Part shown: in pieces, positions 1-64,000 of the stretch
Layout of the letters: the number at the start of each line of letters is the position of its first letter
How positions within the stretch are numbered: the first letter of the stretch is position 1
NCBI GenBank assembly: GCA_004022145.1
Contig: RCNU01000013.1
Length of the DNA: 64,000 nt
Reading direction: 5' to 3' (one strand)
Source of the DNA: Paecilomyces variotii
Lineage: Eukaryota
Notes under the pieces: model-generated
Database searches by the model: none
Told to the model about the DNA's origin: nothing
The model's input: the letters and a program-made list of their open reading frames with translations, nothing else
Position numbers and translations under genes: made by a program

Positions 1-501
1 CTCATTGTTTGCTGAGCGCCCATTCGTTTGTCTCATATTCATTCACTTGTTGTGTTGCCAGCAGTTTTGACTGGCTGCTGTTCATACACTTTCGCTCTTT
101 CCCTGCGCTTTGTTTGCGCGCTGAACTTCCTCGAGGAGTACTCCTACAGAAGTACAACACAAGGAACATATCACATCTGCTCTCTTGCAAAGAACATATT
201 CACACTGTCGTTTTCTATTGTCACCTACATTCTTTGTCTTTCTGTACTTACCTATACCCTCTTTCGCAGGCGACTCCCTCCTTCATTTCCCTGCTCGCTT
301 ATCAGTACGCTGCTTCCCTCAGCGCAACTGATCAACCAAGTGAGCGCAAGAGTATATTTCGAGTCTCCAGTGCTGGTTGCTGCAGACAACGCGTGAAAAC
401 GTCAACATTGGAAGCATCTGTTTTTCTGCTTGTTCGATTTCCAATCTCGCATCTTCCGTTTGAGTGGAATCATCTTGACGATGGCTATTCTTCAGTCCAC
501 C

Positions 502-3454
502 ATGCTGTTTATTGTGCATATTCTCCTCCTGCTGGGGCTTTCTACCTTCCTGGTGGACGCTGCTCCCATGCCGCAGGCCAGCGCATCCGCTGCGACATCC
601 GACTTCTGGGTTTCCACGATCAAGCGCCAGGGTACTACTCCCTTCGGACAGAGTAACTACCAGGTGTACCGCAACGTGAAGGACTTTGGTGCTAAGGGTA
701 AGACTCATTTTCCATGTATTCACTGTACAAACTGACAGGCCATTAGGTGATGGCTCCACTGATGACACCGATGCCATTAACAAGGCTATCTCGTCTGGCA
801 ACCGCTGTGGAGAAAACTGCGACTCGTCCACTGTTACTCCTGCTCTGGTTTACTTCCCACCCGGTACCTACGTTGTCTCCAAGCCCATCATCGAGTACTA
901 CTACACGCAGATGGTTGGTGATGCGCTCGATGTTCCCACTCTGAAGGCCGCTCCTGGATTCCAGGGTATTGCTGTTATCGACGCCGACCCTTACAACAAT
1001 GACGGTTCCAACTGGTACACCAACCAGAACAACTTCTTCCGCTCTGTTCGCAACTTCGTTATCGATCTCACGGCTATGCCTCAGGGCTCGGGAGCCGGTA
1101 TCCACTGGCAGGTTGCTCAGGCTTCCAGCCTGCAGAACATTCGCTTCGAGATGGTCAAGGGAGGCGGTGATGCCAACAAGCAGATGGGTATCTTCATGGA
1201 CAACGGTTCCGGTGGCTTCATGACCGACCTGACTTTCAACGGTGGAAACTACGGCATGTTCTTGGGCAACCAGCAGTTCACCACCCGCAACATGACCTTC
1301 AACGACTGCAACACGGCCATCTTCATGAACTGGAACTGGCTGTGGACCTTCAAGTCTCTCAACATCAACAACTGCCAGGTTGGTCTCAACATGTCGAACT
1401 CGCCCCAGAACCAGACTGTCGGATCGGTCTTGATCGCGGACAGCAAGCTCACCAACACCCCCAAGGGAGTGATCACTGCTTTCACAACCGACAGCATCCC
1501 TATCGGCGGTGGTGCCTTGGTTCTCAACAACGTTGACTTCACTGGTTCCACTGTTGCTGTTGCTGGGCTTTCTGGCAACACTATCCTTGCTGGTGGCTCT
1601 GTCATCGACTCTTGGATGCAGGGTAACACGTATACACCCCAAGACGCTCAGCTGTCGATCTCTCTCAAGGCTAGAGCCGAGCCCCCCAAGGTGCGACGTG
1701 ATGTTTGTATCGCCCGTCCTCCGCCATCCGCTCAACCCCCTGCTCCTGAGTCTGAAGCTCCTGCTCCTGCCCCTGCTTCTACCCAAGCTCCGGCTCCAGC
1801 CGCTCCAGCTCCAGCTTCTTCTGAAGCGCCAGCTGCTCAGCCGTCAGTCGCTGTGTCTCAAGCACCAGCCCCAGTTTCTGTTCAGACATCTGCGGCTCAA
1901 GCTCCTGCTCCTGTTTCTTCTGCCATGTCTCAGGTCCCCGCCGCTCAGCCTGCGTCTTCCTCTTCTGCCTCTCCCGCAGCCCAGAGCCAGCAGCCTGCCG
2001 AGGGCTCCGCCTCGGGAGCAGCCAGCACGAGCGCAGCAGCCTCCGCTTCTGGCTCTGCTATTCCCTCTGAGGAGCCCAAGATCGGCATTTCTCTCTCCCT
2101 TGGTCTTGGTGGCGGATCATCTACACCAACGGCTGCTCCAAGTGTTCCCGCCCTTTCATCTATCCTGCCTATCCCCACTGCTAGCAGCACCACCAACGCT
2201 GGTCAGTGCGCTGCTTCGCCTGTCGTGAAGTCTCGATCGCAAGCCAAGGTGTCCACTTCACAGTTCCCCAAGGAACTTCTTGACAGCCAGGGCAATGTGT
2301 TCGAGCGCTCCAAACCTCAGTACGAGACCGTTCCCGCTTCCTCCTTCGTCAGTGTCAAGTCTGCTGGCGCCAAGGGTGATGGCAGCACCGATGACACGGC
2401 CGCTATCCAGAAGGTTTTGGACAGTGCAACAGAGGACCAGATCGTTTACTTCGACCATGGTAACTACATCATCACCTCGACCCTGAAGGTCCCCAAGAAC
2501 ATCAAGATCACCGGTGAGATCTGGCCTGTCCTGATGGCATCTGGCAAGGCCTTCTCCGACGAGAAGAACCCGATCCCCATGATCCAAGTTGGTCAGGCCG
2601 GCGATGTTGGTTCGGTGGAGCTTTCTGATCTCGTCATTTCGACTAAGGGCCCTGCTCCTGGTGCTATCCTGATGGAGTGGAATGTGAAGCAGGCCACTCA
2701 GGGATCTGCAGGCATGTGGGATGTTCACTTCCGTGTTGGTGGCACCGCTGGCACTGAGCTTCAGGACAACAAGTGCGCAAAGGACCCCAAGTCTACCGTT
2801 ACGCCCAATCCTGAGTGCTTCGGTGCCTTCATGCTGATGCACGTCACCAAGGATGCTACTCTGTACAACGAGAACAGCTGGTACTGGGTCAGTGACCACG
2901 ACCTTGACAGCTCCAGCCACAACCAGGTCAGCATCTTCAACGGCCGTGGTGTCTTGCTGGAGAACCAAGGTCCTGTCTGGATGTACGGTACCGCTTCGGA
3001 GCACAGCCAGTTGTACAACTACCAGATCGCCAACGCTAAGAACGTCTACATGGCTCTGATCCAGACGGAGACGCCGTACTACCAGAGCAACCCTAACGCG
3101 TTGACGCCTTTCACCCCCCAGACGTCCTGGAACGACCCGGATTTCTCCACATGCACGACTAACTCCTGCCGCAAGGCCTGGGGTGTGCGCGTCTTCGGGT
3201 CTTCTGACATCCACGTCTTTGGCGCTGGTATTTACAGCTTCTTTGACAACTACGGCCAGACCTGTCTGGCTGGCGAGTCCTGCCAGGAGAACATTGTCCA
3301 GGTTGACTGCTCCGACGTGCACTTTTACGGGTTGAGCACCAAGGCTAGCACCAACATGGTGACTTCCTCGAGCGGTAAAGCTCTTGTCCCGCAAATCGAA
3401 AACGTGAGCAACTTCTGCTCAACCATTGCGCTATTCCAGCAGTCAGCGCAGTGA
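502..3454 (+). CDS. exg0: Secreted GH55 exo-1,3-beta-glucanase (two beta-helix domains, S/A/P-rich linker); intron 698-746
   Basis: Signal peptide MLFIVHILLLLGLSTFLVDA; YRNVKDFGAKG|DGSTDDT motif repeated as SVKSAGAKGDGSTDDT; NQNNFFR, IHWQVAQA, MWDVHFR, IQTETPYYQ GH55 motifs. An in-frame upstream ATG at 481 is an alternative start. Confidence 0.95.
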
Positions 3455-4510
3455 ATGACCAGCAGCCGCTGCTCCAATTCTCGCATCTTTGATATTTTCG
3501 TTTCTTCCTCCATGAGCACTGAGCGTATTTCCCTGCTTCGTGTGCCGTTGTAGAGCACCATGTTTATTATTATTATTATGTCTTTGCCCCCTTTTTCCAC
3601 TGGTACATATTACAAGGACTGTTCTCTTGTGGTTTTTCTCATGCGACAAGAAGAGTCACATTTTGTGCATTTTGCGGATCAAAGCCTTTGTTCCCCGGGT
3701 TTTAGCAGGTTATCGATTCGATGGGAAACCCCATTCAAGGAGGGTACAAGATACTAGAGATCAAGCCATCATTGGGGAGGGAATAGAATGGGACAGCATT
3801 GGATCGGATTGAGCCTGTACGAATGCGCCCTTGCATGTATGTAGGTAGCCTAATTAGGTAGATAGCGAAAAAAGAACCAGCCTTTTTCAGCGTGGAACAG
3901 CTCTTGATAGAATTATTTTGGCAGTATTGGCTATTATTGTAAGAACAGGATTTCTGAGAGTAACTTAACCGTGTCAAGTTCAACCTTACTGTTGATTCAG
4001 ACGTCTGAAGAATACTTGAACTACCTAACGTTGAGAAATGAGAAGTAGCCGAACGATCGAACCTACGTCGATACAGTAGTTAATACCTCATCTCAACAAA
4101 CTCCCATCCACTTCTCCTATGTCCGTTTAGGCAAAATGCCATACTCTATACTTCCTAGAAAATAAAATACATAGCCCTTAATAACTAAACTACGGAGAAT
4201 CTTCGATGCCAGGTCATATATTCGGGGGGTTTTGTGGCAGGAAAAAGGGGAAGTTTTATTGATCTTTAGTCTGCTTCTAATGCTTACGATATATTCTATC
4301 TGAGACAACGATATCTCAAGGCAATTTCATTTCATTTACTGAGTCCGAGAGTATTTGATAGAGCTTTCTGGAAAATGCTGCTGTCGGAGTTTGTTTGGAA
4401 GTTTGTCGTTTTTGGCGAGCGTGAATTAATCCATTTCCGAAGAACTCGCTTCTCTGGCGCTCTCGCGACGGAAATGACTGTAGATTTCATGAGTTAGCAT
4501 GCTGTGATGG

Positions 4511-5225
4511 TTACTTTGTCGTAAATTCCATAAATGAGATACTGCCGGATGCGTGACCCAGAACTAAGGTATCGTTTCCAACGGTACTCTGGAGGAAGCC
4601 ATAGGCTTCCTCCTGACGTGTCTAGCAGGAATTCCTCTTGATACTGATCTGAATATGAATCAAAAGCCGCTCCATCGGCGATCGGCAATGTGGCCAAATC
4701 TGTCTTCTGGTCTATATGATCCGTCAAGGCCCTATATCAGAATATCATTATTATTCTCATTACCTGAAGAAACGGCGCGGAGACGACTGACGTTTGGTCA
4801 ACCTGTAGAGCCAGAATGAAGAGCCGCTTATGCCTCTCAATAGTATTGATAGCGTTTTCCACATCTCTCTTTGTTAAGGGCCATTTTATCGTCCGGAACC
4901 AGAATTGTCTCATACGATTTGCCTTCTTTCTGTCGTCGCTTCCCCCATAGGCAAGTTTTGCCTCCAATGCTTCGAGGTCGTAGCGACAGTCAGAAATCGA
5001 AGAAACCAGCTCCTGTGTGGCCAGGAGCTTCTGGCTGTTTGGGCCATACGCGATGTGCGCAAGCCTTTGAAGCACAGCGTGGCAATCTTTGACTGCTTTT
5101 TGAAGGTCGTTGATGTCCTTTTTGGCATTTCTCATAGTGTTAATGCATCCTCCACATATATCGATGATGCCTCCTGCGATTTGTATCACCGCAATGACAC
5201 TAGAAGCAGCACCGAGTGCCTCCAT
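4511..5225 (-). pseudogene. Relic of a NACHT-WD40 (NWD/HET-E-like) NLR gene: N-terminal helical domain fused to the extreme C-terminal tail; NACHT and WD repeats missing; intron 4732-4791
   Basis: MEALGAASSVIAVIQIA...IKWPLTKRDV...LALQVDQT is a typical fungal STAND N-terminal domain; LPIADGAAFDSY is the pre-NACHT linker; LWLPPEYR follows directly, then (frameshifted) NDTLVLGHASGSISFMEFTTK*, the usual NWD C-terminus. Confidence 0.8.
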
Positions 5226-5814
5226 CCCGCCGCATAACAAGCTCCTGCTTGTAGCGGTTATGGCACAGAGGAACAATTTCAGATATGGCAATGGTCAGTA
5301 TTTCGGGAGCAGAAAATCTGCTTGAGATACAGTCCTCATTACGACCCACGAAAATAGATGAGGTTGTGTAGTGGGCAAGGCGGGGGGGTGCACCTAGGTA
5401 CTACCGCTCCACGCTTTCCGATGAGACGGGAAATTCCCGTTCTTTAGTGGAACTTGCGACTACCACTAATGGAGAGCCGCTGCAATTGTATATTGGCGTG
5501 CAATACGTGGGCTGAGAGGGAAAAGGGGGTGCTCGTGGTTCAAAGATCATGCTTTTGAACCACGATGACTTTTTTCGGTCGGCGTCTAGGTACTGTACTG
5601 CACTGTACTGCACTATGAAGGGGACCGCTGAAATTGGCAGCCAACAGTTATCCTTACAACCCTGGTCATAACAGACGATTCCGGGTCTCTCCAGTTAGTA
5701 TTAGCCGGCTGAGCTGCACAGTCGCTGACGGGGGAGTCAGAAGTGAGTGTAAGTCCCTCACAGGTTGCTCCGTACAATGTTTATGGCTGTACGTTGTCCA
5801 AGATAGAAGAGCCC

Positions 5815-7170
5815 CTAGAGATCAACAAGCTCATCAATGCTGAAATTGTTAGTTAGGGTTCTCTCGCTTGCCTGCCGCAGCTTTTTTTGAACAAAATCGT
5901 CGAGGTTCGTTCGTTCGTCTTCACACAAGAGACATATGCGATCCTCGATTGAAGTAAAAGACCCATGGTACATAGGATCGATGAAGGACCAGTAGATCTC
6001 ATCAAACATAGAGCTATGTCTCATAGCGAGACATATCCAAAATAATCCATTTTCCATCGAGGCCTCCATTCCCTCTGACAGACGCTGTGATTCGGTTAAT
6101 GAACCATTGTGAATTTTTTTATTCTCAGTCTCTCGAAGAGCCTCGAGAAAAACCCGAAACTTTGGGAGGTATCGCGCCAAAAGGCTGTCAAGGTCCCATT
6201 CCTCTGGCCGCTCCAGCAATAACCACCATGGTGCAGTATATGAAAACTCGACTGGGGCAGCATATGTAAATTCCCAATCAATTACTCCAGTGACAATCGC
6301 TTGGGCGGAGTGAATAAATATATTTTCAGGACGAAAATCATCGCAAAAGAGTCTGAAAGGACCCTTGCAATGTTTTTTGGATACTTCTCGTGAAATTTTG
6401 ATAAAAAGACGGCGAGCCACGTATTTTTTCCGGCAATCGGCTTCGTCTGTGACTGCGTCATTCTGTTGAAACTCGAGATGATAGAAATGTTGTTTCGCGA
6501 GTTCTTCAAAGTAGTCAGCCGCATTTGTGAAGCGTTGTTTGGCAAATACTCCAGGCGGAATATTGGAGAATTGGGTAAGTCGGTTCATGTTGAAGGTGAG
6601 GGGTCTCTTTTGTACAACCCATGTGCCTGAATCGTCCTGTCCTATCGCGCCAATATATGGAAAAGCCGGTTTTGACAATTCAAGCATGATCTCTGCTATA
6701 CCAGAGTAGGCCCTCTTCAGAAGGGACAGAGGAATCTGGGGATTCAGACTAATCATTTCTTGCTTCGGGTCCCGCAGGTAATCAGATAGCGGGTTTCCTT
6801 CAACAAGGGTCATGACGATATAGGGGCCGACTGCACATTTTCCGTGGCCTAATACTCTGGGAATAGGGATTGTTGTATGCTGAGCAAGGTAATTCATTAT
6901 CGATACCTCATCCTCAACCTTTTCATTGCGGAAGGTAACCCGACCGAGAGCAGCAAACCGAACAATAACGCGATAGCCGTCTTCGTAGGTAACCCGATAG
7001 CAGACATTAAAGGCACCGTTGAAGGGTTGTGATGCAGAGACCGGAGTGCCCTGCCGGTGTTTGGCAGCAAGTTTACCAGCCAACTGCTCTGGGGAATTCC
7101 CAATCAAGTTCTGCAACCATATCCTGAAAAAACGGTCCGATTGTTGTTCAGCAAGGGTGTCAACGTCCAT
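5815..7170 (-). CDS. Aminoglycoside-phosphotransferase (APH)/kinase-like family protein, intronless
   Basis: 451-aa ORF; GAFNVCY, EKVEDEV, IPIPRVLG, LFCDDFRPENI and GVIDWEF motifs. Confidence 0.88.
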   Translation of the reverse strand: MDVDTLAEQQSDRFFRIWLQNLIGNSPEQLAGKLAAKHRQGTPVSASQPFNGAFNVCYRVTYEDGYRVIVRFAALGRVTFRNEKVEDEVSIMNYLAQHTTIPIPRVLGHGKCAVGPYIVMTLVEGNPLSDYLRDPKQEMISLNPQIPLSLLKRAYSGIAEIMLELSKPAFPYIGAIGQDDSGTWVVQKRPLTFNMNRLTQFSNIPPGVFAKQRFTNAADYFEELAKQHFYHLEFQQNDAVTDEADCRKKYVARRLFIKISREVSKKHCKGPFRLFCDDFRPENIFIHSAQAIVTGVIDWEFTYAAPVEFSYTAPWWLLLERPEEWDLDSLLARYLPKFRVFLEALRETENKKIHNGSLTESQRLSEGMEASMENGLFWICLAMRHSSMFDEIYWSFIDPMYHGSFTSIEDRICLLCEDERTNLDDFVQKKLRQASERTLTNNFSIDELVDL

Positions 7171-7846
7171 TATGAGAGCGAATAGAGCGTTATATTCTTA
7201 GATAGGATGGATAAAAGGAGAGGATGGAGGTGAGTGATAATAATAATGAGTAGTGAAACAGGTTGAAATAAGTCGTGGCACCAATAGGAAGGCGGCTGGT
7301 ATCCCTGCACAACTGGCCGTGGTCTAACCGAATATATCATTGGCGTACATTACTACAAGAGATTCATAACTATCTAGTGATCCTAGAGTAGTTACTGTTT
7401 GCGCTGGATATCCTCACCTCTAGGTGTCAAGATGTCTATGTCTGGGTCCCTCACGCCAAGAGCGTTAGTACGAGAAATCATAAAACACGGTCAAGAAATA
7501 GCCTTGTCTTCCGGAGAAAACCGGACTGTTCGCTCACTCCCTATCACTACAATACTTAGCCAAGAGGAGACCGAAGACATAGATACTTATTGCCAAGTAT
7601 AAAACTGTCGCACGAGGTTGAACAGCCAAATCGGACCGAACAGCCAAGAGGGCCAAGACTCGCGTGACATACAGAAATCGGGATATTGGCTTGGTATGGA
7701 GCTCGCTACCGATGAATGATGAAAGGCCGGATTCGGAAAATCCGCCACTTCGATGATGGATAGCTTTAAGGTACGTGATATCATGGAGAGCTGCCATTTC
7801 AACGTCAACCTGGCGCGCTCCAAAGTAGTGGTGTCTCTTTTTTATG

Positions 7847-9883
7847 ATGGCTGGTGGTTTTCTTCCGTACCATGAGCCTAGCAGTAAGTATATACATAAC
7901 CAGCTCATTGTTCCGAGCAGCAATTCTATTAATGAGCATCGTCTCGGGAATTGGCTACTTCCCAGGTCGATTATGTATCGATTGGATACATAATCCTCCC
8001 TGCATCCACTCTAGGATTTTCTTTTTGCTCGATGGCTGACTTGATCGCACCGCAGTTGTCAAAATCCTGGTTCTTGTATCTTTCTTCTTCTTCCTGTCCT
8101 TAGCAGAATGGCTCTCTGCAAAGATCATCCGTGCGGGAATCATCGGCCAGATGGCCGTTGGGATCATATACGGTGTACCATTGGCCAATATTCTTGATAT
8201 GCATTGGCAGGAGACATTCCTCGCATTGGGATATATCGGCTTGATATTGATCATATTCCAGGGTATGCGAACATTTCCTTCTCGACGCTACGGAATTATT
8301 GAGAGAGACGTTGCTGATGTAGAGATTGGTGTTAGGTGGTCTCGAAGCACGACTGGATCTACTTCGGAAGAATTTACTGCTCAGCACGCTCGGGGCTGCC
8401 ACTGGTGTCTGTTTCCCCATTGGTCTTTCGTACCTCTTGCTTTATCTGGGATTTGGATATGGTGAGTTTTTTTCCCATTTTTGTTGCAATCTCAGTGATG
8501 TTCACGTTTCTAACAAATTCTGTACAGGGGCGGTGGAGACGTTTATTATTGGGGCCGCTCTGTCTGCGACCTCTTTAGGTAAGAATGCAGTTCAACATGC
8601 TGTATTCATATGTCCTGACATGGAGCTTAGGGACCACATTTGCTGTCATCTCATCGGCATCCAAATCAGTCGATCTCTCCCAGACAAGAGTTGGTTCAGT
8701 CCTCGTCAGCGCTGCTGTCATTGACGACGTTGTCGGCCTTGTGATGGCCAGGTGAGCACATTCCATGTAGAAAACCGTACCGGTTGTAGTTCGACCTAGC
8801 ATTAACGTATGACAAGTACAATCGGAGACCTTGGTGAGCTCTCAGGCCCCAATTCCGGCCATGCCAATCTCGGCTGGATAATCGGTCGTCCGATCACAGC
8901 TTCGATTGTCATGGCCATTGTCACTCCGATAGTCACGAAATATTTCTTCGCGCCTGTTTTCCGACGCTATATCGAACACGCATTTGCTCGCTATGATCAT
9001 ATTTCCAATATCGTACTTATGACTTTGGTCTTATCGGCTTTCATCAGCATCGCTGCGTTTACAGGGACATCGGTCCTGTTCGGCGCATTCCTTGCAGGAA
9101 CTTTCCTCACGTATCTACCGAGCAAGCATCCGGAGGGTCCCTTCGTGGTGATGAGTCGGGAAGAAGGGGAGAGGGAGGCGGACAAGAGTCCCACATTCGT
9201 GCACACATTTGAAGCCTATCTGCTCGATGTGCAGAAGTACTTAATGGAACCGCTTTTCTTTGCTAGTATTGGATTTGCCATTCCATTCGTGCAGCTGTGG
9301 ACGGGAAAGCGAATCTGGAGAGGTATCGTTTTTACTCTTCTCATGGTGTTTGCCAAAGTGAGTGAGATTGATGATTTGCTGTTTTCTAGCAATAAACAGT
9401 ATAATGTACCCACTAACAAATTTCTAGTTCATCGTCGGGATCTGGATTCCAATATGGACCAGCTTCTCTCGCAGGTCATCCAAAAAGACCCAATATCCAA
9501 TCGACGGGCCTGATGAATCAGGCCAAGAAACAGATGGGGCTATCACCACCACCACCAACAACAACAAGAAGAAGGAGAATAAAGCAGAAGAGGGAAACAG
9601 CAAAAGAAAGATGTGGACCTCCGGCTTACTTCTCGGTTCTGCAATGGTCGCTCGCGGAGAGATCGGCCTCTTAATCATCGAAATCGGATACAACGAGACA
9701 CAATACGTTAGCGAAGATGGATTCATCACCGGAGTGTGGGCAATCGTACTGAACACCATCATCGGTCCGATCTGTGTCGGTCTCCTGGTGAAGTTCTACG
9801 GTGAGCAGATTGCGAAGAGTATGTGGGGGTTGCAGAAAGCAGAAGGTCTACCGGATAGATCGCAGCATGATACTATCGTTTAG
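7847..9883 (+). CDS. Cation/H+ antiporter (CPA2/KHA-like), multi-exon
   Basis: Exon 1 MAGGFLPYHEPS (donor 7884, acceptor 8055); many TM helices; AAVIDDVVGL, LFGAFLAG, PLFFASIGF and AMVARGEIG motifs. Confidence 0.9.
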
Positions 9884-10703
9884 ATCGGGGGAAGGTATAT
9901 AGTGTCGAGAAAAGCAAAGTAGCAACGTACATATATGGCATTAAGATGATGATGACCAGAAATTACGTCTTATGATCAATAGATCCTCATCACTCATACT
10001 ACAGGGTAATATAAGTTACTGTTTCCTCTTTCGGGTCATACTCACTAGTGAACCATTCGAGTTTTCGGTTCTTGCGTAATCAACAGCTAAGCACTACGCT
10101 ACCATAAGCTCTCACATTTGCCATCTTCCAAAAAGACGCCAGACGGGAAATTTCACAAGAATGGAAAGTAAATTCCCGTCTATTTTTCCAATTATCATGG
10201 GTAAACCCCTGCTGTGATCTAGACCCTTCCCAACCGCGGGGTAATGCAATGCAACATATCCAACCAACCAGCCTATCTATATAACCACCAACTCCGCTGC
10301 AGAACGCTTAGACATCATGCATGATATGGATTACATGCAGACCTGGCGCTTACTGGGCTTGGATATATCACGAGGTTCTAAAAGATCCATTAATCACATA
10401 TAAGAAGATTGGTAAGCATTTTCTGGATCGGTTGTACTTAAAAGGCTAAATCTAATATGGTTTTTTATCTCAAGCCGAGCTCGAAGAAGCTTCTTGATGT
10501 AGTATCTCACCTCATACAGATATGATATCGAACACTCGCGTGTGCAAGGGATATTATACATAAACGCGTTATCTCCTTAGCAGAAGTATCGATATACTTT
10601 TTGATTACATACATCCAGGTATTTCTTTTTCACGCAGAAGGATTTATATATAGGTAACCTTCGTTTTTACACCATCACCTTTGCAAGTAAGACACCGAAC
10701 CAA

Positions 10704-12157
10704 ATGATCGACTTCACACTTACCCCCTCCCAACGGGAACTACAACAATCCACACGTACCTTCGCTCAAACGCACCTCTCTACCGCACCATCCCTCTACT
10801 CCTCTCACGGCGATCAACGATCGCGCTTCGAATCCATCCTCCCTCTATACCGCCGCGCCGTGTGCTCTGGTCTCATCAAGGCCCAAATCCCCATACCATT
10901 CGGTGGGACGAACGCTAGTCTTATCGATGCTGCGATCCAGCTCGAGGAACTCTACGCCGTCGAGACGAGTGTGAGTTTAACTATTTTTGCGAATGGGTTG
11001 GGATTAACCCCGTTGATATTGGCCGGGAGCGAGGAGCAGAGGGGAAAGTTTCTAGAGCCGTTTTTGAGGGAGGATGGGGAGCCGTTGGCGAGTTTGATGC
11101 ATTCGGAGCCTGAGGGGACGGCGAATTGGTTAGAGAAGGGGGGAAAGGGGTTGCAGACGACGGCGAGGAGGGAGGATGGTGGGGATGGGTGGGTGATTAA
11201 TGGGGAGAAGGTGGGTTGTTCTGTTTGAATATATTTACATCTCTCTGGAGATGCATGTATCAGTATGAGACTAACTATCACCAGCTGTGGACAACCAATA
11301 GCAGCGGTTGGGATGGAAAAGGCGCCGATCTCCAATGCGTCGTATGTCGATATTCACCAGATGGAAGCCCTCAGGACCCTTCCGCCGATCCAGCATCTTC
11401 TATCCTTATCCTCATCGTCACCCGTGAAGTCATTGCGCAGAATCCTCCGACCGCATATACAATCCTTTCTGAACCCGAACTAGCCGGCCACGTCGCTGTG
11501 ACGAATCCTCACACGCGCTTTACCAACTTTCGCGTCCCCGAATCGCATCTGCTCTGTCCACCCGGGACTGGCGCTGCGGTGGTGGAACAAGCATTCACAT
11601 CCTCCGCAGCTCTAGTTGGCGCGATGGCAGTGGGATTGATGAGAGCCGCATTCGAAGCTGCGTTGAAGTTCGCGAAGGAAGATTCTCGCGGGGGCGCAAA
11701 CCCGATTATTTATCACCAGAGCGTTGCTGATCTCCTCATGGATATGAAGATGAAAGCGGACTCGACGAGGCTTGTTACTTGGAAAGCACTGCATTGTCTA
11801 CAGAGTAGTGGGCCAGAGGTGGATTTCAATGCAAGATTTGAAGGGTGCTTGCAGGCGAAGATTTTTGGATCGGAAGCGGCGGTGCAGTGTGTGATGGATG
11901 GGATGAAGGTTGTAGGGATGTAAGTATCCTCTCTTTTTGGCTGATGTTGTCTTGAAAAGAGTGTCTGGTGGATATTACAACTGACGTGAATGCAAAGGAC
12001 GTCGTATAATAAGGATCAACCGTTTTCACGGTTGCTCAATGATGCTATATGTCTGCCCTTGTTTGATGGTGGTAATGTAGGTATTCGACGACGGCAGATG
12101 GAGAAGATATTCCAGGATGAGCAGTATAAGCCATGGGTGGCAACTTACGGCGCATGA
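10704..12157 (+). CDS. Nitroalkane oxidase (acyl-CoA dehydrogenase fold); introns 11211-11284 and 11920-11997
   Basis: MIDFTL..Q, GLIKAQIP, GEPLASLMHSEPEGTANWLEKGG, SSGWDGKGADL and C-terminal LPLFDGGNVGIRRRQ match Fusarium NAO as recalled, including the catalytic Asp. Confidence 0.9.
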
Positions 12158-12380
12158 TGGTACGAGTATAGAACATAGTTCTAATACTTACGTTGAGGCC
12201 GTATAAGCTTACAAGGTATATGTGAAGTTTGATTCTATGATATCACATGAATAATATTATGGTATAAAACCTCTAGGGGATGTTAATCTAAGGGACATAC
12301 CTGCAATAAGTCGCCTAACTTCACGTCTAATGAATCCTATACCCTGCTGATGACCGCGATATACAAAGAAAGAAACGCAC

Positions 12381-13628
12381 TCAAACAGACTTGGACGCAG
12401 ATTGGAACCTTTCCTTCTCTTCGGCTGACAATTTGTTCCACTCTGGCCGGGGAAGTTCGATGCAGTCAGTCAGTCGACCATAGCTGATGCCACCGAGACG
12501 AGAGATGGGGCGTAGAACCTGAGACCCCGTTAGAATCTGATCAAAGGCCAATGTTCGAGAAATAGTCAGTGATTGAAACGCTTCAAACTTACATTCATAT
12601 CCAACAAGTTCCGCTCCTCATTAACCGCATCCTCACGAGCCCAGAACCGGAGACCCTCGATAACGGCCATGGTGCACGTCGGCTTTCCAGTCCTTCGACT
12701 GTTGTATTCCCTGGTCTCCACAAGCTTCGCCTCAACAGAGAACACTGATTCCTTGACGCGCGGTGCCTTCACGTCACGAGACTCTGCAGGATGGAGACCG
12801 GAGATCGGGAACTCAGACACGCCGTAGGGAGCGTTGATGGATGTCATGTTGGAGGCTTCGAGGAAATCTTCAGAGATGATGTTGATGACGCCTGGAGCCT
12901 TGTTATGAGTTTCTGATTCGACGTAGACAAAGGAAACGGTGAGAACGAAAGAACTGACATTCTTTGGTGTCAATCAGATTCTTTAAGGTATCCTTTGCGT
13001 TCTCCAAGCTGCACGAGAAACCGATCACGAACAAAGGCGGATCGAAGCCCATGACCTGGAAGAAACTGAACGGGGAGAGGTTTGTTACCTTTCCTATCGT
13101 TGCATCAAAGTCAACCACTGAACTTGCTACATGTCTTCGAATATAGCCCCTCTGAATCAATCCTCACTTACCATCCGCCGATGTTGTACTCACAAAGCCA
13201 ATCGGTCTGGGCACAATCGCACTAATCAACAGCTTATAGTTGAAAGTTGCCGGCCTCCCCTCCGCATACGGGTCAATTTCCACATGTTTCTTCTTCAAGC
13301 TCTCCCCGCCATCTGTAGCTCCCTCACCAGGCTTCCAGTCCGGTTTGCGGGTCTTGGTGTAGTTGGGCGAGACATCTTCGCGCCAGGACGGACGAGAGGC
13401 CTCCACAGCCTTAAAGTCTGGGTGTCTGGAAGCTGGGACATCCTTGCCAGTATCTGCGTGGGACATTTTGGCACTGTTTTTATTTCTCGGTTGACCAGAA
13501 CCGAGTGGTGAGTATCGAGGGGTAGATGACCAGGTACGCGTGCTGTAGGTGTTCTTTTTAAGCGCCACGCGGGAGTTCGAAGGGATTGTTCGTCTGAGCG
13601 AGTGGAAGACGGCAGACGCAGAGAACAT
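12381..13628 (-). CDS. Flavin reductase-like FMN-binding protein (DIM6/NTAB family), 4 exons, probable mitochondrial presequence
   Basis: HPDFKAVEASRP, NYKLLISAIVPRPIGFVST, NLSPFSFF, KDTLKN, RVKESVFSVE, LRPISRLGGISYGR; ends ...ASKSV* at 12381. Start may be 13628 (MFSASAVFHSLRR) or the downstream MSHADT. Confidence 0.88.
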
Positions 13629-14133
13629 GGAGTCAATAATAATAGTTAGAGTCCGGGAACTCTGGAATTGTCTTCGAGTCTTGTATCGATGTCCTTTTCT
13701 TATCTTCAACTTTGATCTGCCAAGATTACCAATCGGTCCAGATGATGTCAGCGGAGAAGCAACGCGCCCTCGTGTATTTATTCGATCGATCCGATTGGCC
13801 AATGCCGTGCGCGTGCATAATTGACATAACTGCGGCTTTAAAATAATGGAATTGATTCTCTCCCACGTACGGTATTATTCTATTCTCATACATATTACAA
13901 GTACTGTGGCTGTCATATGAATGCAGTCTGTCAAAATTTGATTCCTATGCCGCCCAGATTGGAGAAATATTCGGCATGAATCGGTTTAAAAATACTCCAC
14001 AGCAGTTTGATAGCATATAATCTGCAGGCTAACCGCATGCGCCGAATAAGGAAGTAAAAGTCATGGTCATCACTCAGAGCCACTTATCGTGGGCACAAAG
14101 TTGGGGTATCAGGATATCACAGTATAGTTCCAA

Positions 14134-15529
14134 TTACAGCTCCTTTTTCAGGAAATGCTCAGGCTTGTGCGTCGTCTCGTAGTCCACATGGACATAGGCG
14201 CGTTCCACGTCTGGGAGCGACTCCAGTTTCATCTGGAGCTCCTCCGCGACGTCGTGCGTCGCCTGGAGACTCTCGTTGGGCTCCATGACAATGTCGACTT
14301 CGACAAGCAGACGGGGACCCGACGTGTAAGCACGCACAGTGTCAATGGCCGTGATCAGTGGAGAGTGGGTCATAGCTGTCCCTGTTAGCTGAGTGCACTT
14401 CAACAACGTCGACTGGGAAGAACTTACAGATATACGTGATCAGTTGCTGTGTCTGAATATCGGCTGTAACTCCGATCAGCAGCTGGAACTCCGAATAAGC
14501 AGTGTGCAGCCACAGCGCTGAGATCAGAACCGACAGGATGACGGCTCCCATCGGATCAATCCACCAGCGGAGCTTACTGCCACCGACCGAGGTCAGGATA
14601 CCGAATCCGTTGATAAACAAGTCGTTGCGGTGGTCTTCCCAGAGGATCCGAATCTGGGAGACTTGGTTGCGCATAGCCCAGCAGTAAAGGAATAAGACGA
14701 ATTTGGTGGCGAACGCGACCGCAACAGCGACGACGGAGGGCAGATGGAATTCGGTAGTCTCGTCACTGCTGCCCGCCTTGAGTTCGCGAGCAGAGAGAGC
14801 GATCAGGATAAACGACACAGAGGTCATGAGAAAGCAAAAGCAGATGTTACCAGCAGTCTCGATGCGCGCCTTGCCTGCAGGAAACTTGCGCGGGTCGACC
14901 TTGGTAACCGCCTTGTTGCAGAGGAGTAGCGTCAGGTTGGACATTGGGTCGAAGATGGCATCCGCCATGGTGGTGAAGAGCGAGAGCGATCCCGACGAGA
15001 CGGCTCCGTAGATCTGAACAATCGAGAGGATAACATTGGCAGCAAAACTGCCCCAGACGGCAATCTTGTATTTGAGCTGGTTCTGGGAGGTGAATTCGCG
15101 GGCATCCCGGACATGTTCTTCGACGGGCTTCAGCATCCGCTGAATGCTCTCATTCTGAGATTCGTAAAATCCCTGCAGTCTCCTGGACGTGACGGCGTCT
15201 GCAGTCCTTTTCATGAGAGACGGGGCGCAGTCTCGCTTCCGCGACGTGTTGGCCTTGATCTCACGGATCTCCTCGGCCGACTTCAACTTTGACGATAGCT
15301 GAAACGGATCATTCTCCGGCGTGTACTGCGGGGGAGGCTGGCTTTCTTCGTCGGCGCTGTGCGTTCGATGCTGGTAATGAGTTATGTCCACAGGCTCGAC
15401 ACCCGTACTGGTGGCTTCGTGGTACGGCAGCGACATCCTGGACGGCGTGGGCGTGTCGGTGCGATTGGGATGGAGATGGAAGGGGTGCGGATGGAGGGTG
15501 ATGCTATGGCGAAGCGATGAGTCCTCCAT
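14134..15529 (-). CDS. Cation diffusion facilitator, Mn-CDF/MTP8-like; intron 14376-14427
   Basis: SGSLSLFTTMADAIFD (DxxxD), WEDHRND, WWIDPMGA, HDVAEELQ, VERAYVHVDYE. Confidence 0.93.
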
Positions 15530-16299
15530 GGCGGAGGAGTTCTCTTTTCTTTTATCCGTGGAGCAACACCGCTCAGCTCGTCTTTTTTTTTTTTTTTTTT
15601 TTCGGTTGGTATAGCGTCTGTGTAGCAGCGCAGCCGTGTCAAGATGAGCGCCTCACCGAGTGCGTGCGGGACAGCTGGTAACTACTACTCAGTAGTAGAC
15701 TGGAGTGGAATGACGTGAAGGCGGAACCAAAGAGAAGGACAATTGAGCCCACTTTGTTCTCGAAACCAGACGGGCAACCAGGGGGCTGTCAAGATAGACG
15801 GTTGAGCAATTCCAGGCGGGCGGCGGATGTCTTTTATGCGTTCTGCATTGCGGTGAACTCGTGCAGCGTGTCGATTGGAGGTTGACGGAGCGGGGGAAGT
15901 TAGCAGGATGATTAATCTACAATAATAACTAATAACTAACTGACTATTATTCTAGCTTCCAGACTAAATAACTATCAACGTGAGTTAGAATTGCTATGGT
16001 CAAGAAGGAATTCATCCCGTGTGGTCAGGAATCCACCATCGAACCGGCAGGACTTTCCAGATCAACTTTGTTTTCCCCCGTTAACTATCTATCGTTGATT
16101 ATCATCAGACATTGTTTCATGCAAGGGCCCAACCATGTTGAATTAACAACTGACTCGCATGAAAGACCCTACGTCGAGTCCTCCAGGCAGCACCAATTTC
16201 GCTGGTTCTGTGGTCGGTGATTCCTTGATGATGTTTCATCCGCCGTGGAAAGCATCGTCATTTCCCTATTGCGCTCCCATGTGTGGCATGATGCCATGA

Positions 16300-17478
16300 T
16301 TAAAGAGAAAGGATAGGGTCAGTCAGGTCTGTTCGATCACTCGCCGTCTGTCTGCTCTCCAAGAGAGTCCAGGCCAAGTATGTCTGCATCTCCAGAGGCC
16401 GCCATCGATCCTTGGCATGGCCCAACATTCGAGCCAGATGGCCGTCGATCACGGTGATAGCCTTGTTAGCGTCCTTGGCTTTTGAGCAGATGTCTTCAGC
16501 GTCCTGAGCCGCCTTGAGGATGTATCGTATAGCTTCGGGATGCACCAGACGACGCTGCTGCTCCCATTCTCGGTCCGGTCCGCTCTGGACATCGCCTGCG
16601 TTGAGTCGGTCAATTCGCATTAACATCTTCCTCATACGCTGGCCCATGGAATCGAGGAGAACGTCGAGGGTGTTGGTCTCGACTTGAATAGTCTCCAGCA
16701 CAGATACGAGAGTTTCTGCGATGTTGATGCGGGTATCGATAACATCAGAAACTGCATCTGACGGGGTAACATCTTCTTCTAGTAGAATACCTAGCTGATG
16801 AGTATAGAGGACGATGGTCTCGTCGAGCTCGTGAGTGACGGCTGCTACTGTTTGTTCGTGCACCTCTTGGATTTCACATAGCTGTTCCGTGACGCAGTCT
16901 TGGAAGACCCGTCTTTGAAGCCCCCTCTTTTCATCACGTATCGCCTGCAGCGCACCATGGTTCTTCTCCGTTTGCGCATGCCTTTCTCGTTCCCGGAGGG
17001 CAGCGCGCTCCTGGGATCTTGCATATCTCTCCGTCCATCTCTCTTGTAATTTTTCCCGGGTCCATCGATCGTACGAGGCCAGGAACTGGGGATTCTGCGG
17101 TGAATCCTGGCCTATATACATGTCCTTGATCTCCTTGAGCTGCGACAGTCGTTGAATGAACTCCATCACCGGCTCTGGGTTCCCAGGATGCGCTTGCTTG
17201 TCTTGAAGCTTCTCATGGCAAAGCAGTCTCGTCTTCTCTACCAACCGTGCTAACACATGGTGTAGAGGCTCCGTAACCGGTGTTATGGAAACATCTATTT
17301 GTGCCTGTACCGTGTCCAGTAGATGCCAAAGCTGCTCCCATTTTTGGAAGGCGACAGCCTTGTCGCCGTCTAAGAGCCTCCGAACGATGTCTGTGGTGCA
17401 AGCACTTCTAGATCCATATTCTATCCTTTCACCCTCCTTGATGTTCTCCATCTTAACCGCTAGGAGATGTGCTTTCAC
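16300..17478 (-). CDS. Hypothetical alpha-helical/coiled-coil protein (~380-390 aa)
   Basis: Long ORF rich in E/Q/R/L with heptad character; no family recognised; start uncertain. Confidence 0.6.
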   Translation of the reverse strand: MKAHLLAVKMENIKEGERIEYGSRSACTTDIVRRLLDGDKAVAFQKWEQLWHLLDTVQAQIDVSITPVTEPLHHVLARLVEKTRLLCHEKLQDKQAHPGNPEPVMEFIQRLSQLKEIKDMYIGQDSPQNPQFLASYDRWTREKLQERWTERYARSQERAALRERERHAQTEKNHGALQAIRDEKRGLQRRVFQDCVTEQLCEIQEVHEQTVAAVTHELDETIVLYTHQLGILLEEDVTPSDAVSDVIDTRINIAETLVSVLETIQVETNTLDVLLDSMGQRMRKMLMRIDRLNAGDVQSGPDREWEQQRRLVHPEAIRYILKAAQDAEDICSKAKDANKAITVIDGHLARMLGHAKDRWRPLEMQTYLAWTLLESRQTASDRTDLTDPILSL

Positions 17479-18401
17479 AATTATTATCTGGTAATCATAA
17501 TACTGTCTTGAGAGGAAAACTGTCTAGCTACCATGGTTTCTGTCTCACTGCTGGTCATGTTCGTATTCACTCGAGTAGCCATCGCTACATCCCTGCATAT
17601 ATTGTCTTCATAAGGTAGGTTTCTCCATGCTGGAAACCTACACGGTTGACCATTCACTTGTTGGGTTAGATCTTCTGCTCGCCTGTTACCTGCAGAATAA
17701 TGCCTGGGCGATCAGGCAGTAATGGCATAATCTCCCCTCCTCAACGCAGTGATCGACATGACAGGCGGAGAAAGCTTGGAGCAATTGTGCTTGCGTATTA
17801 CTCGCTTGTACTCGTAGTGCAGCGCGGGGTCTGGGAACGAAGCGTACTCTACTCTGTACATTGACCCAGAGCCAGAATGTTCGCTCTTAAGCCAGAAAGC
17901 AGCGTGTGCCGCTACCCTCGAACATGACGACTCTAATCCGGGACTTTTGCGTCTCTTTTGCCCTGGATTTCTGCTCCAATTATTAGTCTGTGCGACGCTG
18001 GCAAGGCTGTCGGTGGTGTTCACCAGAATATCAGTGACAATGAAACGCCCATATCTAAGTCCCCGACCGATCAGCGTCGCGCCGTCTGCTGCGCCACCTC
18101 TCTGATCTGGCACGAGATCTGGGCAAATCATGGATGGCCGACATCTTCCATCTAAGAACCGAGCAGATAATCTGCTTGCGCGTTGAACGCGTCGGACAGC
18201 ACTTGGCCTCTCTCCCACGTTCTCGAGAGCTTCTGAGCGCCGTCGGAGTTTCCGCCGGAGTTAAAAGTAGCTCTTCTGCCTGGAGCAAAACAAACGCGCG
18301 ACGGCAGTCTGCGTTTCAGCAAATCCTCTAGACTACTGGGCTTTATTTGCTGCGCAGCTTTCCGCAATCGAAGAACACGCCAGACACTTAACGGTCGACA
18401 C

Positions 18402-19902
18402 GATGAAACGCTTTCTGGGGTCGTTGAACCGGCGTACGAGTAAGTCCAGACCTTGTTCAGGGGAATCGTATCCCGGCAGCAGCTTCTCCATTCAGAGTCA
18501 ATGCTAACAATGAGTTTCCGCAACCGGACAGGCCAGAGTCGCGAGCGCAGTCCAGTGTACCCTGATGATTCGCCAGAGGCAACTGTGCTGAAGGAAGTGG
18601 TGGGTGTTCGCGATGGAGCGATCCTTAGGAGGAAACAATAACTGATGCAACAAGTTATAGAAACTGTTCTGCGAAACAGGTAGCGGGCCTGGCCGGAATG
18701 GAGTATGAACTGCCCTTCTGCACTCTCTATACAGCCTGCTGACTGGTTTCTACTGTAGCAAAACGAGGAGTATCTCCATTTGCCCGCGATAGTCGAGGCC
18801 GCCGAGTCGAGTCCCAATGCCGCCAGAGAAGCAGCCATAAAAATACGGAAATATCTCTCCAAGCCCACCACCCCGCCTAGCTCTGTTCACTACAATGCTA
18901 TCATGCTCATACGCATTCTGGCCGACAACCCCGGCCACACCTTCACGCGGAATATCGATGCCAAGTTTGTGTCAGTAATCCGAGATATGCTGAGAGTGGG
19001 GAAGGGTCTGGATGTACAGCACATCTTGCGGGAGACCCTGGATTCGTTTGAGACAGAGAGGGCGGCCGATCCGGACTTGGAGGCCCTTCTGCAGATGTGG
19101 TCAAAGGAGAAGGAGAGGTTCAACAAATCAATTGGAAAGGTGAGTTTCTCGAAGGATTACCTGCACATCACGCAGATGCTGACCCAAGCAGGCCCCTGTG
19201 CAGCAAGCTCCTCCTCAGCAACACCCCACTCGCTTCCCTCAACACGAGCCCCAGCGTACTCTGCCTCCCGCGGATGAGCTTGCTTCACGGATATCGGAGG
19301 CAAGAAACTCCGCAAACCTGCTCCAGCAGTTAGTCCAGTCTACGCCGCCAACGGAGATTATCGGCAACGATCTCATCAAGGAGTTTGCGGAGCGCTGCCA
19401 AGCTGCTGTACGCTCGATCCAGGGATACATCAGCGCAGATAACCCGGCGCCGGATGAGGACACGCTTGTCACACTGATCGAAAGCAATGACGAGCTGTCT
19501 GTCGCCTTGTCAATATACCAACGCGGAATCCTCAAAGCGCGCAAAGCCATGGGCACGAATACTCCGCGAGAACAGTCTGTCGGAGGATCTTCGTCATCAG
19601 ACACTACACGACCCGTCCCTCCACCTCCTGTTCCTCCTCGACAGAACGGTACCGTATCTGCCGCAACTACTGAACTTCCTGAACTGCCGGGTGCTTCCGC
19701 GGCCGCTTCTGCTACGGATAACCCTAGTAGATATGAATACAACGCGGATGAGTTTCAGGTGCAGAACCCATTCGCAGACAACAATGCCCAGGAAATGCCG
19801 ACCGCCAACGGTTCCCAGCCAGAGCAGGCCTATGAGAGTGCGACAACCCATGCTGGCTCGTCGGGTCTTTACGGACAGCCATTGGCCTCGCATCCAGTAT
19901 AA
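18402..19902 (+). CDS. VHS/GAT domain endocytic adaptor (LSB5/TOM1-like), multi-exon
   Basis: ATG 18402 MKRFLGSLNRR, short exons, then YLHLPAIVEAAESSP...HYNAIMLIRIL (VHS-like), ELASRISEARNSA...LIESNDEL (GAT) and a C-terminal NPF motif. Confidence 0.85.
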
Positions 19903-20874
19903 CTGTCATAGCACTTCGTGCCATGCGCTGAGAATGGCCTACTGTGTGAGACCAATCGATCGATGATGCCGCTTTGGTTCGTATGGTGGTTGAATCTACG
20001 TCATTATACCCCTTGCAAGATCTTGCACCCCATTCCACGTTCGACCGGGAGAAGTAATCACAGCATGAGTCTTTCCGAAGGCCTATGAAAGAGTTTCCTT
20101 TCTTGCAGGCGCTACAGCTATGAGTCTTGATATTGATGTCTTTGGTCCTTCTAATTCCTTGCGATTGTCTGCCAGTTTGTACAGCCCGCCGTTTTCCTTT
20201 CACGATATGTTCAGTATTCTCGGCATACATACCCCTGTTAAGGTTTCCTTCGCTCCGTGATACCTCCATCGTCTACATAGTGTACTGTTCGATTTTCCCT
20301 TTACAAATGGTCTTTGTCATTTGGATTGAGAATGGCGCCCATTAGTTCATGTGATATCCTTATTCATTGTTGATATGATCTGATGTATAGGATCCGACGT
20401 GAGTACGCAGAGCAGTATTTTTGTTTTCTAAGTCCCGGTAGATGATTCTATATTATCCATCGCACGTCTTTCTCTTTCATCAATCCCATGTTTGCAATGG
20501 AGGTGCTCCCGTACTTCTTAATCGGCCGATTCCCCCGCAATCGGACTGTTTCGCATACGTCGAACAATTCGAATGATTCCCATAAAGTACGTCGAGCCAA
20601 CACGCTCGCATTCTGAGGCAGGGTCCCGTTCTTCCAGCAGTCGTCATCAACACCGTGATAAATAAACCCCCTCTCGTAATTCTACAAGGTATCAACAGAT
20701 CTTGTCTAGCTGAAGAAGTTACATCCGTGAAGGAATAGCTAGTGGATAACTGCATACGAGGAGGAATATTGACAGCTGGAGAATACAAAGTCAAGTCCGA
20801 CTATCTAAAAATTTCCCCCCGAAAGTGCAGCTCACCGAAGCCCTTCCAAATGGTCTTTATCAAAGGACATTTAT

Positions 20875-21540
20875 TTGATGGAGAGAATGATATTCGCCCA
20901 TGTTCAGAGCGTAATCTGCGCTTCGCCATCCCTCATACAAGTCGGTCTCCTCCTTGCTGCATACGAGTACGCATGTGGACGGCCAGAGATGGCTCTCATA
21001 TCTGTGGCAACTTGCTCAAGGATGGCTCAAAGCATTGGCATTGATAAGGGGAGCAGGATCGGAAGTGCACAGCAATGTCTCGGTGAGCGCATACGCGGAA
21101 CCCCTGAGGAAAGGAACATATGGTGGGGCGTTGTGGTCTTGGAAAGGTATTCTTATGCCCCTAGTCCCAATGGACTGAAAACTGACATGAACGCAGAATA
21201 GTTTTGTGTGAGGTTCCACACAGGAACTTAAGGCCTACGACCGAATATCCAGGAAAGAACGCGCCTCTACCGTCTGACCTAATACCTTTTCAGAAACAGG
21301 AGGAACATATATCCAGCCATGAGCGTTGTAATACACCTCCACTGTCCGCAATACAGGCCCAAAACGTGAGCAGCTTTGGCCGCCGAGCGCAAGCCGTATG
21401 CCTGCTTGATCAGGTCCTAAATACTATAAACTCTCCGCCAGGAGTAGTCCTTGACTTTCTGGAGCTTGAGAAACTTGACCGAAAGATACTTTCTTTCCTG
21501 GAAGTTATCCTTCGCCGAGTCAATACCGCCTATTTCCCCT
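20875..21540 (+). pseudogene. Fragment of a fungal-specific (Zn2Cys6-type) transcription factor middle domain
   Basis: LIQVGLLLAAYEYACG, EERNIWWGVVVLER, SSFGRRAQAVCLLDQVL, LDRKILSFL; no zinc cluster upstream; runs into a poly-T tract at ~21550. Confidence 0.6.
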
Positions 21541-21678
21541 CGATTGCCTTTTTTTTATCTTTTTTCTTTTCTTTTTAAGCTATTAACAATAAAATAGTAG
21601 TACAGATTAAGGCCAAAAAGAGTAAAGCACAAGGACCTAAGAAAGATAAGAGATTATCTTCCGCGTAGCATAATTACC

Positions 21679-23777
21679 TCATGCGCCTGATAGTATTCCG
21701 GCCTCAGGCTCTTGATAAGGCCACAAGTTTCGGAACAACTCCCTTTCATTATCATCCTTCCCCAGTCGAACAAAAACTTCCTTGAACTTGCTGCAATTCT
21801 CGCGGGCGACTTCAAAGTCTTTAGGGTCAACCATGCCGTCCACCGGGAGGACTGCTTGGTCCCGAAACAACGTCAACATGCGCCCGACACCACTGATATT
21901 TTCTTGCTCCTTCGCCTGAAGCTCGACTTCCTCACTGCTGAATTCAATTGGACATGCAACGCCTGGGAAAAGATCCTCCCAATCTGCCATAAGTTCCATG
22001 AGAGATTTGCGAAGAAAAAAGAGATCGCGATTTTCCCATGCTCCGGTTGTAAGCCAGACAGGTTTCCGTAAGATAGGGACTGCCTTTTGTTGAAGAACCT
22101 CCCAATGCCTAGGTGCTCGCTTACACACCTGGGCTTCGTAGTATTTGTGGAGGGTCTCGCTCTCCAAATCGTCATCGATTCGTTTCTTTTCGCTTTCGCT
22201 CAGATCTTCGAACCCTTCCGGTCTGTCAGGAACAGTCCAGCCTTCCCGAACAGGGCCAGGATGCCTGCATAGTCTTGGGACACAAGACTGGTATAACAGA
22301 GGTGCCACACATGCTGATTGCCAGTCAATAATGCGTGTAATTTGATGAGTGCCTGGATCTACAAAAATATTGTCCAGGTGAAGATCAGGATGCCATAGAA
22401 CGTTGGCATATCCCGATTCGGCGGTCGGTGGAGGAACAAGATAGGGAGCCACTTTGATATACTTCTTCAGAAGTGCGAGACCATCCTGAGGGAGCTCCTT
22501 GCTTTGGCTAGACCGGTAATAGTTCATCCGAGGAACTGCATGGGATTTAATCCATATCATTTCATTACGTCCCAATGCCTCTGCGTATTCACGGAAGTCT
22601 GTCCCTATACCCAGCCAGCAGATTAGCGTCAATAGGAGAATATCATCATCGGTTTCCTTACAAGGCCCACGATTTAGAAGCATATCTCTCCTAGCTCCCT
22701 TCCACAGTTCGTTTGAGGTCATAGGCCCGATAGAAAATCTTTCAAGGGCCCCAGGCGCGACATTGGCAGCATGTATCTCCTTTACGTCCCCGATCAATGA
22801 ACGTAGGTCATCTTTGAAATAGATGCAGCCATGCCCATCGAAGGTGACAGAGGTCAACTTATTCTCGAGTTCGACCACCTGGGTGATCAGTTGGAGCTTT
22901 AGCTCTCGAGGCCATTGATTCCAGACTGAGCCCAGCCGTACACCTGGTGCCTTTTCCTCGATGATATACTCCGCCTTGACCGGGTTCATTGCAGTGTCGC
23001 TAGACCATGCGAGTATTTGAGGAACAGGAACATTGAATATGTCTCGAAGCTAAAAACTTTTAGCAACTAGCCGATTTAAAGAATACGGAGATCGATCAAT
23101 CATCTTACCACCTCACGTGTCGCCACCTCAGAGGCGACGGTAAAATGTGCAGGCCCGGCATTAGGGTTAGGGAGCTTCGCAACGACCTCGAATCCATTAT
23201 CCATTGTCAAAATGAAGGCCTTATTATATAACCCCTCTGAGCATTTCGTGACTTTAATGCCTGTTCGATGAAATCAACGATCTGGTCTTCCCCGCGTGCA
23301 ATCTCAAGGGGACAATGTTCGTACATGATTGGGCTCCATTGCAAGTATTGACAGCCACCTTGATAAGTTGTTGCAAGTTAAATTCCACGTAGCGATTTGA
23401 AAGCTCATTCTTCTCGTTGAATCTGAGTTTCCGGTTGAAAATGAGTTCTTCATGTAAACATTAACTGCGCAGCTTAGCTTAGCTTACAGCCATCGGTGCT
23501 TGGTATATCGATACAGGTCTTCTTCGGATATTTTCTCCTCTAAGTAAAACGCACTATTACTAACTTAATTGACTCAAATGCAACGAATATCATGAAAATC
23601 ACCTTCGCCATTCGGCTTTTCCATGCAGAGTTCGGGGAGGAGTGGTAGATTTCCCATATTCGATCGAGAATACGAAAAAGATCTCATGTTCGTTCTTCGT
23701 CGACAGTGGATGATAACCGCGGACCGTAATCTCTGGTTGGCGCTCCAAGCCACACTCAGGGGTTTGCTGGACATCAT
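21679..23777 (-). CDS. APH phosphotransferase family protein (AIM9-like), ~6 exons
   Basis: Exons splice in frame: EDLYRYTKHRWL|FNEKNEL..., EGLYNKAFILTMDNG...KLPNPNAGP..VASEVAT, VPVPQILAWS, LWHPDLHLDNIFV, IIDWQ; R/S-rich N-terminus. Confidence 0.87.
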
Positions 23778-24014
23778 ATCAAATGTTAAATTCCGCCGTT
23801 CAGAAGAGTTTGGATGCTTTCAAATGTTGCGGGGAAATGTATTTCCATTCCGTAAAATATGGGCTTCAGGGGACCGTGGATATATGTTTACGGACTCTGA
23901 AATAAAGGATACAGGGGTTTAACTATATAGAAGCTCTAAGCAGGTTTAAATCTGTAGGGATTTTACAGAAGGAAAAACATCATCTCTCATCGGCAAAAGC
24001 TCGCTCAAACAAAT

Positions 24015-24158
24015 GGCAAGATGGCCGAGTGGACTAAGGCGGCACGTTCAAGCTGAAATCTTCAAAAACTTTGAACAACTAAATCTTGGCTGCTGTAAAC
24101 AGCGGGCTAGAGATCCGTGCTCTCGAGAGAGTCCTGGGTTCGAATCCCAGTCTTGTCA
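24015..24158 (+). tRNA. tRNA-Leu(CAA) with ~62-nt intron (24053-24114)
   Basis: Acceptor GGCAAGA/TCTTGTC, A box TGGCCGAGTGG, anticodon stem GCACG/CGTGC with TT-CAA-G loop, long variable arm, B box GGTTCGAATCC, T-tracts downstream. Confidence 0.93.
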
Positions 24159-24427
24159 TACCGTTACTGAACTATTAGTTTCGGGTTGGGTTTTCTTTTT
24201 CTTTCTTTCTTTCTTTCTTTTTTTTTTTGTATGGATGAGAGTCGGTTTTAGCTCTGGTTTTAAACGATTTCCATGTTCTGAAAGGATTTAATGCGAAAAG
24301 TAAGGTTATATATGTGTGTTTGGGTGTGTAAACAGAATCAGATCTATTTTTGTTGGTGCCTCACGAGGAAGTTAAAAGAAGCTAGAATACAAAACCTGCC
24401 ACCATGGGCTGAGCTGAGGAAAGATAT

Positions 24428-26308
24428 CTACCATGTGAATGCCTCCTCGACAAAATCAATCACCATCCCGTGTCCCACTCTGCGGCGAGTAGCTGCTCGG
24501 ACTTCGTCTGCAAAGGCGCCAGGCCCGCAGACTGAAACTGCTGTTGCGCCAACACGCCGTGCTGCTACTTCATCCAACACCACATCAGGTCGACACCGGC
24601 CAGCAAACATTTGTACAGTTGCACTAGGGGAAATAATTTCGCGATTACATTTTGGCTTCGACACAAAGAGCTTGATAATGAGCATCTCGCGGCGGTTCGG
24701 CATCTGCAGAATCGAGTCCATGTATTGGCGCACCCATGCCAAATTCTCTGTACTGCGGACAGACCAGATCAAGTATATCTGTCTGGTAGCCACGCGCTCT
24801 TCTGAGGCACGGAATATCAAGTCGCGCACGTGTAGCATGTGATGGGTAATGCCAGCACCTCCAGAGAATAGGACGACAGTTCCATAGCTGCCCAACGAGG
24901 AAGGGTGGGATGCGTAAGGCCCTTCAATGTATCCCGCAATACGAAGTGTTTTCAGCGGCGAAGCAGCGGCCTTGTTGTAGAGTTTGCGAGTCATGCCAGT
25001 TCGAGCTGCAACGATCAATGACACCGTTGTCGGCTGTTTGCGGGTATCGAAAGGCTCCTCAAGATCAATAAAGGACTGCTTTTCGATACTCGAAGGACTT
25101 AGCATCCCATTATTCTCACGGTTGAGCAGAGCTGGCGGGAGTGCCGGTGGAGTCACACAGCTGAACGGTTCTACCCATGCAACAGAAAACGGATGAGACA
25201 TCCAAAGTGAGATGCTTGGAATATAAGCGTAAACATGACTCCCTGGATCAACGTGGACACGCTTCGGTAGATGGAAGGTCACACGGCAAGCTTCCCCAGG
25301 AAGAGCTTCGACAACAAGCTTTGTGCTGCCATTCTTCCGGGAGACGTTAAGATACAACAACCTTAACAGTCTAGTGCAGCGCTCAGTGACCCAGATCCCA
25401 ACGACAGCCTCGATCCATGGACGCTGGCGAAGATCGTCCAGTTTCAAATGGACGTAGACCCCGAGGATCGCCAATAAAGCAGCGAGCTGATGAAGATGTA
25501 GGAACGTCTCGTAAAAGGCATGACGGATTGGGGACGGAGAATGGGTAAGAAGGAAGGCCATTGCACATGTCCCCAAGAAACCCCAGGTAAAAAAAGGGGT
25601 GGTGCTCAGACGGTGCAACATATCATTAAAATCCTGTTCGTCACATGCATTTATGGCCCAAGCCACAGTGTGTGTGATGCTTTCCAGCGCGACAATGCGG
25701 CCCAGCCATCGATGTAGAAGATTGTAGGTATCGAAGCTCACATGGAGGAGCGGAATCAGTGGGTTGTTCCGACACGCAAGAATGAAAAGGGGGATCATAT
25801 TCAACACTGCTAGATTTCCAGATCTTCCTCGAAGTTCCGCGATCAGGGCTGCTTTCTCGTTGACCTTGTAGTCCAGGAAACCGCAATAGGCGATTTGACT
25901 CGAGACATACAACGTGATCAAAATGACGTGGAATCTTGACGGAACGGTCCCCATGTTGACCGCGCTCGAGAGTTGAATCTCTCTGTTGTGTCGTTTGCTT
26001 CCCAGAGGCGCATATAGAAGGTGTTTCTTGATGGTTGCCCATAGTCTAGACCCTTCGACTCCCCAGTACGTCTGTTGTCGTCTGGTGGCCGTCAGCGAGC
26101 TCAGTAAACGGGCATATACCAGGGTCATCTGGCCGATACGGCAACAGAGGACGACGACAGCCACAAGGGTCAACGAGGTGTATATGATCCGCGTAATGAG
26201 GACATCGAGAGGCACATCGACACCACCCAGTCCTCTGGAATATTCAAAAATGTAGGTCGCATTTGTTCCGTGCGGGCCGGAGGCTCGTGGCCCCGACAAG
26301 ATGCCCAT
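24428..26308 (-). CDS. Ferric/cupric reductase-like transmembrane flavocytochrome (FRE family)
   Basis: 626 aa; RNNPLI, YNLLHRWLGR, YETFLHLHQ (heme His), SHPFSV (FAD), EGPY, GGAGIT, WSVR, CGPGAFAD, EEAFTW. Confidence 0.93.
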   Translation of the reverse strand: MGILSGPRASGPHGTNATYIFEYSRGLGGVDVPLDVLITRIIYTSLTLVAVVVLCCRIGQMTLVYARLLSSLTATRRQQTYWGVEGSRLWATIKKHLLYAPLGSKRHNREIQLSSAVNMGTVPSRFHVILITLYVSSQIAYCGFLDYKVNEKAALIAELRGRSGNLAVLNMIPLFILACRNNPLIPLLHVSFDTYNLLHRWLGRIVALESITHTVAWAINACDEQDFNDMLHRLSTTPFFTWGFLGTCAMAFLLTHSPSPIRHAFYETFLHLHQLAALLAILGVYVHLKLDDLRQRPWIEAVVGIWVTERCTRLLRLLYLNVSRKNGSTKLVVEALPGEACRVTFHLPKRVHVDPGSHVYAYIPSISLWMSHPFSVAWVEPFSCVTPPALPPALLNRENNGMLSPSSIEKQSFIDLEEPFDTRKQPTTVSLIVAARTGMTRKLYNKAAASPLKTLRIAGYIEGPYASHPSSLGSYGTVVLFSGGAGITHHMLHVRDLIFRASEERVATRQIYLIWSVRSTENLAWVRQYMDSILQMPNRREMLIIKLFVSKPKCNREIISPSATVQMFAGRCRPDVVLDEVAARRVGATAVSVCGPGAFADEVRAATRRRVGHGMVIDFVEEAFTW

Positions 26309-28502
26309 CGAACCCTGTCACTCCAAAGCAGTAGAAATACACGACAGTGATGTAAAAACTCCTCCAAAACAGAGCTCACGACCAGCGCAAGACGAGCTTG
26401 TCAATGACAAAGCGAAAACTGGTAGAAATAAGGTATGCGGGAAGACCCGTTGATCGATAAAGACTCAAGACGTCACAACGAAGGTAATCGAAGAAATGAG
26501 ACTGTGCAGATGGTGCCTGTGATGCGTAGATATGGAATGCAAGGTGGTTGGGGACAACGAAAGGAACGCGGGGATCTACTCCGCTCAGTCAAGGGGTGCC
26601 AGGAGCCAGACAACCTCGATTCTCAGGCACAGGACAAATGGACGGAGGTTTCCTATTCAATAGCTGACCAGCTCCTATTGATAGGGGCGCCTTTTCTTTG
26701 TGTAGAATATAGTAGCTGTGTAGGTTCACGAGCTACGACTGGATGACTCCCCAAACAATGGGGTCACTGTAAAGAGCGGCAGGAATTCTCATTCCAGAGC
26801 AGTAGTTGTTTGGCGAACAAGGGGAGTCTAGAGGTATTGTAGGTCTAGCACTTCTGACCAGTGCCAAGTGTTACTTTATTAGTGTCATCAAGGACATAAG
26901 AATGGTGAGAATATACAAACCTCAATCTGCGATAGTTTATTCATAACAGAAATGATCTTCAAGTGTCAGGCACCGGGCTTGACGGACATGGAAGCGGCAG
27001 CAGTGGAGAGATTCAAAGAGGAAAAGCCAACAATGATGAACACCAAGCAGGATAAATACGGAGTAGAGGAGCCACAATACTGACAGTCTAGCAACCTTTT
27101 GAGGGAGAAGATATGATGCCAAGAGAGAGGGGACCAACAGTAATTTAAGCGTCGCTGAGTGAGAAAATCACCTTGCAGATAAGCCCACGGAAAAGGAACG
27201 GTCCGAAGCAGATGCTCTCGGGATGAGCTCTTCGAAGCCGCAGGAAGACATCATCTCCGTGAGTCTACTGGACCACGACAATTCACACGTCTCGCGCTGA
27301 AAGACGGCGGTGACCAGTAACTTCCAGTGGCTGCAAGCGATTTGAGGATGTCTGCCGTGGTATTAGCCGAGTATGTTGTGTACATACCGCAATACCCGTT
27401 GTACCGGCCCCAAATACGCCGCAAGTTCTCTATTTCCACTAAATAGTTTAACTTTCCACCACGCACTTCAGCTGCCCCCTGCGTTGTAGTCAAGCGACGA
27501 TCCAGCCTATCTATCGGTAGAACTCCAGATCACTGTCTTAAACCCTACCTAAGTAGTTGAAACAAGTCGCAAGTACTACTAGTTTGCCACCACACAAAGA
27601 TAGCCAGTATTGAACTACAGCTCGATAATCGAGTCTTATGGCCCTGAGAGCTGGAAGGGGGGAAACTGCCATGGATTCAGATAAGGTCAGTTCTATGGTC
27701 TAGAGAACTCCTAAAACCGATATAGGGCTTTCGTTTCAGCATCAAACCCCTCAAGAGTTGAAACCTCTGTTGTCGTTTCTCTTCTCCTTGACGAGATCGC
27801 TATGGCTACCGTATGGTTGGCTGTCGTTCTCTGCGCTTATTTCGTTTCGAAACACTGAAACAATCCACAACATGGCACACGGCTGTCCGACAACAATAAT
27901 ACCTTTTCCATCCGGCAAAAGTATGTCGATAAGATCTCTATTGCGTCCCTTCTTATTACTTACCTCGCATTCAGAGTAATATTGTCAGCCACGCGAGAAA
28001 TAAACACGAGTCATCTTCCCCTTATGCTGTCAGAGTCTGCAGTGTCGCACTTAGCAGTAGTCACAAGCTTCATATCAATGGTAGCCTAGCTTAGTAACAT
28101 CTCACAGCAATGGCCGGGCCCCCTCTAAAGACAGCAGAAGAATCTCTTTGCCTCTCAGAAGAAGTGAAAGACGAAGTGAGGTTGCATCGCGGGGCTACCT
28201 AGCCACCATCGTTAACATTACATCGCAGAGATCATATTCTCACAGAGGAATACATAATGATCGATTTACCTGTAGGATATTTTTTCACAGAAATTAAGCA
28301 GGAGTCAAATTAGCCCCCGAGACACTACTATAGGTCCTCGGTCGGTCCTGGCAGGAACAATGAGCAGCTATCATATAGTAATAACACCGTGATACTGTAG
28401 ATAGATCTATTTTCATGAATAGAATACATATCATGGTCTCTTGTAAATAATCAGTAGAGCTTCTTCAAGCTACACCTCGAGCATAATCCCACCATCAGCA
28501 TC

Positions 28503-29548
28503 CTATCGTCCCATCCAACCACCATCCACACAGATAACCTCTCCAGAAACATAGTCACTTGCACGACTGGCCAGAAAGACCACTATTCCCTTAAAGTCCT
28601 CCGGTTTCCCCCACCGTCCCGCAGGGATTCTAGCCATGATGCCCGCATTACGGTTCTGATCGTTGATCAACGCAACGTTCATATCCGTGTCAATGTACCC
28701 AGGCGCGATCGCATTCACGGTGATACCCTTCGAAACCCACTCGTTCGAGAGAGCCTTGGTCAGTTGCGCCACACCTCCCTTCGATGCAGCGTACGCAGGA
28801 ACAGTAATCCCACCCTGGAACGAGAGCAGTGACGCAACGTTGATAACAGAACCACGACGACCAGATGGGAATTCAGACTCGTCCCGCGATAGTAAGTACG
28901 CGCCAAAGTCGCGGGATAGAGTGAAAACAGATGTGAGATTGACTTGTAGGACCTGCGCACCATCCTATTAGTTTATTACACTGCGAGTTGCGACCCTTGA
29001 CGCCAAAAAAAAAAAAAGTAAACTAAGGGGAAACGAACCTCATCCCAGTCCTCATCGGGAAACTTTTCACTTGGATGCCTCCTCTGAATACCGGCGCAGT
29101 TCAGGAGAACATCAGGCTTGAGTCCCTGTTTCTGCAGAGCGGGAATGATACCCTTGACGGATTCGCGGTTCGATAGTTCAGCGACGTGTATTGTAGCTTT
29201 ACGGCCTAGGCGGGTGATTTCATCGCGAGTTGCGGTGTTAGATTCGTCTCTCTGAGGAAATTGTTAGTCGCTTGCTCCTTTTATCTTGCCACAAATAAAG
29301 TACAAAGTGCATGCAAGCTTCCCAAATGCTGTATTTCTACGAGCATATGCCATCCCATAAGACACCAATTGCAACATCTCGTCTCATGGAATCAGAGTGA
29401 GAAACGACGACAACATCCTGCATACCTGAATAAGGATAACGTCAGCACCAGCTTCCGCCAGGGCCACTGCCATAGCCTGTCCGATTCCTCTTGTTCCTCC
29501 CGTGACGAGAGCGGTTCTACCGCTCAATGAGAAAAGAGAAGCTGCCAT
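28503..29548 (-). CDS. SDR, 2-deoxy-D-gluconate 3-dehydrogenase/5-keto-gluconate reductase-like (KduD/GluF-like), 3 exons
   Basis: [73 protein letters not shown]. Confidence 0.92.
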
Positions 29549-31084
29549 TGTGAATTCGTGTAGTTGGATCGAAAGTTGATAAACGGAATCGATCTACTGC
29601 CAGCAGGGTTATATGAAATATATATCCTTCGAGAATGTATTCGCGTGGTCACGTCAGAAGCAAACACTCGATAATTGCGCAGACAAATGTGGCGTGATTT
29701 GTCTTTAATCGCTGAGATCAAGCTTGTAAGGTCTTGTGACAGGATATACTCCAATGGCAATTGGAACTTTTAGGAACTTCTCACTCTGGAAGACAGTGAG
29801 TGACAGTAACAGTTACAGAGTTCTATGACTTGGGAAGAAGAGAAGATGTCTCAATTGGAGAAATTAACAAGCTATCATACCCACCCGAAACGATAGCTCT
29901 TCCTTATGGATATATGTCGGTGCCCCGCATCTCACACAGAAAGATCGTTGAAACGGCCGACTCTACCCCGCTATACATCATCCTACAAGTAACTACTTGT
30001 ACCTGCCTATCAGGCAGTTACTGCAGTCATAGATAGCTCCCACTAAAATTAAAACCGAGACTCCAATTCTCAGAGTAGGAAAGACCTTGTGATTATCCAT
30101 CATACAAAATACCCCACGGGCCTTACTTCTGGCTCAGTGGGGCAAAGAGTTTAGGTTTCCACAAGATAGAAGAAACAACAACAATGACCCATGGAAACCG
30201 AAGCCATTCAATTGCCGTCGTCAGATTAGGAATTTTCCATCGCCGACGCCTTCCCCCCACGCAAGCGGTAATTTAAAGTTACAGTACATCGATCCATTAC
30301 GGTAATTTTGCGGCTGGCCGACTGTCGGTTACTGAACCTTGGTGGGGATACGTCGGCTATTGATGTATCGGCTTTTGATTGTCCGTATTGAGTAATCGGA
30401 ATAGCCGAAGCGAAGCACCTGTCCTCAACATTTGGTGAGTGACTTTTCGGCTGAATGGAGAGAAAAGAATAATCCTGGAGAGTGGCAATGGGTATTTAGC
30501 CTTTGAAGAAGCATGTGAAATTCTATGTGCTCGTGGGAGGTTTTCCAGGATGAAAAAATCCACCATGGTACTGTATATGATCAAGTCGCGAAGGCCTTAA
30601 ATGGGGCAAGCGTTGTCCATTCTATGAAAGTAGATAGTACTTACTTGGCGAGCCACAGCCTAGTCTTTATTGTTACGGGTTCGATAGCTTCAAGGATGAA
30701 CTACGATGTCTACATATATGGCAGATGCACAGTATCACACTTTAATTATTCTTCTTGGACTGATTACTGTTTGCTACCTGTCTTTTTATGTCATCCGTGG
30801 AACTGAAGAGATCTTTTCCGAGCAAAATATGAAGTTGCTTTCTCTTAACACCCGGTGATATTTGCTTGATTTGCCGCGTGATTGTATCTTGCATATATAC
30901 TACCTTCCATAACCATTACAGATCACTTATAGAATCCGTCGAGAGAAACTTGTCTTTAAACAGTTTATTATCTGAAGCATATTAATAGCCATAGAAGGCC
31001 AAGATCGACTCAGAATACATTCAAGAGAGAGGAATAAAAGTCAGGGGTCATTAGAGTCTTCTGAGAGATTTATCTCATGGAAGA

Positions 31085-31495
31085 AATGACCCTGCTCAGT
31101 AACAACGACCTCGTGCAGCATTTGAACCTCTAAGGAAAGGTACGAAACCAGTTCTCATATTATCTCCAGAGGCTGCCCAAACTATCTGTTTAACTGATCT
31201 CCCAATTCATCGTATCTATATATTATGTTCAACTAGTTGCTCGTGAAGAGGGCGAAAGGTCCAAATGGGCGTACTCCAGCTCCGCGTTCAAGGGTACTGT
31301 ACATTCATTATTTCATTTAACGCGGGTCCAATCTTCTGGCTGAAAATGCTGATATTGCTGGGCCCATTCAAGGAGTTTAATAGCGTGGAGAGACTTGATT
31401 TCAGGACGATTTAGTTGCTTCCATTTGCGTCAACCCATTTCGTGAAGTAATCGTCGAATTGATCTTTCATTGATTGCGCCATCAACTCCAGTCTC
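31085..31495 (-). mobile_element. Degenerate Tc1/mariner transposase fragment (not in ORF track)
   Basis: Manual translation: ERSIRRLLHEMG*RKWKQLNRPEIK..HA..LEWAQQY..F.PEDWTRVK*NNECTV / ERGAG.RP/IWTF / SVKQIVWAA..RTGFVP, i.e. the Tc1 HTH-linker-(W)SDE region with stops and frameshifts. Confidence 0.85.
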
Positions 31496-32234
31496 TCGAT
31501 CACGCATCTCAACATATAAGTCCATTTGAATTATCACATTGATCATCAGCAATGCTTGCTAGAATGCGCACAGTTTCCAGAGTAATTCACAGCCAGCCTT
31601 ATTACAATCCAGGCCGCAGTTCCACACGATCCTTCGGGACGGAAGCAGACATCTGGTCTAGCGATATAATATCTAGATTCACTTAAGTACATAGGTCCAT
31701 AGGCAGGCACCGTCTGTGTTGGTGATCTTCGAGTATCATGATTGTGACCGGCCGGGAGAGTCAGACGGACAAGCCCCGAGAGCGTCACCGCCCCCGCGTT
31801 GGGCGCCCAATCGAATGAACATCCTGGGGACGCCGCGCACTTCAACACACGCGGATACCCCAGAATCCCCTTTAGGACAAGGCGAGAAGACCCTGGGGTT
31901 GCTGTGGGGAAGGCCTGGTCTGATCTGATGCCAATTGTCCTTGTTAAGCGCTGGGCATCTCCCTGTTGCCAGCAGAAACACTACTTTTTTTTCTTTTCTT
32001 TTTACTTTCTTTTCTTGGTGATGACTGGTATGCGACAAGTTGAAGACGACCCTGCAGGAAAGCGAGACAGGTGTATTCATAAGAGAGCCCTTTATTCAAA
32101 AGTCTCTTTGATTGGTAAGGAAAGGAGCTGAGCAGTCCATCAAGAATCACTGCTTGATCGTCAACGTTGGAAAATGTGGTTGCACCAGAATTCGCCTTGG
32201 GGTCAACGTGAGCTTCGCATTATACTTCAAAACC

Positions 32235-34720
32235 ATGGCTGCCGAAGGACAGAGTCCGGTCTCGAAGAAGACCACCAAACCAAAGTCCAGATCGAGCGCA
32301 GAACATTTGATGAAGCGCGTTTCGAGAGCTTGTTTGCATTGCCGTCAGCGCAAGTCGAGATGCGATCTGTAAGTCTGCTCTGGCCGAGAGACCCCGCGCT
32401 CAAGACAAGCAATTCTGCATGACAAAAATATTATTCTTTCCATACTTAGATGCGCTACTGACCAGAACACAGAGATATTAGTCCTAATCCAGGAACACCA
32501 CCGTGCCAGCGCTGTCTACGAGACAAGCGCGAGTGTGTCCTAGGCAGTTCCAACAGAGGTGGGCGTCGTATCCGGAAGAACAAGATCAGCAACATCACAC
32601 CAGCTGCAGTGCCTACACCGACGACGACGGTGCAATTGGAGGAGACATCCAGTTCTCCCAATTCGGATCGCTCTCACTTTCCTGTTTATCCCGGATCTTT
32701 CGTCTACGTCCAGTCGGAACATGCCGTGGCAAACGGGACAACTGCAAAGGATGACGAGATTGCATCGAATGCTGACAGTGCGATTGAGGAGGTCCCCAGA
32801 AACCCTTCTGATGCATGGCAGTGTCTGAGCAGAGTTGCCAACCGAGGTGCGGAGACTACTGATGCGGAAAGACTTGAAGACCGTCAGTCTGGAGACTCCT
32901 CGGATCTCCCGTCAACAAACGGGACCCAGAACGGGCAAAGAGTGGACTACCATGCGAGGAGTCGCATCAATGAGTATACGCTCGTCCAAAACCGTTCGCT
33001 CGACCCCGAGACTGTATGGTTTCTGGTGAGCCGCTATGCTGAGCATTTCCATCCTTATTTCCCTCTAGTTCCAAGGAGGTACTTTGACCGCAACGCTCTG
33101 GGCACGTTCGCAACAAAAGAGAAGCATCTACTAACAGCAGTTCTGACGATTGCTACCAAAGACCTCGTGGAGCGCCCAGATATCCATGAACATTGTTCGC
33201 AGTATATGCATGAGCTGATATCGGGAATCGCGGCCGGTGCGGACTGCGGTGTTGAAGCCGTTGAGGCTCTACTTCTTCTGGCGGAGTGGGAGCCGCATGG
33301 GCTACGGCCAGGAAAGACGCCTGTTGGAAGAGGAGAAGAAGATCGAGCAGCGTGGATGCACGTTGGTCTTGCACTGCGCACAGGATACTTCCTCGGTCTG
33401 GACCGGACATCGTTTCGAGGCGACTGCGCTGGCGATCCACAAACTGATGAGCGCAAGCGCTTGGCATGGGCCAACTGTTATATCTCAGATCGACTGATAT
33501 CAGTCCGCATTGGACGGGCATTCTGGTCTCGAGGACCCGGCCCGATGACGGGGCTAGTCAGCCAGGACTTCCCTTCTCTGCAGCCCATGAATGAGGGAGA
33601 CGAGGACTATGCGAACATCTTCCAAGCCTCGTTGGACCTGACTCAGCTTTATGGAAACGTACATGATGTCCTCTATTCTGGAATGCGTACGAGCAATCAG
33701 ATGATGCTCATGGGAGACTACGTTAAATATGCGGATGACTTCCGCTCAGGCATCCTACGGTGGAACCAAAAATGGGGCAACTTGGCTTGTACGATAATTG
33801 TGGTCTTTTCTTTCTGACGATGAGCTAACAGTGTGACAGGCTCCCACCATATCAAAGCGACACTCCGAATGTCTTACGAGTACCTGCGGCTTTACACAAA
33901 TGCATTTGCATTCCAAGCTGCAATCTCCCAGACGCTTGTGTCCAAGCCAAAAGATGATGTCCATCCACTGAGAGAACATCTCAGAACTACCTTCAGCAAC
34001 CTCTCATCGATGCAAGATGCCCGTTTCATATATGATTCGGTCGACGCTGCTAAAGCCTATTTGAACCTCCTAGTCAGGGACGTGGACCCTGAACGTCACC
34101 TTCGCTATATGCCTCTGAGGTTTTATTTGTATGATTTCTCGTTTTATGTGTGAAAATTCCTACAACTGACTCCGCTATAGTTACGGTATATATGCCGCCG
34201 TTTTCCTATACAAGGCAAGTAAATGTGCTGCAGTCCAACCGCTTCACGAAATCTGACCGCTAGCTAGGCCCGCTCTTTCGGTGTATTACGACCGAAAGAG
34301 GAACTTGTTGTTCGAGAACTCGTGAGCAGAACGACAGAAAAGCTCAATCGAGCAAGTCTGGGACCCGACGACATTGGGTCTCGATACGCTCGACTTTTAG
34401 AGCTCCTGTGGAAACCGAAGTCTACTATTACCGCACTACCATCTCCTCAGGAAACCCACCTCAGCAATGATGTTCCAGTGCCTGCACCCATACCAAGTGT
34501 TCCTGAAGCGGGTTACATGCAATTCAGCCCTGCCAACGATTTCTCCTGGCTTGACCTCGAAGCAGTTGGGGATTACGTTGACCCCGAACAGATGACTGGA
34601 ACGGATATCCTTGGTTTTGACTCCTTCCAGAGCCCGTCTGTCTATACTGCTGGGCAGGAACGTTCATTATGGCAAGCGCCAGCGTGGGCCAATGATATGT
34701 CCGCCAATCTGCCCTTCTGA
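32235..34720 (+). CDS. Zn(II)2Cys6 transcription factor with fungal-specific TF domain, multi-exon
   Basis: CLHCRQRKSRCD|..PPCQRCLRDKREC (intron 32369-32472); FHPYFPL, VEALLLLAEW, CYISDR middle domain. Confidence 0.93.
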
Positions 34721-34849
34721 GCCTACAATCGGCGCCTCCATCGATTTGGTCGCGTGGAGCTGTCCATCTATCATCAGCGCGATCTTGGTGCTACTAGGCA
34801 CCATCGGAGCCAACTGCCTTGTTTGACAGTGCCTGCTTATTGAGCTGAC

Positions 34850-34930
34850 CCGGGGAGAGCCCCGTGGGGGACTGCGGGGAGAGACTAGGCGGGCTGCCTT
34901 CGGGACACTTTTAACCGAGAACTACCCCGC
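34850..34930. promoter_or_regulatory. Cluster of CreA-type SYGGRG carbon-catabolite-repression motifs upstream of the SDR
   Basis: CCGGGG 34850, GTGGGG 34864, GCGGGG 34874, CCCCGC 34925. Confidence 0.5.
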
Positions 34931-35109
34931 GACAGCCCCTCCTACCTGGTAGGTACTGTACAATACGAGTGCGGGATATCCGTCAAAAAGGCCCAAGAGT
35001 AAGCGGAAATTGAAGATCGCAGACAGTAGCTGGAAAGGTCAATTGTACAGGCGATCACGTCTGACTCTACGATCTTCTCTCGAGCATCCAACATCGCCGC
35101 CAGAACCCA

Positions 35110-35995
35110 ATGGCCGATCTCAATGAAATCAAGGGCCGCCTCGCCCTGATAACAGGAGCATCTGGAGGGTAAACGATCCTTCAATGTGTCCACATATTGT
35201 TACTGACGGACGGCACGACTGCGGATCCAGAATTGGGGCAGCTTGTGCTCGCCAGCTTGCGCAACGCGGAGTCCATCTCGCCCTGACATACTCTAGCAAT
35301 TCAGCAGCCATAAGTGCTCTCGCGGATGAATTGAAATCGCAGCATGCTTCCAAGGATGGCAACTCATCTCTCCGCATCTCCGTGCACCAGCTGGATGTGG
35401 CTTCTGCGGAGCAGATCCAGGAAATGTTCGCGCAGATAGACAAAGAGCATGGCCAGCGACCCGACATCCTGGTTTCGAATGCTGGTTATGGCAAACGGAT
35501 CCCTCAGGTCTGGGATATCTCTCTGGAAGAGTTTGACTACACGATCAATGTGAATCTGCGCGCCTCTTTCATCCTTGTCAAAGGTGTAGTAGAACACATG
35601 AAAGCTCAGCGATGGGGTCGGATCATTTTTATGTCCTCGATAGCTGGCTACGGCGGTGGGATCAACGGATGTCGTGAGTCATGACCTGCCCTGCTCCTAC
35701 TGTACATATAGCTAAACGGCATGCTCAATACAGATTACGCATCCTCAAAAGGCGGCCTGACCGGGATGATGAAGAATCTCGCAACCCGCCTAGCAGAACA
35801 CAACATCAGCGTCAACGACGTCGCTCCAGCCATGATTGGGGATACTGGCATGATTCCCGGTGCACAGGCAATCCCAGAGGTTGCGGCCAGCATTCCCTTG
35901 GGCAGACTCGGTACACCAGCAATGTAGTCACGATGCTCGCCACGACAGGATATATGACCGGACAGAGTCTGTTATTAGCTGGCGGTCTAAAATGA
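35110..35995 (+). CDS. SDR (3-oxoacyl-reductase-like) with a C-terminal frameshift; introns 35169-35230 and 35674-35733
   Basis: LITGASGGIG, VSNAG, YASSKGG; the frame stops at 35927 (GRLGTPAM*), while the expected tail NVVTMLATTGYMTGQSLLLAGGLK* lies in another frame to 35995. Confidence 0.85.
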
Positions 35996-36231
35996 ACAAT
36001 TAATACCCGCTGGATATAGAATATCATCCCATTCCATGTTCATTCCCGGAATCTGCTCTTTTGATCGCATCTCATTATTCTATTTCGTCACGGTGGTATG
36101 GCATGGAGCATGGAGTATCGCATAAGTCATCACATCAAGCAACTGCTACAATCAGTCGACTCTTCTCACTCAACGCCCCTAACATCAACTCCTCGTTCTC
36201 CAGTAATGCTGTACAATCCGCGTATTCATCT

Positions 36232-37771
36232 CTACAGCTAAACCCGTAAAAGTTCACCATTAGCATAATCAATCTTATCCACAACAACTATCATTATAGC
36301 CTGGACAGCAGCACTGGACATCTGCTCACCTGATCAGCACTCCCACTCTCAATAATCACCTTCACGACCGGAGCGCCCTTCTCATCCACCCCTTTCCCAG
36401 CCAAGGTAAAGGCTCTCTCGCCCCCTCCCTCCGCAGCCAATTGCACACGATGCGTGACCACCTTCTCCTCGACAATGCCGAACTTCCCACTCGCCATCAA
36501 CGCAATAGCAGCCGGGTATGCGTATCCGTCGTAGCGGAACACGCCGATGATATCGACCTCGCGCAACGCAGCCGCTCCCACAGGGAGCGTTTGCACAGGA
36601 TGACCCATTCCGATCTGCACGACAACTCCGCCTGCCGCGGCAGCATAGATCCCTCCTTGCACACATGCAGGCGCACCAGTGCAATCGTACACACGGCTAA
36701 ATCCCTGGGGAACACCATGCGTCTCCTTCAGCGTCTTTGCGAGAGATTGAGCATTTCCCAGCGCGTAAGCGACCTGCTCAGCGTGCGGAGCATCCACAGC
36801 CGGAGGCGGGGTTGACGAGCGTGTGATAAGGTGCGTTTTCAACCCAAGCTCAAGCGATTCCGCAATCTTGAGTCTCGAGGCATCGATATCCGCGACGATG
36901 ATCCTCGTGAAATTCTCCGACGTAGCCAACGCAGCAGCAAGAAGAAGACCAATCGCCCCAGCTCCGAAGACCAACGCCGCCGTCTCTTCACCTAGGGAAC
37001 TGGCAAGCTTCACGACCTCCTTACTAGGCGGATGCGACCTCCTGATCGCATGCAGACACACAGCCAGAGGCTCCAACAACGCACCACCAGCAAAAGACAC
37101 GGAATCAGGCAACTTATGACACATCTCAGCAGGATGATTCGTGAATTCCATCAACGTGCCATCGAAATGCGGATATACTTTCGCACTACTTCTGAACTTC
37201 ATGTCCGGGCAGATATTGTATCTGCCCTGTTTGCAGAGGGAGCATTTGCGGCACGGGATGCCGACTTCGAGAGCGACGCGGTCGCCGATCTCGAGACTCG
37301 TTACGTCTGGTCCGAGGGCTATGACAGTGCCGGAGGACTCGTGGCCCAGACACATAGGCTCGCGTACGACAAAGTCACCATTGCGGCCGTGGTTGTAGTA
37401 GTGGAGGTCTGAACCGCAGAGGCCTGTGGCGCGGATGGCGATTTGGACTTCGGAGCCGGTGGGTGAGGGGATCTCTCGAGACTCCTGGACGGGATGATTA
37501 GAATTTTCTTTTGTAGACGTATAGTAACAATATCCATCAAAGAAGAAGAAATGTAGTTATATGATATTTGAAGAAGCAACGGATAGGCACATCACATTGG
37601 TTGTTCGCGTGGGGAGTTTAGGATAACCATAGATCCCAAAATCGAGAAACAGAGGAACAGAACAGAGCAGAACAAAATATGGGGTATCCATACCAAGCGC
37701 AGATCCTTAGCACCATGAAGCACGAGCGCCTTTGAAGGCTTACTTCCTTGTACTGTCGTGGTGGATGCCAT
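36232..37771 (-). CDS. gluE: Zn-dependent polyol dehydrogenase (sorbitol DH family), probable L-idonate 5-dehydrogenase; introns 37485-37693 and 36238-36329 (retained form ends at 36294)
   Basis: LHGAKDLRL, GLCGSDLHYY, LGHESSG, CxxCxxC(7)C, EPLAV, GAGAIG, GVFRY. The gluE assignment is inferred from cluster context. Confidence 0.82.
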
Positions 37772-39192
37772 TGTTGGTAGTACTTCTTTCCTTTCCGTCT
37801 GTCTTGCACAATAAGTATTCGCTAGTGTTCCTTTTTCTTTTTGTCCTGTTCCTTTCCCCACGAAATAGATAAATAGATAATCAAGCAAGCAAGTGAGAGA
37901 AAGATGCTAACTAGCTAGCTAGCAAACAAGAACAAAGAAGGAAGAGCGAACGAATGCATAGGTATAGGTCCCGTTTGCTGCTCCACGATCAGGTGCTAAT
38001 TAGCTAGCATGAGTAAGTAACCAAGTAGGTAAGTAAAGTGATGTGATGTGGAAAACGAAGCACACGGATTGTGTCAGTGGAGCTCAATTTAGTTAGCAGT
38101 ACAGAGTAGTAATTTACAATCCATCTGAGCTATTTACTCTAGAAGAAGTCAAGCTCAGATAGGTAAGTAATTTACGCATCGGCAATTGAAACAGTAAGTA
38201 GTATAGGACAACGTGGGGGTGGCTAATCAGGTGGTTTTGTTACCCCGCAGTGAGCGATACACAAAAGTCTGTACTCTAGAATAATATATCCACCGTTGTA
38301 ATTATCAGGGATAACGAATAAATCCAGCAATGGGATTGTATGCTAGATGTAATATGTCATGATCATCTGGTTTCCGAGTTTTCTTTTCTTGCATTGGCAG
38401 GGATGTAAGTAATATGGAATTACTCTGTCGGCTATCGAAATCCGCGCGGAGTTGGACTTGGATCTGTCGGTATCTGTCGGTATCAGGTGTAATGAATGGG
38501 AGATGGTTAAACCTCTCGGAGTGTTTCCGGAAATATGTTGAATGTTACAGATGATAATACTCTAACTAATGATCAGCCGCTGGGTAAAATATATGGCTAA
38601 TGTAATTCCCGTCTGGTAACTGTTGTTCCGCAGATTTGCTGGTCGACGGGGATTGTCGGTAACAATTGCAGTGTTGATATTGTGGTTGCAAGTGAGAGAT
38701 CAAGACAATAATTAAAAAGAGATGAATGTAGAGGACGTGCTTGAGAGGTTTTGAAAAATAAAAACTCCGTAAAGTAGTTAGATCAGATCCGGGGCAAAGT
38801 ACGCCGTCCATCTAATTATTACCCCACGCAACCGTCCGCCACTCATAGTGGATATTCGAAGCTGTCCTCAACGATCTCACCAACCGTCCGGGAATTGGAC
38901 GAGGTCTTCACGAGAAAGGCGGACTTGATGCGACACTAGAGAGTGAGGATTGCGAGGCCAGGCATGGATAAACTCGTGGAGGACGCGATTCCCCGTCCAT
39001 ACCCTGCGCTATCTTTTATTGCTCTCTCTTTGAATACAACTTGATCTTTGTTTTCTCCTTCAATATCTCCCTCTCTCTCTTTGCTTCACAATCTTCCTCT
39101 ATCCCTGGGTCGTGGCGGTAGATAGCTCACCCGTCCTTTGAAATCCTCTGTCTGGACTCCCCGCGTGACATCATTTCGAATATTCTTTCACG

Positions 39193-40603
39193 ATGTCGTC
39201 CCGAGCAGCCCTCCTCATCGGAAAGATCACCCACGCCCGGAAGGAGTGGGAGGCTCTCTCCTCGACCCTGACTCTCAAGGTGAGGTCGCCAGAATGCAGT
39301 CGAGAAACTAAGGAACATGCTGACCCAAAGGAACAGGAATACCCTGATGGGAACCGGGATGACTTTATCAAGAACTGCCAGAGCGGACAGTACGACGATG
39401 TCGTTGCCATCTACAGATCCAATGCCTCAAACAAGGTCTGAATAGTCGAGAACATGGAACTCCAGGAGGGCTAACAGCAGGCGGAAGGTAACGGGGCCCT
39501 TTGATGCGGAGCTCCTATCGGTTCTGCCAAAATCTCTCAAGTACATCTGCCATAACGGAGCTGGTTACGACAATATCGACATTGCTGCGTGCTCGCAGAA
39601 AGGTGAGGCATTGAGGCTTTTTTGTTTTGTTTTGTTTTTTGTCTATAGATTTCTTCGCAGTCTGCGGTCTACAAACCGGAGATGCTGGGGCGGCCAACCA
39701 GGAACTCATACTAATCGCTGTCCTGTCCCCCAGGTATCTCGGTTTCAAGCACTCCCGTGGCGGTCAACAACGCGACAGCAGATGTCGGCATCTTCCTCCT
39801 GATCGGTGCCTTGCGCCATGCTTATGTTCCTCTTTCCGCAATCAGAGAAGGTGGGTGTCTTTAACAGCAGTAGTCCACCCCAGACAACCAATACCTGACA
39901 TGCGATGGACAGGTAAATGGCAAGGACAGACCACCCTCGGCCATGATCCTCAGGGCAAGGTTCTGGGGATCCTGGGTATGGGCGGCATTGGTCGGGTAAG
40001 ATCTTATCATGCAACGAATATTGCGACAAGCGTTACTGACAGATAATACTAGGAAATGGCCCACCGTGCAAAAGCCTTTGGCATGAAGATCCAGTACCAC
40101 AACCGCTCACGGCTTTCTCCCGAACTAGAGGGAGGCGCTACGTACGTGTCCTTCGATGACCTACTGGCCACTTCCGATGTCCTCAGTTTGAACCTCGCCC
40201 TCAATGAGTCGACGCGCCATATCATTGGTGCCAAGGAGTTCCAGAAGATGAAGGAAGGCATTGTTATCGTGAACACTGCACGTGGCGCGCTCATTGACGA
40301 GAAGGCACTTGTCCAGGCACTTGAATCTGGAAAGGTATGACTCGTCAAATCTTGGATGTGACAAAGGTTGAATCTATGCTAAGCGTCGCATAGGTCAGCT
40401 CCGCAGGCTTGGACGTGTACGAGAACGAGCCCGAGGTCGAAGAGGGACTCCTGAAGAACCCGAAGGTCTTCTTGCTCCCTCACATCGGAACGATGACATA
40501 TGAAACTCAGAAGGACATGGAACTGCTCGTGCTGAACAACCTGCGCTCCGCGGTGGAGAAAGGAGAATTGATCACCCAGGTGCCGGAGCAGAAGAGTAGG
40601 TAA
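39193..40603 (+). CDS. gluD: D-isomer-specific 2-hydroxyacid dehydrogenase, probable 2-keto-L-gulonate reductase, multi-exon
   Basis: HNGAGYDNID, TADVGIFL, GILGMGGIG, YHNRSR, VNTARG, GLDVYENEP, LPHIGT. The gluD assignment is inferred from its divergent position next to the gluE-like gene. Confidence 0.8.
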
Positions 40604-41010
40604 CAAGAAGCTCAGCAATGAGGCAAATGGCAATTGAAATTTAAGAGATTTTCGGTGAAGGGGACGTGATGCTGGAGTATCTGGGGTCTTCATATTTCCC
40701 TGCAGTTATTTAGCATTATATTCGCGGGCTAGTTAGACCACCTAGATAGCAAATATGATTTCCCTTCCCATTCTAGGCGGACGGGGTGCTGCTTTATGCT
40801 CAGCGTTGTTCACGGAATACTGTTGATTATGGTGTACTAGCGGACTACTTTCCCATTTCGGCAGTCTGACTGCCAGGACTCACAGATTTGGAAACGGCCT
40901 TTGTTATTAATAGCTTCGGGTCGACAAAAGTACTTTGTAGGACAGAAAGATTCCTTGTAACTGAGATTCTCTACTATGATTTCTCTTTTAGTTGCGGAGC
41001 AGCAAGCGTA

Positions 41011-41368
41011 TTATCATACTCTTGAGTGACCACATCCATAACTAAACCCGGCTTCCTGAAGCGACCGGTGCAGCAGTTCGGTTGGTTCCGGTCTTAGTCC
41101 CATCATTGATAAGCTGCCGAGCATAGTTAATTTGAAGCTTCTTAGAAAGTTGCGGGTATCTATAATTCTTCTCAACGAAGTGAACGGTAGTTACTTACTT
41201 ACCTCCAGATGTCTACATTCCACGTGACCGGGGACACTTTCCTAAGACTATGAATTGGTGTGTGCTGATAATCAATCATTAACGAGGGGCGATTATGATT
41301 TTCTTATCTAGTTGGGTCTGTTTTAGCGTACGCAAAGGGCGATATTACACCGGTATGGTGAGAGATAA
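41011..41368. promoter_or_regulatory. Cluster of AreA-type HGATAR motifs upstream of the dioxygenase
   Basis: TTATCA 41011, TGATAA 41107 and 41266, TTATCT 41304, AGATAA 41363. Confidence 0.5.
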
Positions 41369-41476
41369 GAAGAATGACTGATATACTACGTAGGTATCTT
41401 GCTGCATCGCAATTTGATATAAGGAAGACGACGAGTCTCATTATTTATTTGGTTTTTGTGGACAGGAACTATCATC

Positions 41477-42541
41477 ATGCCTTCAGCCATTGCCCCTGCA
41501 AGTCTTCGTCGTGTTGATTTTAACGACCTTGACAAGGTCATCTCTACAATTGAACAGGACGGTGGTGTGATCCTGACTGGATTCACGACTCCCGAAGTGG
41601 TCGCGCAAGTCAACTCGGAGGTTGAGCCTTACTTGAATAACGACAAGCCTTGGAAGGTTAGTTAGTATATGCCAAATTGCCGAAACTTCCTCTTTTCCTA
41701 GCTCACCATGTCGACGGCAACAGGGCAAGCTTTTCCCTCCAGAGACCCGCCGTTGCACACGACTGTTAGGCCGCAGCAATACAGCTCGTCGCGAATGGGT
41801 CGGCAGCGATAGACTATTCGATATCCTAAACCATTTCCTGTCCAAAACCACTACTATTTTCTACGATGATGTACCAACCACGCACACAACCCTTCCCATC
41901 TTGTCCACAGCGGCCACGATTGATGTCAGACCAGGAGCCATTGGCCAACGCATCCATCGAGACGACAAGGTTCATCATGTTGACCATGAGGACATGACCA
42001 GCACTGGCTATAAGCTGGGTTCGGACGTTAGTATGTCGCTTTTGGTCCCTGGTGTCGAATCTACAGAGGAGAACGGTGCCACATTGGTAAGTTGACAAGC
42101 GGAGCTTTTCCTTTCACCGCGCCCCCAAAAACACCAAACAGGACTAATTAGAAACAAAATCAGGTCTTACCTGGCTCCCACCTTTGGGGAGACAAGCGTG
42201 CTCCTCGCCGAGAAGAAGCCTCCCGGGCGACCATGGTCCCAGGCGAAGCGCTTCTGTTCCTAGGCTCCATGTATCACGCTGGCGGCGCTAATCAGAGCAC
42301 CAGCACCAACCGTCCAGTGCACGGCTTGTTCTTCTGTCGCGGTACGCACCGTGCAGAGGAGAACTTCTACCTCGAATTTCCCACGGAGGAGGTTCGCTCG
42401 TGGACGGAGAAGGAGCAAATTCGTACTGGGTACAATATCTCGTCTCCGAATCTGGGCTTTATCGACTTCGTCAGTCCTATGCATATTATCAATGGTAGAT
42501 GGAAGCCCGACGAGGCTCAATACTATGAGGATTTGGATTAA
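41477..42541 (+). CDS. PhyH-family 2-oxoglutarate/Fe(II) dioxygenase; introns 41657-41723 and 42087-42163
   Basis: DGGVIL, QRIHRDD (HxD), ENGAT.VLPGSH, GSMYHAGGAN (distal His), downstream Arg, EENFYL. Confidence 0.9.
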
Positions 42542-43359
42542 GCATGAGAGAGACATTGTATGTATGTACATACGTCACTCTTCAAGATGGACATGAGATT
42601 AACAGCACAATATCTATATATCCGAAAACTGTATGTCGCTGTTTCATTCTTGCAGTAGTCCTTCGACTAGTAGTTCTGTAGGATGATGGCCGTACCATAG
42701 ATCGGAAACAGTAAACATCACATACTTAATGAGTGCTCACATTTACATCTCTTATATCTGTAAGCCACAGAGGCAAGACAAAAATCAAGCTTTTTATATT
42801 ACAGGTTTGATTTATCATCCGTATTTACTGGAAGCAATACCAAGTTGGTGGATGCTGTAAGGAAATATGCGCAGAACTGGAAAACACCTGTACTTAATGC
42901 CCGTGTTTCCAAATAGCTGAGCCGAAGAAACAACGCACTAATTAGGTAGCTCACTAACATCGTGGTTGATAATAAAAAGAAACCTAGCATCATACGGAGT
43001 GATCCGATGTGCCCAGTCCAGGTGAAGGAATCTGATCGAATTAGAGTAACCTTATTGGACAATTCTTTCTGAATCCTTATCTTTTGGAATTCCTCTAGAC
43101 ATTTGCCTTCGATTGCAAGCAAACGCGTGCCTGGTCCGCTCCCCATTTTACAAGATTGGCAAGCAGAACCGGCGATAGAAGCAGAAAGCCTACTTAGTCG
43201 CTTGTGTGATGGAGCACCAATCACATATATAATGAATGATGAGTGTCCGATACGGTTGGGATTACTCTGAGACTGTTTTGTACCATTCAATACACTGCGC
43301 TGACATTGATTTTGTTTCTATTTCCGAGTTACTGGGAACATACTACCACAATCATCGAA

Positions 43360-44374
43360 ATGAGCACCACGACGACGACGGCGACACCAACTTTGACTAC
43401 TCAGTCCAAGAAGAGGGCTGGTTTGGTTGAAGATGCCAAACTTTTACAACATCCCGTTGAAAAGACCGGCATTGCAGCAATATCACAAGGCATGATGCTC
43501 CCAGGCATCCCATCATTTACAGACATGGACAAGAAACGGCGTTGGATGCTTGAGCACATGGCAGGAGCCTTCCGGATATTTTCTCGCAAGGGATTTACAG
43601 AGGGCATGAGCGGCCACATCTCGCTTCGAGATCCCGAACATAGCAACCTCTTCTGGACCAACCCGTGAGTTTCTCCTCCAGCATTGGAGGTTCACTGAAT
43701 TAACTTATCCCAGGCTTGGTATCCATTTCGGCCTCATCAAGGCTTCAGACATGATTCTGTTAAACCATGACGGCGAGGTAGTAGGCGGCAACAGATCTCG
43801 GCCCGCAAACGCGGCTGGTTTTCAGATTCACAGCGCACTACACAAGAGATACACGCACGTAAATGCCGCTTGTCATGCTCATACAGTTAATGGCAAGGCG
43901 TGGTCTGCATTCGCAAGGCCGCTCGAGATGATTAACCAGGACGTCACCATGTTTTACGGGGATGCCCAAGCGGTGTATAAGGATTTCGGGGGTGTAGTCT
44001 TGACTCCAGAAGAAGGACGACGATTAGGAACTGCTCTCGGCCCCCGAGGGAAACTGCTTATTCTTCGCAACCATGGTCTCCTCACTGTGGGCCACACCGT
44101 CGACGAGGCTGCCTACCTCTACACTCTGGCAGAGCGGAGCTGTGAGATTCAGCTCAAGGTGGAGAATGCAGCCGCTGCTGGGAGTCCAAGAGTCTTGATT
44201 GATCGGGATGCCGCCGAGTTTACGTTCAAAATGACAACTGACCCTGTAGGGATTCCTTTCCCCCATTCCCGAAAAAGTTCAAGCTAACAGTGCCTCTAGG
44301 AGGCAGTTTATTGCGAGTTTCAGCCAGACTATGAGTATGAACTAGCTGTCTCTGGGGGCGACTTTCTTCAATGA
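43360..44374 (+). CDS. Class II aldolase/adducin-family protein, 3 exons
   Basis: EGMSGHISLRDPE, FWTNP, AAGFQIHS, ACHAHT, ILRNHGLLTVG metal-binding motifs. Confidence 0.92.
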
Positions 44375-44528
44375 ACATTTCGATTGGAGGATGAGAGCAA
44401 GCAGAAAAGAAATGCTGTCCCTCGCCCTTTTCAGAGTATATTAGCTTCATTGTTGTATAAAGCTTATGTGTTAATTATGGATATACCTTTGGGCCATTGA
44501 ATGATGTAATTCACTAAGGCTCTGTAAC

Positions 44529-46705
44529 TCAGATAAAATATAGTGGCGACTTTTGCTCGATCAGCTCAGGCCAGCTCACATTAGCCGCACTTGCCTCTTG
44601 TCTTCTGGTCCAGATTTGCTGTGCAATCTGATGAGCGACGTGGAATGTCTTGATCCCACTCCGTTTGGCACAGGTGCTAAACCAGGCCGAGAACTTTTCC
44701 TGGGTTGCCTGATCTAGTGCTTCGCACGCAACTATAAAGCCTGTCCATGCGAAAGGGGCCGCACACTCTCTTGCGTCCTCTTTGAGTTGTTCCCACTCAA
44801 GCAAGTACTCGAGCGCTTCCGCAACACGGTCTTGTAGTATAAATGGATCAATATCGTGAATTATGCGATAGAAGTAAATAATCAGTGCCTGGTGCATCGC
44901 ATGAAGCATACAATCGACCAGTCGGTGATTTAAAGCTCCCAATGCATCGGATATAGAGGTATTATTGGGTTCAGGATAGCCGGGCACTGTCGGTTCCCAA
45001 CTGCAGACGCATTTCTCCAGGATCTTGGCCCGGAATAGATATTGTTTCCATGTCAGTTTACTATCGTTGGGAGTTCGTTGTAGGGTGATCCTCTCATTTG
45101 CGAGTCTCAATGTCTCGGATAGCATCACCAGGAAAGACTCAGGAAGGCCGTACATAGACGGGTATAACGTCGAATCCCATCGACCAGGAACGGCTAGGAG
45201 AAGATCGTTTTCTCCAAGGTCAGATTCCTTATTCATCAGAAGCCTTTGGTCCAATCGACCATCCCATTTCTGAACTCGTAAAGGAGACTTGTCTACGCAT
45301 CGCTCTGACGGTTGTGAAGACTCAATCTCTTGCTCAGCGGAAGCAAAAACCGTCGTCTCGTGCATCACTCGCATGTAAGCATAGCAGTGGTGCAAGAGTC
45401 TGACTTTGCGAGACTTGTGTCGCTTTGGGAGTCCTCGCTGACGAATGAGTTTCTCAGCATCAAGGAGGTAGCACCTAGTGTGCTTCCAGAGACCGCTAAA
45501 TATCTATACATATATGATTAATGATTAGTCCTTGACTGTATTCCGGCCCAGAACCAAAGCTTCTAGGTGGTCCTTACGGAAGCGGTTGTCATGGATAGCA
45601 GAGTCATCAGTATCTCCTTATATTTTGCTTTTTTTGGTGGGGACTTTTGGGCTTCGTCTTTCAATGCCAGCTTCAGACTCTGCTGGGCAATGCTGAAGTA
45701 ACGTTCTGATCTGTTATTCCAATATTGGTTTGCAGCTGCGAATACAGTGTTTCCCAAATGGGATGCACTGGTAGCAAGGATAGCACTGAAAATGCAAAAG
45801 CTAGCATTGTTAGGAGATTTACCCAGAGTTAGAGTAGCAAGAGTATTCATGGCACTCGGAAGAAACATGGTTTGCCACGGACTTTTTCTATACTGCAGTG
45901 GCGACAAGAAGTTGATGACGACATCGCGGTAGTGGGACAGTAGGAACGTAGCATCGGGAGGCACAAGACTGATAGAGGACATAGGTAATGACGGCGTAAA
46001 CGCCTCGTTCGGCCAGATATCCCCATTCCCAAGATCGATTTCGGATGTAAGCATCGCCTGATCAGCTTGATGGTCGCATAATAGGTCTAATGGGGAAGAC
46101 AATTCCTCGTAAGAGAAGTCCTTATCACTCTCGAGATCAACGCCATCTCCGAGAAACTCATTACGGTCCAAGAAAACAGCTGTCTCTATGATTTGCGCCG
46201 CAAAGGGATCAATTGGGGCAACCGGGGTCATTGAGCTTGAGGGTGTGTCAGAGGAAGCCGGGTCAACCGCATGAGACGCCGAGTTTTCCAGACTGAAGAC
46301 ACCGAATGGTCCTTGAACGATGTCGATATCTCGTGGAGCTGGCTCGTCGCGTTCGAATCCTTCAAAGTCCAACAGCGAGAGGATTTCGTTAACAGTCCGC
46401 GGGCAAGACAGAATGAGTTGCTCGCTCATCGATTGCCGCCCCAGCTCGGTGTAGAGGGGTCGGCGAAAAAGAGGGCCATTGTGCGCAGTATCCTTGATGC
46501 AGTCGGCAGTGGATTCGCAGCCCTCGAAGATGAAGGAAATGCGGGCGTCATAGCCAGCACATTCCAGACCAAGACGTTCACAAACTTGACAGCGAGGCCG
46601 CGTCTCGTCACACTTGTTGTGTCGCTCGCGACAGGTGGAGCATCCTCCCATAGACCGACTGCGTTGCGCTGCGGCTGTCCCTCTTCTTCTGGTAACTGAA
46701 GTCAT
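44529..46705 (-). CDS. Zn(II)2Cys6 transcription factor, Arg81/ArcA-like; one intron ~45504-45576
   Basis: GCSTCRERHNKCDETRPRCQVCERLGLEC; KSPWQ, KYKEILM, LIRQRGLPKRHKSRKVRLLHH, MYGLPESF, ALIIYFYR. Confidence 0.9.
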
Positions 46706-47039
46706 CTCGTGGCTGTGTCTCTTTCAATAGGGAATCCTTGCCTCATGGATTCTATCAAGTATTATTATCCAAGGTAAAAGATGCCTCTCTGGATATTGAC
46801 TGGATTGTTAAAAATCCTAAGGAGCAGAATATCCCGTGCGACAGTTGGGTGAGTGCTCTAGAGAGCCGATATCTTTAGATAGGAGATAAAGTAAAGAGGC
46901 AAGTCATCCCGGAACCGCGATAACCATGGAGCAGCCGGCTTTTCTTCATATTGTTTTCCATCTTAAATTACTCGACGATAGCGAGGGAAAATGATCGAAA
47001 GTGAATCCGGATTTAAGAAAAGAGAAAATATGAAAAGAA

Positions 47040-48220
47040 ATGGCTGACAAAGCGAATGTTCTTCTTGTTGGCTGTGGTGGTATAGGCACCATTTCGGCGC
47101 TGAATCTGGAGATTGGCGGACGAGCTACAGTGACTGCCGTGCTGCGGTCCAACTACGATGCCGTACAGGCCAAGGGATTCCACATTCGATCTGTTGATCA
47201 CGGATTGATTGAGAACTTTCGCCCAACCGCAAGTATGCTCACATGGCAACCCGAAATCATCTGCTCGTTACATGTTATCGCTGACTTCATATGCAGTTAG
47301 AAACACAGTGCCCGACATCAAGCAGGAGGGAACTACACCATTCAAGTACATCGTGTGTACGACAAAGAATGTGCCCGATGTACAACCGACGTTGGTGGAT
47401 ATCATTCGTCCAGCCGTCACTCCTGGCTATTCCAACATTGTGCTCATTCAAAATGGTCTTAACATCGAGCGGCCCGTTATCAAAGCGTACCCTGAGAATG
47501 TTGTATTGTCTGGTGTGAGTTTCTGTGGCTCCCACGAGATCTCGCCGGGCGAAATAGTCCACGAAGATGACGACGAACTATATATTGGTGCTTTTCGCAA
47601 CCCATCTCTAGATGCCACGGCCGAGGATGCCGCAGCACAAGACTTCGTGGCTAGATACGGCGCTGGTGGGAAATGTAAGCCGGAATACAGCCCACACGTG
47701 GGCTTCACGAGATGGCGCAAGCTGATGTATAACGCCTGTCTCAACTCGATCTGTGCGGCTACAGGCCTTGATACTGGAAGGCTCCAACTCGCTGATGGCG
47801 CTTTGGATGGCCTGGTTCGGCCAGCCATGGAAGAGATCCGGACCGCGGCCAAAGCTTGTGGCCACGATCTGCCTGCTGAGCTGGTGGAGCTCATGATTCG
47901 TCTCGATCCCATTCCCATGTACAATCCACCCAGTATGCTGGTGGATATCAGAAAAGTAAGTTCTAGCTTTGAGATGCTAAGTCGGCAAATATAAAGATGT
48001 AATAACTGATTCTGCACAGCGTCGATATTGCGAGTTCGAGGTTATTGTCGGTGAGCCCCTAAAAGAAGGTGCCGCCAGGGGTGTCCCGATGCCGACGCTC
48101 AGGGTCATATACAACATTTTGAAGGCATTTCAGTGGAAACTCAAGGAAGAGAGAGGTCTAGTCGAAATCCCCGCCCCCAAGGACTTCACGAACACGGCAA
48201 ATGGAACGGTAACTGAGTAG
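47040..48220 (+). CDS. Ketopantoate reductase (ApbA/PanE)-family oxidoreductase, 3 exons
   Basis: LVGCGGIG, LRSNY, CTTKN, IQNGLN, RWRKLMYNA, PSMLVD, EFEVIVGEP. Confidence 0.9.
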
Positions 48221-48544
48221 TAGATATAACCAAACGGCAATATGAAATCTTATGTACCAAAAACCCTAACTAGCTGATCAGGAAAAGTTTTGGAATGCAT
48301 CATGTTGCCAAGGATAAATTGAATAATTCGCATCATTTTAGAATCGGGGTGATCTATGAGCCGTGAGTAGGTAGGTGTATAGATAAGCGACTCTGTCGCT
48401 GAGTACGAAGCACTGGAAGCATTTCAAGCCCAAGTTGGTCTGGGGTTATAAATGAACTTTTTATTGGATTTCTTGTGGATACTACCAAAAGGCACAGTGT
48501 TTGACATATATGGTTGCCGTATGTTGCCCAAACCCGCCGTTTTC

Positions 48545-48930
48545 GGCTATAGGTAACCATCAATACCATATTTGCTACCCTCGCCAGATCCCTTGATCTT
48601 CCTAGCCACTACAGCAGCCGCGGTTATTTCCAGCTCCGCGTCATGAAACTGAAGACGGAGCTCCTTAGAAGTATCACTACATTGATTAATCATGATCTTG
48701 CCCACTCGTGTGGAGCCTGTAAACGTTCTCTTCCAAAACCGATTCGGACTCGAACAACAACTTGCCGATCTTGGATGTGTTCTGAAGTGCAGTCAATATA
48801 CATGACTACATCTGCAAGCACTCCTGTGCACTTTCCAATTACGGTTAAGGCATTTGCTGAACAGTTGTGCTGCCTCAGGGAGTTCGTCTGGCTAGCCTGG
48901 AGGCTTCAGGATCTGTATCCTACAGCAAAC
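48545..48930 (-). pseudogene. Heavily deleted aldehyde dehydrogenase (SSADH-like) pseudogene (not in ORF track)
   Basis: Manual translation: SANALTVIGKCTGV, NTSKIGKLLFES, FTGSTRVGKIMINQCSDTSKEL, FHDAELEITAAAVVA, IKGSGEGSKYGIDGYL*, in collinear order. Confidence 0.82.
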
Positions 48931-49137
48931 CCAGCGTCAATCGACAACTGAAATACAATGTGGTTGGAATAACGTTAAGATTTGATGTTAACATCAAGTT
49001 TACAGATAAATAGAAATCAGTTGAACTAGTTCAAGATGTAAAAATAGAGTCTTACAAATTCTAAACCCTATGCCCGGTTGTAGATCTAGAACTGGAATGA
49101 CAGTAAATATCTAAATCTGATATGCCGCCCGAGCATA

Positions 49138-50982
49138 TTACAGTCTAGCCGAGTCTTTAGTTAAGTCTGCCAGCACTTCGGTCGCCCCTCTCTCTCCACT
49201 ACGGATGGCTCCCTCCATGTAACCCTTCCATTCACCAGCCGTCTCTGTACCGACGAAATGCACATCGCCGGATGTCTCTCGCAGCGCGTCACCAACCGTA
49301 TCAAGCACGCCTGGGCCCATACAAATGCATGGACAACCCCAGCCAGCAAACTCATCTGTCAACCAATCGTAGTGGAGGGTTTGAACAAGGTTGCCCTGAA
49401 GGGTTGGCTCTGGCTCATTGAACAATGTGCTGACTTGCTGTAGCAGTCTCTTTTTGCGCTCTTCGGCCAGCAATTGAGCCCAGGCTCGACCAAAATCCCC
49501 AGCGAGGAAGCAAGTCAGCACATGCTTGTCATCCTCAGGACTGGAAGTATCGCGGATTAACGAAGCAGGCCCAACAAATGATTGCGCTAAGCCGCAGAAA
49601 CCTTTTGCAATCCAGAATGGAGACTTGAAGACCAGCAAGACCTTGGTGTAGTAGCCGTACGTGGTTGAGTCTACTAAAATCTTCTTCTCGAGTGACAGCG
49701 GCGGCGAGAACTCAATCGTCCTGAGAACCGGCGTGGCTACGGAACAGATGACCTTGCGAGCTATGTAGGCACGTGGTCCATCCTGTCCAGAGACATGGAC
49801 TTCAACGGCGCGGGAGATTACCTGACGTATAGATTTGACGCGGGTGGAGAGGCGTACTACACCTTCAGGCAGCCTTGCTGCGAGCTCTTTGGCCAAGAAC
49901 TGGGTTCCCTGACGAATGCGCAGGTACTGCCCGCCATCTTTCCGATCAGAGCGCATTTGAAGCAGCCCGCCACCAGATTTGCAGTAGTTGAGGAAGTAAA
50001 GTGCCGAGATGTCGCGAGGCTCTTGGCCAAGCATTGCCCGTGACCACACCGTCGCGGTAGCGAGGGCCTCCCTTGAAGCGCCTTTGGAACGCAGGTACGC
50101 TTCAAAGGTGAGTGAGTCGAGATAAGTATCTCGCGGCTGGAATGTATCAACGGCCAAGCAGTCCGCCTGAACAGTGTCTCGGATCGCAGCGACGTCCTTG
50201 ACGGTAAGTTCGTCGAACGGTGGAAGTTCGCCGTACGGGAAAGTACTGCAGGACCCGTCAAAGCTCTGAAGAACACAGTCTCCGTTCGAATTCTGCAGAA
50301 TGAGTTCGGCATTGAACCGTTTCGCCAGGGCGTACGCGCGACTCTGGTTGGTATCGTTGATCCAGGCCGCTCCGAGCTCGACCACGCCGGTTCCGATGTT
50401 TAATGGTGAACTCCAAGTCTTACCACCCACTCGATCTCTGGCTTCGAAAACCACACAGCTTAAGCCGCTCTTGAGAACATTCTCAGCTGCCGTAAGGCCG
50501 GATAGCCCGCCACCTATAACTATAACATCTATGACTTCAGCAGAGTGGAGTCGAGAAGTTGGCATCCGTGGTGCCGGGACCAGAGTAGTGGATGGACCGG
50601 CAACAGCGGCATCAATCTCGATCAACCATTCCGGGAGGGCGAGCTGCTGAACGGGCACCAGAGTCATCGCTGGACGATGGCCTCTCAGGAATCGTTGAAT
50701 GTGGCGCACATGTTTTCGTTCTGCTGGATTGTAGTTGACAATATAGATGTTGATTTTGGCAATATGATGAATGGATGCTCCCGCAGCGTAAATGAGTTTC
50801 TTCAAATTCAGCAGAGCCAGGTGAATCTGTGACTCGTAGTCTGAGGGTACGTGGCCATCCTTGCTCGTGCCAGGCTGGCCAGACATGTGAATCAGACTGC
50901 TGCTGCTTTTCGAGACAGTAACTGGCGCATAATACGCTGCCTTGGTGTTGGACAGGTCCACTTGCTCGACAAGTTTAGCCAT
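49138..50982 (-). CDS. Fusion of an N-terminal Rid (YjgF/YER057c) domain and a flavin-containing amine oxidase; C-terminal PTS1-like ARL
   Basis: IHMSGQ, QIHLALLNL, LIEIDA (Rid); VIGGGLSG, EARDRVGG, LGAAWIND, HFVGTET..WKGYMEGAIRSGERGA (MAO family). Confidence 0.93.
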   Translation of the reverse strand: MAKLVEQVDLSNTKAAYYAPVTVSKSSSSLIHMSGQPGTSKDGHVPSDYESQIHLALLNLKKLIYAAGASIHHIAKINIYIVNYNPAERKHVRHIQRFLRGHRPAMTLVPVQQLALPEWLIEIDAAVAGPSTTLVPAPRMPTSRLHSAEVIDVIVIGGGLSGLTAAENVLKSGLSCVVFEARDRVGGKTWSSPLNIGTGVVELGAAWINDTNQSRAYALAKRFNAELILQNSNGDCVLQSFDGSCSTFPYGELPPFDELTVKDVAAIRDTVQADCLAVDTFQPRDTYLDSLTFEAYLRSKGASREALATATVWSRAMLGQEPRDISALYFLNYCKSGGGLLQMRSDRKDGGQYLRIRQGTQFLAKELAARLPEGVVRLSTRVKSIRQVISRAVEVHVSGQDGPRAYIARKVICSVATPVLRTIEFSPPLSLEKKILVDSTTYGYYTKVLLVFKSPFWIAKGFCGLAQSFVGPASLIRDTSSPEDDKHVLTCFLAGDFGRAWAQLLAEERKKRLLQQVSTLFNEPEPTLQGNLVQTLHYDWLTDEFAGWGCPCICMGPGVLDTVGDALRETSGDVHFVGTETAGEWKGYMEGAIRSGERGATEVLADLTKDSARL

Positions 50983-51696
50983 TTCAACTTTGAGACTAAA
51001 TAATATAGGTCAAGATATGTGAGCCCGCCTAATTCAGATCAGTATCAGACTCTGGTCGTAATCATGTATCAGATTTGCGTGGAAATCTAGGGTGCTTCGA
51101 TCTGATAAGTACTCTGGATACAGAACTGCAGACAATCTCAGAGCGTCCCTGAAGGCCATCGGTTTCAAGAGAGTCTCTCTGAGAGAATGGCCTCCGTGAG
51201 GCCATGCCAGTCTTATCGGAGCCAAGTGCTTCGTACGCCGGGATAACTTGCCCAAATACATGATCTTATCTCGTTGTAAGTGCGCAGTACCTAAGTTAGG
51301 AGGTGATCAGTATGTCAGCATGTTCCTGAAGTTATCCAATTCCAGCAGAGATTAGAAAAAGCAATTCATCCATGATCTGCATCATCAATAATCGCTCAGC
51401 ACGTAGCGCAGTGTCTCAGTCGGCATCACATAATAATAATAGCCCAGTAACTAACTTGAAGCTCGAGAAAGTCAGTGAAGTACTGCCGGGCGGTGAACCC
51501 GGCAATACATCCCCGGTGGAGACCGTCCAATGCGGGCTAGCCTTAGGGCTCGCTTAGGGCTTGCGGTGCCAAGGCGAAAAAGCACACTACACCAGACAAC
51601 TTCGAGATCTCCAGTTCCAGCGGCCGACCCGTCATCGAAAAGCGACAACCACTGACCCGACCTCGAGGACCATCTCTCTCCGGCAACCTCTTCAAG

Positions 51697-52752
51697 ATGG
51701 TGAGTGATTCTGAATTCCTGCATGCCGTCCGATGATCCGTCGTGTCGAAATCCCAATTGCCAGCAAGATCGTCGACTCTTTGGATGTTTCGCGCACACGC
51801 CCGATTTTTCACCTGCCGACCATGCACATGCACCACCGCAATGCGTTACAAGAAAAGGAAATAAAAGAGCCATAGCTGATGCGCCGTTGTGCTTCGTCTA
51901 GGTCCGTTACGCTGCACAGGAGATTCCGGCCGCAAAGAGCGCCCGTTCGCGGGGCTCTTACCTGCGTGTCTCTTTCAAGAACACCCGTGAAACCGCCCAG
52001 GCCATCAACGGATGGAAGCTGCAGCGCGCCACTCAGTACCTCGAGAATGTCATCGCACACAAGGAGGCTATCCCCATGAGACGGTACGCCGGTAGCACTG
52101 GTCGCACTGCCCAGGGTGAGTGACTACATTCTTTTTTTCAAGGTCGCAATTGTGGAACGGATTGGAGCGGGAACTCAGATGGAATGGATGGATTGGATGC
52201 AGCAATCAGTGGGGGAACCGCCATTATCTTTATGGAATATGAGACTTGTGAATTGGTGGAATTTTGATTTTTCGCTACGAAGGCGCGGGAATCATGGGTT
52301 ATACGACCAAGTTTTTCTGGGACCTCGCATTGCTGACAATATGATTGTCTGCAGGCAAGCCTTTCGGTGTCTCCAAGGCCCGCTGGCCCGTCAAGTCCGC
52401 CCAGTTCCTCCTTGACCTCCTCAAGAACGCTGAGGCCAACGCCGACACCAAGGGTCTCGACACCGGCAACCTCATCGTCAAGCACATCCAGGTCAACCAG
52501 GCCCCCAAGGGTCGGAGACGTACCTACCGTGCTCACGGTCGTGTATGTGGATCATTTTAGCCCGCTTGGTTTCTCACCGCATGCTAATCAAATTTTCAGA
52601 TCAACCCCTACATGACCAACCCCTGCCACATCGAGCTCATCCTTACCGAGGGTGAGGAGGTTGTCCAGAAGGCTGCCGTTACCAAGCGTGAGCCCCGTCT
52701 GACCTCTCGCCAGCGTGGTGCTCAGATCCGCCGTGCCATCACTGAGGCGTAA
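51697..52752 (+). CDS. RPL17: 60S ribosomal protein L17 (uL22); exons 51697-51699, 51902-52115, 52355-52541, 52600-52752
   Basis: [53 protein letters not shown]; strong codon bias. Confidence 0.97.
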
Positions 52753-53688
52753 GCGGGTTGTTGGGTGACGGTGTAGGGGAACTGGATCCGGGACTGGAGT
52801 TTACTGTTGCAGCGAAACCAACCTGGTAAAAAAGAAAAGAAAGCGGGACGGACTGAGATAATGGATAGGGCGTTCCAGATGCTGGCTCTCTTTCCAAGGG
52901 ACGGAAAAGTGCGGTTGTTTGGCGTCCAGCAGGACCATTCGGCGAGCAATCTTTTCCATGTCGAAGATCCTGATGAAAAAACAACCCACTTAGGTACTCT
53001 TGTCTTGTTCCACTATCTTTCTCCTCGGGTCATCTCGAGAGAATCATGAAATGGGATATGATTTTTCTTGAGATCCAGGGAGTCTGTCGAATAGATCGTA
53101 CCGAGGAAATACCAATTTCTTTTTGTCTTTCAGTTGCATCCATCGTTCCGGAGCCGATCTTGCAGTCCTACTGCTGTAAAGCGTCCCGACGACTTTCTCT
53201 TGAAAAAATGCCAATCCCGTCGAATCTGGACATCCAACTGGCAGTGTACTATCCGCAATGTCGAATAAACCATCATGCTGACTCGCGCCCGAACCTATCA
53301 AGAGATCTATTTAGAGATATCTATGCAAGTACCTTCGGCATTGATACGTATGCGCACAATTCATAGACAAGCATGCACGCGTTAGATATTGTTAATTTCA
53401 AATACCCCAACGAAGCATCTTCACAACTACAGATCTTCCCGGCGGTATATTCCATAATAGATTATACTGAATTTTCACCTAGCACCAAGTATTTTCTACC
53501 CTGAGAAATAAACTTAATTAAGGGCTTACTTATCACAAGTCATTCGATATCGAGAACTAGAGTGGATAGCGAAGCAAAGAAATATATATATATTTCTGCA
53601 AAAACTTCAGTAAAGCCAAAAATCAGTTCTTGCTTTTAACCGGGCTAAATATTTTGACGCTTGGTCTCGAGAAAGGGTTTCTCTTCTC

Positions 53689-54079
53689 TTGCTTGTCCAC
53701 TGGCGACACGATGGCTATCAAATACTTCTCTATCTTTGCAAGTTCATCTACAGGATCCGTCATCAAGTGATCTCCTATGGTCTCGACCACGAGGATCCGC
53801 GAAGAAATAACATAATCTGGGATGAGAAATCGGACAGATGGTACGTATTCCTCATACGTACACACACACATATATATATATAGACACAGCACTAACATTG
53901 GGTCTCATTCAGCTGGATGCCAAAAAGGTTGATCCATCAAAGAGATTTAGACCGCGTCTCGACTAGACAGAGTGGGGGATAGTAGCTGCTTCTGATACCG
54001 AAGACCCCATCGACCCAATGACTCCAGATTTATTTGATGAGTGTCCTGATGATAAAACGCTATATGCTTTGGCAAAATG
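53689..54079 (+). pseudogene. Degenerate fragment of a kinase-like hypothetical protein
   Basis: GLDHEDPRRNNIIWDEKSDRW resembles an HxD..N catalytic loop; intron-like segment, then a reading frame with an internal TAG; no intact upstream ORF. Confidence 0.35.
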
Positions 54080-54840
54080 AACAAAAAAAAAAGACAATTC
54101 TGGGAGAATCTATAATAATAGAAGTACCATAGTGCAGAGAGTACTCTAACTATAGTTATCGCATTGCAATTTAATCATCCATGTTCTCTTGAAATGATCC
54201 ATCTCCAGAGTGATAGACCCAGGAAAGTAAAGGACAGAAATTTCATCAGATATAGACATTTTAACTACGGTTTCTATTGCTGTTACGTGCGGACCTCAGG
54301 GTGTACATCGAGCCAGGGTTCCCTAATGTAAGGGTATTCCCGCCTCTGTTAATATTTATAGACGCTCTGATACCAGCGTCCGCCTTATTATGGTGTAAGG
54401 GCTTACCGCGAGATTATCGTCATCTCAACTAACCTGCTTCATATTTGAATCCAGCAAATGCAGCCTATCTCGGTCCTCTCGTGCAGGGTCGAAGACCAAT
54501 TTGCAGATCTATGTTCTCTCCTAAGTAGCAGTTGACGAATGACGGATCGCAATTCAGTCACCTCAACTTGTAAGTATAGCTGGCTTCTGGAACGCTCATG
54601 CTGGAGAAAACCTCGGACATGTCTCCTATGACTCGTAGGAAAGACGCGTAGAGGGTTTCGGATGTCGTCACAGGAAAGACCTGACCTCAATCAACTGTCC
54701 TCGTCGGCAACGAGACAGGGTTCATAAGATGATAAATGCGCCTTCAAATGCTTGTATTAGAAATGTATTAATAGTGCTGATATGGTCGACAGCTTTCTTG
54801 ACATCACAGGACTGACGGTCAGCTGTTGACGCGGTGCTCT

Positions 54841-55935
54841 TTACCGATCAGGCTTCGATTCTATCTTCTGTTCCACCATGATTGCTAACTGCCTCTGCAT
54901 CTTTGCCAGTTCCCCGACCTCGTCTCTCAGCATCTCCACGTTCCTAATGATGTAACTCAGCGCGAACCACTTTGCGCCCTCCGCATCGAGGTCTATCCGA
55001 AGCGGCCAATCTTCTCCTCCCGGGATATCGTTCGATTCTTCGGATCCTCTCATCTCTGGTCTTTCGTGACTGTAGCTGTTGTTTTCCGCCGCGCTGCAAG
55101 GCCCAGTTTCCATTTCCGTGGTATCTGTTCTGACAGGATCCGCCGGTATCGTGGTCCTGGGACTTTGGGAGCTGCGAATATTTCCCGAGTCACAAACAAC
55201 CGTCCCCAACGGCGTGATGAGACCGTGTTCTTCAAGAATTCTCCTCTCTGCCATGGCGTCTACCATCTCATTTCGAGACTCCTCAACAACCAACCTAGGC
55301 GTATTCTTCTTCTTCCTCTTCTTCTTCACGGTAGCGTCCACCGCATCCGCATTATTATGCCCCCATTCCCCAGCATCCATCTTGACGCATCCAAGAAACT
55401 CCAACCACTCATCCATAACCCCCCTCCATTCAGTCTTGGGTAACGGCACCCCAGTCCCTCTCTCCATCTCAATCTCTTTCCGCCTTCTCGTCTCCCACGT
55501 CTGAATCGACTTGTCCGGACGGACAATAAACCTGCCGAACCTCCGCTGCATCCATCCAGTACATGCATTCCAGAACTCCCTCTTCGTGTAATTCTTATCT
55601 GCAAAATGATTCTTGTGGCCCAGACACCATCGCATAATAAGAATCTGCTCCTGTTCGGACCAGAACGCGCGCGGTTTTCTAGACCCGAATGAGAAGTACG
55701 AAGATGAAGACCGCCGTCTGCTGGTAGATGAGGAAGTAGGGAACCGATGCATTGTTGGCGGCTGGGAGAACAACGATGATGGTGGCGAGTGAGATTCTGA
55801 TGGCGGGGAGGATTCAGATTCAGATTGAGATCTCGCAGCGCGCGTCTGTGTCTGTGTCTGTTGCTCGTGATCGTAATTGTAATTGTAATCCTGGGATAAT
55901 TCACGGCCCGATCTCAGTATGTGATGAAGGTCCAT
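54841..55935 (-). CDS. Hypothetical nuclear protein with Myb/SANT-like helix bundle, basic NLS and C-terminal coiled coil
   Basis: 364-aa ORF; WSEQEQILIM...EFWNAC...W spacing; KKKRKKK. Confidence 0.65.
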   Translation of the reverse strand: MDLHHILRSGRELSQDYNYNYDHEQQTQTQTRAARSQSESESSPPSESHSPPSSLFSQPPTMHRFPTSSSTSRRRSSSSYFSFGSRKPRAFWSEQEQILIMRWCLGHKNHFADKNYTKREFWNACTGWMQRRFGRFIVRPDKSIQTWETRRRKEIEMERGTGVPLPKTEWRGVMDEWLEFLGCVKMDAGEWGHNNADAVDATVKKKRKKKNTPRLVVEESRNEMVDAMAERRILEEHGLITPLGTVVCDSGNIRSSQSPRTTIPADPVRTDTTEMETGPCSAAENNSYSHERPEMRGSEESNDIPGGEDWPLRIDLDAEGAKWFALSYIIRNVEMLRDEVGELAKMQRQLAIMVEQKIESKPDR

Positions 55936-57322
55936 GTTGGTAATTCGATCATTTTGCTTCCTTTCCTCTATTCCAGTAGCTTAACTTAAATAATAACAAT
56001 AACTTGGAAGTTGATGATGAAATCCAACCCTGGTTATTAAATAACCAGTTACTGTTTCCAGCACCATCAAACTAACCAACTACCTACCTACCTACCTAGT
56101 ACTAATACCATATTCCTTCTCTCCTATTTCCGTTCGGATCCGACCCTGCTGATTCCAGTTTCAGGAGAACCACCATGCCGAAATCAGTATGAGCGATACT
56201 ACAGGTAAACGTCAGCTCGAGCTATATATGTGGAGAGGACCCCTATCTATTCCAGATTAATCTTATTAGTATTACGTTTGGGTGTGGTGTTCATGCTGAT
56301 CATCATCGCTGGGGCCGTGCTTTACCGGATGCCGGTTAGTCTAGGTAGGTAGGTAGTCAGCTTGTTTATGTCGAGGAGTATTATTGTTTGATGGGCGGAC
56401 GGTTTGAGGGCGGGGAATAAGTGTTATTGATGATTATTTAGTTTTGAGCTGGGAATGTTTAGTTCCTTTCTTGTTGTCCTGGGTATATCTAGGAGAGGGG
56501 GGAACTATATACATACATAGGCATACAAGACACGTGACGGTTTAAAAATAGATATGTATAGATTATGTACATGGATACATACAGTAGTGTTCTCTAACAC
56601 GAAGTAAACACTTCTACATCTAGTGATCACTACTGAATCCTACTATCACTATTGCCAAGGCGAGATACATGCATAACTAAACAGCGAAAGATATTTTGTT
56701 TTGAAGCGCGTGTTGTTCAAAGGGTGGTAATATACTAACCTCGACTCTTAACAAGATGCCACAAGTTCTTTCTCGAAATTTGGTCCAAATCATAATTGTT
56801 CATTTAAATCTCGTTACATTACATACATTCACACATACATACATCAGGTACATGACATAAAATCATAAAATAGCGGCATAGCACTTGGCACTGATATCAT
56901 ATCCATATCCATAAAACAGATTTCCTCCCGGCATTATGCGTAAATAGTCCAAAACATATCTGCGCTCTTGACATGTTAGTTTCAAGCGCGGTATAATATA
57001 GAATCGAATCGGGTTCGGTCGTTTTCCAGTCCAAGTATGGTGTAGTGAGAAGCAAGACACGGGGAGTATCCAGAACGGTATTAAGTCCTAATTTTTTTTC
57101 TTCCTTTTTTGTACTTCTTTCTTCCAAGATTGGCGTCGGTATGAGATCTATTTCCTGAACTTGTGTGGGTAAAAAGGCAGTTAACTATGTGTCGTGTCAC
57201 ATCGTAATGAAATTCGTTCCTGGCGTATCTCAGCTGGTTCTGCACTTTGGTTAGTACAGGTTGGAGGCTGGGTCGTTGAGACCAGACCAGCCACGCATTC
57301 ATCCACAGAAAGAAGGATGAAA

Positions 57323-58017
57323 TCAAACCACGTAGGGCTGTCTCCTTCCACTCGAGCTGCGATGCTGCGAATGCGACGAATGGCCCCTACGACTGCTATG
57401 ACTTCTCCGGCGGACGGTCTCCTTGACAACGACCTCCTCTTCACGGTGATGACGATGGATAAACAACGCAACTAGAGCGGTCCAGAAGAAGAAAATGACC
57501 TCCATGATTCCGAACGCGAAGCAGGTCTTGAGCATGGCGCAGGTCTTGTTCAGATCGACCGTCGGCTTGTGTGTCTCAATGCCCCAGTACCCGAACGGGC
57601 CGAGGGAGACGATGACGGAACCGCCGTCCCAGTGTGAGCAGTTCTCGTTGGCGATGAAGCGGAGCTCATACACGCCGGCGATAAAGGCGCCGAAGAAGCA
57701 GAGGTCCATAAAGGCCACGAAGATCGCGGAGCGCCGCGTGGTTCTGTACCGGATGGTGGTGTCGAGAGCCCAGAACACGGCGACGACGCTGACGATGAAG
57801 AGGACGAGGATGTAGGCTGGCGTTAATTGGTTATTGTTGAGAAAGCCATTGACAAAGTATGCCTGGGTAGGTGGTAGAATGTGATTAGTTTTGTTGAGTG
57901 GAGTGTGGTATGAGATATTATAGAAGTAGGAAAAAGACTTACCATCATGCCAATGATGGGGATCAAGAAGACGATCTCTACGATCCGCCAGAAGATAAAA
58001 ATGAGAGCGCCGATCAT
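57323..58017 (-). CDS. Four-TM MARVEL-like membrane protein; intron 57863-57942
   Basis: Four hydrophobic helices, DLCFFGAFIAG, CAMLKTCFAFGI, R/S/H-rich tail. Confidence 0.85.
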
Positions 58018-59778
58018 CGTGATGATTTATTTCTTTCGAGTTTCCTTGCGGTTATCTGATGATATGGGTGAGGATTTCTTCTACTTGACGATGGGATATT
58101 GTTTCGTTGTCTAGATATTCATCTCCCGTCGGACCTCCCAGATGATCAGAGGTTGCCTCTCAAAAAGATGCGCAAGACCGCGGAATGAATGTATCCGCTT
58201 TCAGATAGCTTGCGATCGCAATCGCAGAGCTCCGCGACGTGCGATGGTGTATCTCCTTCGTTGCACAATGCGCAACTATGGTAGAGCAGTACACCCAGGC
58301 GGGGACTCTATGTAAGTATGTAAGTTGTTCGAGACTCCAGACCACGACGACGCAGACTGCAAGGGGGCGATCCAGCAGTAGCAGGAAGGAAAGAAGAGAA
58401 ATATGCAGTCGATCACGAGTAAAAGAAAAAGAAAAGACGAGAAACGCCCTTTGTTCTCGCAGGACAGGGTGCAAATCGGCGATCGCCCCTCATTGTGTTT
58501 CTTTCTTCTACTTTACGAGGAGGCTGGGCGAAATGGCGGGGGGTTGGTTGTCCGGGACTCTGCCGTTGGCCCGTTCACTGTCAACCTGGTTATCTAGAGT
58601 CTTCCCAGCCATCTAAGTATCTAGTTTGGCTTCCCTCGGGGTGTCGATGACATGTACATGTTTATTTTGATTATTATTATCTTCTTCTTCCCTCCCATGG
58701 CGCAAACCCACCCGAACCGACCGTGAACCATGGGCGGCAGACAAAGTTACCAGAAATTTCCCGTAACACAAGTGGGAGGATTAGTTAAAACTAAAAATAT
58801 CTCATAGATAGACAAGCTACGGAGTAGATACTCCGAGTACAGCTGCTTATCGATGGGTTACTAGGGTGATAATCGGCTACTCATCATCCCGGTCCATTAT
58901 GATGATAAACTGACCGTTTGAATTGCTCGTGATGTCCCCTAGATTTATTTAGCCTTAGGTACCTACTCCGTAGTTAGCCTCAGCTACCTAGATAGGTAGT
59001 TAGTGGCTCTGCATAGCTAGTCTAGCTTTAGTACATGATCCCAATAACGGCTCTATGATGATGTTGGTATCGTTGGTTGATGGAAGTAGAAGTGGGTCTT
59101 GGTTGGTGTTCTGTTCTTAATAGAGGCCCTCTATTAGAGGGTAATAATAGTATTAGGTATTAGTAGACGATCTTTATACTACTCTATGGATTATTCATCG
59201 GAAGAAGAGCTACCTTGGTTACAAGAGATGCAGAGACAGCTGAAAGAATATTAATTGCGTGGTATAGGTACTTAACATGGTATTGTCCAGCGCATACTCT
59301 TACAGAGCGCACATCTTTCTGTATCCACTTGAATTAAGGCAGCGGTATATACTGTGTAGTATACAGGTCCATCTTCCTCGCAGGATGAGAAAAGCTGGGA
59401 TTTCTTCAATGTCTAATGAAAAGGAACACGGCTACTATTCAAATTCAAGGAGATCAGATGGAAAGCCAACAAGGGGGTATATGATAATTGTATCCAAATG
59501 CTGCAACAAATCTACCGCTCATCTTATGAGAAACAAACAATAACCGACCTGCAATCTTTAACATACACGAAACATGATGCAAGATTGAAATGAGGACTCG
59601 ATCAAGAGAGGCAACAGCCCGCGAAGAAAGGCTCAAGTCGTCATAGAACAGAATAGAACAACAAGACAATGCTCGTTGATCACATCCAGGAGAAGAAATG
59701 GATATATCTTCACACATGTCCAAGAGAAGTTCATCATGAGGTCTTGCAGAGAATCGAACCAGCTCCTCATGCGCTGGG

Positions 59779-61360
59779 TTAGGTGAGTGGGCGCGCGCCC
59801 AAGTGATCCGCTTGCGCGAGATGATCCCCTTGAAACGCCGGAGAATGGTACGTCGTATCAGGCTCGTACCGGGCGGCCTGGTCGGTTCCAGCATAATTGG
59901 CCGTTCGGGTATAGCCTTCGCGCATCTCATATCCGTCCGTGACATCTTCACTCGAGGAAGACGAGTATTCATCCCCCTCACGGCGTCGCCGGTTATAGGC
60001 ACCGGGCCCAAAGGGGTTGTTCTCGTATGCAGGAGGGGTTGGAGCGACAGACACTCCGCTAGGCACCGAGAGATCGTTGGACCTCTCCGGCTGCAAGTAA
60101 ACACCTGTTTCCAATCGCTCCTCATCAGGGTTCCGGAGCGCCACGTTGCTGTCTCCGTACGGCTTTATCTGAGCGACAGGTTCAATAGGAGCAGTGGCCC
60201 AGGTGCGGATGGAGTACGCCCGGCCCTTTTTCCACGGCTGCGTTACTGGAGGAAAGTATTGACTGTAGGAAGCCCAGGCGCAGAAGACACCCAGAAGCGA
60301 ACCGCTGATCACGTCGAATGGGTGGTGTCTGGCATCCATGATACGGGAGACAGCAATGAGCGACGCCGCGATCAGGGGAGTGACAACGATGACCAGCTTC
60401 CAGACCTCACCACGGTTATCCATGACATGCAGTTTACCGCAAAGGTATAGCGACAGGTAAAAAAGACCGGCAAAAGAGGCTATCGAGGTCAGTACAATGA
60501 ATCATACCATCGCCAGAAGTAGACGGAATCTTACAGCTGCTGTGTCCTATACATCGAGATTAGTCTTTCATATCCACCCATCGAGAAACACAAGAAGGAG
60601 CTTACCAGACGGCCACGAGCGAAAGCCATCCTTCAACAGTGCCTTGTCGCCGGTACATATGGAGTAGTCGGACAGAGTGAGAGGCGTAGGATCCGTAGTG
60701 ACCGATGGTTTGCACCGATCGATCAGGTCCGGCCTGGGTCTGCCGCAGGCATTCTTCAAGATCTGCGTGATAACAAACGCCATGGCCTGCGACAGCAGCA
60801 GGCCCAGAATACCGCAGTTCAGCTCCCACAGTCTGTCCTTCCACCTGTATGTACCCGAGAGCTTCCTCCTCCCCGATGTCGACGTCGTGGAAGGCTTTTT
60901 GTGCGAAAAGAGGCCATCGATGAACAGGGTGTATATCACTATGACCGCCGCCGGGAAAACGAGGGAGATCAATATCGCGTCCTGTATGGGCACCCGTTCA
61001 TGTACGGCGTATGGGTACATTAGCGTGATGTCTCGCAGGGAGAAGTGCTGATGGAACGGCTCGATCGCATCGAGGATATAGAAGCCTATGACGCAGGCGC
61101 TGCGGTGATTTCGCTGTTAGTCTTGAGATCCGTGGCAGGGATGCTTGAAGCAGCAGGTGGTCGCAAGTCGGTCAAAGGCGGAGGAGGGGGGGAGAACAAA
61201 CATAATAATGACATAGTCGGCGATGTATCTGCGCAAAGTATTAGCAAGACCATCGAGCTCAGAAACCAAGCGTTACAGATGCGATAAAGACTCACGATAT
61301 CACCACGCGCGCCCTTAGGCGCTTCTTAGAGAATGGTAGTTTGGACGGTAGACGGTCCAT
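59779..61360 (-). CDS. PAP2 lipid phosphate phosphatase (DPP1/LPP-like), multi-exon
   Basis: KNACGRPRP, WPSG|HSS and SRIMDARHHPFD catalytic motifs. Confidence 0.92.
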
Positions 61361-62659
61361 AGCGGTGAGCTCGATGCGAACAGAGAAAACCAGCGACAGA
61401 AAGATATCTTCTAAGCTCGTCCCAGACGGCGGATCATTGCCAATAATATGCGACGAAATGAAATGGTCGAAACGAATCCTGCGTATCGTCCAGAGTCCAA
61501 GTGGTTTGGAAGACAGAAAGAACTTTGTGATCGTCCAGTGTATGCTGTGGCGGAGCAGGGCGAAACACGTAGTTATTCCGCCAAGGTGAATAATCCGGCG
61601 CGTTTCAAGCAGAACCTTTTCTTTTTATTATTCCATTCCGTTTCACTCTCGACCATCTTACTATGTAATAATACTCCGTACCAAAGCTCATCAGAAGAAT
61701 GCTCCGCCAAACACTGGGGCGAGCGTTCTGGCCAGCCACACAGGAAGTCTGTTTTTGCGCTTCCCCAGAAATAATAGCAGCGTCACCGTGCGGGTTGCCT
61801 TCTTGGGCGCTAGTGAAGCCATCGTCCAACAGCCAAGCTTTGCTCTGAGCGTCCCAGTGACATGTTGGTGGTTTTTTATTGGAGCCATGGGATTCGTTTC
61901 TATACTCGTCTCGAACATTTCGTGCGATCACCAACGCCATATACAGATGGAGCAAGGCGAGGTCATCAAAGAATGCCCCTGAAACGATACCAGGCAGCCA
62001 TATAAATCTCGAAGGTATGTCACTCTCAGCTTGAGAGTGCTTATTACTATTTTGATAATAATGCAGCTCGGTGAGGCCTATCCCAAAAGGGGATCTACTG
62101 CTCCCATAAATAGCACGCCTTGAGCAAGTCGAGGCTAGACGTGATATCTCGGTCGAGAGCTGTCCATACGCGCCACGAAGAATTCTTCTCGACGCTCGTT
62201 ACTGGAAGCTTAAGCTGGTTCGAGAAGCCAGATGTAGAATGGAACCAGACTGAGGCTCAACACAGCGACCACGCACACAACTTGTGACTGTTCCAGTCGG
62301 GAATTTTTCTAGTCCATACAATTTCCAATATGGATGGAGATGCTCCATGAAAATCTTTGATTTCTCTCTTCTCACTTAACTGATGTGGAGATCGAGATCG
62401 TCGAACAGGAAGTCATTCGAACCCTATCTATTCGTAGAATTCTATCAATCCAACGAGGGTATCAATAGGCATGTTATAAGTCGGGGGCTCGAACATTGTC
62501 TACTCCAAGAAACATATGATGCATCCTCAAATCAGCACCGTGAATGCCGAGGTCGTGCAACTGTGCGTGAGTATCTGATAATGTATTCCTGTGATGCATG
62601 TAATGTTATTTCAAAACACCACAACTACCTACTATTCGTATATTGAGCGCAATGGGAAC

Positions 62660-63163
62660 TCATTGAGGAAAACTCGTCGGCTCAGTCAGGATCCTCCCTG
62701 CCCTCGAGCGTATGATGTAGACAACAAAAACAGGGTACGTCTGCGTCGCGCGCATAGAGCGATCTCGAGTCTCTCTTTCGTGAATCGCATCGAGCGCCGC
62801 GGGCTGGAGGACTTCTTGCACCAGCTGAGTCACCTCAATACTGTCTGTCTGCAGCTGCGCCGGGCTCGAGCCCAGGGAACCATTCCGCAGCTTGCGGATT
62901 CGTGTCTCAACGTCATCAAGGAAGCTGTTCGCAGTCTCGCCATCTCCAACGTGAAGTGTGACCGCGCCGATTTGCTCGCGCCCTTGCTCTCTGGCTCCGC
63001 CGTCGCGGAAGGTGGTCCTGGAGGATGTAATGCTGAAGCGTTCGATGGTGCCGTTCTCGGGAAGGAGATGAAGAACATTAATTGTGGCACCAAAGTTGCC
63101 AACAACAAGGAGCACAGATGGAGTGGTAGAGGGGGTAAATTTGTTTATGAGACGGGCAAGCAT
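62660..63163 (-). CDS. Hypothetical protein (167 aa)
   Basis: Clean ORF with CATAATC-ATG context, GC-rich codons against AT-rich flanks, and a TATA-like element ~75 nt upstream; family not recognised. Confidence 0.6.
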   Translation of the reverse strand: MLARLINKFTPSTTPSVLLVVGNFGATINVLHLLPENGTIERFSITSSRTTFRDGGAREQGREQIGAVTLHVGDGETANSFLDDVETRIRKLRNGSLGSSPAQLQTDSIEVTQLVQEVLQPAALDAIHERETRDRSMRATQTYPVFVVYIIRSRAGRILTEPTSFPQ

Positions 63164-64000
63164 GATTATGTGAGTTGAAGATTATTGAATGAAGAGTTAT
63201 TGATTCTTGATTCACTTGTAACTTGCCAAAGGTTATAAAGAAAGAAACCTACACTTAGTCACAGCGAAGGTTGACGTGGCCGCTACTTCAACGCCAACTA
63301 CCTACCTACCTACTGTCTCAATATAAAGCGCCTGCCCAACAACTATACCTATATTACCTAAAAGCAGAAGGAGACGAAGCAATTTAATGCTGAAAAAGTA
63401 CTATATATTAATGAGTAGTTCTATAAGCTTAATAGTCTAATCCGGATATACAATTTTGGCCTTGCAAATATCTCAATTTTGACGAAACATGTTTCTAACT
63501 TAGCCAGGGAAAGCCTTAAAGGGTTGCTACAAAGTATGAGCATAATAATTCTATTCCAACTAGTGGGAAATCTGAATTAGTGACCTCAGTTAGATGTATT
63601 GCTACAGGTAAGGGGGGGTAATAGCACAACTCTTTATCTGACGTCTAAGCATACCTAGGTATTCAACACCATTTCTCGCTCCTTACTAGGCATATAAGCC
63701 AACCTCTCTCATCGAACCTTTTTTCTTCGTGTTACATAGTTCCATTTGCCACACCGATAGATAGACACCATTAGGCCGACGTATTAGCTCGGAACCCCAG
63801 CATATTTCTAGGTCTGGGATCAATTCCTACACCTCACTACTAGGAAAGTAGTGACTTTACGTACTCGTTTTCGTTCGATTCCTTTAATTTCTTTCGGATG
63901 GCACACAACACGTGCTATGAACACAGTGAGATCGTTGTTAATAGCCAAACAAATCGTGCCGCATTGATCTCGGAAGTATTCTTATCGCATCCCACCAAGC

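Follow-up and report, generated by a model that had tools for sequence, protein, structure and literature searches.

The gluE-like dehydrogenase gene of Paecilomyces variotii ends in a 92-nt terminal intron that is a genuine spliceosomal intron, removed exactly from assembled RNA contigs of two studies; if this intron is retained, the protein would acquire a short C-terminal tail ending in Ser-Arg-Leu (SRL), a textbook peroxisomal targeting signal (PTS1). Switching of a PTS1 at a terminal intron is already known, and the gluE-like gene appears from its sequence to be a new candidate for such a switch, of reversed polarity. The locus was analyzed within a 64,000-nucleotide stretch of P. variotii DNA (hereinafter, the window), in which the features discussed below are located as follows.

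35127..35995, plus strand: short-chain dehydrogenase gene, convergent, with approximate limits, ending ...AGGLK* (ORFs; Pfam adh_short, 1.8e-25)
36232..36237, minus strand: coding part of exon 3, CTG TAG (Leu and stop); the 3' UTR continues below 36232 (sequence, RNA)
36238..36329, minus strand: intron 2, terminal, 92 nt (joint 36237 to 36330 in contigs of the RNA runs X1, X2 and X3)
36238..36239, minus strand: 3' splice site AG (TTTAG) (sequence)
36259..36264, minus strand: branch-point-like GCTAAT, ~20 nt upstream of the 3' AG (sequence; fungal CTRAY consensus)
36288..36296, minus strand: three consecutive in-frame stops, TAA TGA TAG (sequence; the ORF stop is the TAA at 36296-36294)
36297..36329, minus strand: cryptic in-frame tail VSRCPVLLSRL, read only upon retention of intron 2 (translation)
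36305-36297, minus strand: PTS1 codons TCC AGG CTA (SRL) (sequence)
36324..36329, minus strand: 5' splice site GTGAGC, encoding Val-Ser if the intron is retained (sequence)
36330..37484, minus strand: exon 2, which encodes the main part of the MDR dehydrogenase as far as ...ESGSADQ (translation, Pfam, spliced RNA contigs)
37485..37693, minus strand: intron 1, 209 nt, GTATGG...CCAG (missing from RNA contigs of X1, X2 and X3)
37694..37771, minus strand: coding part of exon 1 (MASTTTVQGSKPSKALVLHGAKDLRL) (translation; 3' border set by the RNA joint)
39193..40603, plus strand: gluD-like D-2-hydroxyacid dehydrogenase gene with several introns, ending ...EQKSR* (ORFs, Pfam)

The gluE-like gene and its neighbors

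By best hits and gene pairing, the minus-strand gene is the predicted P. variotii ortholog of Aspergillus niger gluE, which encodes an L-idonate 5-dehydrogenase. The encoded protein has the MDR zinc-dehydrogenase architecture (Pfam ADH_N, 3.9e-26, and ADH_zinc_N, 3.6e-14) and is 75% identical to P0039 from A. tubingensis and 74% identical to P0040 from A. brasiliensis; the identities were measured on these black-Aspergillus orthologs, and A. niger GluE was compared through its published primer ends. Both P0039 and P0040 start with MTVNST, as encoded, by hand translation, by the gluE forward primer, and their C-termini, ESGSDA or ESGDA, compare with the primer-encoded A. niger ESGDD (also translated by hand). 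The gluD-like gene, whose product contains the 2-Hacid_dh_C (7.2e-32) and 2-Hacid_dh (2.2e-08) domains, is located divergently on the opposite strand, with its start ~1.4 kb upstream of the gluE-like gene, which matches the published arrangement of gluD and gluE of A. niger as a bidirectional pair (PMC5306355). The N-terminus of its product, MSSRAALLIG, resembles the primer-encoded MPAALLI of GluD, and the likeness to GluD is based on this resemblance together with the pairing.

The label 'gluE-like' that the gene carried in the preliminary description is thus borne out by the MDR domains, the 74-75% identity to the black-Aspergillus proteins, the similar protein ends and the divergent 2-Hacid_dh gene. 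The gene shares with A. niger gluE the orthogroup, the MDR domains and the head-to-head second dehydrogenase gene (PMC5306355). It differs in that A. niger GluE, by hand translation of the reverse primer, ends in ...ESGDD*, with no PTS1, and in that NAD+-dependent oxidation of L-idonate to 5-keto-D-gluconate is a predicted activity for the P. variotii enzyme. There is no PTS1 at the C-termini of the products of the two neighboring pathway-like genes, the gluD-like gene and the short-chain dehydrogenase gene.

The terminal intron and its two reading alternatives

At the gene's 3' end, the minus strand reads GGG AGT GCT GAT CAG, followed by the intron, GTGAGCAGATGTCCAGTGCTGCTGTCCAGGCTATAATGATAG...TTATGCTAATGGTGAACTTTTACGGGTTTAG, and then by CTG TAG, so that intron 2 lies between the second-last and the last sense codon of the spliced mRNA. 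The GCTAAT hexamer, which we take to be branch-point-like from the fungal CTRAY consensus, has a counterpart, TCTAAT, at the same relative position in intron 1. One Logan contig in each of the RNA runs X1 (study P1), X2 and X3 (one sample of study P2) joins 36237 to 36330, with 92 nt skipped; the ends of the joint are CT..AC on the plus strand, that is, GT..AG on the strand of the gene, and the spliced contigs of all three runs are 100% identical to the window. The joint for intron 1 (37483 to 37693; 209 nt; cut +1) is found in the same contig in X1 and in separate contigs in X2 and X3; because intron 1 is missing as well, these contigs represent spliced RNA. The span 36238-36329 had initially been described as a canonical 92-nt intron, and every letter and coordinate of that description proved correct, with exact RNA joints from two studies.

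No contig retaining 36238-36329 was detected in X1, X2 or X3, where a minor isoform could escape given that assembled contigs drop rare variants. A metatranscriptome contig from a related strain (X7) keeps intron 2; it was ruled out as a case of specific retention of this intron because intron 1 is kept too, which points to DNA or pre-mRNA, and the X7 contigs served only as a source of DNA sequence for that strain.

The assembled mRNA encodes a protein of 412 aa that ends in ...ESGSADQL*, and the terminal DQL does not match the PTS1 pattern [SAC][KRH][LM]. The unspliced frame continues for 11 codons into intron 2, reads ...ADQVSRCPVLLSRL* (also rendered ...ESGSADQVSRCPVLLSRL) and ends in SRL, a match to this pattern, followed by TAA TGA TAG; the C-terminal peptides are, accordingly, VIIESGSADQL in the spliced form versus VIIESGSADQVSR in the retained form. 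Translation agrees with both outcomes proposed in the preliminary description, namely, ...ADQL* upon splicing and ...SRL* upon retention. Across the six frames of the window, a canonical [SAC][KRH][LM] tripeptide precedes 14 of the 4236 stops (0.33%), SRL before a stop occurs a single time, taken to be the gluE-like locus, and a triple stop is found at 28 of the 4702 first stops. The sequence after the spliced stop (context TAG AGA TGA) contains no PTS1 that could be reached by readthrough. The main product, which ends in ADQL and carries no peroxisomal signal, should be cytosolic, like A. niger GluE (...ESGDD).

Most of the named public gene models (11 of 14) read through intron 2, yielding proteins of 420-422 aa, and the remaining three use the intron (412 aa, with the end ADQL or ADQV). 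Both types include a counterpart of the window sequence: P0133 (412 aa) corresponds to the window exons plus Leu, that is, the spliced product, whereas P0127, a named P. variotii protein of the 422-aa type, the start of which is identical to the exon 1 part, is identical to the unspliced reading. The 11 models, including the window-identical one, predict a constitutive peroxisomal enzyme, and the RNA contradicts this prediction. The possibility that there is no intron at all, and that the gene encodes a 422-aa enzyme with SRL as a constitutive PTS1, as in most public annotations, is contradicted by the spliced RNA contigs, with their exact GT..AG joints, derivation from two independent studies, 100% identity to the window and concomitant removal of intron 1; we therefore consider it extremely improbable.

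The intronic tail within Paecilomyces and its relatives

Within the P. variotii/P. lecythidis complex, six tail haplotypes were identified, all 10-11 codons long, of which three end in SRL, two in SKL and one in STL. The five haplotypes with SRL or SKL include lineages that are only 91-93% identical in the protein body; the STL end, which is not canonical, belongs to P0135, with 96.6% identity in the body. The Val-Ser dipeptide encoded by the 5' splice site is invariant in all six haplotypes, and none of the six underlying bases is changed in the X7 strain. In the same strain, the 12 bases of SRL and the stop are unchanged, the linker differs at 4 of 18 bases, and 22 third-position changes were counted in 709 nt of the coding sequence. 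The tail linker is, as estimated from this comparison, changing at least as fast as neutral sites. At this shallow depth, the survival of SRL/SKL also fits the absence of selection, and by a rough estimate the population data, on balance, favor neither side.

Among 120 orthologs, 51 possess an extension after ...VKVxIE and 67 lack one, including most of those from Aspergillus. The great majority of the extensions end in Leu (43 of 51: SRL 5, SKL 1, ARL 1, GRL 5, ASL 12, GSL 9, and others), and seven have canonical ends, two of these being the P. variotii read-through models. In Penicillium orthologs (e.g., P0041, P0067 and P0068), the extension after ...VKVIIE[SGN] ends in SRL, ARL or GRL, or in the weaker ASL/GSL. 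The Penicillium-type loci L001 and L004 encode ...SRL* openly: no intron separates ES from the stop. Of 47 loci from a metagenome scan, 6 were useful fungal ones, and the remaining 41 belong to distant relatives (one 5' fragment with 76% identity, the rest with 23-37%); the scan yielded no DNA of Aspergillus or of other Paecilomyces.

In Thermoascus, the sister genus and the nearest one sampled, the stop follows straight after ES; GT and AG are absent from the corresponding sites, and the homologous readthrough frame downstream ends in ...MSIQ*, with no PTS1. The Thermoascus 3' region is collinear with the 51 nt that follow ES in the window: 24 of 51 positions are identical, a level reached by 0 of 299 other offsets and by 1 of 5000 shuffles, which suggests that the stretch after ES is old sequence rather than a recent insertion.

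The comparisons that bear on whether the intron was inserted or formed in situ by intronization gave a mixed picture. MAFFT and long-gap alignments of the gene 3' ends yielded conflicting placements, and deletion of intron 2 made the fit to the Penicillium and Thermoascus 3' regions no better than control deletions did (23-34 of 48 control 92-nt deletions were equal). Local alignments to Penicillium UTRs reached a score of 39 (shuffles averaged 24 and peaked at 36-37) and cover only the part of the window downstream of the intron; the alignments did not establish that the intronic tail is homologous to the Penicillium tails. The ends of L001 and L004 have CTG TAG AG in common with exon 3 of the window, which is a suggestive sign of how the intron originated. 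The check asked for in the preliminary description, whether orthologs conserve an intronic PTS1, gave a mixed result: SRL or SKL is present in five of the six haplotypes, one haplotype has STL, Thermoascus has neither the intron signals nor a PTS1, and the PTS1-like ends of Penicillium are open.

Explanations for the hidden PTS1 and comparison with known switches

We tentatively propose, at a probability a little short of even, that the gene yields a spliced main product and, by intron retention, a minor SRL-tagged form, and that the hidden tag stems from an ancestral open PTS1. Under this scenario, a minority of transcripts would escape splicing, leave the nucleus and be translated. Pex5 would import the resulting SRL-tagged subunits, and untagged subunits of the oligomeric enzyme might come along, such that a small peroxisomal pool would exist beside a large cytosolic one. 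The hidden tag would descend from an open C-terminal PTS1 like that of the Penicillium orthologs, and the intron would have arisen later, converting constitutive targeting into splicing-dependent targeting. A hidden PTS1 is supported by the low background of such ends (14 of 4236), by the presence of SRL/SKL in five of six haplotypes and by the prevalence of Leu among the ends of the extensions (43 of 51), and splicing-dependent dispatch of some of the gluE-like enzyme into peroxisomes seems plausible. The proposed explanation is countered by the detection of only spliced mature mRNA, the STL haplotype, the fast linker, the lack of a PTS1 in Thermoascus and in the neighboring genes, and the 67 of 120 orthologs that have no extension. 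The claim that regulated retention of the terminal intron sends an L-idonate 5-dehydrogenase, an enzyme of the D-glucuronate pathway, to peroxisomes in Paecilomyces, with an ancestral tag that is open in Penicillium, is, in our assessment, rather doubtful.

An ancestral open PTS1 might also have been lost in function when an efficiently spliced intron formed from the final codons and the beginning of the 3' UTR, in effect ending peroxisomal targeting. In that case the SRL is a decaying remnant, and retained transcripts are noise whose function was not selected; this is possible, at somewhat under an even chance. Such a history is compatible with the presence of only spliced mature RNA in three runs from two studies, the hypervariable linker (in the X7 strain, 4 of 18 bases), the STL that is already found in one lineage, the lack of any PTS1 in Thermoascus and most Aspergillus, and the age of the 51 nt that are collinear with the Thermoascus 3' region. 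However, SRL/SKL and the stop are kept in five of six haplotypes, including the deepest split sampled, the replacement of R by K is the kind of conservative change expected under constraint, and since splicing is never complete, a certain amount of tagged protein is to be expected in any case. Coincidence, with a constitutive intron whose opening 11 codons happen to finish in SRL* and with Leu-ending Penicillium extensions that have nothing to do with it, is distinctly unlikely by our estimate. Dozens of introns are present in a fungal window of 64 kb, and at 0.33% per stop, one chance match is not very unlikely; furthermore, the case was picked in the preliminary description after the SRL had been seen, and the alignments leave the homology of the intronic and Penicillium tails without proof. 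Chance is, nevertheless, at odds with the fact that this locus represents the one gene family in the window whose relatives display a strong Leu-ending, PTS1-like pattern (43 of 51), with the maintenance of the signal across lineages in the change from SRL to SKL, and with the three in-frame stops after the tail (background of 28 in 4702).

Freitag, Ast and Bolker reportedly described, in Nature in 2012, cryptic PTS1 of fungal glycolytic enzymes that arise by alternative splicing or stop-codon readthrough, and splice events are said to underlie these signals in GAPDH/PGK. Like these glycolytic enzymes, the gluE-like protein combines a hidden C-terminal PTS1 with a candidate minor peroxisomal isoform of a mainly cytosolic enzyme, although the enzymes differ. 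The precedent invoked in the preliminary description, namely, fungal PTS1 isoforms produced by splicing or readthrough, is indeed in print (PMC4207609).

The closest parallels are the terminal-intron PTS1 switches of MDH2 in Yarrowia lipolytica (Kabran et al. 2012; PMC3372373) and of MDH in Lipomyces starkeyi and Aspergillus fumigatus (PMC7491326). As in these cases, the gluE-like gene is a predicted NAD-dependent dehydrogenase gene in which an intron placed at the extreme 3' end of the coding part would decide on the PTS1, with isoforms that differ by few residues; in MDH, the intron is either spliced or retained, or one of two 3' sites is used. The polarity is reversed: splicing creates the PTS1 of MDH, with retention or the proximal site giving the cytosolic form, whereas in the gluE-like gene splicing removes the PTS1 and retention would supply it. 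Moreover, the MDH isoforms have been seen in RNA and localized experimentally, whereas the gluE-like gene is known from spliced RNA only, and the enzyme and pathway differ. Animal LDHB (LDHBx) and MDH1 have PTS1 isoforms extended by readthrough (PMC4359377; PMC4207609), and LDH illustrates that a small tagged fraction is enough: untagged subunits are imported by piggy-backing, and only 1.6% of LDHB is targeted (PMC4359377; PMC4207609). The gluE-like case is similar in that an oligomeric, NAD(H)-dependent dehydrogenase has a PTS1 isoform of low abundance, here a predicted one, but the mechanism in LDHB and MDH1 is translational readthrough, and intron retention is the candidate here. The Penicillium orthologs are the same enzyme with an open C-terminal signal and no intron, so that their targeting would be constitutive, not splicing-dependent.

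The word 'peroxisom' is absent from the A. niger gluD/gluE paper (PMC5306355). The preliminary description knew of no report of such a switch for the gluE pathway, and none was found among the listed matches of literature searches on idonate and peroxisomes (by their titles mostly plant or otherwise unrelated papers), on a peroxisomal PTS1 of sorbitol dehydrogenase (an unrelated paper) and on RNA-seq and introns of P. variotii.

Should the retained isoform prove to be real and to be imported, a sugar-acid dehydrogenase would join MDH, LDH and GAPDH/PGK among the peroxisomal NAD-dependent enzymes with a hidden PTS1, which would suggest a new redox couple for the regeneration of peroxisomal NAD+. 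With regulated retention, the L-idonate/5-keto-D-gluconate couple would be an unrecognized NAD(H) shuttle, or else part of a peroxisomal branch of uronic-acid catabolism, in Eurotiales. The gene would also provide a terminal-intron switch with a polarity opposite to that of MDH and, were the tag ancestral, would imply that intronization of the 3' coding end can make an open PTS1 conditional. A single orthogroup would thus represent a series in the evolution of targeting, with no tag in Aspergillus and Thermoascus, an open tag in Penicillium and an intron-hidden tag in Paecilomyces.

The terminal intron and the two readings of the C-terminus

By default, mRNA of the gluE-like dehydrogenase gene is spliced and encodes a product with no C-terminal peroxisomal targeting signal type 1 (PTS1); if the terminal intron is retained, the frame instead runs to a canonical PTS1 followed by three stops. 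The gene is laid out as follows.

37771-37694, minus strand: exon 1, encoding MASTTTVQGSKPSKALVLHGAKDLRL
37693-37485, minus strand: intron 1, 209 nt, skipped in RNA contigs
37484, minus strand: start of exon 2, from translation
36329-36238, minus strand: intron 2, 92 nt, GT..AG
36288-36296, minus strand: triple in-frame stop TAA TGA TAG closing the intronic reading, from the sequence

On the minus strand, exon 2 ends GGG AGT GCT GAT CAG and intron 2 opens with GTGAGC AGA TGT CCA GTG CTG CTG TCC AGG CTA TAA TGA TAG; the intron interior includes TTATGCTAATGG and its 3' end is GGGTTTAG, followed by exon 3, CTG TAG AGA. The spliced reading ends in ...ESGSADQL (stop TAG at 36234-36232) and the unspliced one in ...ESGSADQVSRCPVLLSRL (stop TAA at 36296-36294). 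The preliminary description had the 92-nt intron at 36238-36329 correct in every letter and coordinate, and its alternative ADQL and SRL ends are both borne out by the window sequence. The triple stop may mark a place where translation genuinely ends or once ended; in the window, only 28 of 4702 first stops are followed in this way.

Four public RNA sequencing runs were aligned to the window as Logan contigs, which drop rare variants. Every contig of X1 (study P1), and of X2 and X3 (which share a sample in study P2), is 100% identical to the window, and one contig in each of these runs contains the exact junction 36237-36330, with 92 nt skipped (CT..AC on the plus strand). Intron 1 is removed as well (37483-37693 joined, 209 nt, cut +1), in the same X1 contig and in separate X2 and X3 contigs, indicating that these contigs represent spliced mRNA. 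The isoform assembled from the two independent studies encodes a 412-aa protein that ends in ADQL and has no PTS1. Of the proposed comparison between junction and retention, the junction side was thus recovered, whereas the retained form appears in none of the X1-X3 contigs, which does not imply absence because rare variants are dropped in Logan contigs.

Among 14 named distinct protein sequences from two 90% clusters (P0003, P0004, P0123-P0133 and P0137), 11 (420-422 aa) continue through intron 2, and three are spliced there (412 aa, ADQL or ADQV ends). The 11, one of which matches the window exactly, thus give the protein SRL or SKL constitutively, despite the RNA-proven intron. The P. variotii model P0127 equals window exon 1 plus unspliced exon 2 over 422/422 residues, and P0133 is the spliced product of the window gene.

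Identity and neighborhood of the gluE-like gene

The protein contains the Pfam domains ADH_N and ADH_zinc_N of the medium-chain dehydrogenase family. Two Paecilomyces variotii proteins (98% and 92% identity) head the best 120 of 1822 significant matches, which form the homologue set; orthologs from Thermoascus, Aspergillus, Penicillium and Talaromyces come next (65-80%). Translated by hand, the Aspergillus niger gluE primers in PMC5306355 encode a GluE that begins MTVNST... and ends ...ESGDD. The black Aspergillus proteins P0039 and P0040, which share 75% and 74% identity with that of the window, start with MTVNST and finish in ESGSDA or ESGDA, and this resemblance places the window gene in the orthogroup of GluE. 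The neighboring genes, within 32462-42541, are listed here.

~32.4-34.7 kb, plus strand: Fungal_trans fungal-specific transcription factor gene
35.1-36.0 kb, plus strand: SDR gene, convergent with the gluE-like gene
39193 (start), plus strand: gluD-like D-2-hydroxyacid dehydrogenase gene (Pfam 2-Hacid_dh, 2-Hacid_dh_C)
41.4-42.5 kb, plus strand: PhyH-like dioxygenase gene

The gluD-like gene starts ~1.4 kb from the gluE-like ATG on the opposite strand, so that the head-to-head layout published for A. niger, where a single bidirectional promoter serves gluD and gluE (PMC5306355), appears to be retained. Domains, black Aspergillus identity with matching termini, and this neighbor make the original label 'gluE-like' well supported. 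The SDR gene might be a gluF-like candidate, given that A. niger GluF is a 265-aa SDR (PMC5814732); an SDR gene is also tail-to-tail with the gluE ortholog in the metagenome loci L002 (Thermoascus-type) and L001 (Penicillium-type). Neither neighboring dehydrogenase ends in a PTS1 (EQKSR in the gluD-like protein, AGGLK in the SDR). The gluD-like gene finishes AAG AGT AGG TAA (40596-40606, plus strand), its stop overlapping the 5'-splice-site-like AG|GTAACA. RNA contigs from X1, X2 and X3 (5289, 1053 and 1274 nt) extend past 36050 into the SDR gene. Transcripts of this convergent pair may overlap, and an antisense overlap so close to the terminal intron could affect how it is spliced.

The tail within and beyond the species complex

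Six distinct intronic tails are known in the P. variotii / P. lecythidis complex.

VSRCPVLLSRL: window
VSRSPVLGSRL
VSRSPSLVSRL: also the X7 strain, by translation of X7 variants
VSRSPVASKL
VSRSPVVSKL
VSKSPVLESTL

All six are in frame over 10-11 codons, in proteins whose bodies are 98.5%-91.4% identical to that of the window. The X7 run, a metatranscriptome containing a related strain (~96% identical), was rejected as a case of specific retention because its contigs keep both introns and probably come from DNA or unprocessed RNA; it was used solely as strain sequence. Relative to the window, X7 has substitutions at 0/12 positions of SRL plus stop, 0/6 of the 5' splice site, 4/18 of the linker codons, 3/56 of the remaining intron 2, 26/709 of the CDS (22 third-position) and 2/172 of the 3' UTR. 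The linker before SRL is unconstrained or even hypervariable: its six codons (36306-36323), which begin after the 5' splice site, are the X7 hotspot, and the same positions vary among haplotypes. At this divergence, SRL would remain intact by chance in about one case in 3, and with an R-to-K lineage weighed against an R-to-T lineage, the population data are judged neutral overall. The 3' UTR (36060-36231 and below) is more conserved than synonymous sites. The X7 strain also has a 31-nt deletion within intron 1 (37657-37689) and a 13-nt 5' UTR insertion just before the ATG (37780).

Among the best 120 of 1822 matches, 67 show no extension (they end with ...VKVxIE or one residue later), two lack the VKVxIE motif and 51 have a C-terminal extension, with a terminal Leu in 43 of these: SRL 5, SKL 1, ARL 1, GRL 5, ASL 12, GSL 9, SSL 2, ANL 2, NKL 2 and four singletons. 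These counts are phylogenetically non-independent (mostly Penicillium), and two of the seven canonical endings belong to the read-through models of P. variotii itself. ASL has been called a non-canonical plant PTS1 (PMC3487989). Despite the non-independence, the pattern looks like that of a PTS1 under selection, with variable linkers before a terminal Leu that does not change and a small residue at position -3.

In Penicillium-type metagenome DNA, the signal is openly encoded, from ES to stop without an intron (...ESKLESRL in L001, ...ESKTQPSRL in L004 and L006). In the Thermoascus-type loci L002, L003 and L005 (4338-4388), a TGA directly follows ES, and 15 sense codons then lead to a second in-frame stop, exactly as far along as the intronic stop is in the window. 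Over the 51 nt after ES, Thermoascus and the window are identical at 24 positions at fixed offset, a value matched by 0/299 other offsets and 1/5000 shuffles, which argues that the tail region is old, collinear sequence. This arrangement could have come about through a nonsense mutation in Thermoascus or through loss of a stop in Paecilomyces. The anticipated conservation of the signal thus holds for five of the six tail haplotypes (SRL or SKL), and fails in the sixth (STL) and in the three Thermoascus-type loci, where the tail frame ends in ...MSIQ and GT and AG are absent at the corresponding places.

A switch, a relic or a coincidence

We tentatively favor the reading that the hidden SRL tag is a switch still in use; that it is a relic ranks next and is likewise a real possibility. 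The most economical history has the open PTS1 first, given that a canonical tripeptide within a pre-existing intron has a chance of only ~0.3%: the open signal would be ancestral, and the terminal stretch would later have become an intron, via insertion or in-situ intronization. Coincidence is rather unlikely. Across the six frames of the window, [SAC][KRH][LM] directly precedes 14 of 4236 stops (0.33%; SRL once), yet with dozens of introns per window and a case picked after inspection, a chance match somewhere in the window is not negligible. A gene model with no intron, as the read-through annotations have it, is highly improbable against the exact 36237-36330 junction in X1-X3 from two independent studies.

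Under the switch reading, a minority of transcripts would escape splicing at intron 2. Both GTGAGC and CTAAT deviate from the fungal splice consensus, but this is a weak argument for escape as the intron 1 branch site is similar. Ribosomes should be able to translate retained transcripts, which have no downstream junction. Pex5 would import the SRL-tagged subunits, and untagged subunits could travel in with them, as LDHBx carries LDHA into peroxisomes with just 1.6% of LDHB targeted (PMC4359377). Dual cytosolic/peroxisomal localization and its purpose are hypotheses, and the suggested peroxisomal 'redox shuttle' is one without direct support.

That fungi form peroxisomal isoforms by alternative splicing or readthrough, as the preliminary description stated, is already in print for cryptic PTS1 of glycolytic enzymes (Freitag et al. 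2012, as summarized in PMC4207609). The closest system is the terminal intron of MDH genes. In Y. lipolytica, whether MDH is cytosolic or peroxisomal depends on which of two 3' splice sites, set 4 nt from each other, is used (PMC3372373). In L. starkeyi and A. fumigatus, retention yields the cytosolic form and splicing or the distal site the PTS1 (PMC7491326); the gluE-like locus, known here from sequence and RNA contigs, has the same architecture with opposite polarity. For this pathway, the claimed lack of any report agrees with the literature searched: 'peroxisom' has 0 occurrences in the A. niger gluE and gluF papers (PMC5306355, PMC5814732), and literature listings gave nothing relevant linking idonate or sorbitol dehydrogenase to PTS1 or peroxisomes. 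The gluE-like gene is accordingly a new candidate for an NAD-dependent dehydrogenase whose PTS1 depends on splicing; its polarity is reversed, and the literature searched describes no such case for this pathway.

Follow-up and report, generated by a model that had tools for sequence, protein, structure and literature searches.

A conserved three-gene core and two lineage-specific flanking genes at a Paecilomyces variotii locus

The window considered here is a 64-kb stretch of Paecilomyces variotii DNA, within which an initial annotation had singled out six contiguous loci and read them as a cluster for the catabolism of a nitrogen compound. Five of the six are real, intact genes at the coordinates assigned to them (Table 1), the limits given for the six, 41477 and 50982, are exactly the two outermost ATG codons, and Pfam matches were obtained in 9 of the 15 ORF pieces scanned. 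The sixth, an aldehyde dehydrogenase (ALDH) relic, is not established: its sole trace is an 11-residue motif that scores 10.6 bits against a Pfam Aldedh cut-off of 23, and seven other ORFs of the spacer (48221-49137) gave no Pfam match. The surroundings had been described correctly (upstream lies a D-isomer 2-hydroxyacid dehydrogenase, downstream RPL17, Ribosomal_L22), as had the want of a backbone gene: the scanned large ORFs of the window contain neither PKS nor NRPS nor terpene synthase domains. The gene set had also not been recognised as a described pathway, and none was found in the literature.

Table 1. Features of the locus, in window coordinates
Feature	Position	Strand	Structure or evidence
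PhyH-family 2OG/Fe(II) dioxygenase, 306 aa	41477..42541	+	exons 41477-41656, 41724-42086, 42164-42541
TqaM/NovR/CloR-kind class II aldolase-fold protein, 303 aa	43360..44374	+	exons 43360-43664, 43714-44245, 44300-44374
Zn2Cys6 transcription factor (TF), 700 aa	44529..46705	-	exons 46705-45578, 45503-44529; Pfam
5' leader intron of KPR-like transcript	46771..46818	+	GT..AG joint 46770>46819, RNA contigs X11 and X14
Ketopantoate reductase (ApbA/PanE)-family (KPR-like) NAD(P)H 2-oxoacid reductase, 350 aa	47040..48220	+	exons 47040-47232, 47297-47955, 48020-48220
Doubtful ALDH remnant, motif FTGSTRVGKIM, 81-codon open frame	48550..48792	-	Pfam Aldedh E 0.2
Rid (YjgF/L-PSP) + MAO-type flavin amine oxidase fusion, 614 aa, single exon	49138..50982	-	Pfam

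The dioxygenase gene, the introns of which were read off the sequence, matches Pfam PhyH in its third exon (E 1.4e-7), and an H-R-D motif and a later His are visible in its translations. The nearest solved structures are NvfE (1.6e-11) and SwnH1 (2.3e-8), and the subfamily is small: 1.84 billion proteins yield 148 cluster representatives at E<=1e-3. The next gene had been called a class II aldolase, which stands as regards the fold (Pfam Aldolase_II 1.1e-32), but the closest matches are TqaM and NovR, iron oxygenases by which (R)-2-hydroxy acids are oxidatively decarboxylated. Its third exon was recovered through comparison with A. niger P0128. The PDB matches are 9n43 (9e-55), TqaM (5e-52) and NovR (9ryg, 4e-30), and by eye the core is about half identical to 9n43 and likewise to TqaM, in the latter case over 177 residues. 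Alignment shows that the HxH and NHG metal histidines, the N of 'RPxN' and the 'QD' pair are retained, and the 'SGH' motif lies in exon 1; in passages of a 2026 review the kept motifs correspond to S72/G73/H74, N123 and Q166/D167 of TqaM, for which only 2R-configured 2-hydroxy acids are given as substrates (PMC13351049). Since these residues are also common to 4xxf, deposited as fuculose-1-phosphate aldolase, they are no proof of oxygenase chemistry, and the protein is described here as a putative Fe(II) oxidative decarboxylase. Both introns are unspliced in the RNA contigs that cover the gene, so that sense expression is not demonstrated. Orthologs in section Nigri and the Dothideomycetes are 70-77% identical, and the aldolase-fold gene often occurs without its KPR-like partner.

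The TF gene is convergent with the aldolase-fold gene and, as first annotated, divergent from that of the reductase. The encoded protein carries Zn_clus and Fungal_trans_2 domains, and the designation 'Arg81-like' holds at the level of the Pfam family but no closer. The KPR-like protein has the Pfam domains ApbA and ApbA_C, its nearest solved structure is a bacterial 2-dehydropantoate reductase (3i83, 1.7e-21) and its exon 2 is 100% identical with P. variotii P0241. Spliced RNA contigs from two runs, 100% identical to the window, span both genes, with joints in those of X11 and X14 for the coding intron of the TF (45504-45577) and for an intron in its 3'UTR (44426-44485, minus strand); both introns of the KPR-like gene are likewise backed by RNA joints. 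The contigs carrying the leader intron (X11 and X14) start at about 46050-46089 and run into the KPR exons, with the leader lying partly over the 5' end of the TF gene.

Both domains claimed for the Rid-amine oxidase were found by Pfam (Ribonuc_L-PSP 4.7e-15; Amino_oxidase 1.6e-55, full profile), but the arginine on which imine hydrolysis depends is missing from the Rid domain, the catalytic column being occupied by I, M, Q, V or T in 121 of 121 fusion-family sequences, which weakens a premise of the mechanism initially proposed. The nearest solved structures are 8p84, a monoamine oxidase (6.5e-52), and human MAO-B, and L-amino acid oxidase structures score far more weakly than the MAO types. 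Such fusions are widespread in the Pezizomycotina with several paralogs per genome, and the identity of this one is 97% to P. variotii and at most 64% outside the genus. Some P. variotii strains carry a 498-aa allele, which fits a 4-nt deletion at 49480, or a 559-aa allele in which part of the FAD-binding region is missing, and in the strains with a shortened oxidase the neighbouring genes are full length. Being disrupted in some strains, the oxidase is dispensable.

A cluster of the kind proposed should be linked in other genomes, and this proved to be so for the aldolase-fold, TF and KPR-like genes, but homologs of the PhyH and Rid-amine oxidase genes are unlinked to these wherever their position could be checked. 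In A. niger the tags of the aldolase-fold and KPR-like genes (An12g10120 and An12g10100) differ by two, as do 14 further accession pairs, and a gap of two is also seen in A. tubingensis, A. luchuensis, A. awamori, A. eucalypticola and Aplosporella prunicola; for section Nigri (five species) and Aplosporella the linkage is thus read from the numbering of the two enzyme genes, with one gene in between. The numbers differ by one in A. nanangensis, where the two are adjacent, and the tags in P. variotii DTO164E3 are 6557 for the aldolase-fold gene, 6559 for the KPR-like gene and 6560 for the amine oxidase. Both enzyme genes lie on same-length contigs in A. sclerotioniger and A. ibericus, and one 5167-bp Logan contig and one 29256-bp JGI contig each contain both. 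A metagenome contig (L002) has the gene order and orientation of the window, with the TF in the middle: aldolase (+) 429-1001, TF (-) 1015-2967 and KPR (+) 3507-4612. Among the ten closest metagenome loci, a divergent TF stands beside KPR in six of the seven with at least 1.6 kb of upstream flank, or in five of six distinct loci, since L006 and L007 are identical in the compared KPR segment; relatives of the TF hold this position in L002, L003, L005, L006/L007 and L008. A tree of 34 KPR pieces unites the window, L002 and L003 in a clade (support 100/97), in all three of which the TF adjoins KPR, and none of 500 label shuffles gave equal clustering of TF adjacency.

The linkage is not universal. 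L003, L006 and L007 have both TF and KPR, but no aldolase-fold gene was present within 5.5-9.8 kb upstream. In six Dothideomycete species (of Baudoinia, Saccharata, Neodothiora, Oleoguttula, Meristemomyces and Pleomassaria) the top matches to the two enzymes fall on different contigs and may be paralogs. Beyond TF-KPR every examined locus differs, with neighbours such as a GATA factor, dienelactone hydrolase, Wbp11, SDR and NmrA. The five-gene order is kept in P. variotii strains, the collinear contigs of a related strain being about 97% alike. The PhyH homolog of A. niger, however, is An13g02050, apart from An12g10100/10120, and in A. tubingensis and A. eucalypticola too it lies outside the module. 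No Rid-amine oxidase was found near KPR at any of 80 loci, including the 30 whose downstream flank reaches 2.5 kb or more; its homolog sits elsewhere in A. nanangensis, Tolypocladium paradoxum, Neonectria punicea, A. japonicus and Thozetella, and its best matches are in taxa different from those of the module genes. Both genes are flanks outside the conserved core, found at this place in Paecilomyces only, and the view of six loci as one conserved unit is not supported; there is a three-gene core with two lineage-specific flank genes. Judged from sequence, the core module spans the Eurotiomycetes and Dothideomycetes.

The closest known systems each resemble part of the locus. TqaM, which belongs with TqaL and TqaF to fungal 2-aminoisobutyrate/isovaline biosynthesis, shares the class II aldolase fold, the His3 metal site, the S72/G73/H74, N123 and Q166/D167 equivalents and, in this genome, an adjoining 2OG/Fe(II) dioxygenase gene. 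However, the protein here is in a separate ortholog group, the HAD-type hydrolase (TqaF) is absent from the locus, the dioxygenase is PhyH-type, closest to NvfE and SwnH1, and the conserved partners are a KPR-like reductase and a TF, neither of which is mentioned in the passages on TqaM covered here. NovR and CloR, of Streptomyces aminocoumarin biosynthesis, are of the same superfamily, and CloR oxidatively decarboxylates first a 2-oxo acid and next a 2-hydroxy acid; they differ in being bacterial, only about 38% identical by eye, and members of antibiotic clusters without a reductase partner. Peroxisomal alpha-oxidation, with PhyH, 2-hydroxyacyl-CoA lyase and aldehyde dehydrogenase, offers a parallel in a PhyH-family hydroxylase followed by an enzyme that takes C1 off a 2-hydroxy acid derivative, and perhaps in an ALDH, but the CoA ligase and thiamine-dependent lyase are absent here, the candidate for C1 removal would be an iron enzyme that depends on O2, the ALDH trace falls short of significance and the PhyH link is not conserved. 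KivR of enniatin/beauvericin producers is also of the KPR family and is described as an NADPH-dependent enzyme reducing a 2-oxo to a 2-hydroxy acid, 2-ketoisovalerate to hydroxyisovalerate (PMC3478992), but it supplies an NRPS, absent here, and the nearest solved relative of the present reductase is the bacterial 3i83. The Rid and FAD amine oxidase clusters of bacteria (Niehaus et al. 2015) combine functions that here form one polypeptide, but their Rid partners are RidA or Rid3, in which the catalytic arginine is present.

The explanation we favour, with a probability of roughly 0.55, is that a TqaM/NovR-like oxygenase, a Zn2Cys6 regulator and a KPR-family reductase make up a three-gene core, to which the flanks are Paecilomyces-only neighbours. 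KPR-family enzymes yield a D/(R) product. The reductase would convert a 2-oxo acid with NAD(P)H to the (R)-2-hydroxy acid, which the His3 metal site of the oxygenase would hold through its carboxylate and 2-hydroxyl; with O2, C1 would leave as CO2 to give an acid one carbon shorter, and the regulator would activate both enzyme genes from the 334-bp promoter region that they share. The PhyH dioxygenase may feed this module, and a PhyH homolog next to a KPR paralog in a metagenome locus (L034) argues that PhyH may belong to the functional unit after all.

Singleton oxidoreductases and Zn2Cys6 factors abound in fungal genomes, and with surroundings that vary past TF-KPR in every examined locus one might suppose that these are ordinary accessory metabolic genes, neighbours by chance and no functional unit; this is very improbable, as the order and orientation of the trio are conserved between Pezizomycotina classes and the KPR phylogeny and TF adjacency agree. 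It is also quite unlikely that the module is not catabolic but works in tailoring or precursor supply for a secondary-metabolite cluster, or is what remains of one. Two of the genes have natural-product enzymes as their nearest characterised relatives (TqaM, NovR, NvfE and SwnH1), KivR serves cyclodepsipeptide synthesis (PMC3478992), and the A. niger trio An12g10100-10120 adjoins a backbone gene, An12g10090, in the manually annotated cluster An12g10000-An12g10160, although the boundary of that cluster was set by synteny only (PMC3689640). The module is without a backbone neighbour in two fungal classes, and the domains missing from the window are absent too from the scanned ORFs of at least 90 aa in L002, L003, L004, L006, L009 and L010 (76 of 154 listed ORFs, the longer of overlapping ones).

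Rather doubtful, finally, is the reading that all five Paecilomyces genes serve a single pathway degrading an amine or an unusual amino acid, in which the oxidase would deaminate, the dioxygenase hydroxylate, the aldolase-fold protein cleave or decarboxylate and the reductase handle the oxo intermediate under control of the TF. The genes are contiguous and constant in order among P. variotii strains, and in bacteria Rid genes are found clustered with those of FAD amine oxidases (PMC4433059), but the PhyH homologs are unlinked in three aspergilli, the oxidase is missing from the vicinity of KPR at all 80 loci and has its homolog elsewhere in the five fungi named above, its best matches are in other taxa, its shortened alleles stand beside full-length neighbours and its Rid domain lacks the catalytic Arg. 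A CGG-N6-CCG dyad lies upstream of both the PhyH and aldolase-fold genes, but it is absent upstream of the oxidase and the four promoters have no 8-mer in common. Two enzyme premises of the nitrogen-compound interpretation are weakened, but the unrelated locus L034, from another fungus (L036 has the same sequence), speaks in its favour. Within 11 kb it brings together homologs of three of the genes, namely PhyH (42% identical), a KPR paralog (47%) and a TF belonging to the same subfamily (28%, 134 bits), along with an amino-acid permease and a class III aminotransferase. Given the small PhyH subfamily, chance is an improbable source of a second PhyH-KPR neighbourhood, at a few percent on a rough estimate over about 30 loci. 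L034 thus keeps the amine-catabolism reading alive.

Five intact genes are present within 41477-50982, the models resting on stop-to-stop ORFs, on splice sites read from the sequence and on comparison to homologs (see table). All five family assignments are backed by Pfam, with matches in 9 of the 15 ORF pieces scanned, and identity to P. variotii proteins is 97% for the amine oxidase, 99% for the aldolase-fold protein and 100% for the reductase exon. The initial annotation had placed six loci here, of which these five are intact, and had read them as a cluster for the catabolism of a nitrogen compound; the observation was largely right and the interpretation only partly so. The object of interest is smaller than a six-gene cluster and chemically different: it is a trio made up of the aldolase-fold gene, a Zn2Cys6 transcription factor (TF) and a reductase of the ketopantoate reductase (KPR) family, in which the first two genes are convergent and the TF and reductase genes are divergent, with a 334-bp spacer between them. 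The metal-related genes further upstream have no relation to this finding.

Genes of the trio, its flanks and further upstream features in the window
Feature	Position	Strand	Structure	Remark
PhyH-type dioxygenase	41477-42541	+	3 exons, 306 aa	
Class II aldolase-fold protein	43360-44374	+	3 exons, 303 aa	
Zn2Cys6 factor	46705-44529	-	2 exons, 700 aa	
KPR-like reductase	47040-48220	+	3 exons, 350 aa	
Rid-amine oxidase fusion	50982-49138	-	1 exon, 614 aa	
D-isomer 2-hydroxyacid dehydrogenase	~39.2-40.8 kb (39100-40800)		six introns, each with an RNA joint	upstream flank
RPL17	~51.9-52.6 kb			downstream flank
Cation efflux family protein	14345-15652			further upstream in window
Ferric reductase	24431-26317			further upstream in window

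The sixth locus, described as an aldehyde dehydrogenase relic, was not established. A minus-strand ORF in the 917-bp spacer between the reductase and oxidase genes (48221-49137) carries the motif FTGSTRVGKIM, which gave a single sub-threshold match to Aldedh (PF00171; E 0.2, 10.6 bits against a cut-off of 23) covering 25 residues only, and the remaining seven ORFs of a six-frame translation of the spacer had no Pfam match. A pseudogene is not supported, there being no significant similarity over more than one motif. Arg81 (ArgRII), to which the TF had been likened, carries the Pfam pair Zn_clus and Fungal_trans_2, and it is at the level of this pair that the likeness holds.

Linkage in other genomes was followed by three indirect routes, namely the positional locus tags and accessions of protein matches, the lengths of their contigs, and one scan of metagenome contigs. 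For the aldolase-fold protein and the reductase alike, the best matches are in Aspergillus section Nigri, some other Aspergilli and many Dothideomycetes. The two genes are numbered exactly two apart in A. niger (An12g10120/An12g10100, CBS63078_8959/8957 and other such pairs), A. tubingensis, A. luchuensis, A. awamori and A. eucalypticola, as well as in the Dothideomycete Aplosporella prunicola, and one apart in A. nanangensis. Where the numbers are two apart, a single gene lies between the enzyme genes and is the putative TF, in A. niger presumably An12g10110. In P. variotii DTO164E3 the tags are 6557 for the aldolase-fold gene, 6559 for the reductase and 6560 for the oxidase. Both enzyme genes lie on one 5167-bp Logan contig and likewise on one 29256-bp JGI contig; the best matches of the two proteins fall on separate contigs in six species of Dothideomycetes.

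The metagenome scan, made with an alignment of reductase relatives, gave 278 pattern matches, of which 159 were confirmed as relatives and 80 loci were kept; the window's five proteins were then run against these by tblastn. One locus, L002, has the aldolase-fold gene (+), TF (-) and reductase (+) within 4.6 kb, in the order and orientation of the window. At least 1.6 kb of upstream flank is available for seven of the ten closest loci, and a divergent TF is found in six of these seven; L006 and L007 are identical across the compared KPR segment, and upstream of the reductase in L009 there is a Zn-cluster factor of another type (Fungal_trans), co-oriented with it. The aldolase-fold gene was not found by tblastn upstream in L003, L006 or L007. 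A maximum-likelihood tree was built from 34 reductase pieces, one from the window and 33 from the loci whose upstream flank is 2.5 kb or longer (47 loci were left out), and in it the window, L002 and L003, all TF-adjacent, form a clade with support of 100/97; TF adjacency on the tree is more clustered than in any of 500 label shuffles. The three-gene core is a candidate fungal metabolic gene cluster whose linkage is kept in other lineages. The PhyH and Rid-amine oxidase genes were unlinked wherever checked, and a six-gene cluster was rejected as a conserved unit. Nor did the window's upstream Zn-ADH, 2-hydroxyacid dehydrogenase, SDRs or second TF have counterparts near KPR in the 80 loci, weak SDR matches in L003 and L035 excepted.

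The name 'aldolase' is probably misleading. Exon 2 of the aldolase-fold gene matches PF00596 with 113.8 bits (cut-off 22.2), the N-terminal part of the profile falling in exon 1, and the metal-binding His triad, in 'CHAHT' and 'NHG', aligns with those of the fungal 2-aminoisobutyrate-pathway iron oxygenase TqaM, the structures 9n43 and 4xxf, and NovR, an aminocoumarin enzyme of Streptomyces. The closest solved structures are 9n43 (9e-55), an unnamed protein with a class II aldolase/adducin domain, TqaM (5e-52) and NovR (4e-30); the fuculose-phosphate aldolases 6btd and 4c24 reach only 6e-6 to 6e-5, yet 1.5e-39 is reached by 4xxf, whose deposit names it a fuculose-1-phosphate aldolase. Neither 9n43 nor 9n45 was found in the literature searched. 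Two papers, in the available text, describe TqaM as a non-haem iron enzyme with the class II aldolase fold which oxidatively decarboxylates 2R-configured 2-hydroxy(-3-amino) acids and binds the substrate carboxylate and 2-hydroxyl on a His3 metal site (PMC13351049; PMC12006828). The equivalents of TqaM S72/G73/H74 (SGH, exon 1), N123 (the N of 'RPAN') and Q166/D167 ('QD') are all kept, these six being the positions compared. Since 4xxf and NovR have the same residues, these do not discriminate, and with a deposited aldolase among their bearers the oxygenase chemistry is one that we infer: the 'aldolase' is probably an oxygenase. Membership of a TqaL/TqaF/TqaM pathway was rejected, no HAD-family match being found among the ORFs of 41-51 kb, and the neighbouring dioxygenase differs in being of the PhyH type, nearest to NvfE and SwnH1, in place of the aziridine-forming TqaL. 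P. variotii models of the aldolase-fold protein deposited at NCBI vary from 290 to 314 aa; that of database entry P0121 retains the last intron (44246-44299) and ends in an incorrect C-terminus, and the 303-aa model, ending in '...GGDFLQ', matches the C-terminal motif EFQPDYE...FLQ of the A. niger ortholog.

In the reductase, coding exons 1 and 2 (ORF pieces 8-9) match ApbA, coding exons 2 and 3 (pieces 9-10) match ApbA_C, and 'VGCGGIGT' is visible at the N-terminus of the translation. The closest solved relative, 3i83 (1.7e-21), indicates family-level similarity to ketopantoate reductases, and the accessory, TF-linked context of the gene argues against a housekeeping role. A precedent is the fungal family member KivR, described in the available text of its source as converting 2-ketoisovalerate to hydroxyisovalerate (PMC3478992). 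The D-isomer 2-hydroxyacid dehydrogenase upstream would, like the KPR-like enzyme, make or use D-2-hydroxy acids.

Taken together, the reductase would convert a 2-oxo acid to an (R)-2-hydroxy acid, from which the TqaM-like enzyme would take off C1 using O2, both genes being under the putative control of the TF. The pairing yields a concrete hypothesis for A. niger (An12g10100-An12g10120) or P. variotii, in which a 2-oxo acid becomes an (R)-2-hydroxy acid and then an acid with one carbon fewer. To our knowledge, a few antibiotic and mycotoxin pathways are the only known setting for oxygenases of the TqaM/NovR/CloR type. Here a close relative has a KPR-family reductase and a dedicated regulator as its fixed neighbours, from Paecilomyces and the black Aspergilli to a Dothideomycete, which points to a part of fungal primary or accessory metabolism that is widespread but uncharacterised. 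The enzyme families themselves are familiar; what appears to be undescribed is their conserved pairing with a dedicated regulator, no paper on the gene set, on A. niger An12g10100/10110/10120 or on an aldolase-reductase pairing having been found in the literature searched.

It has to be asked whether the flanking genes extend this scheme into a full amine pathway of all five genes, which we consider unlikely on the present evidence. Pfam supports the PhyH gene through exon 3 (32.5 bits, cut-off 22), exons 1 and 2 giving no match when searched alone, and the iron triad HxD...H can be read from the translation as 'HRD' in exon 2 and the later His of 'YHAG'. The subfamily is small, exon 2 finding no more than 148 cluster representatives (E<=1e-3) in a set of 1.84 billion proteins. 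In its favour the pathway has locus L034 of another fungus, where a class III aminotransferase, a PhyH homolog (42%), a paralog of the reductase (47%), an amino-acid permease and a Fungal_trans_2 Zn2Cys6 factor of the trio's TF subfamily lie within 11 kb (6172-16667); L036 gave identical matches at identical coordinates. Taken by itself, L034 is a candidate cluster for amino compounds, and because the PhyH subfamily is small it is real, though single, support for an association of PhyH, reductase and TF with amine metabolism. Within the favoured scheme of the trio, too, the PhyH enzyme may supply or modify the substrate, both in Paecilomyces and in the L034 organism. Against the five-gene pathway, neither PhyH nor the Rid-amine oxidase is a conserved partner of the trio. 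The section Nigri PhyH homolog (53% identical; An13g02050, CBS63078_1418) lies a long way from the trio (CBS63078_8957-8959), the homolog is likewise away from it in A. tubingensis and A. eucalypticola, and in A. mulundensis the PhyH and oxidase homologs are on contigs of unequal length. The oxidase was near the reductase in none of the 80 metagenome loci, including the 30 with at least 2.5 kb of downstream flank, and its homolog sits elsewhere in A. nanangensis, Tolypocladium paradoxum, Neonectria punicea, A. japonicus and Thozetella.

The oxidase fusion itself is one of a large family in Pezizomycotina, whose genomes have several paralogs each, and its best match outside Paecilomyces is only 62-64% identical; no characterised fungal Rid-amine oxidase fusion was found in the literature searched. 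PF01593 is matched over its full length (1-443 of 443, E 1.6e-55), a 'GGGLSG' dinucleotide-binding motif is present N-terminally, and the closest solved relatives are monoamine, cyclohexylamine and putrescine oxidases, the domain being MAO-like and remote from L-amino acid oxidases. The Rid/L-PSP domain (PF01042) scores 56.1 bits against a cut-off of 27.3. In RidA-type deaminases the Arg of 'PxRS' is essential to imine hydrolysis. When the domain is compared with TdcF and 5yu2, this column aligns with the Met or Thr of 'HRPAMTLV', and in the window and 120 homologs it holds Arg in none of 121 (I 72, M 33, Q 11, V 3, T 2), an Arg standing two or three residues upstream ('HRPA') in all 26 alignment rows printed. 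Without this Arg the domain is unlikely to deaminate imines, despite its 'Rid' label; this label and 'aldolase' are two tempting annotations that the analysis corrects.

Within P. variotii the oxidase has alleles of 614, 559 and 498 aa (homolog-search clusters P0002, P0420 and P0428). The 498-aa allele, from two strains, is collinear through residue 498 and fits a 4-nt deletion at 49480 in contigs of runs X17 and X18; although labelled RNA, these gave cluster contigs that are unspliced and run through intergenic DNA, the RPL17 introns being the only joints, and were used solely as sequence of a related strain. The 559-aa allele (P0002, P0428) is without 55 residues of the FAD-binding region. 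In strains with a shortened oxidase the aldolase-fold and reductase proteins are full length. The gene is decaying in part of the P. variotii strains and is at most an optional addition to the trio; its intact and truncated alleles constitute a natural experiment for the nitrogen-catabolism idea. The related strain also has a 7-nt deletion in the region of the oxidase start codon (50982).

A role of the trio in secondary metabolism is suggested by its position in A. niger, where it adjoins the predicted backbone gene An12g10090, the genes An12g10090-An12g10120 being placed, in the available text, inside a manually annotated cluster with limits set by synteny (PMC3689640). We regard such a role as quite improbable, and the absence of any functional unit at all as very improbable indeed. 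A broader proposal, itself a long shot, is that the trio represents an undescribed CoA- and thiamine-free one-carbon shortening of free carboxylic acids, to which some lineages would have recruited a PhyH-type 2-hydroxylase and an amine-removing enzyme. The 2-hydroxy acid would come from PhyH-type hydroxylation or from KPR-type reduction of a 2-oxo acid, the latter also fixing the 2R configuration, and would then be oxidatively decarboxylated by the TqaM-like iron enzyme; with 3-amino substrates, beta-amino acids would become alpha-amino acids. If true, this conversion would give the TqaM reaction a counterpart in catabolism and establish a genuine connection to nitrogen use.

Motif searches yielded nothing firm on co-regulation by the TF. 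CGG-N6-CCG was the sole shared type in a CGG dyad search, occurring in two of four upstream regions, in which no shared 8-mers were found. Footprinting of the TF-KPR spacer in ten loci gave shared k-mers only among L004, L005, L006 and L008, near relatives of one another. In RNA runs X11 and X14, spliced contigs identical to the window bear out the intron of the TF (45504-45577) and the two of the reductase (47233-47296, 47956-48019). The contigs leave 40868-43202 (PhyH) and most of 48340-48806 uncovered, which reveals neither absence nor level of transcripts, and give only low figures for the amine oxidase, assembled contigs being unable to rank expression. The reductase 5' leader contains a 48-nt intron (46771-46818, in the region 46050-47040), and the RNA contigs with this intron begin inside the TF coding region; the divergent TF and reductase transcripts appear to overlap head to head. 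At the other end of the TF gene (43281-45793), X11 and X14 contigs are continuous from TF exon 2 across the entire aldolase-fold gene, splicing a minus-strand intron in the TF 3'UTR (44426-44485) and retaining both plus-strand introns of the aldolase-fold gene, which suggests that the RNA over this gene either is antisense, as a long 3' extension of the TF transcript, or is sense RNA left unspliced.
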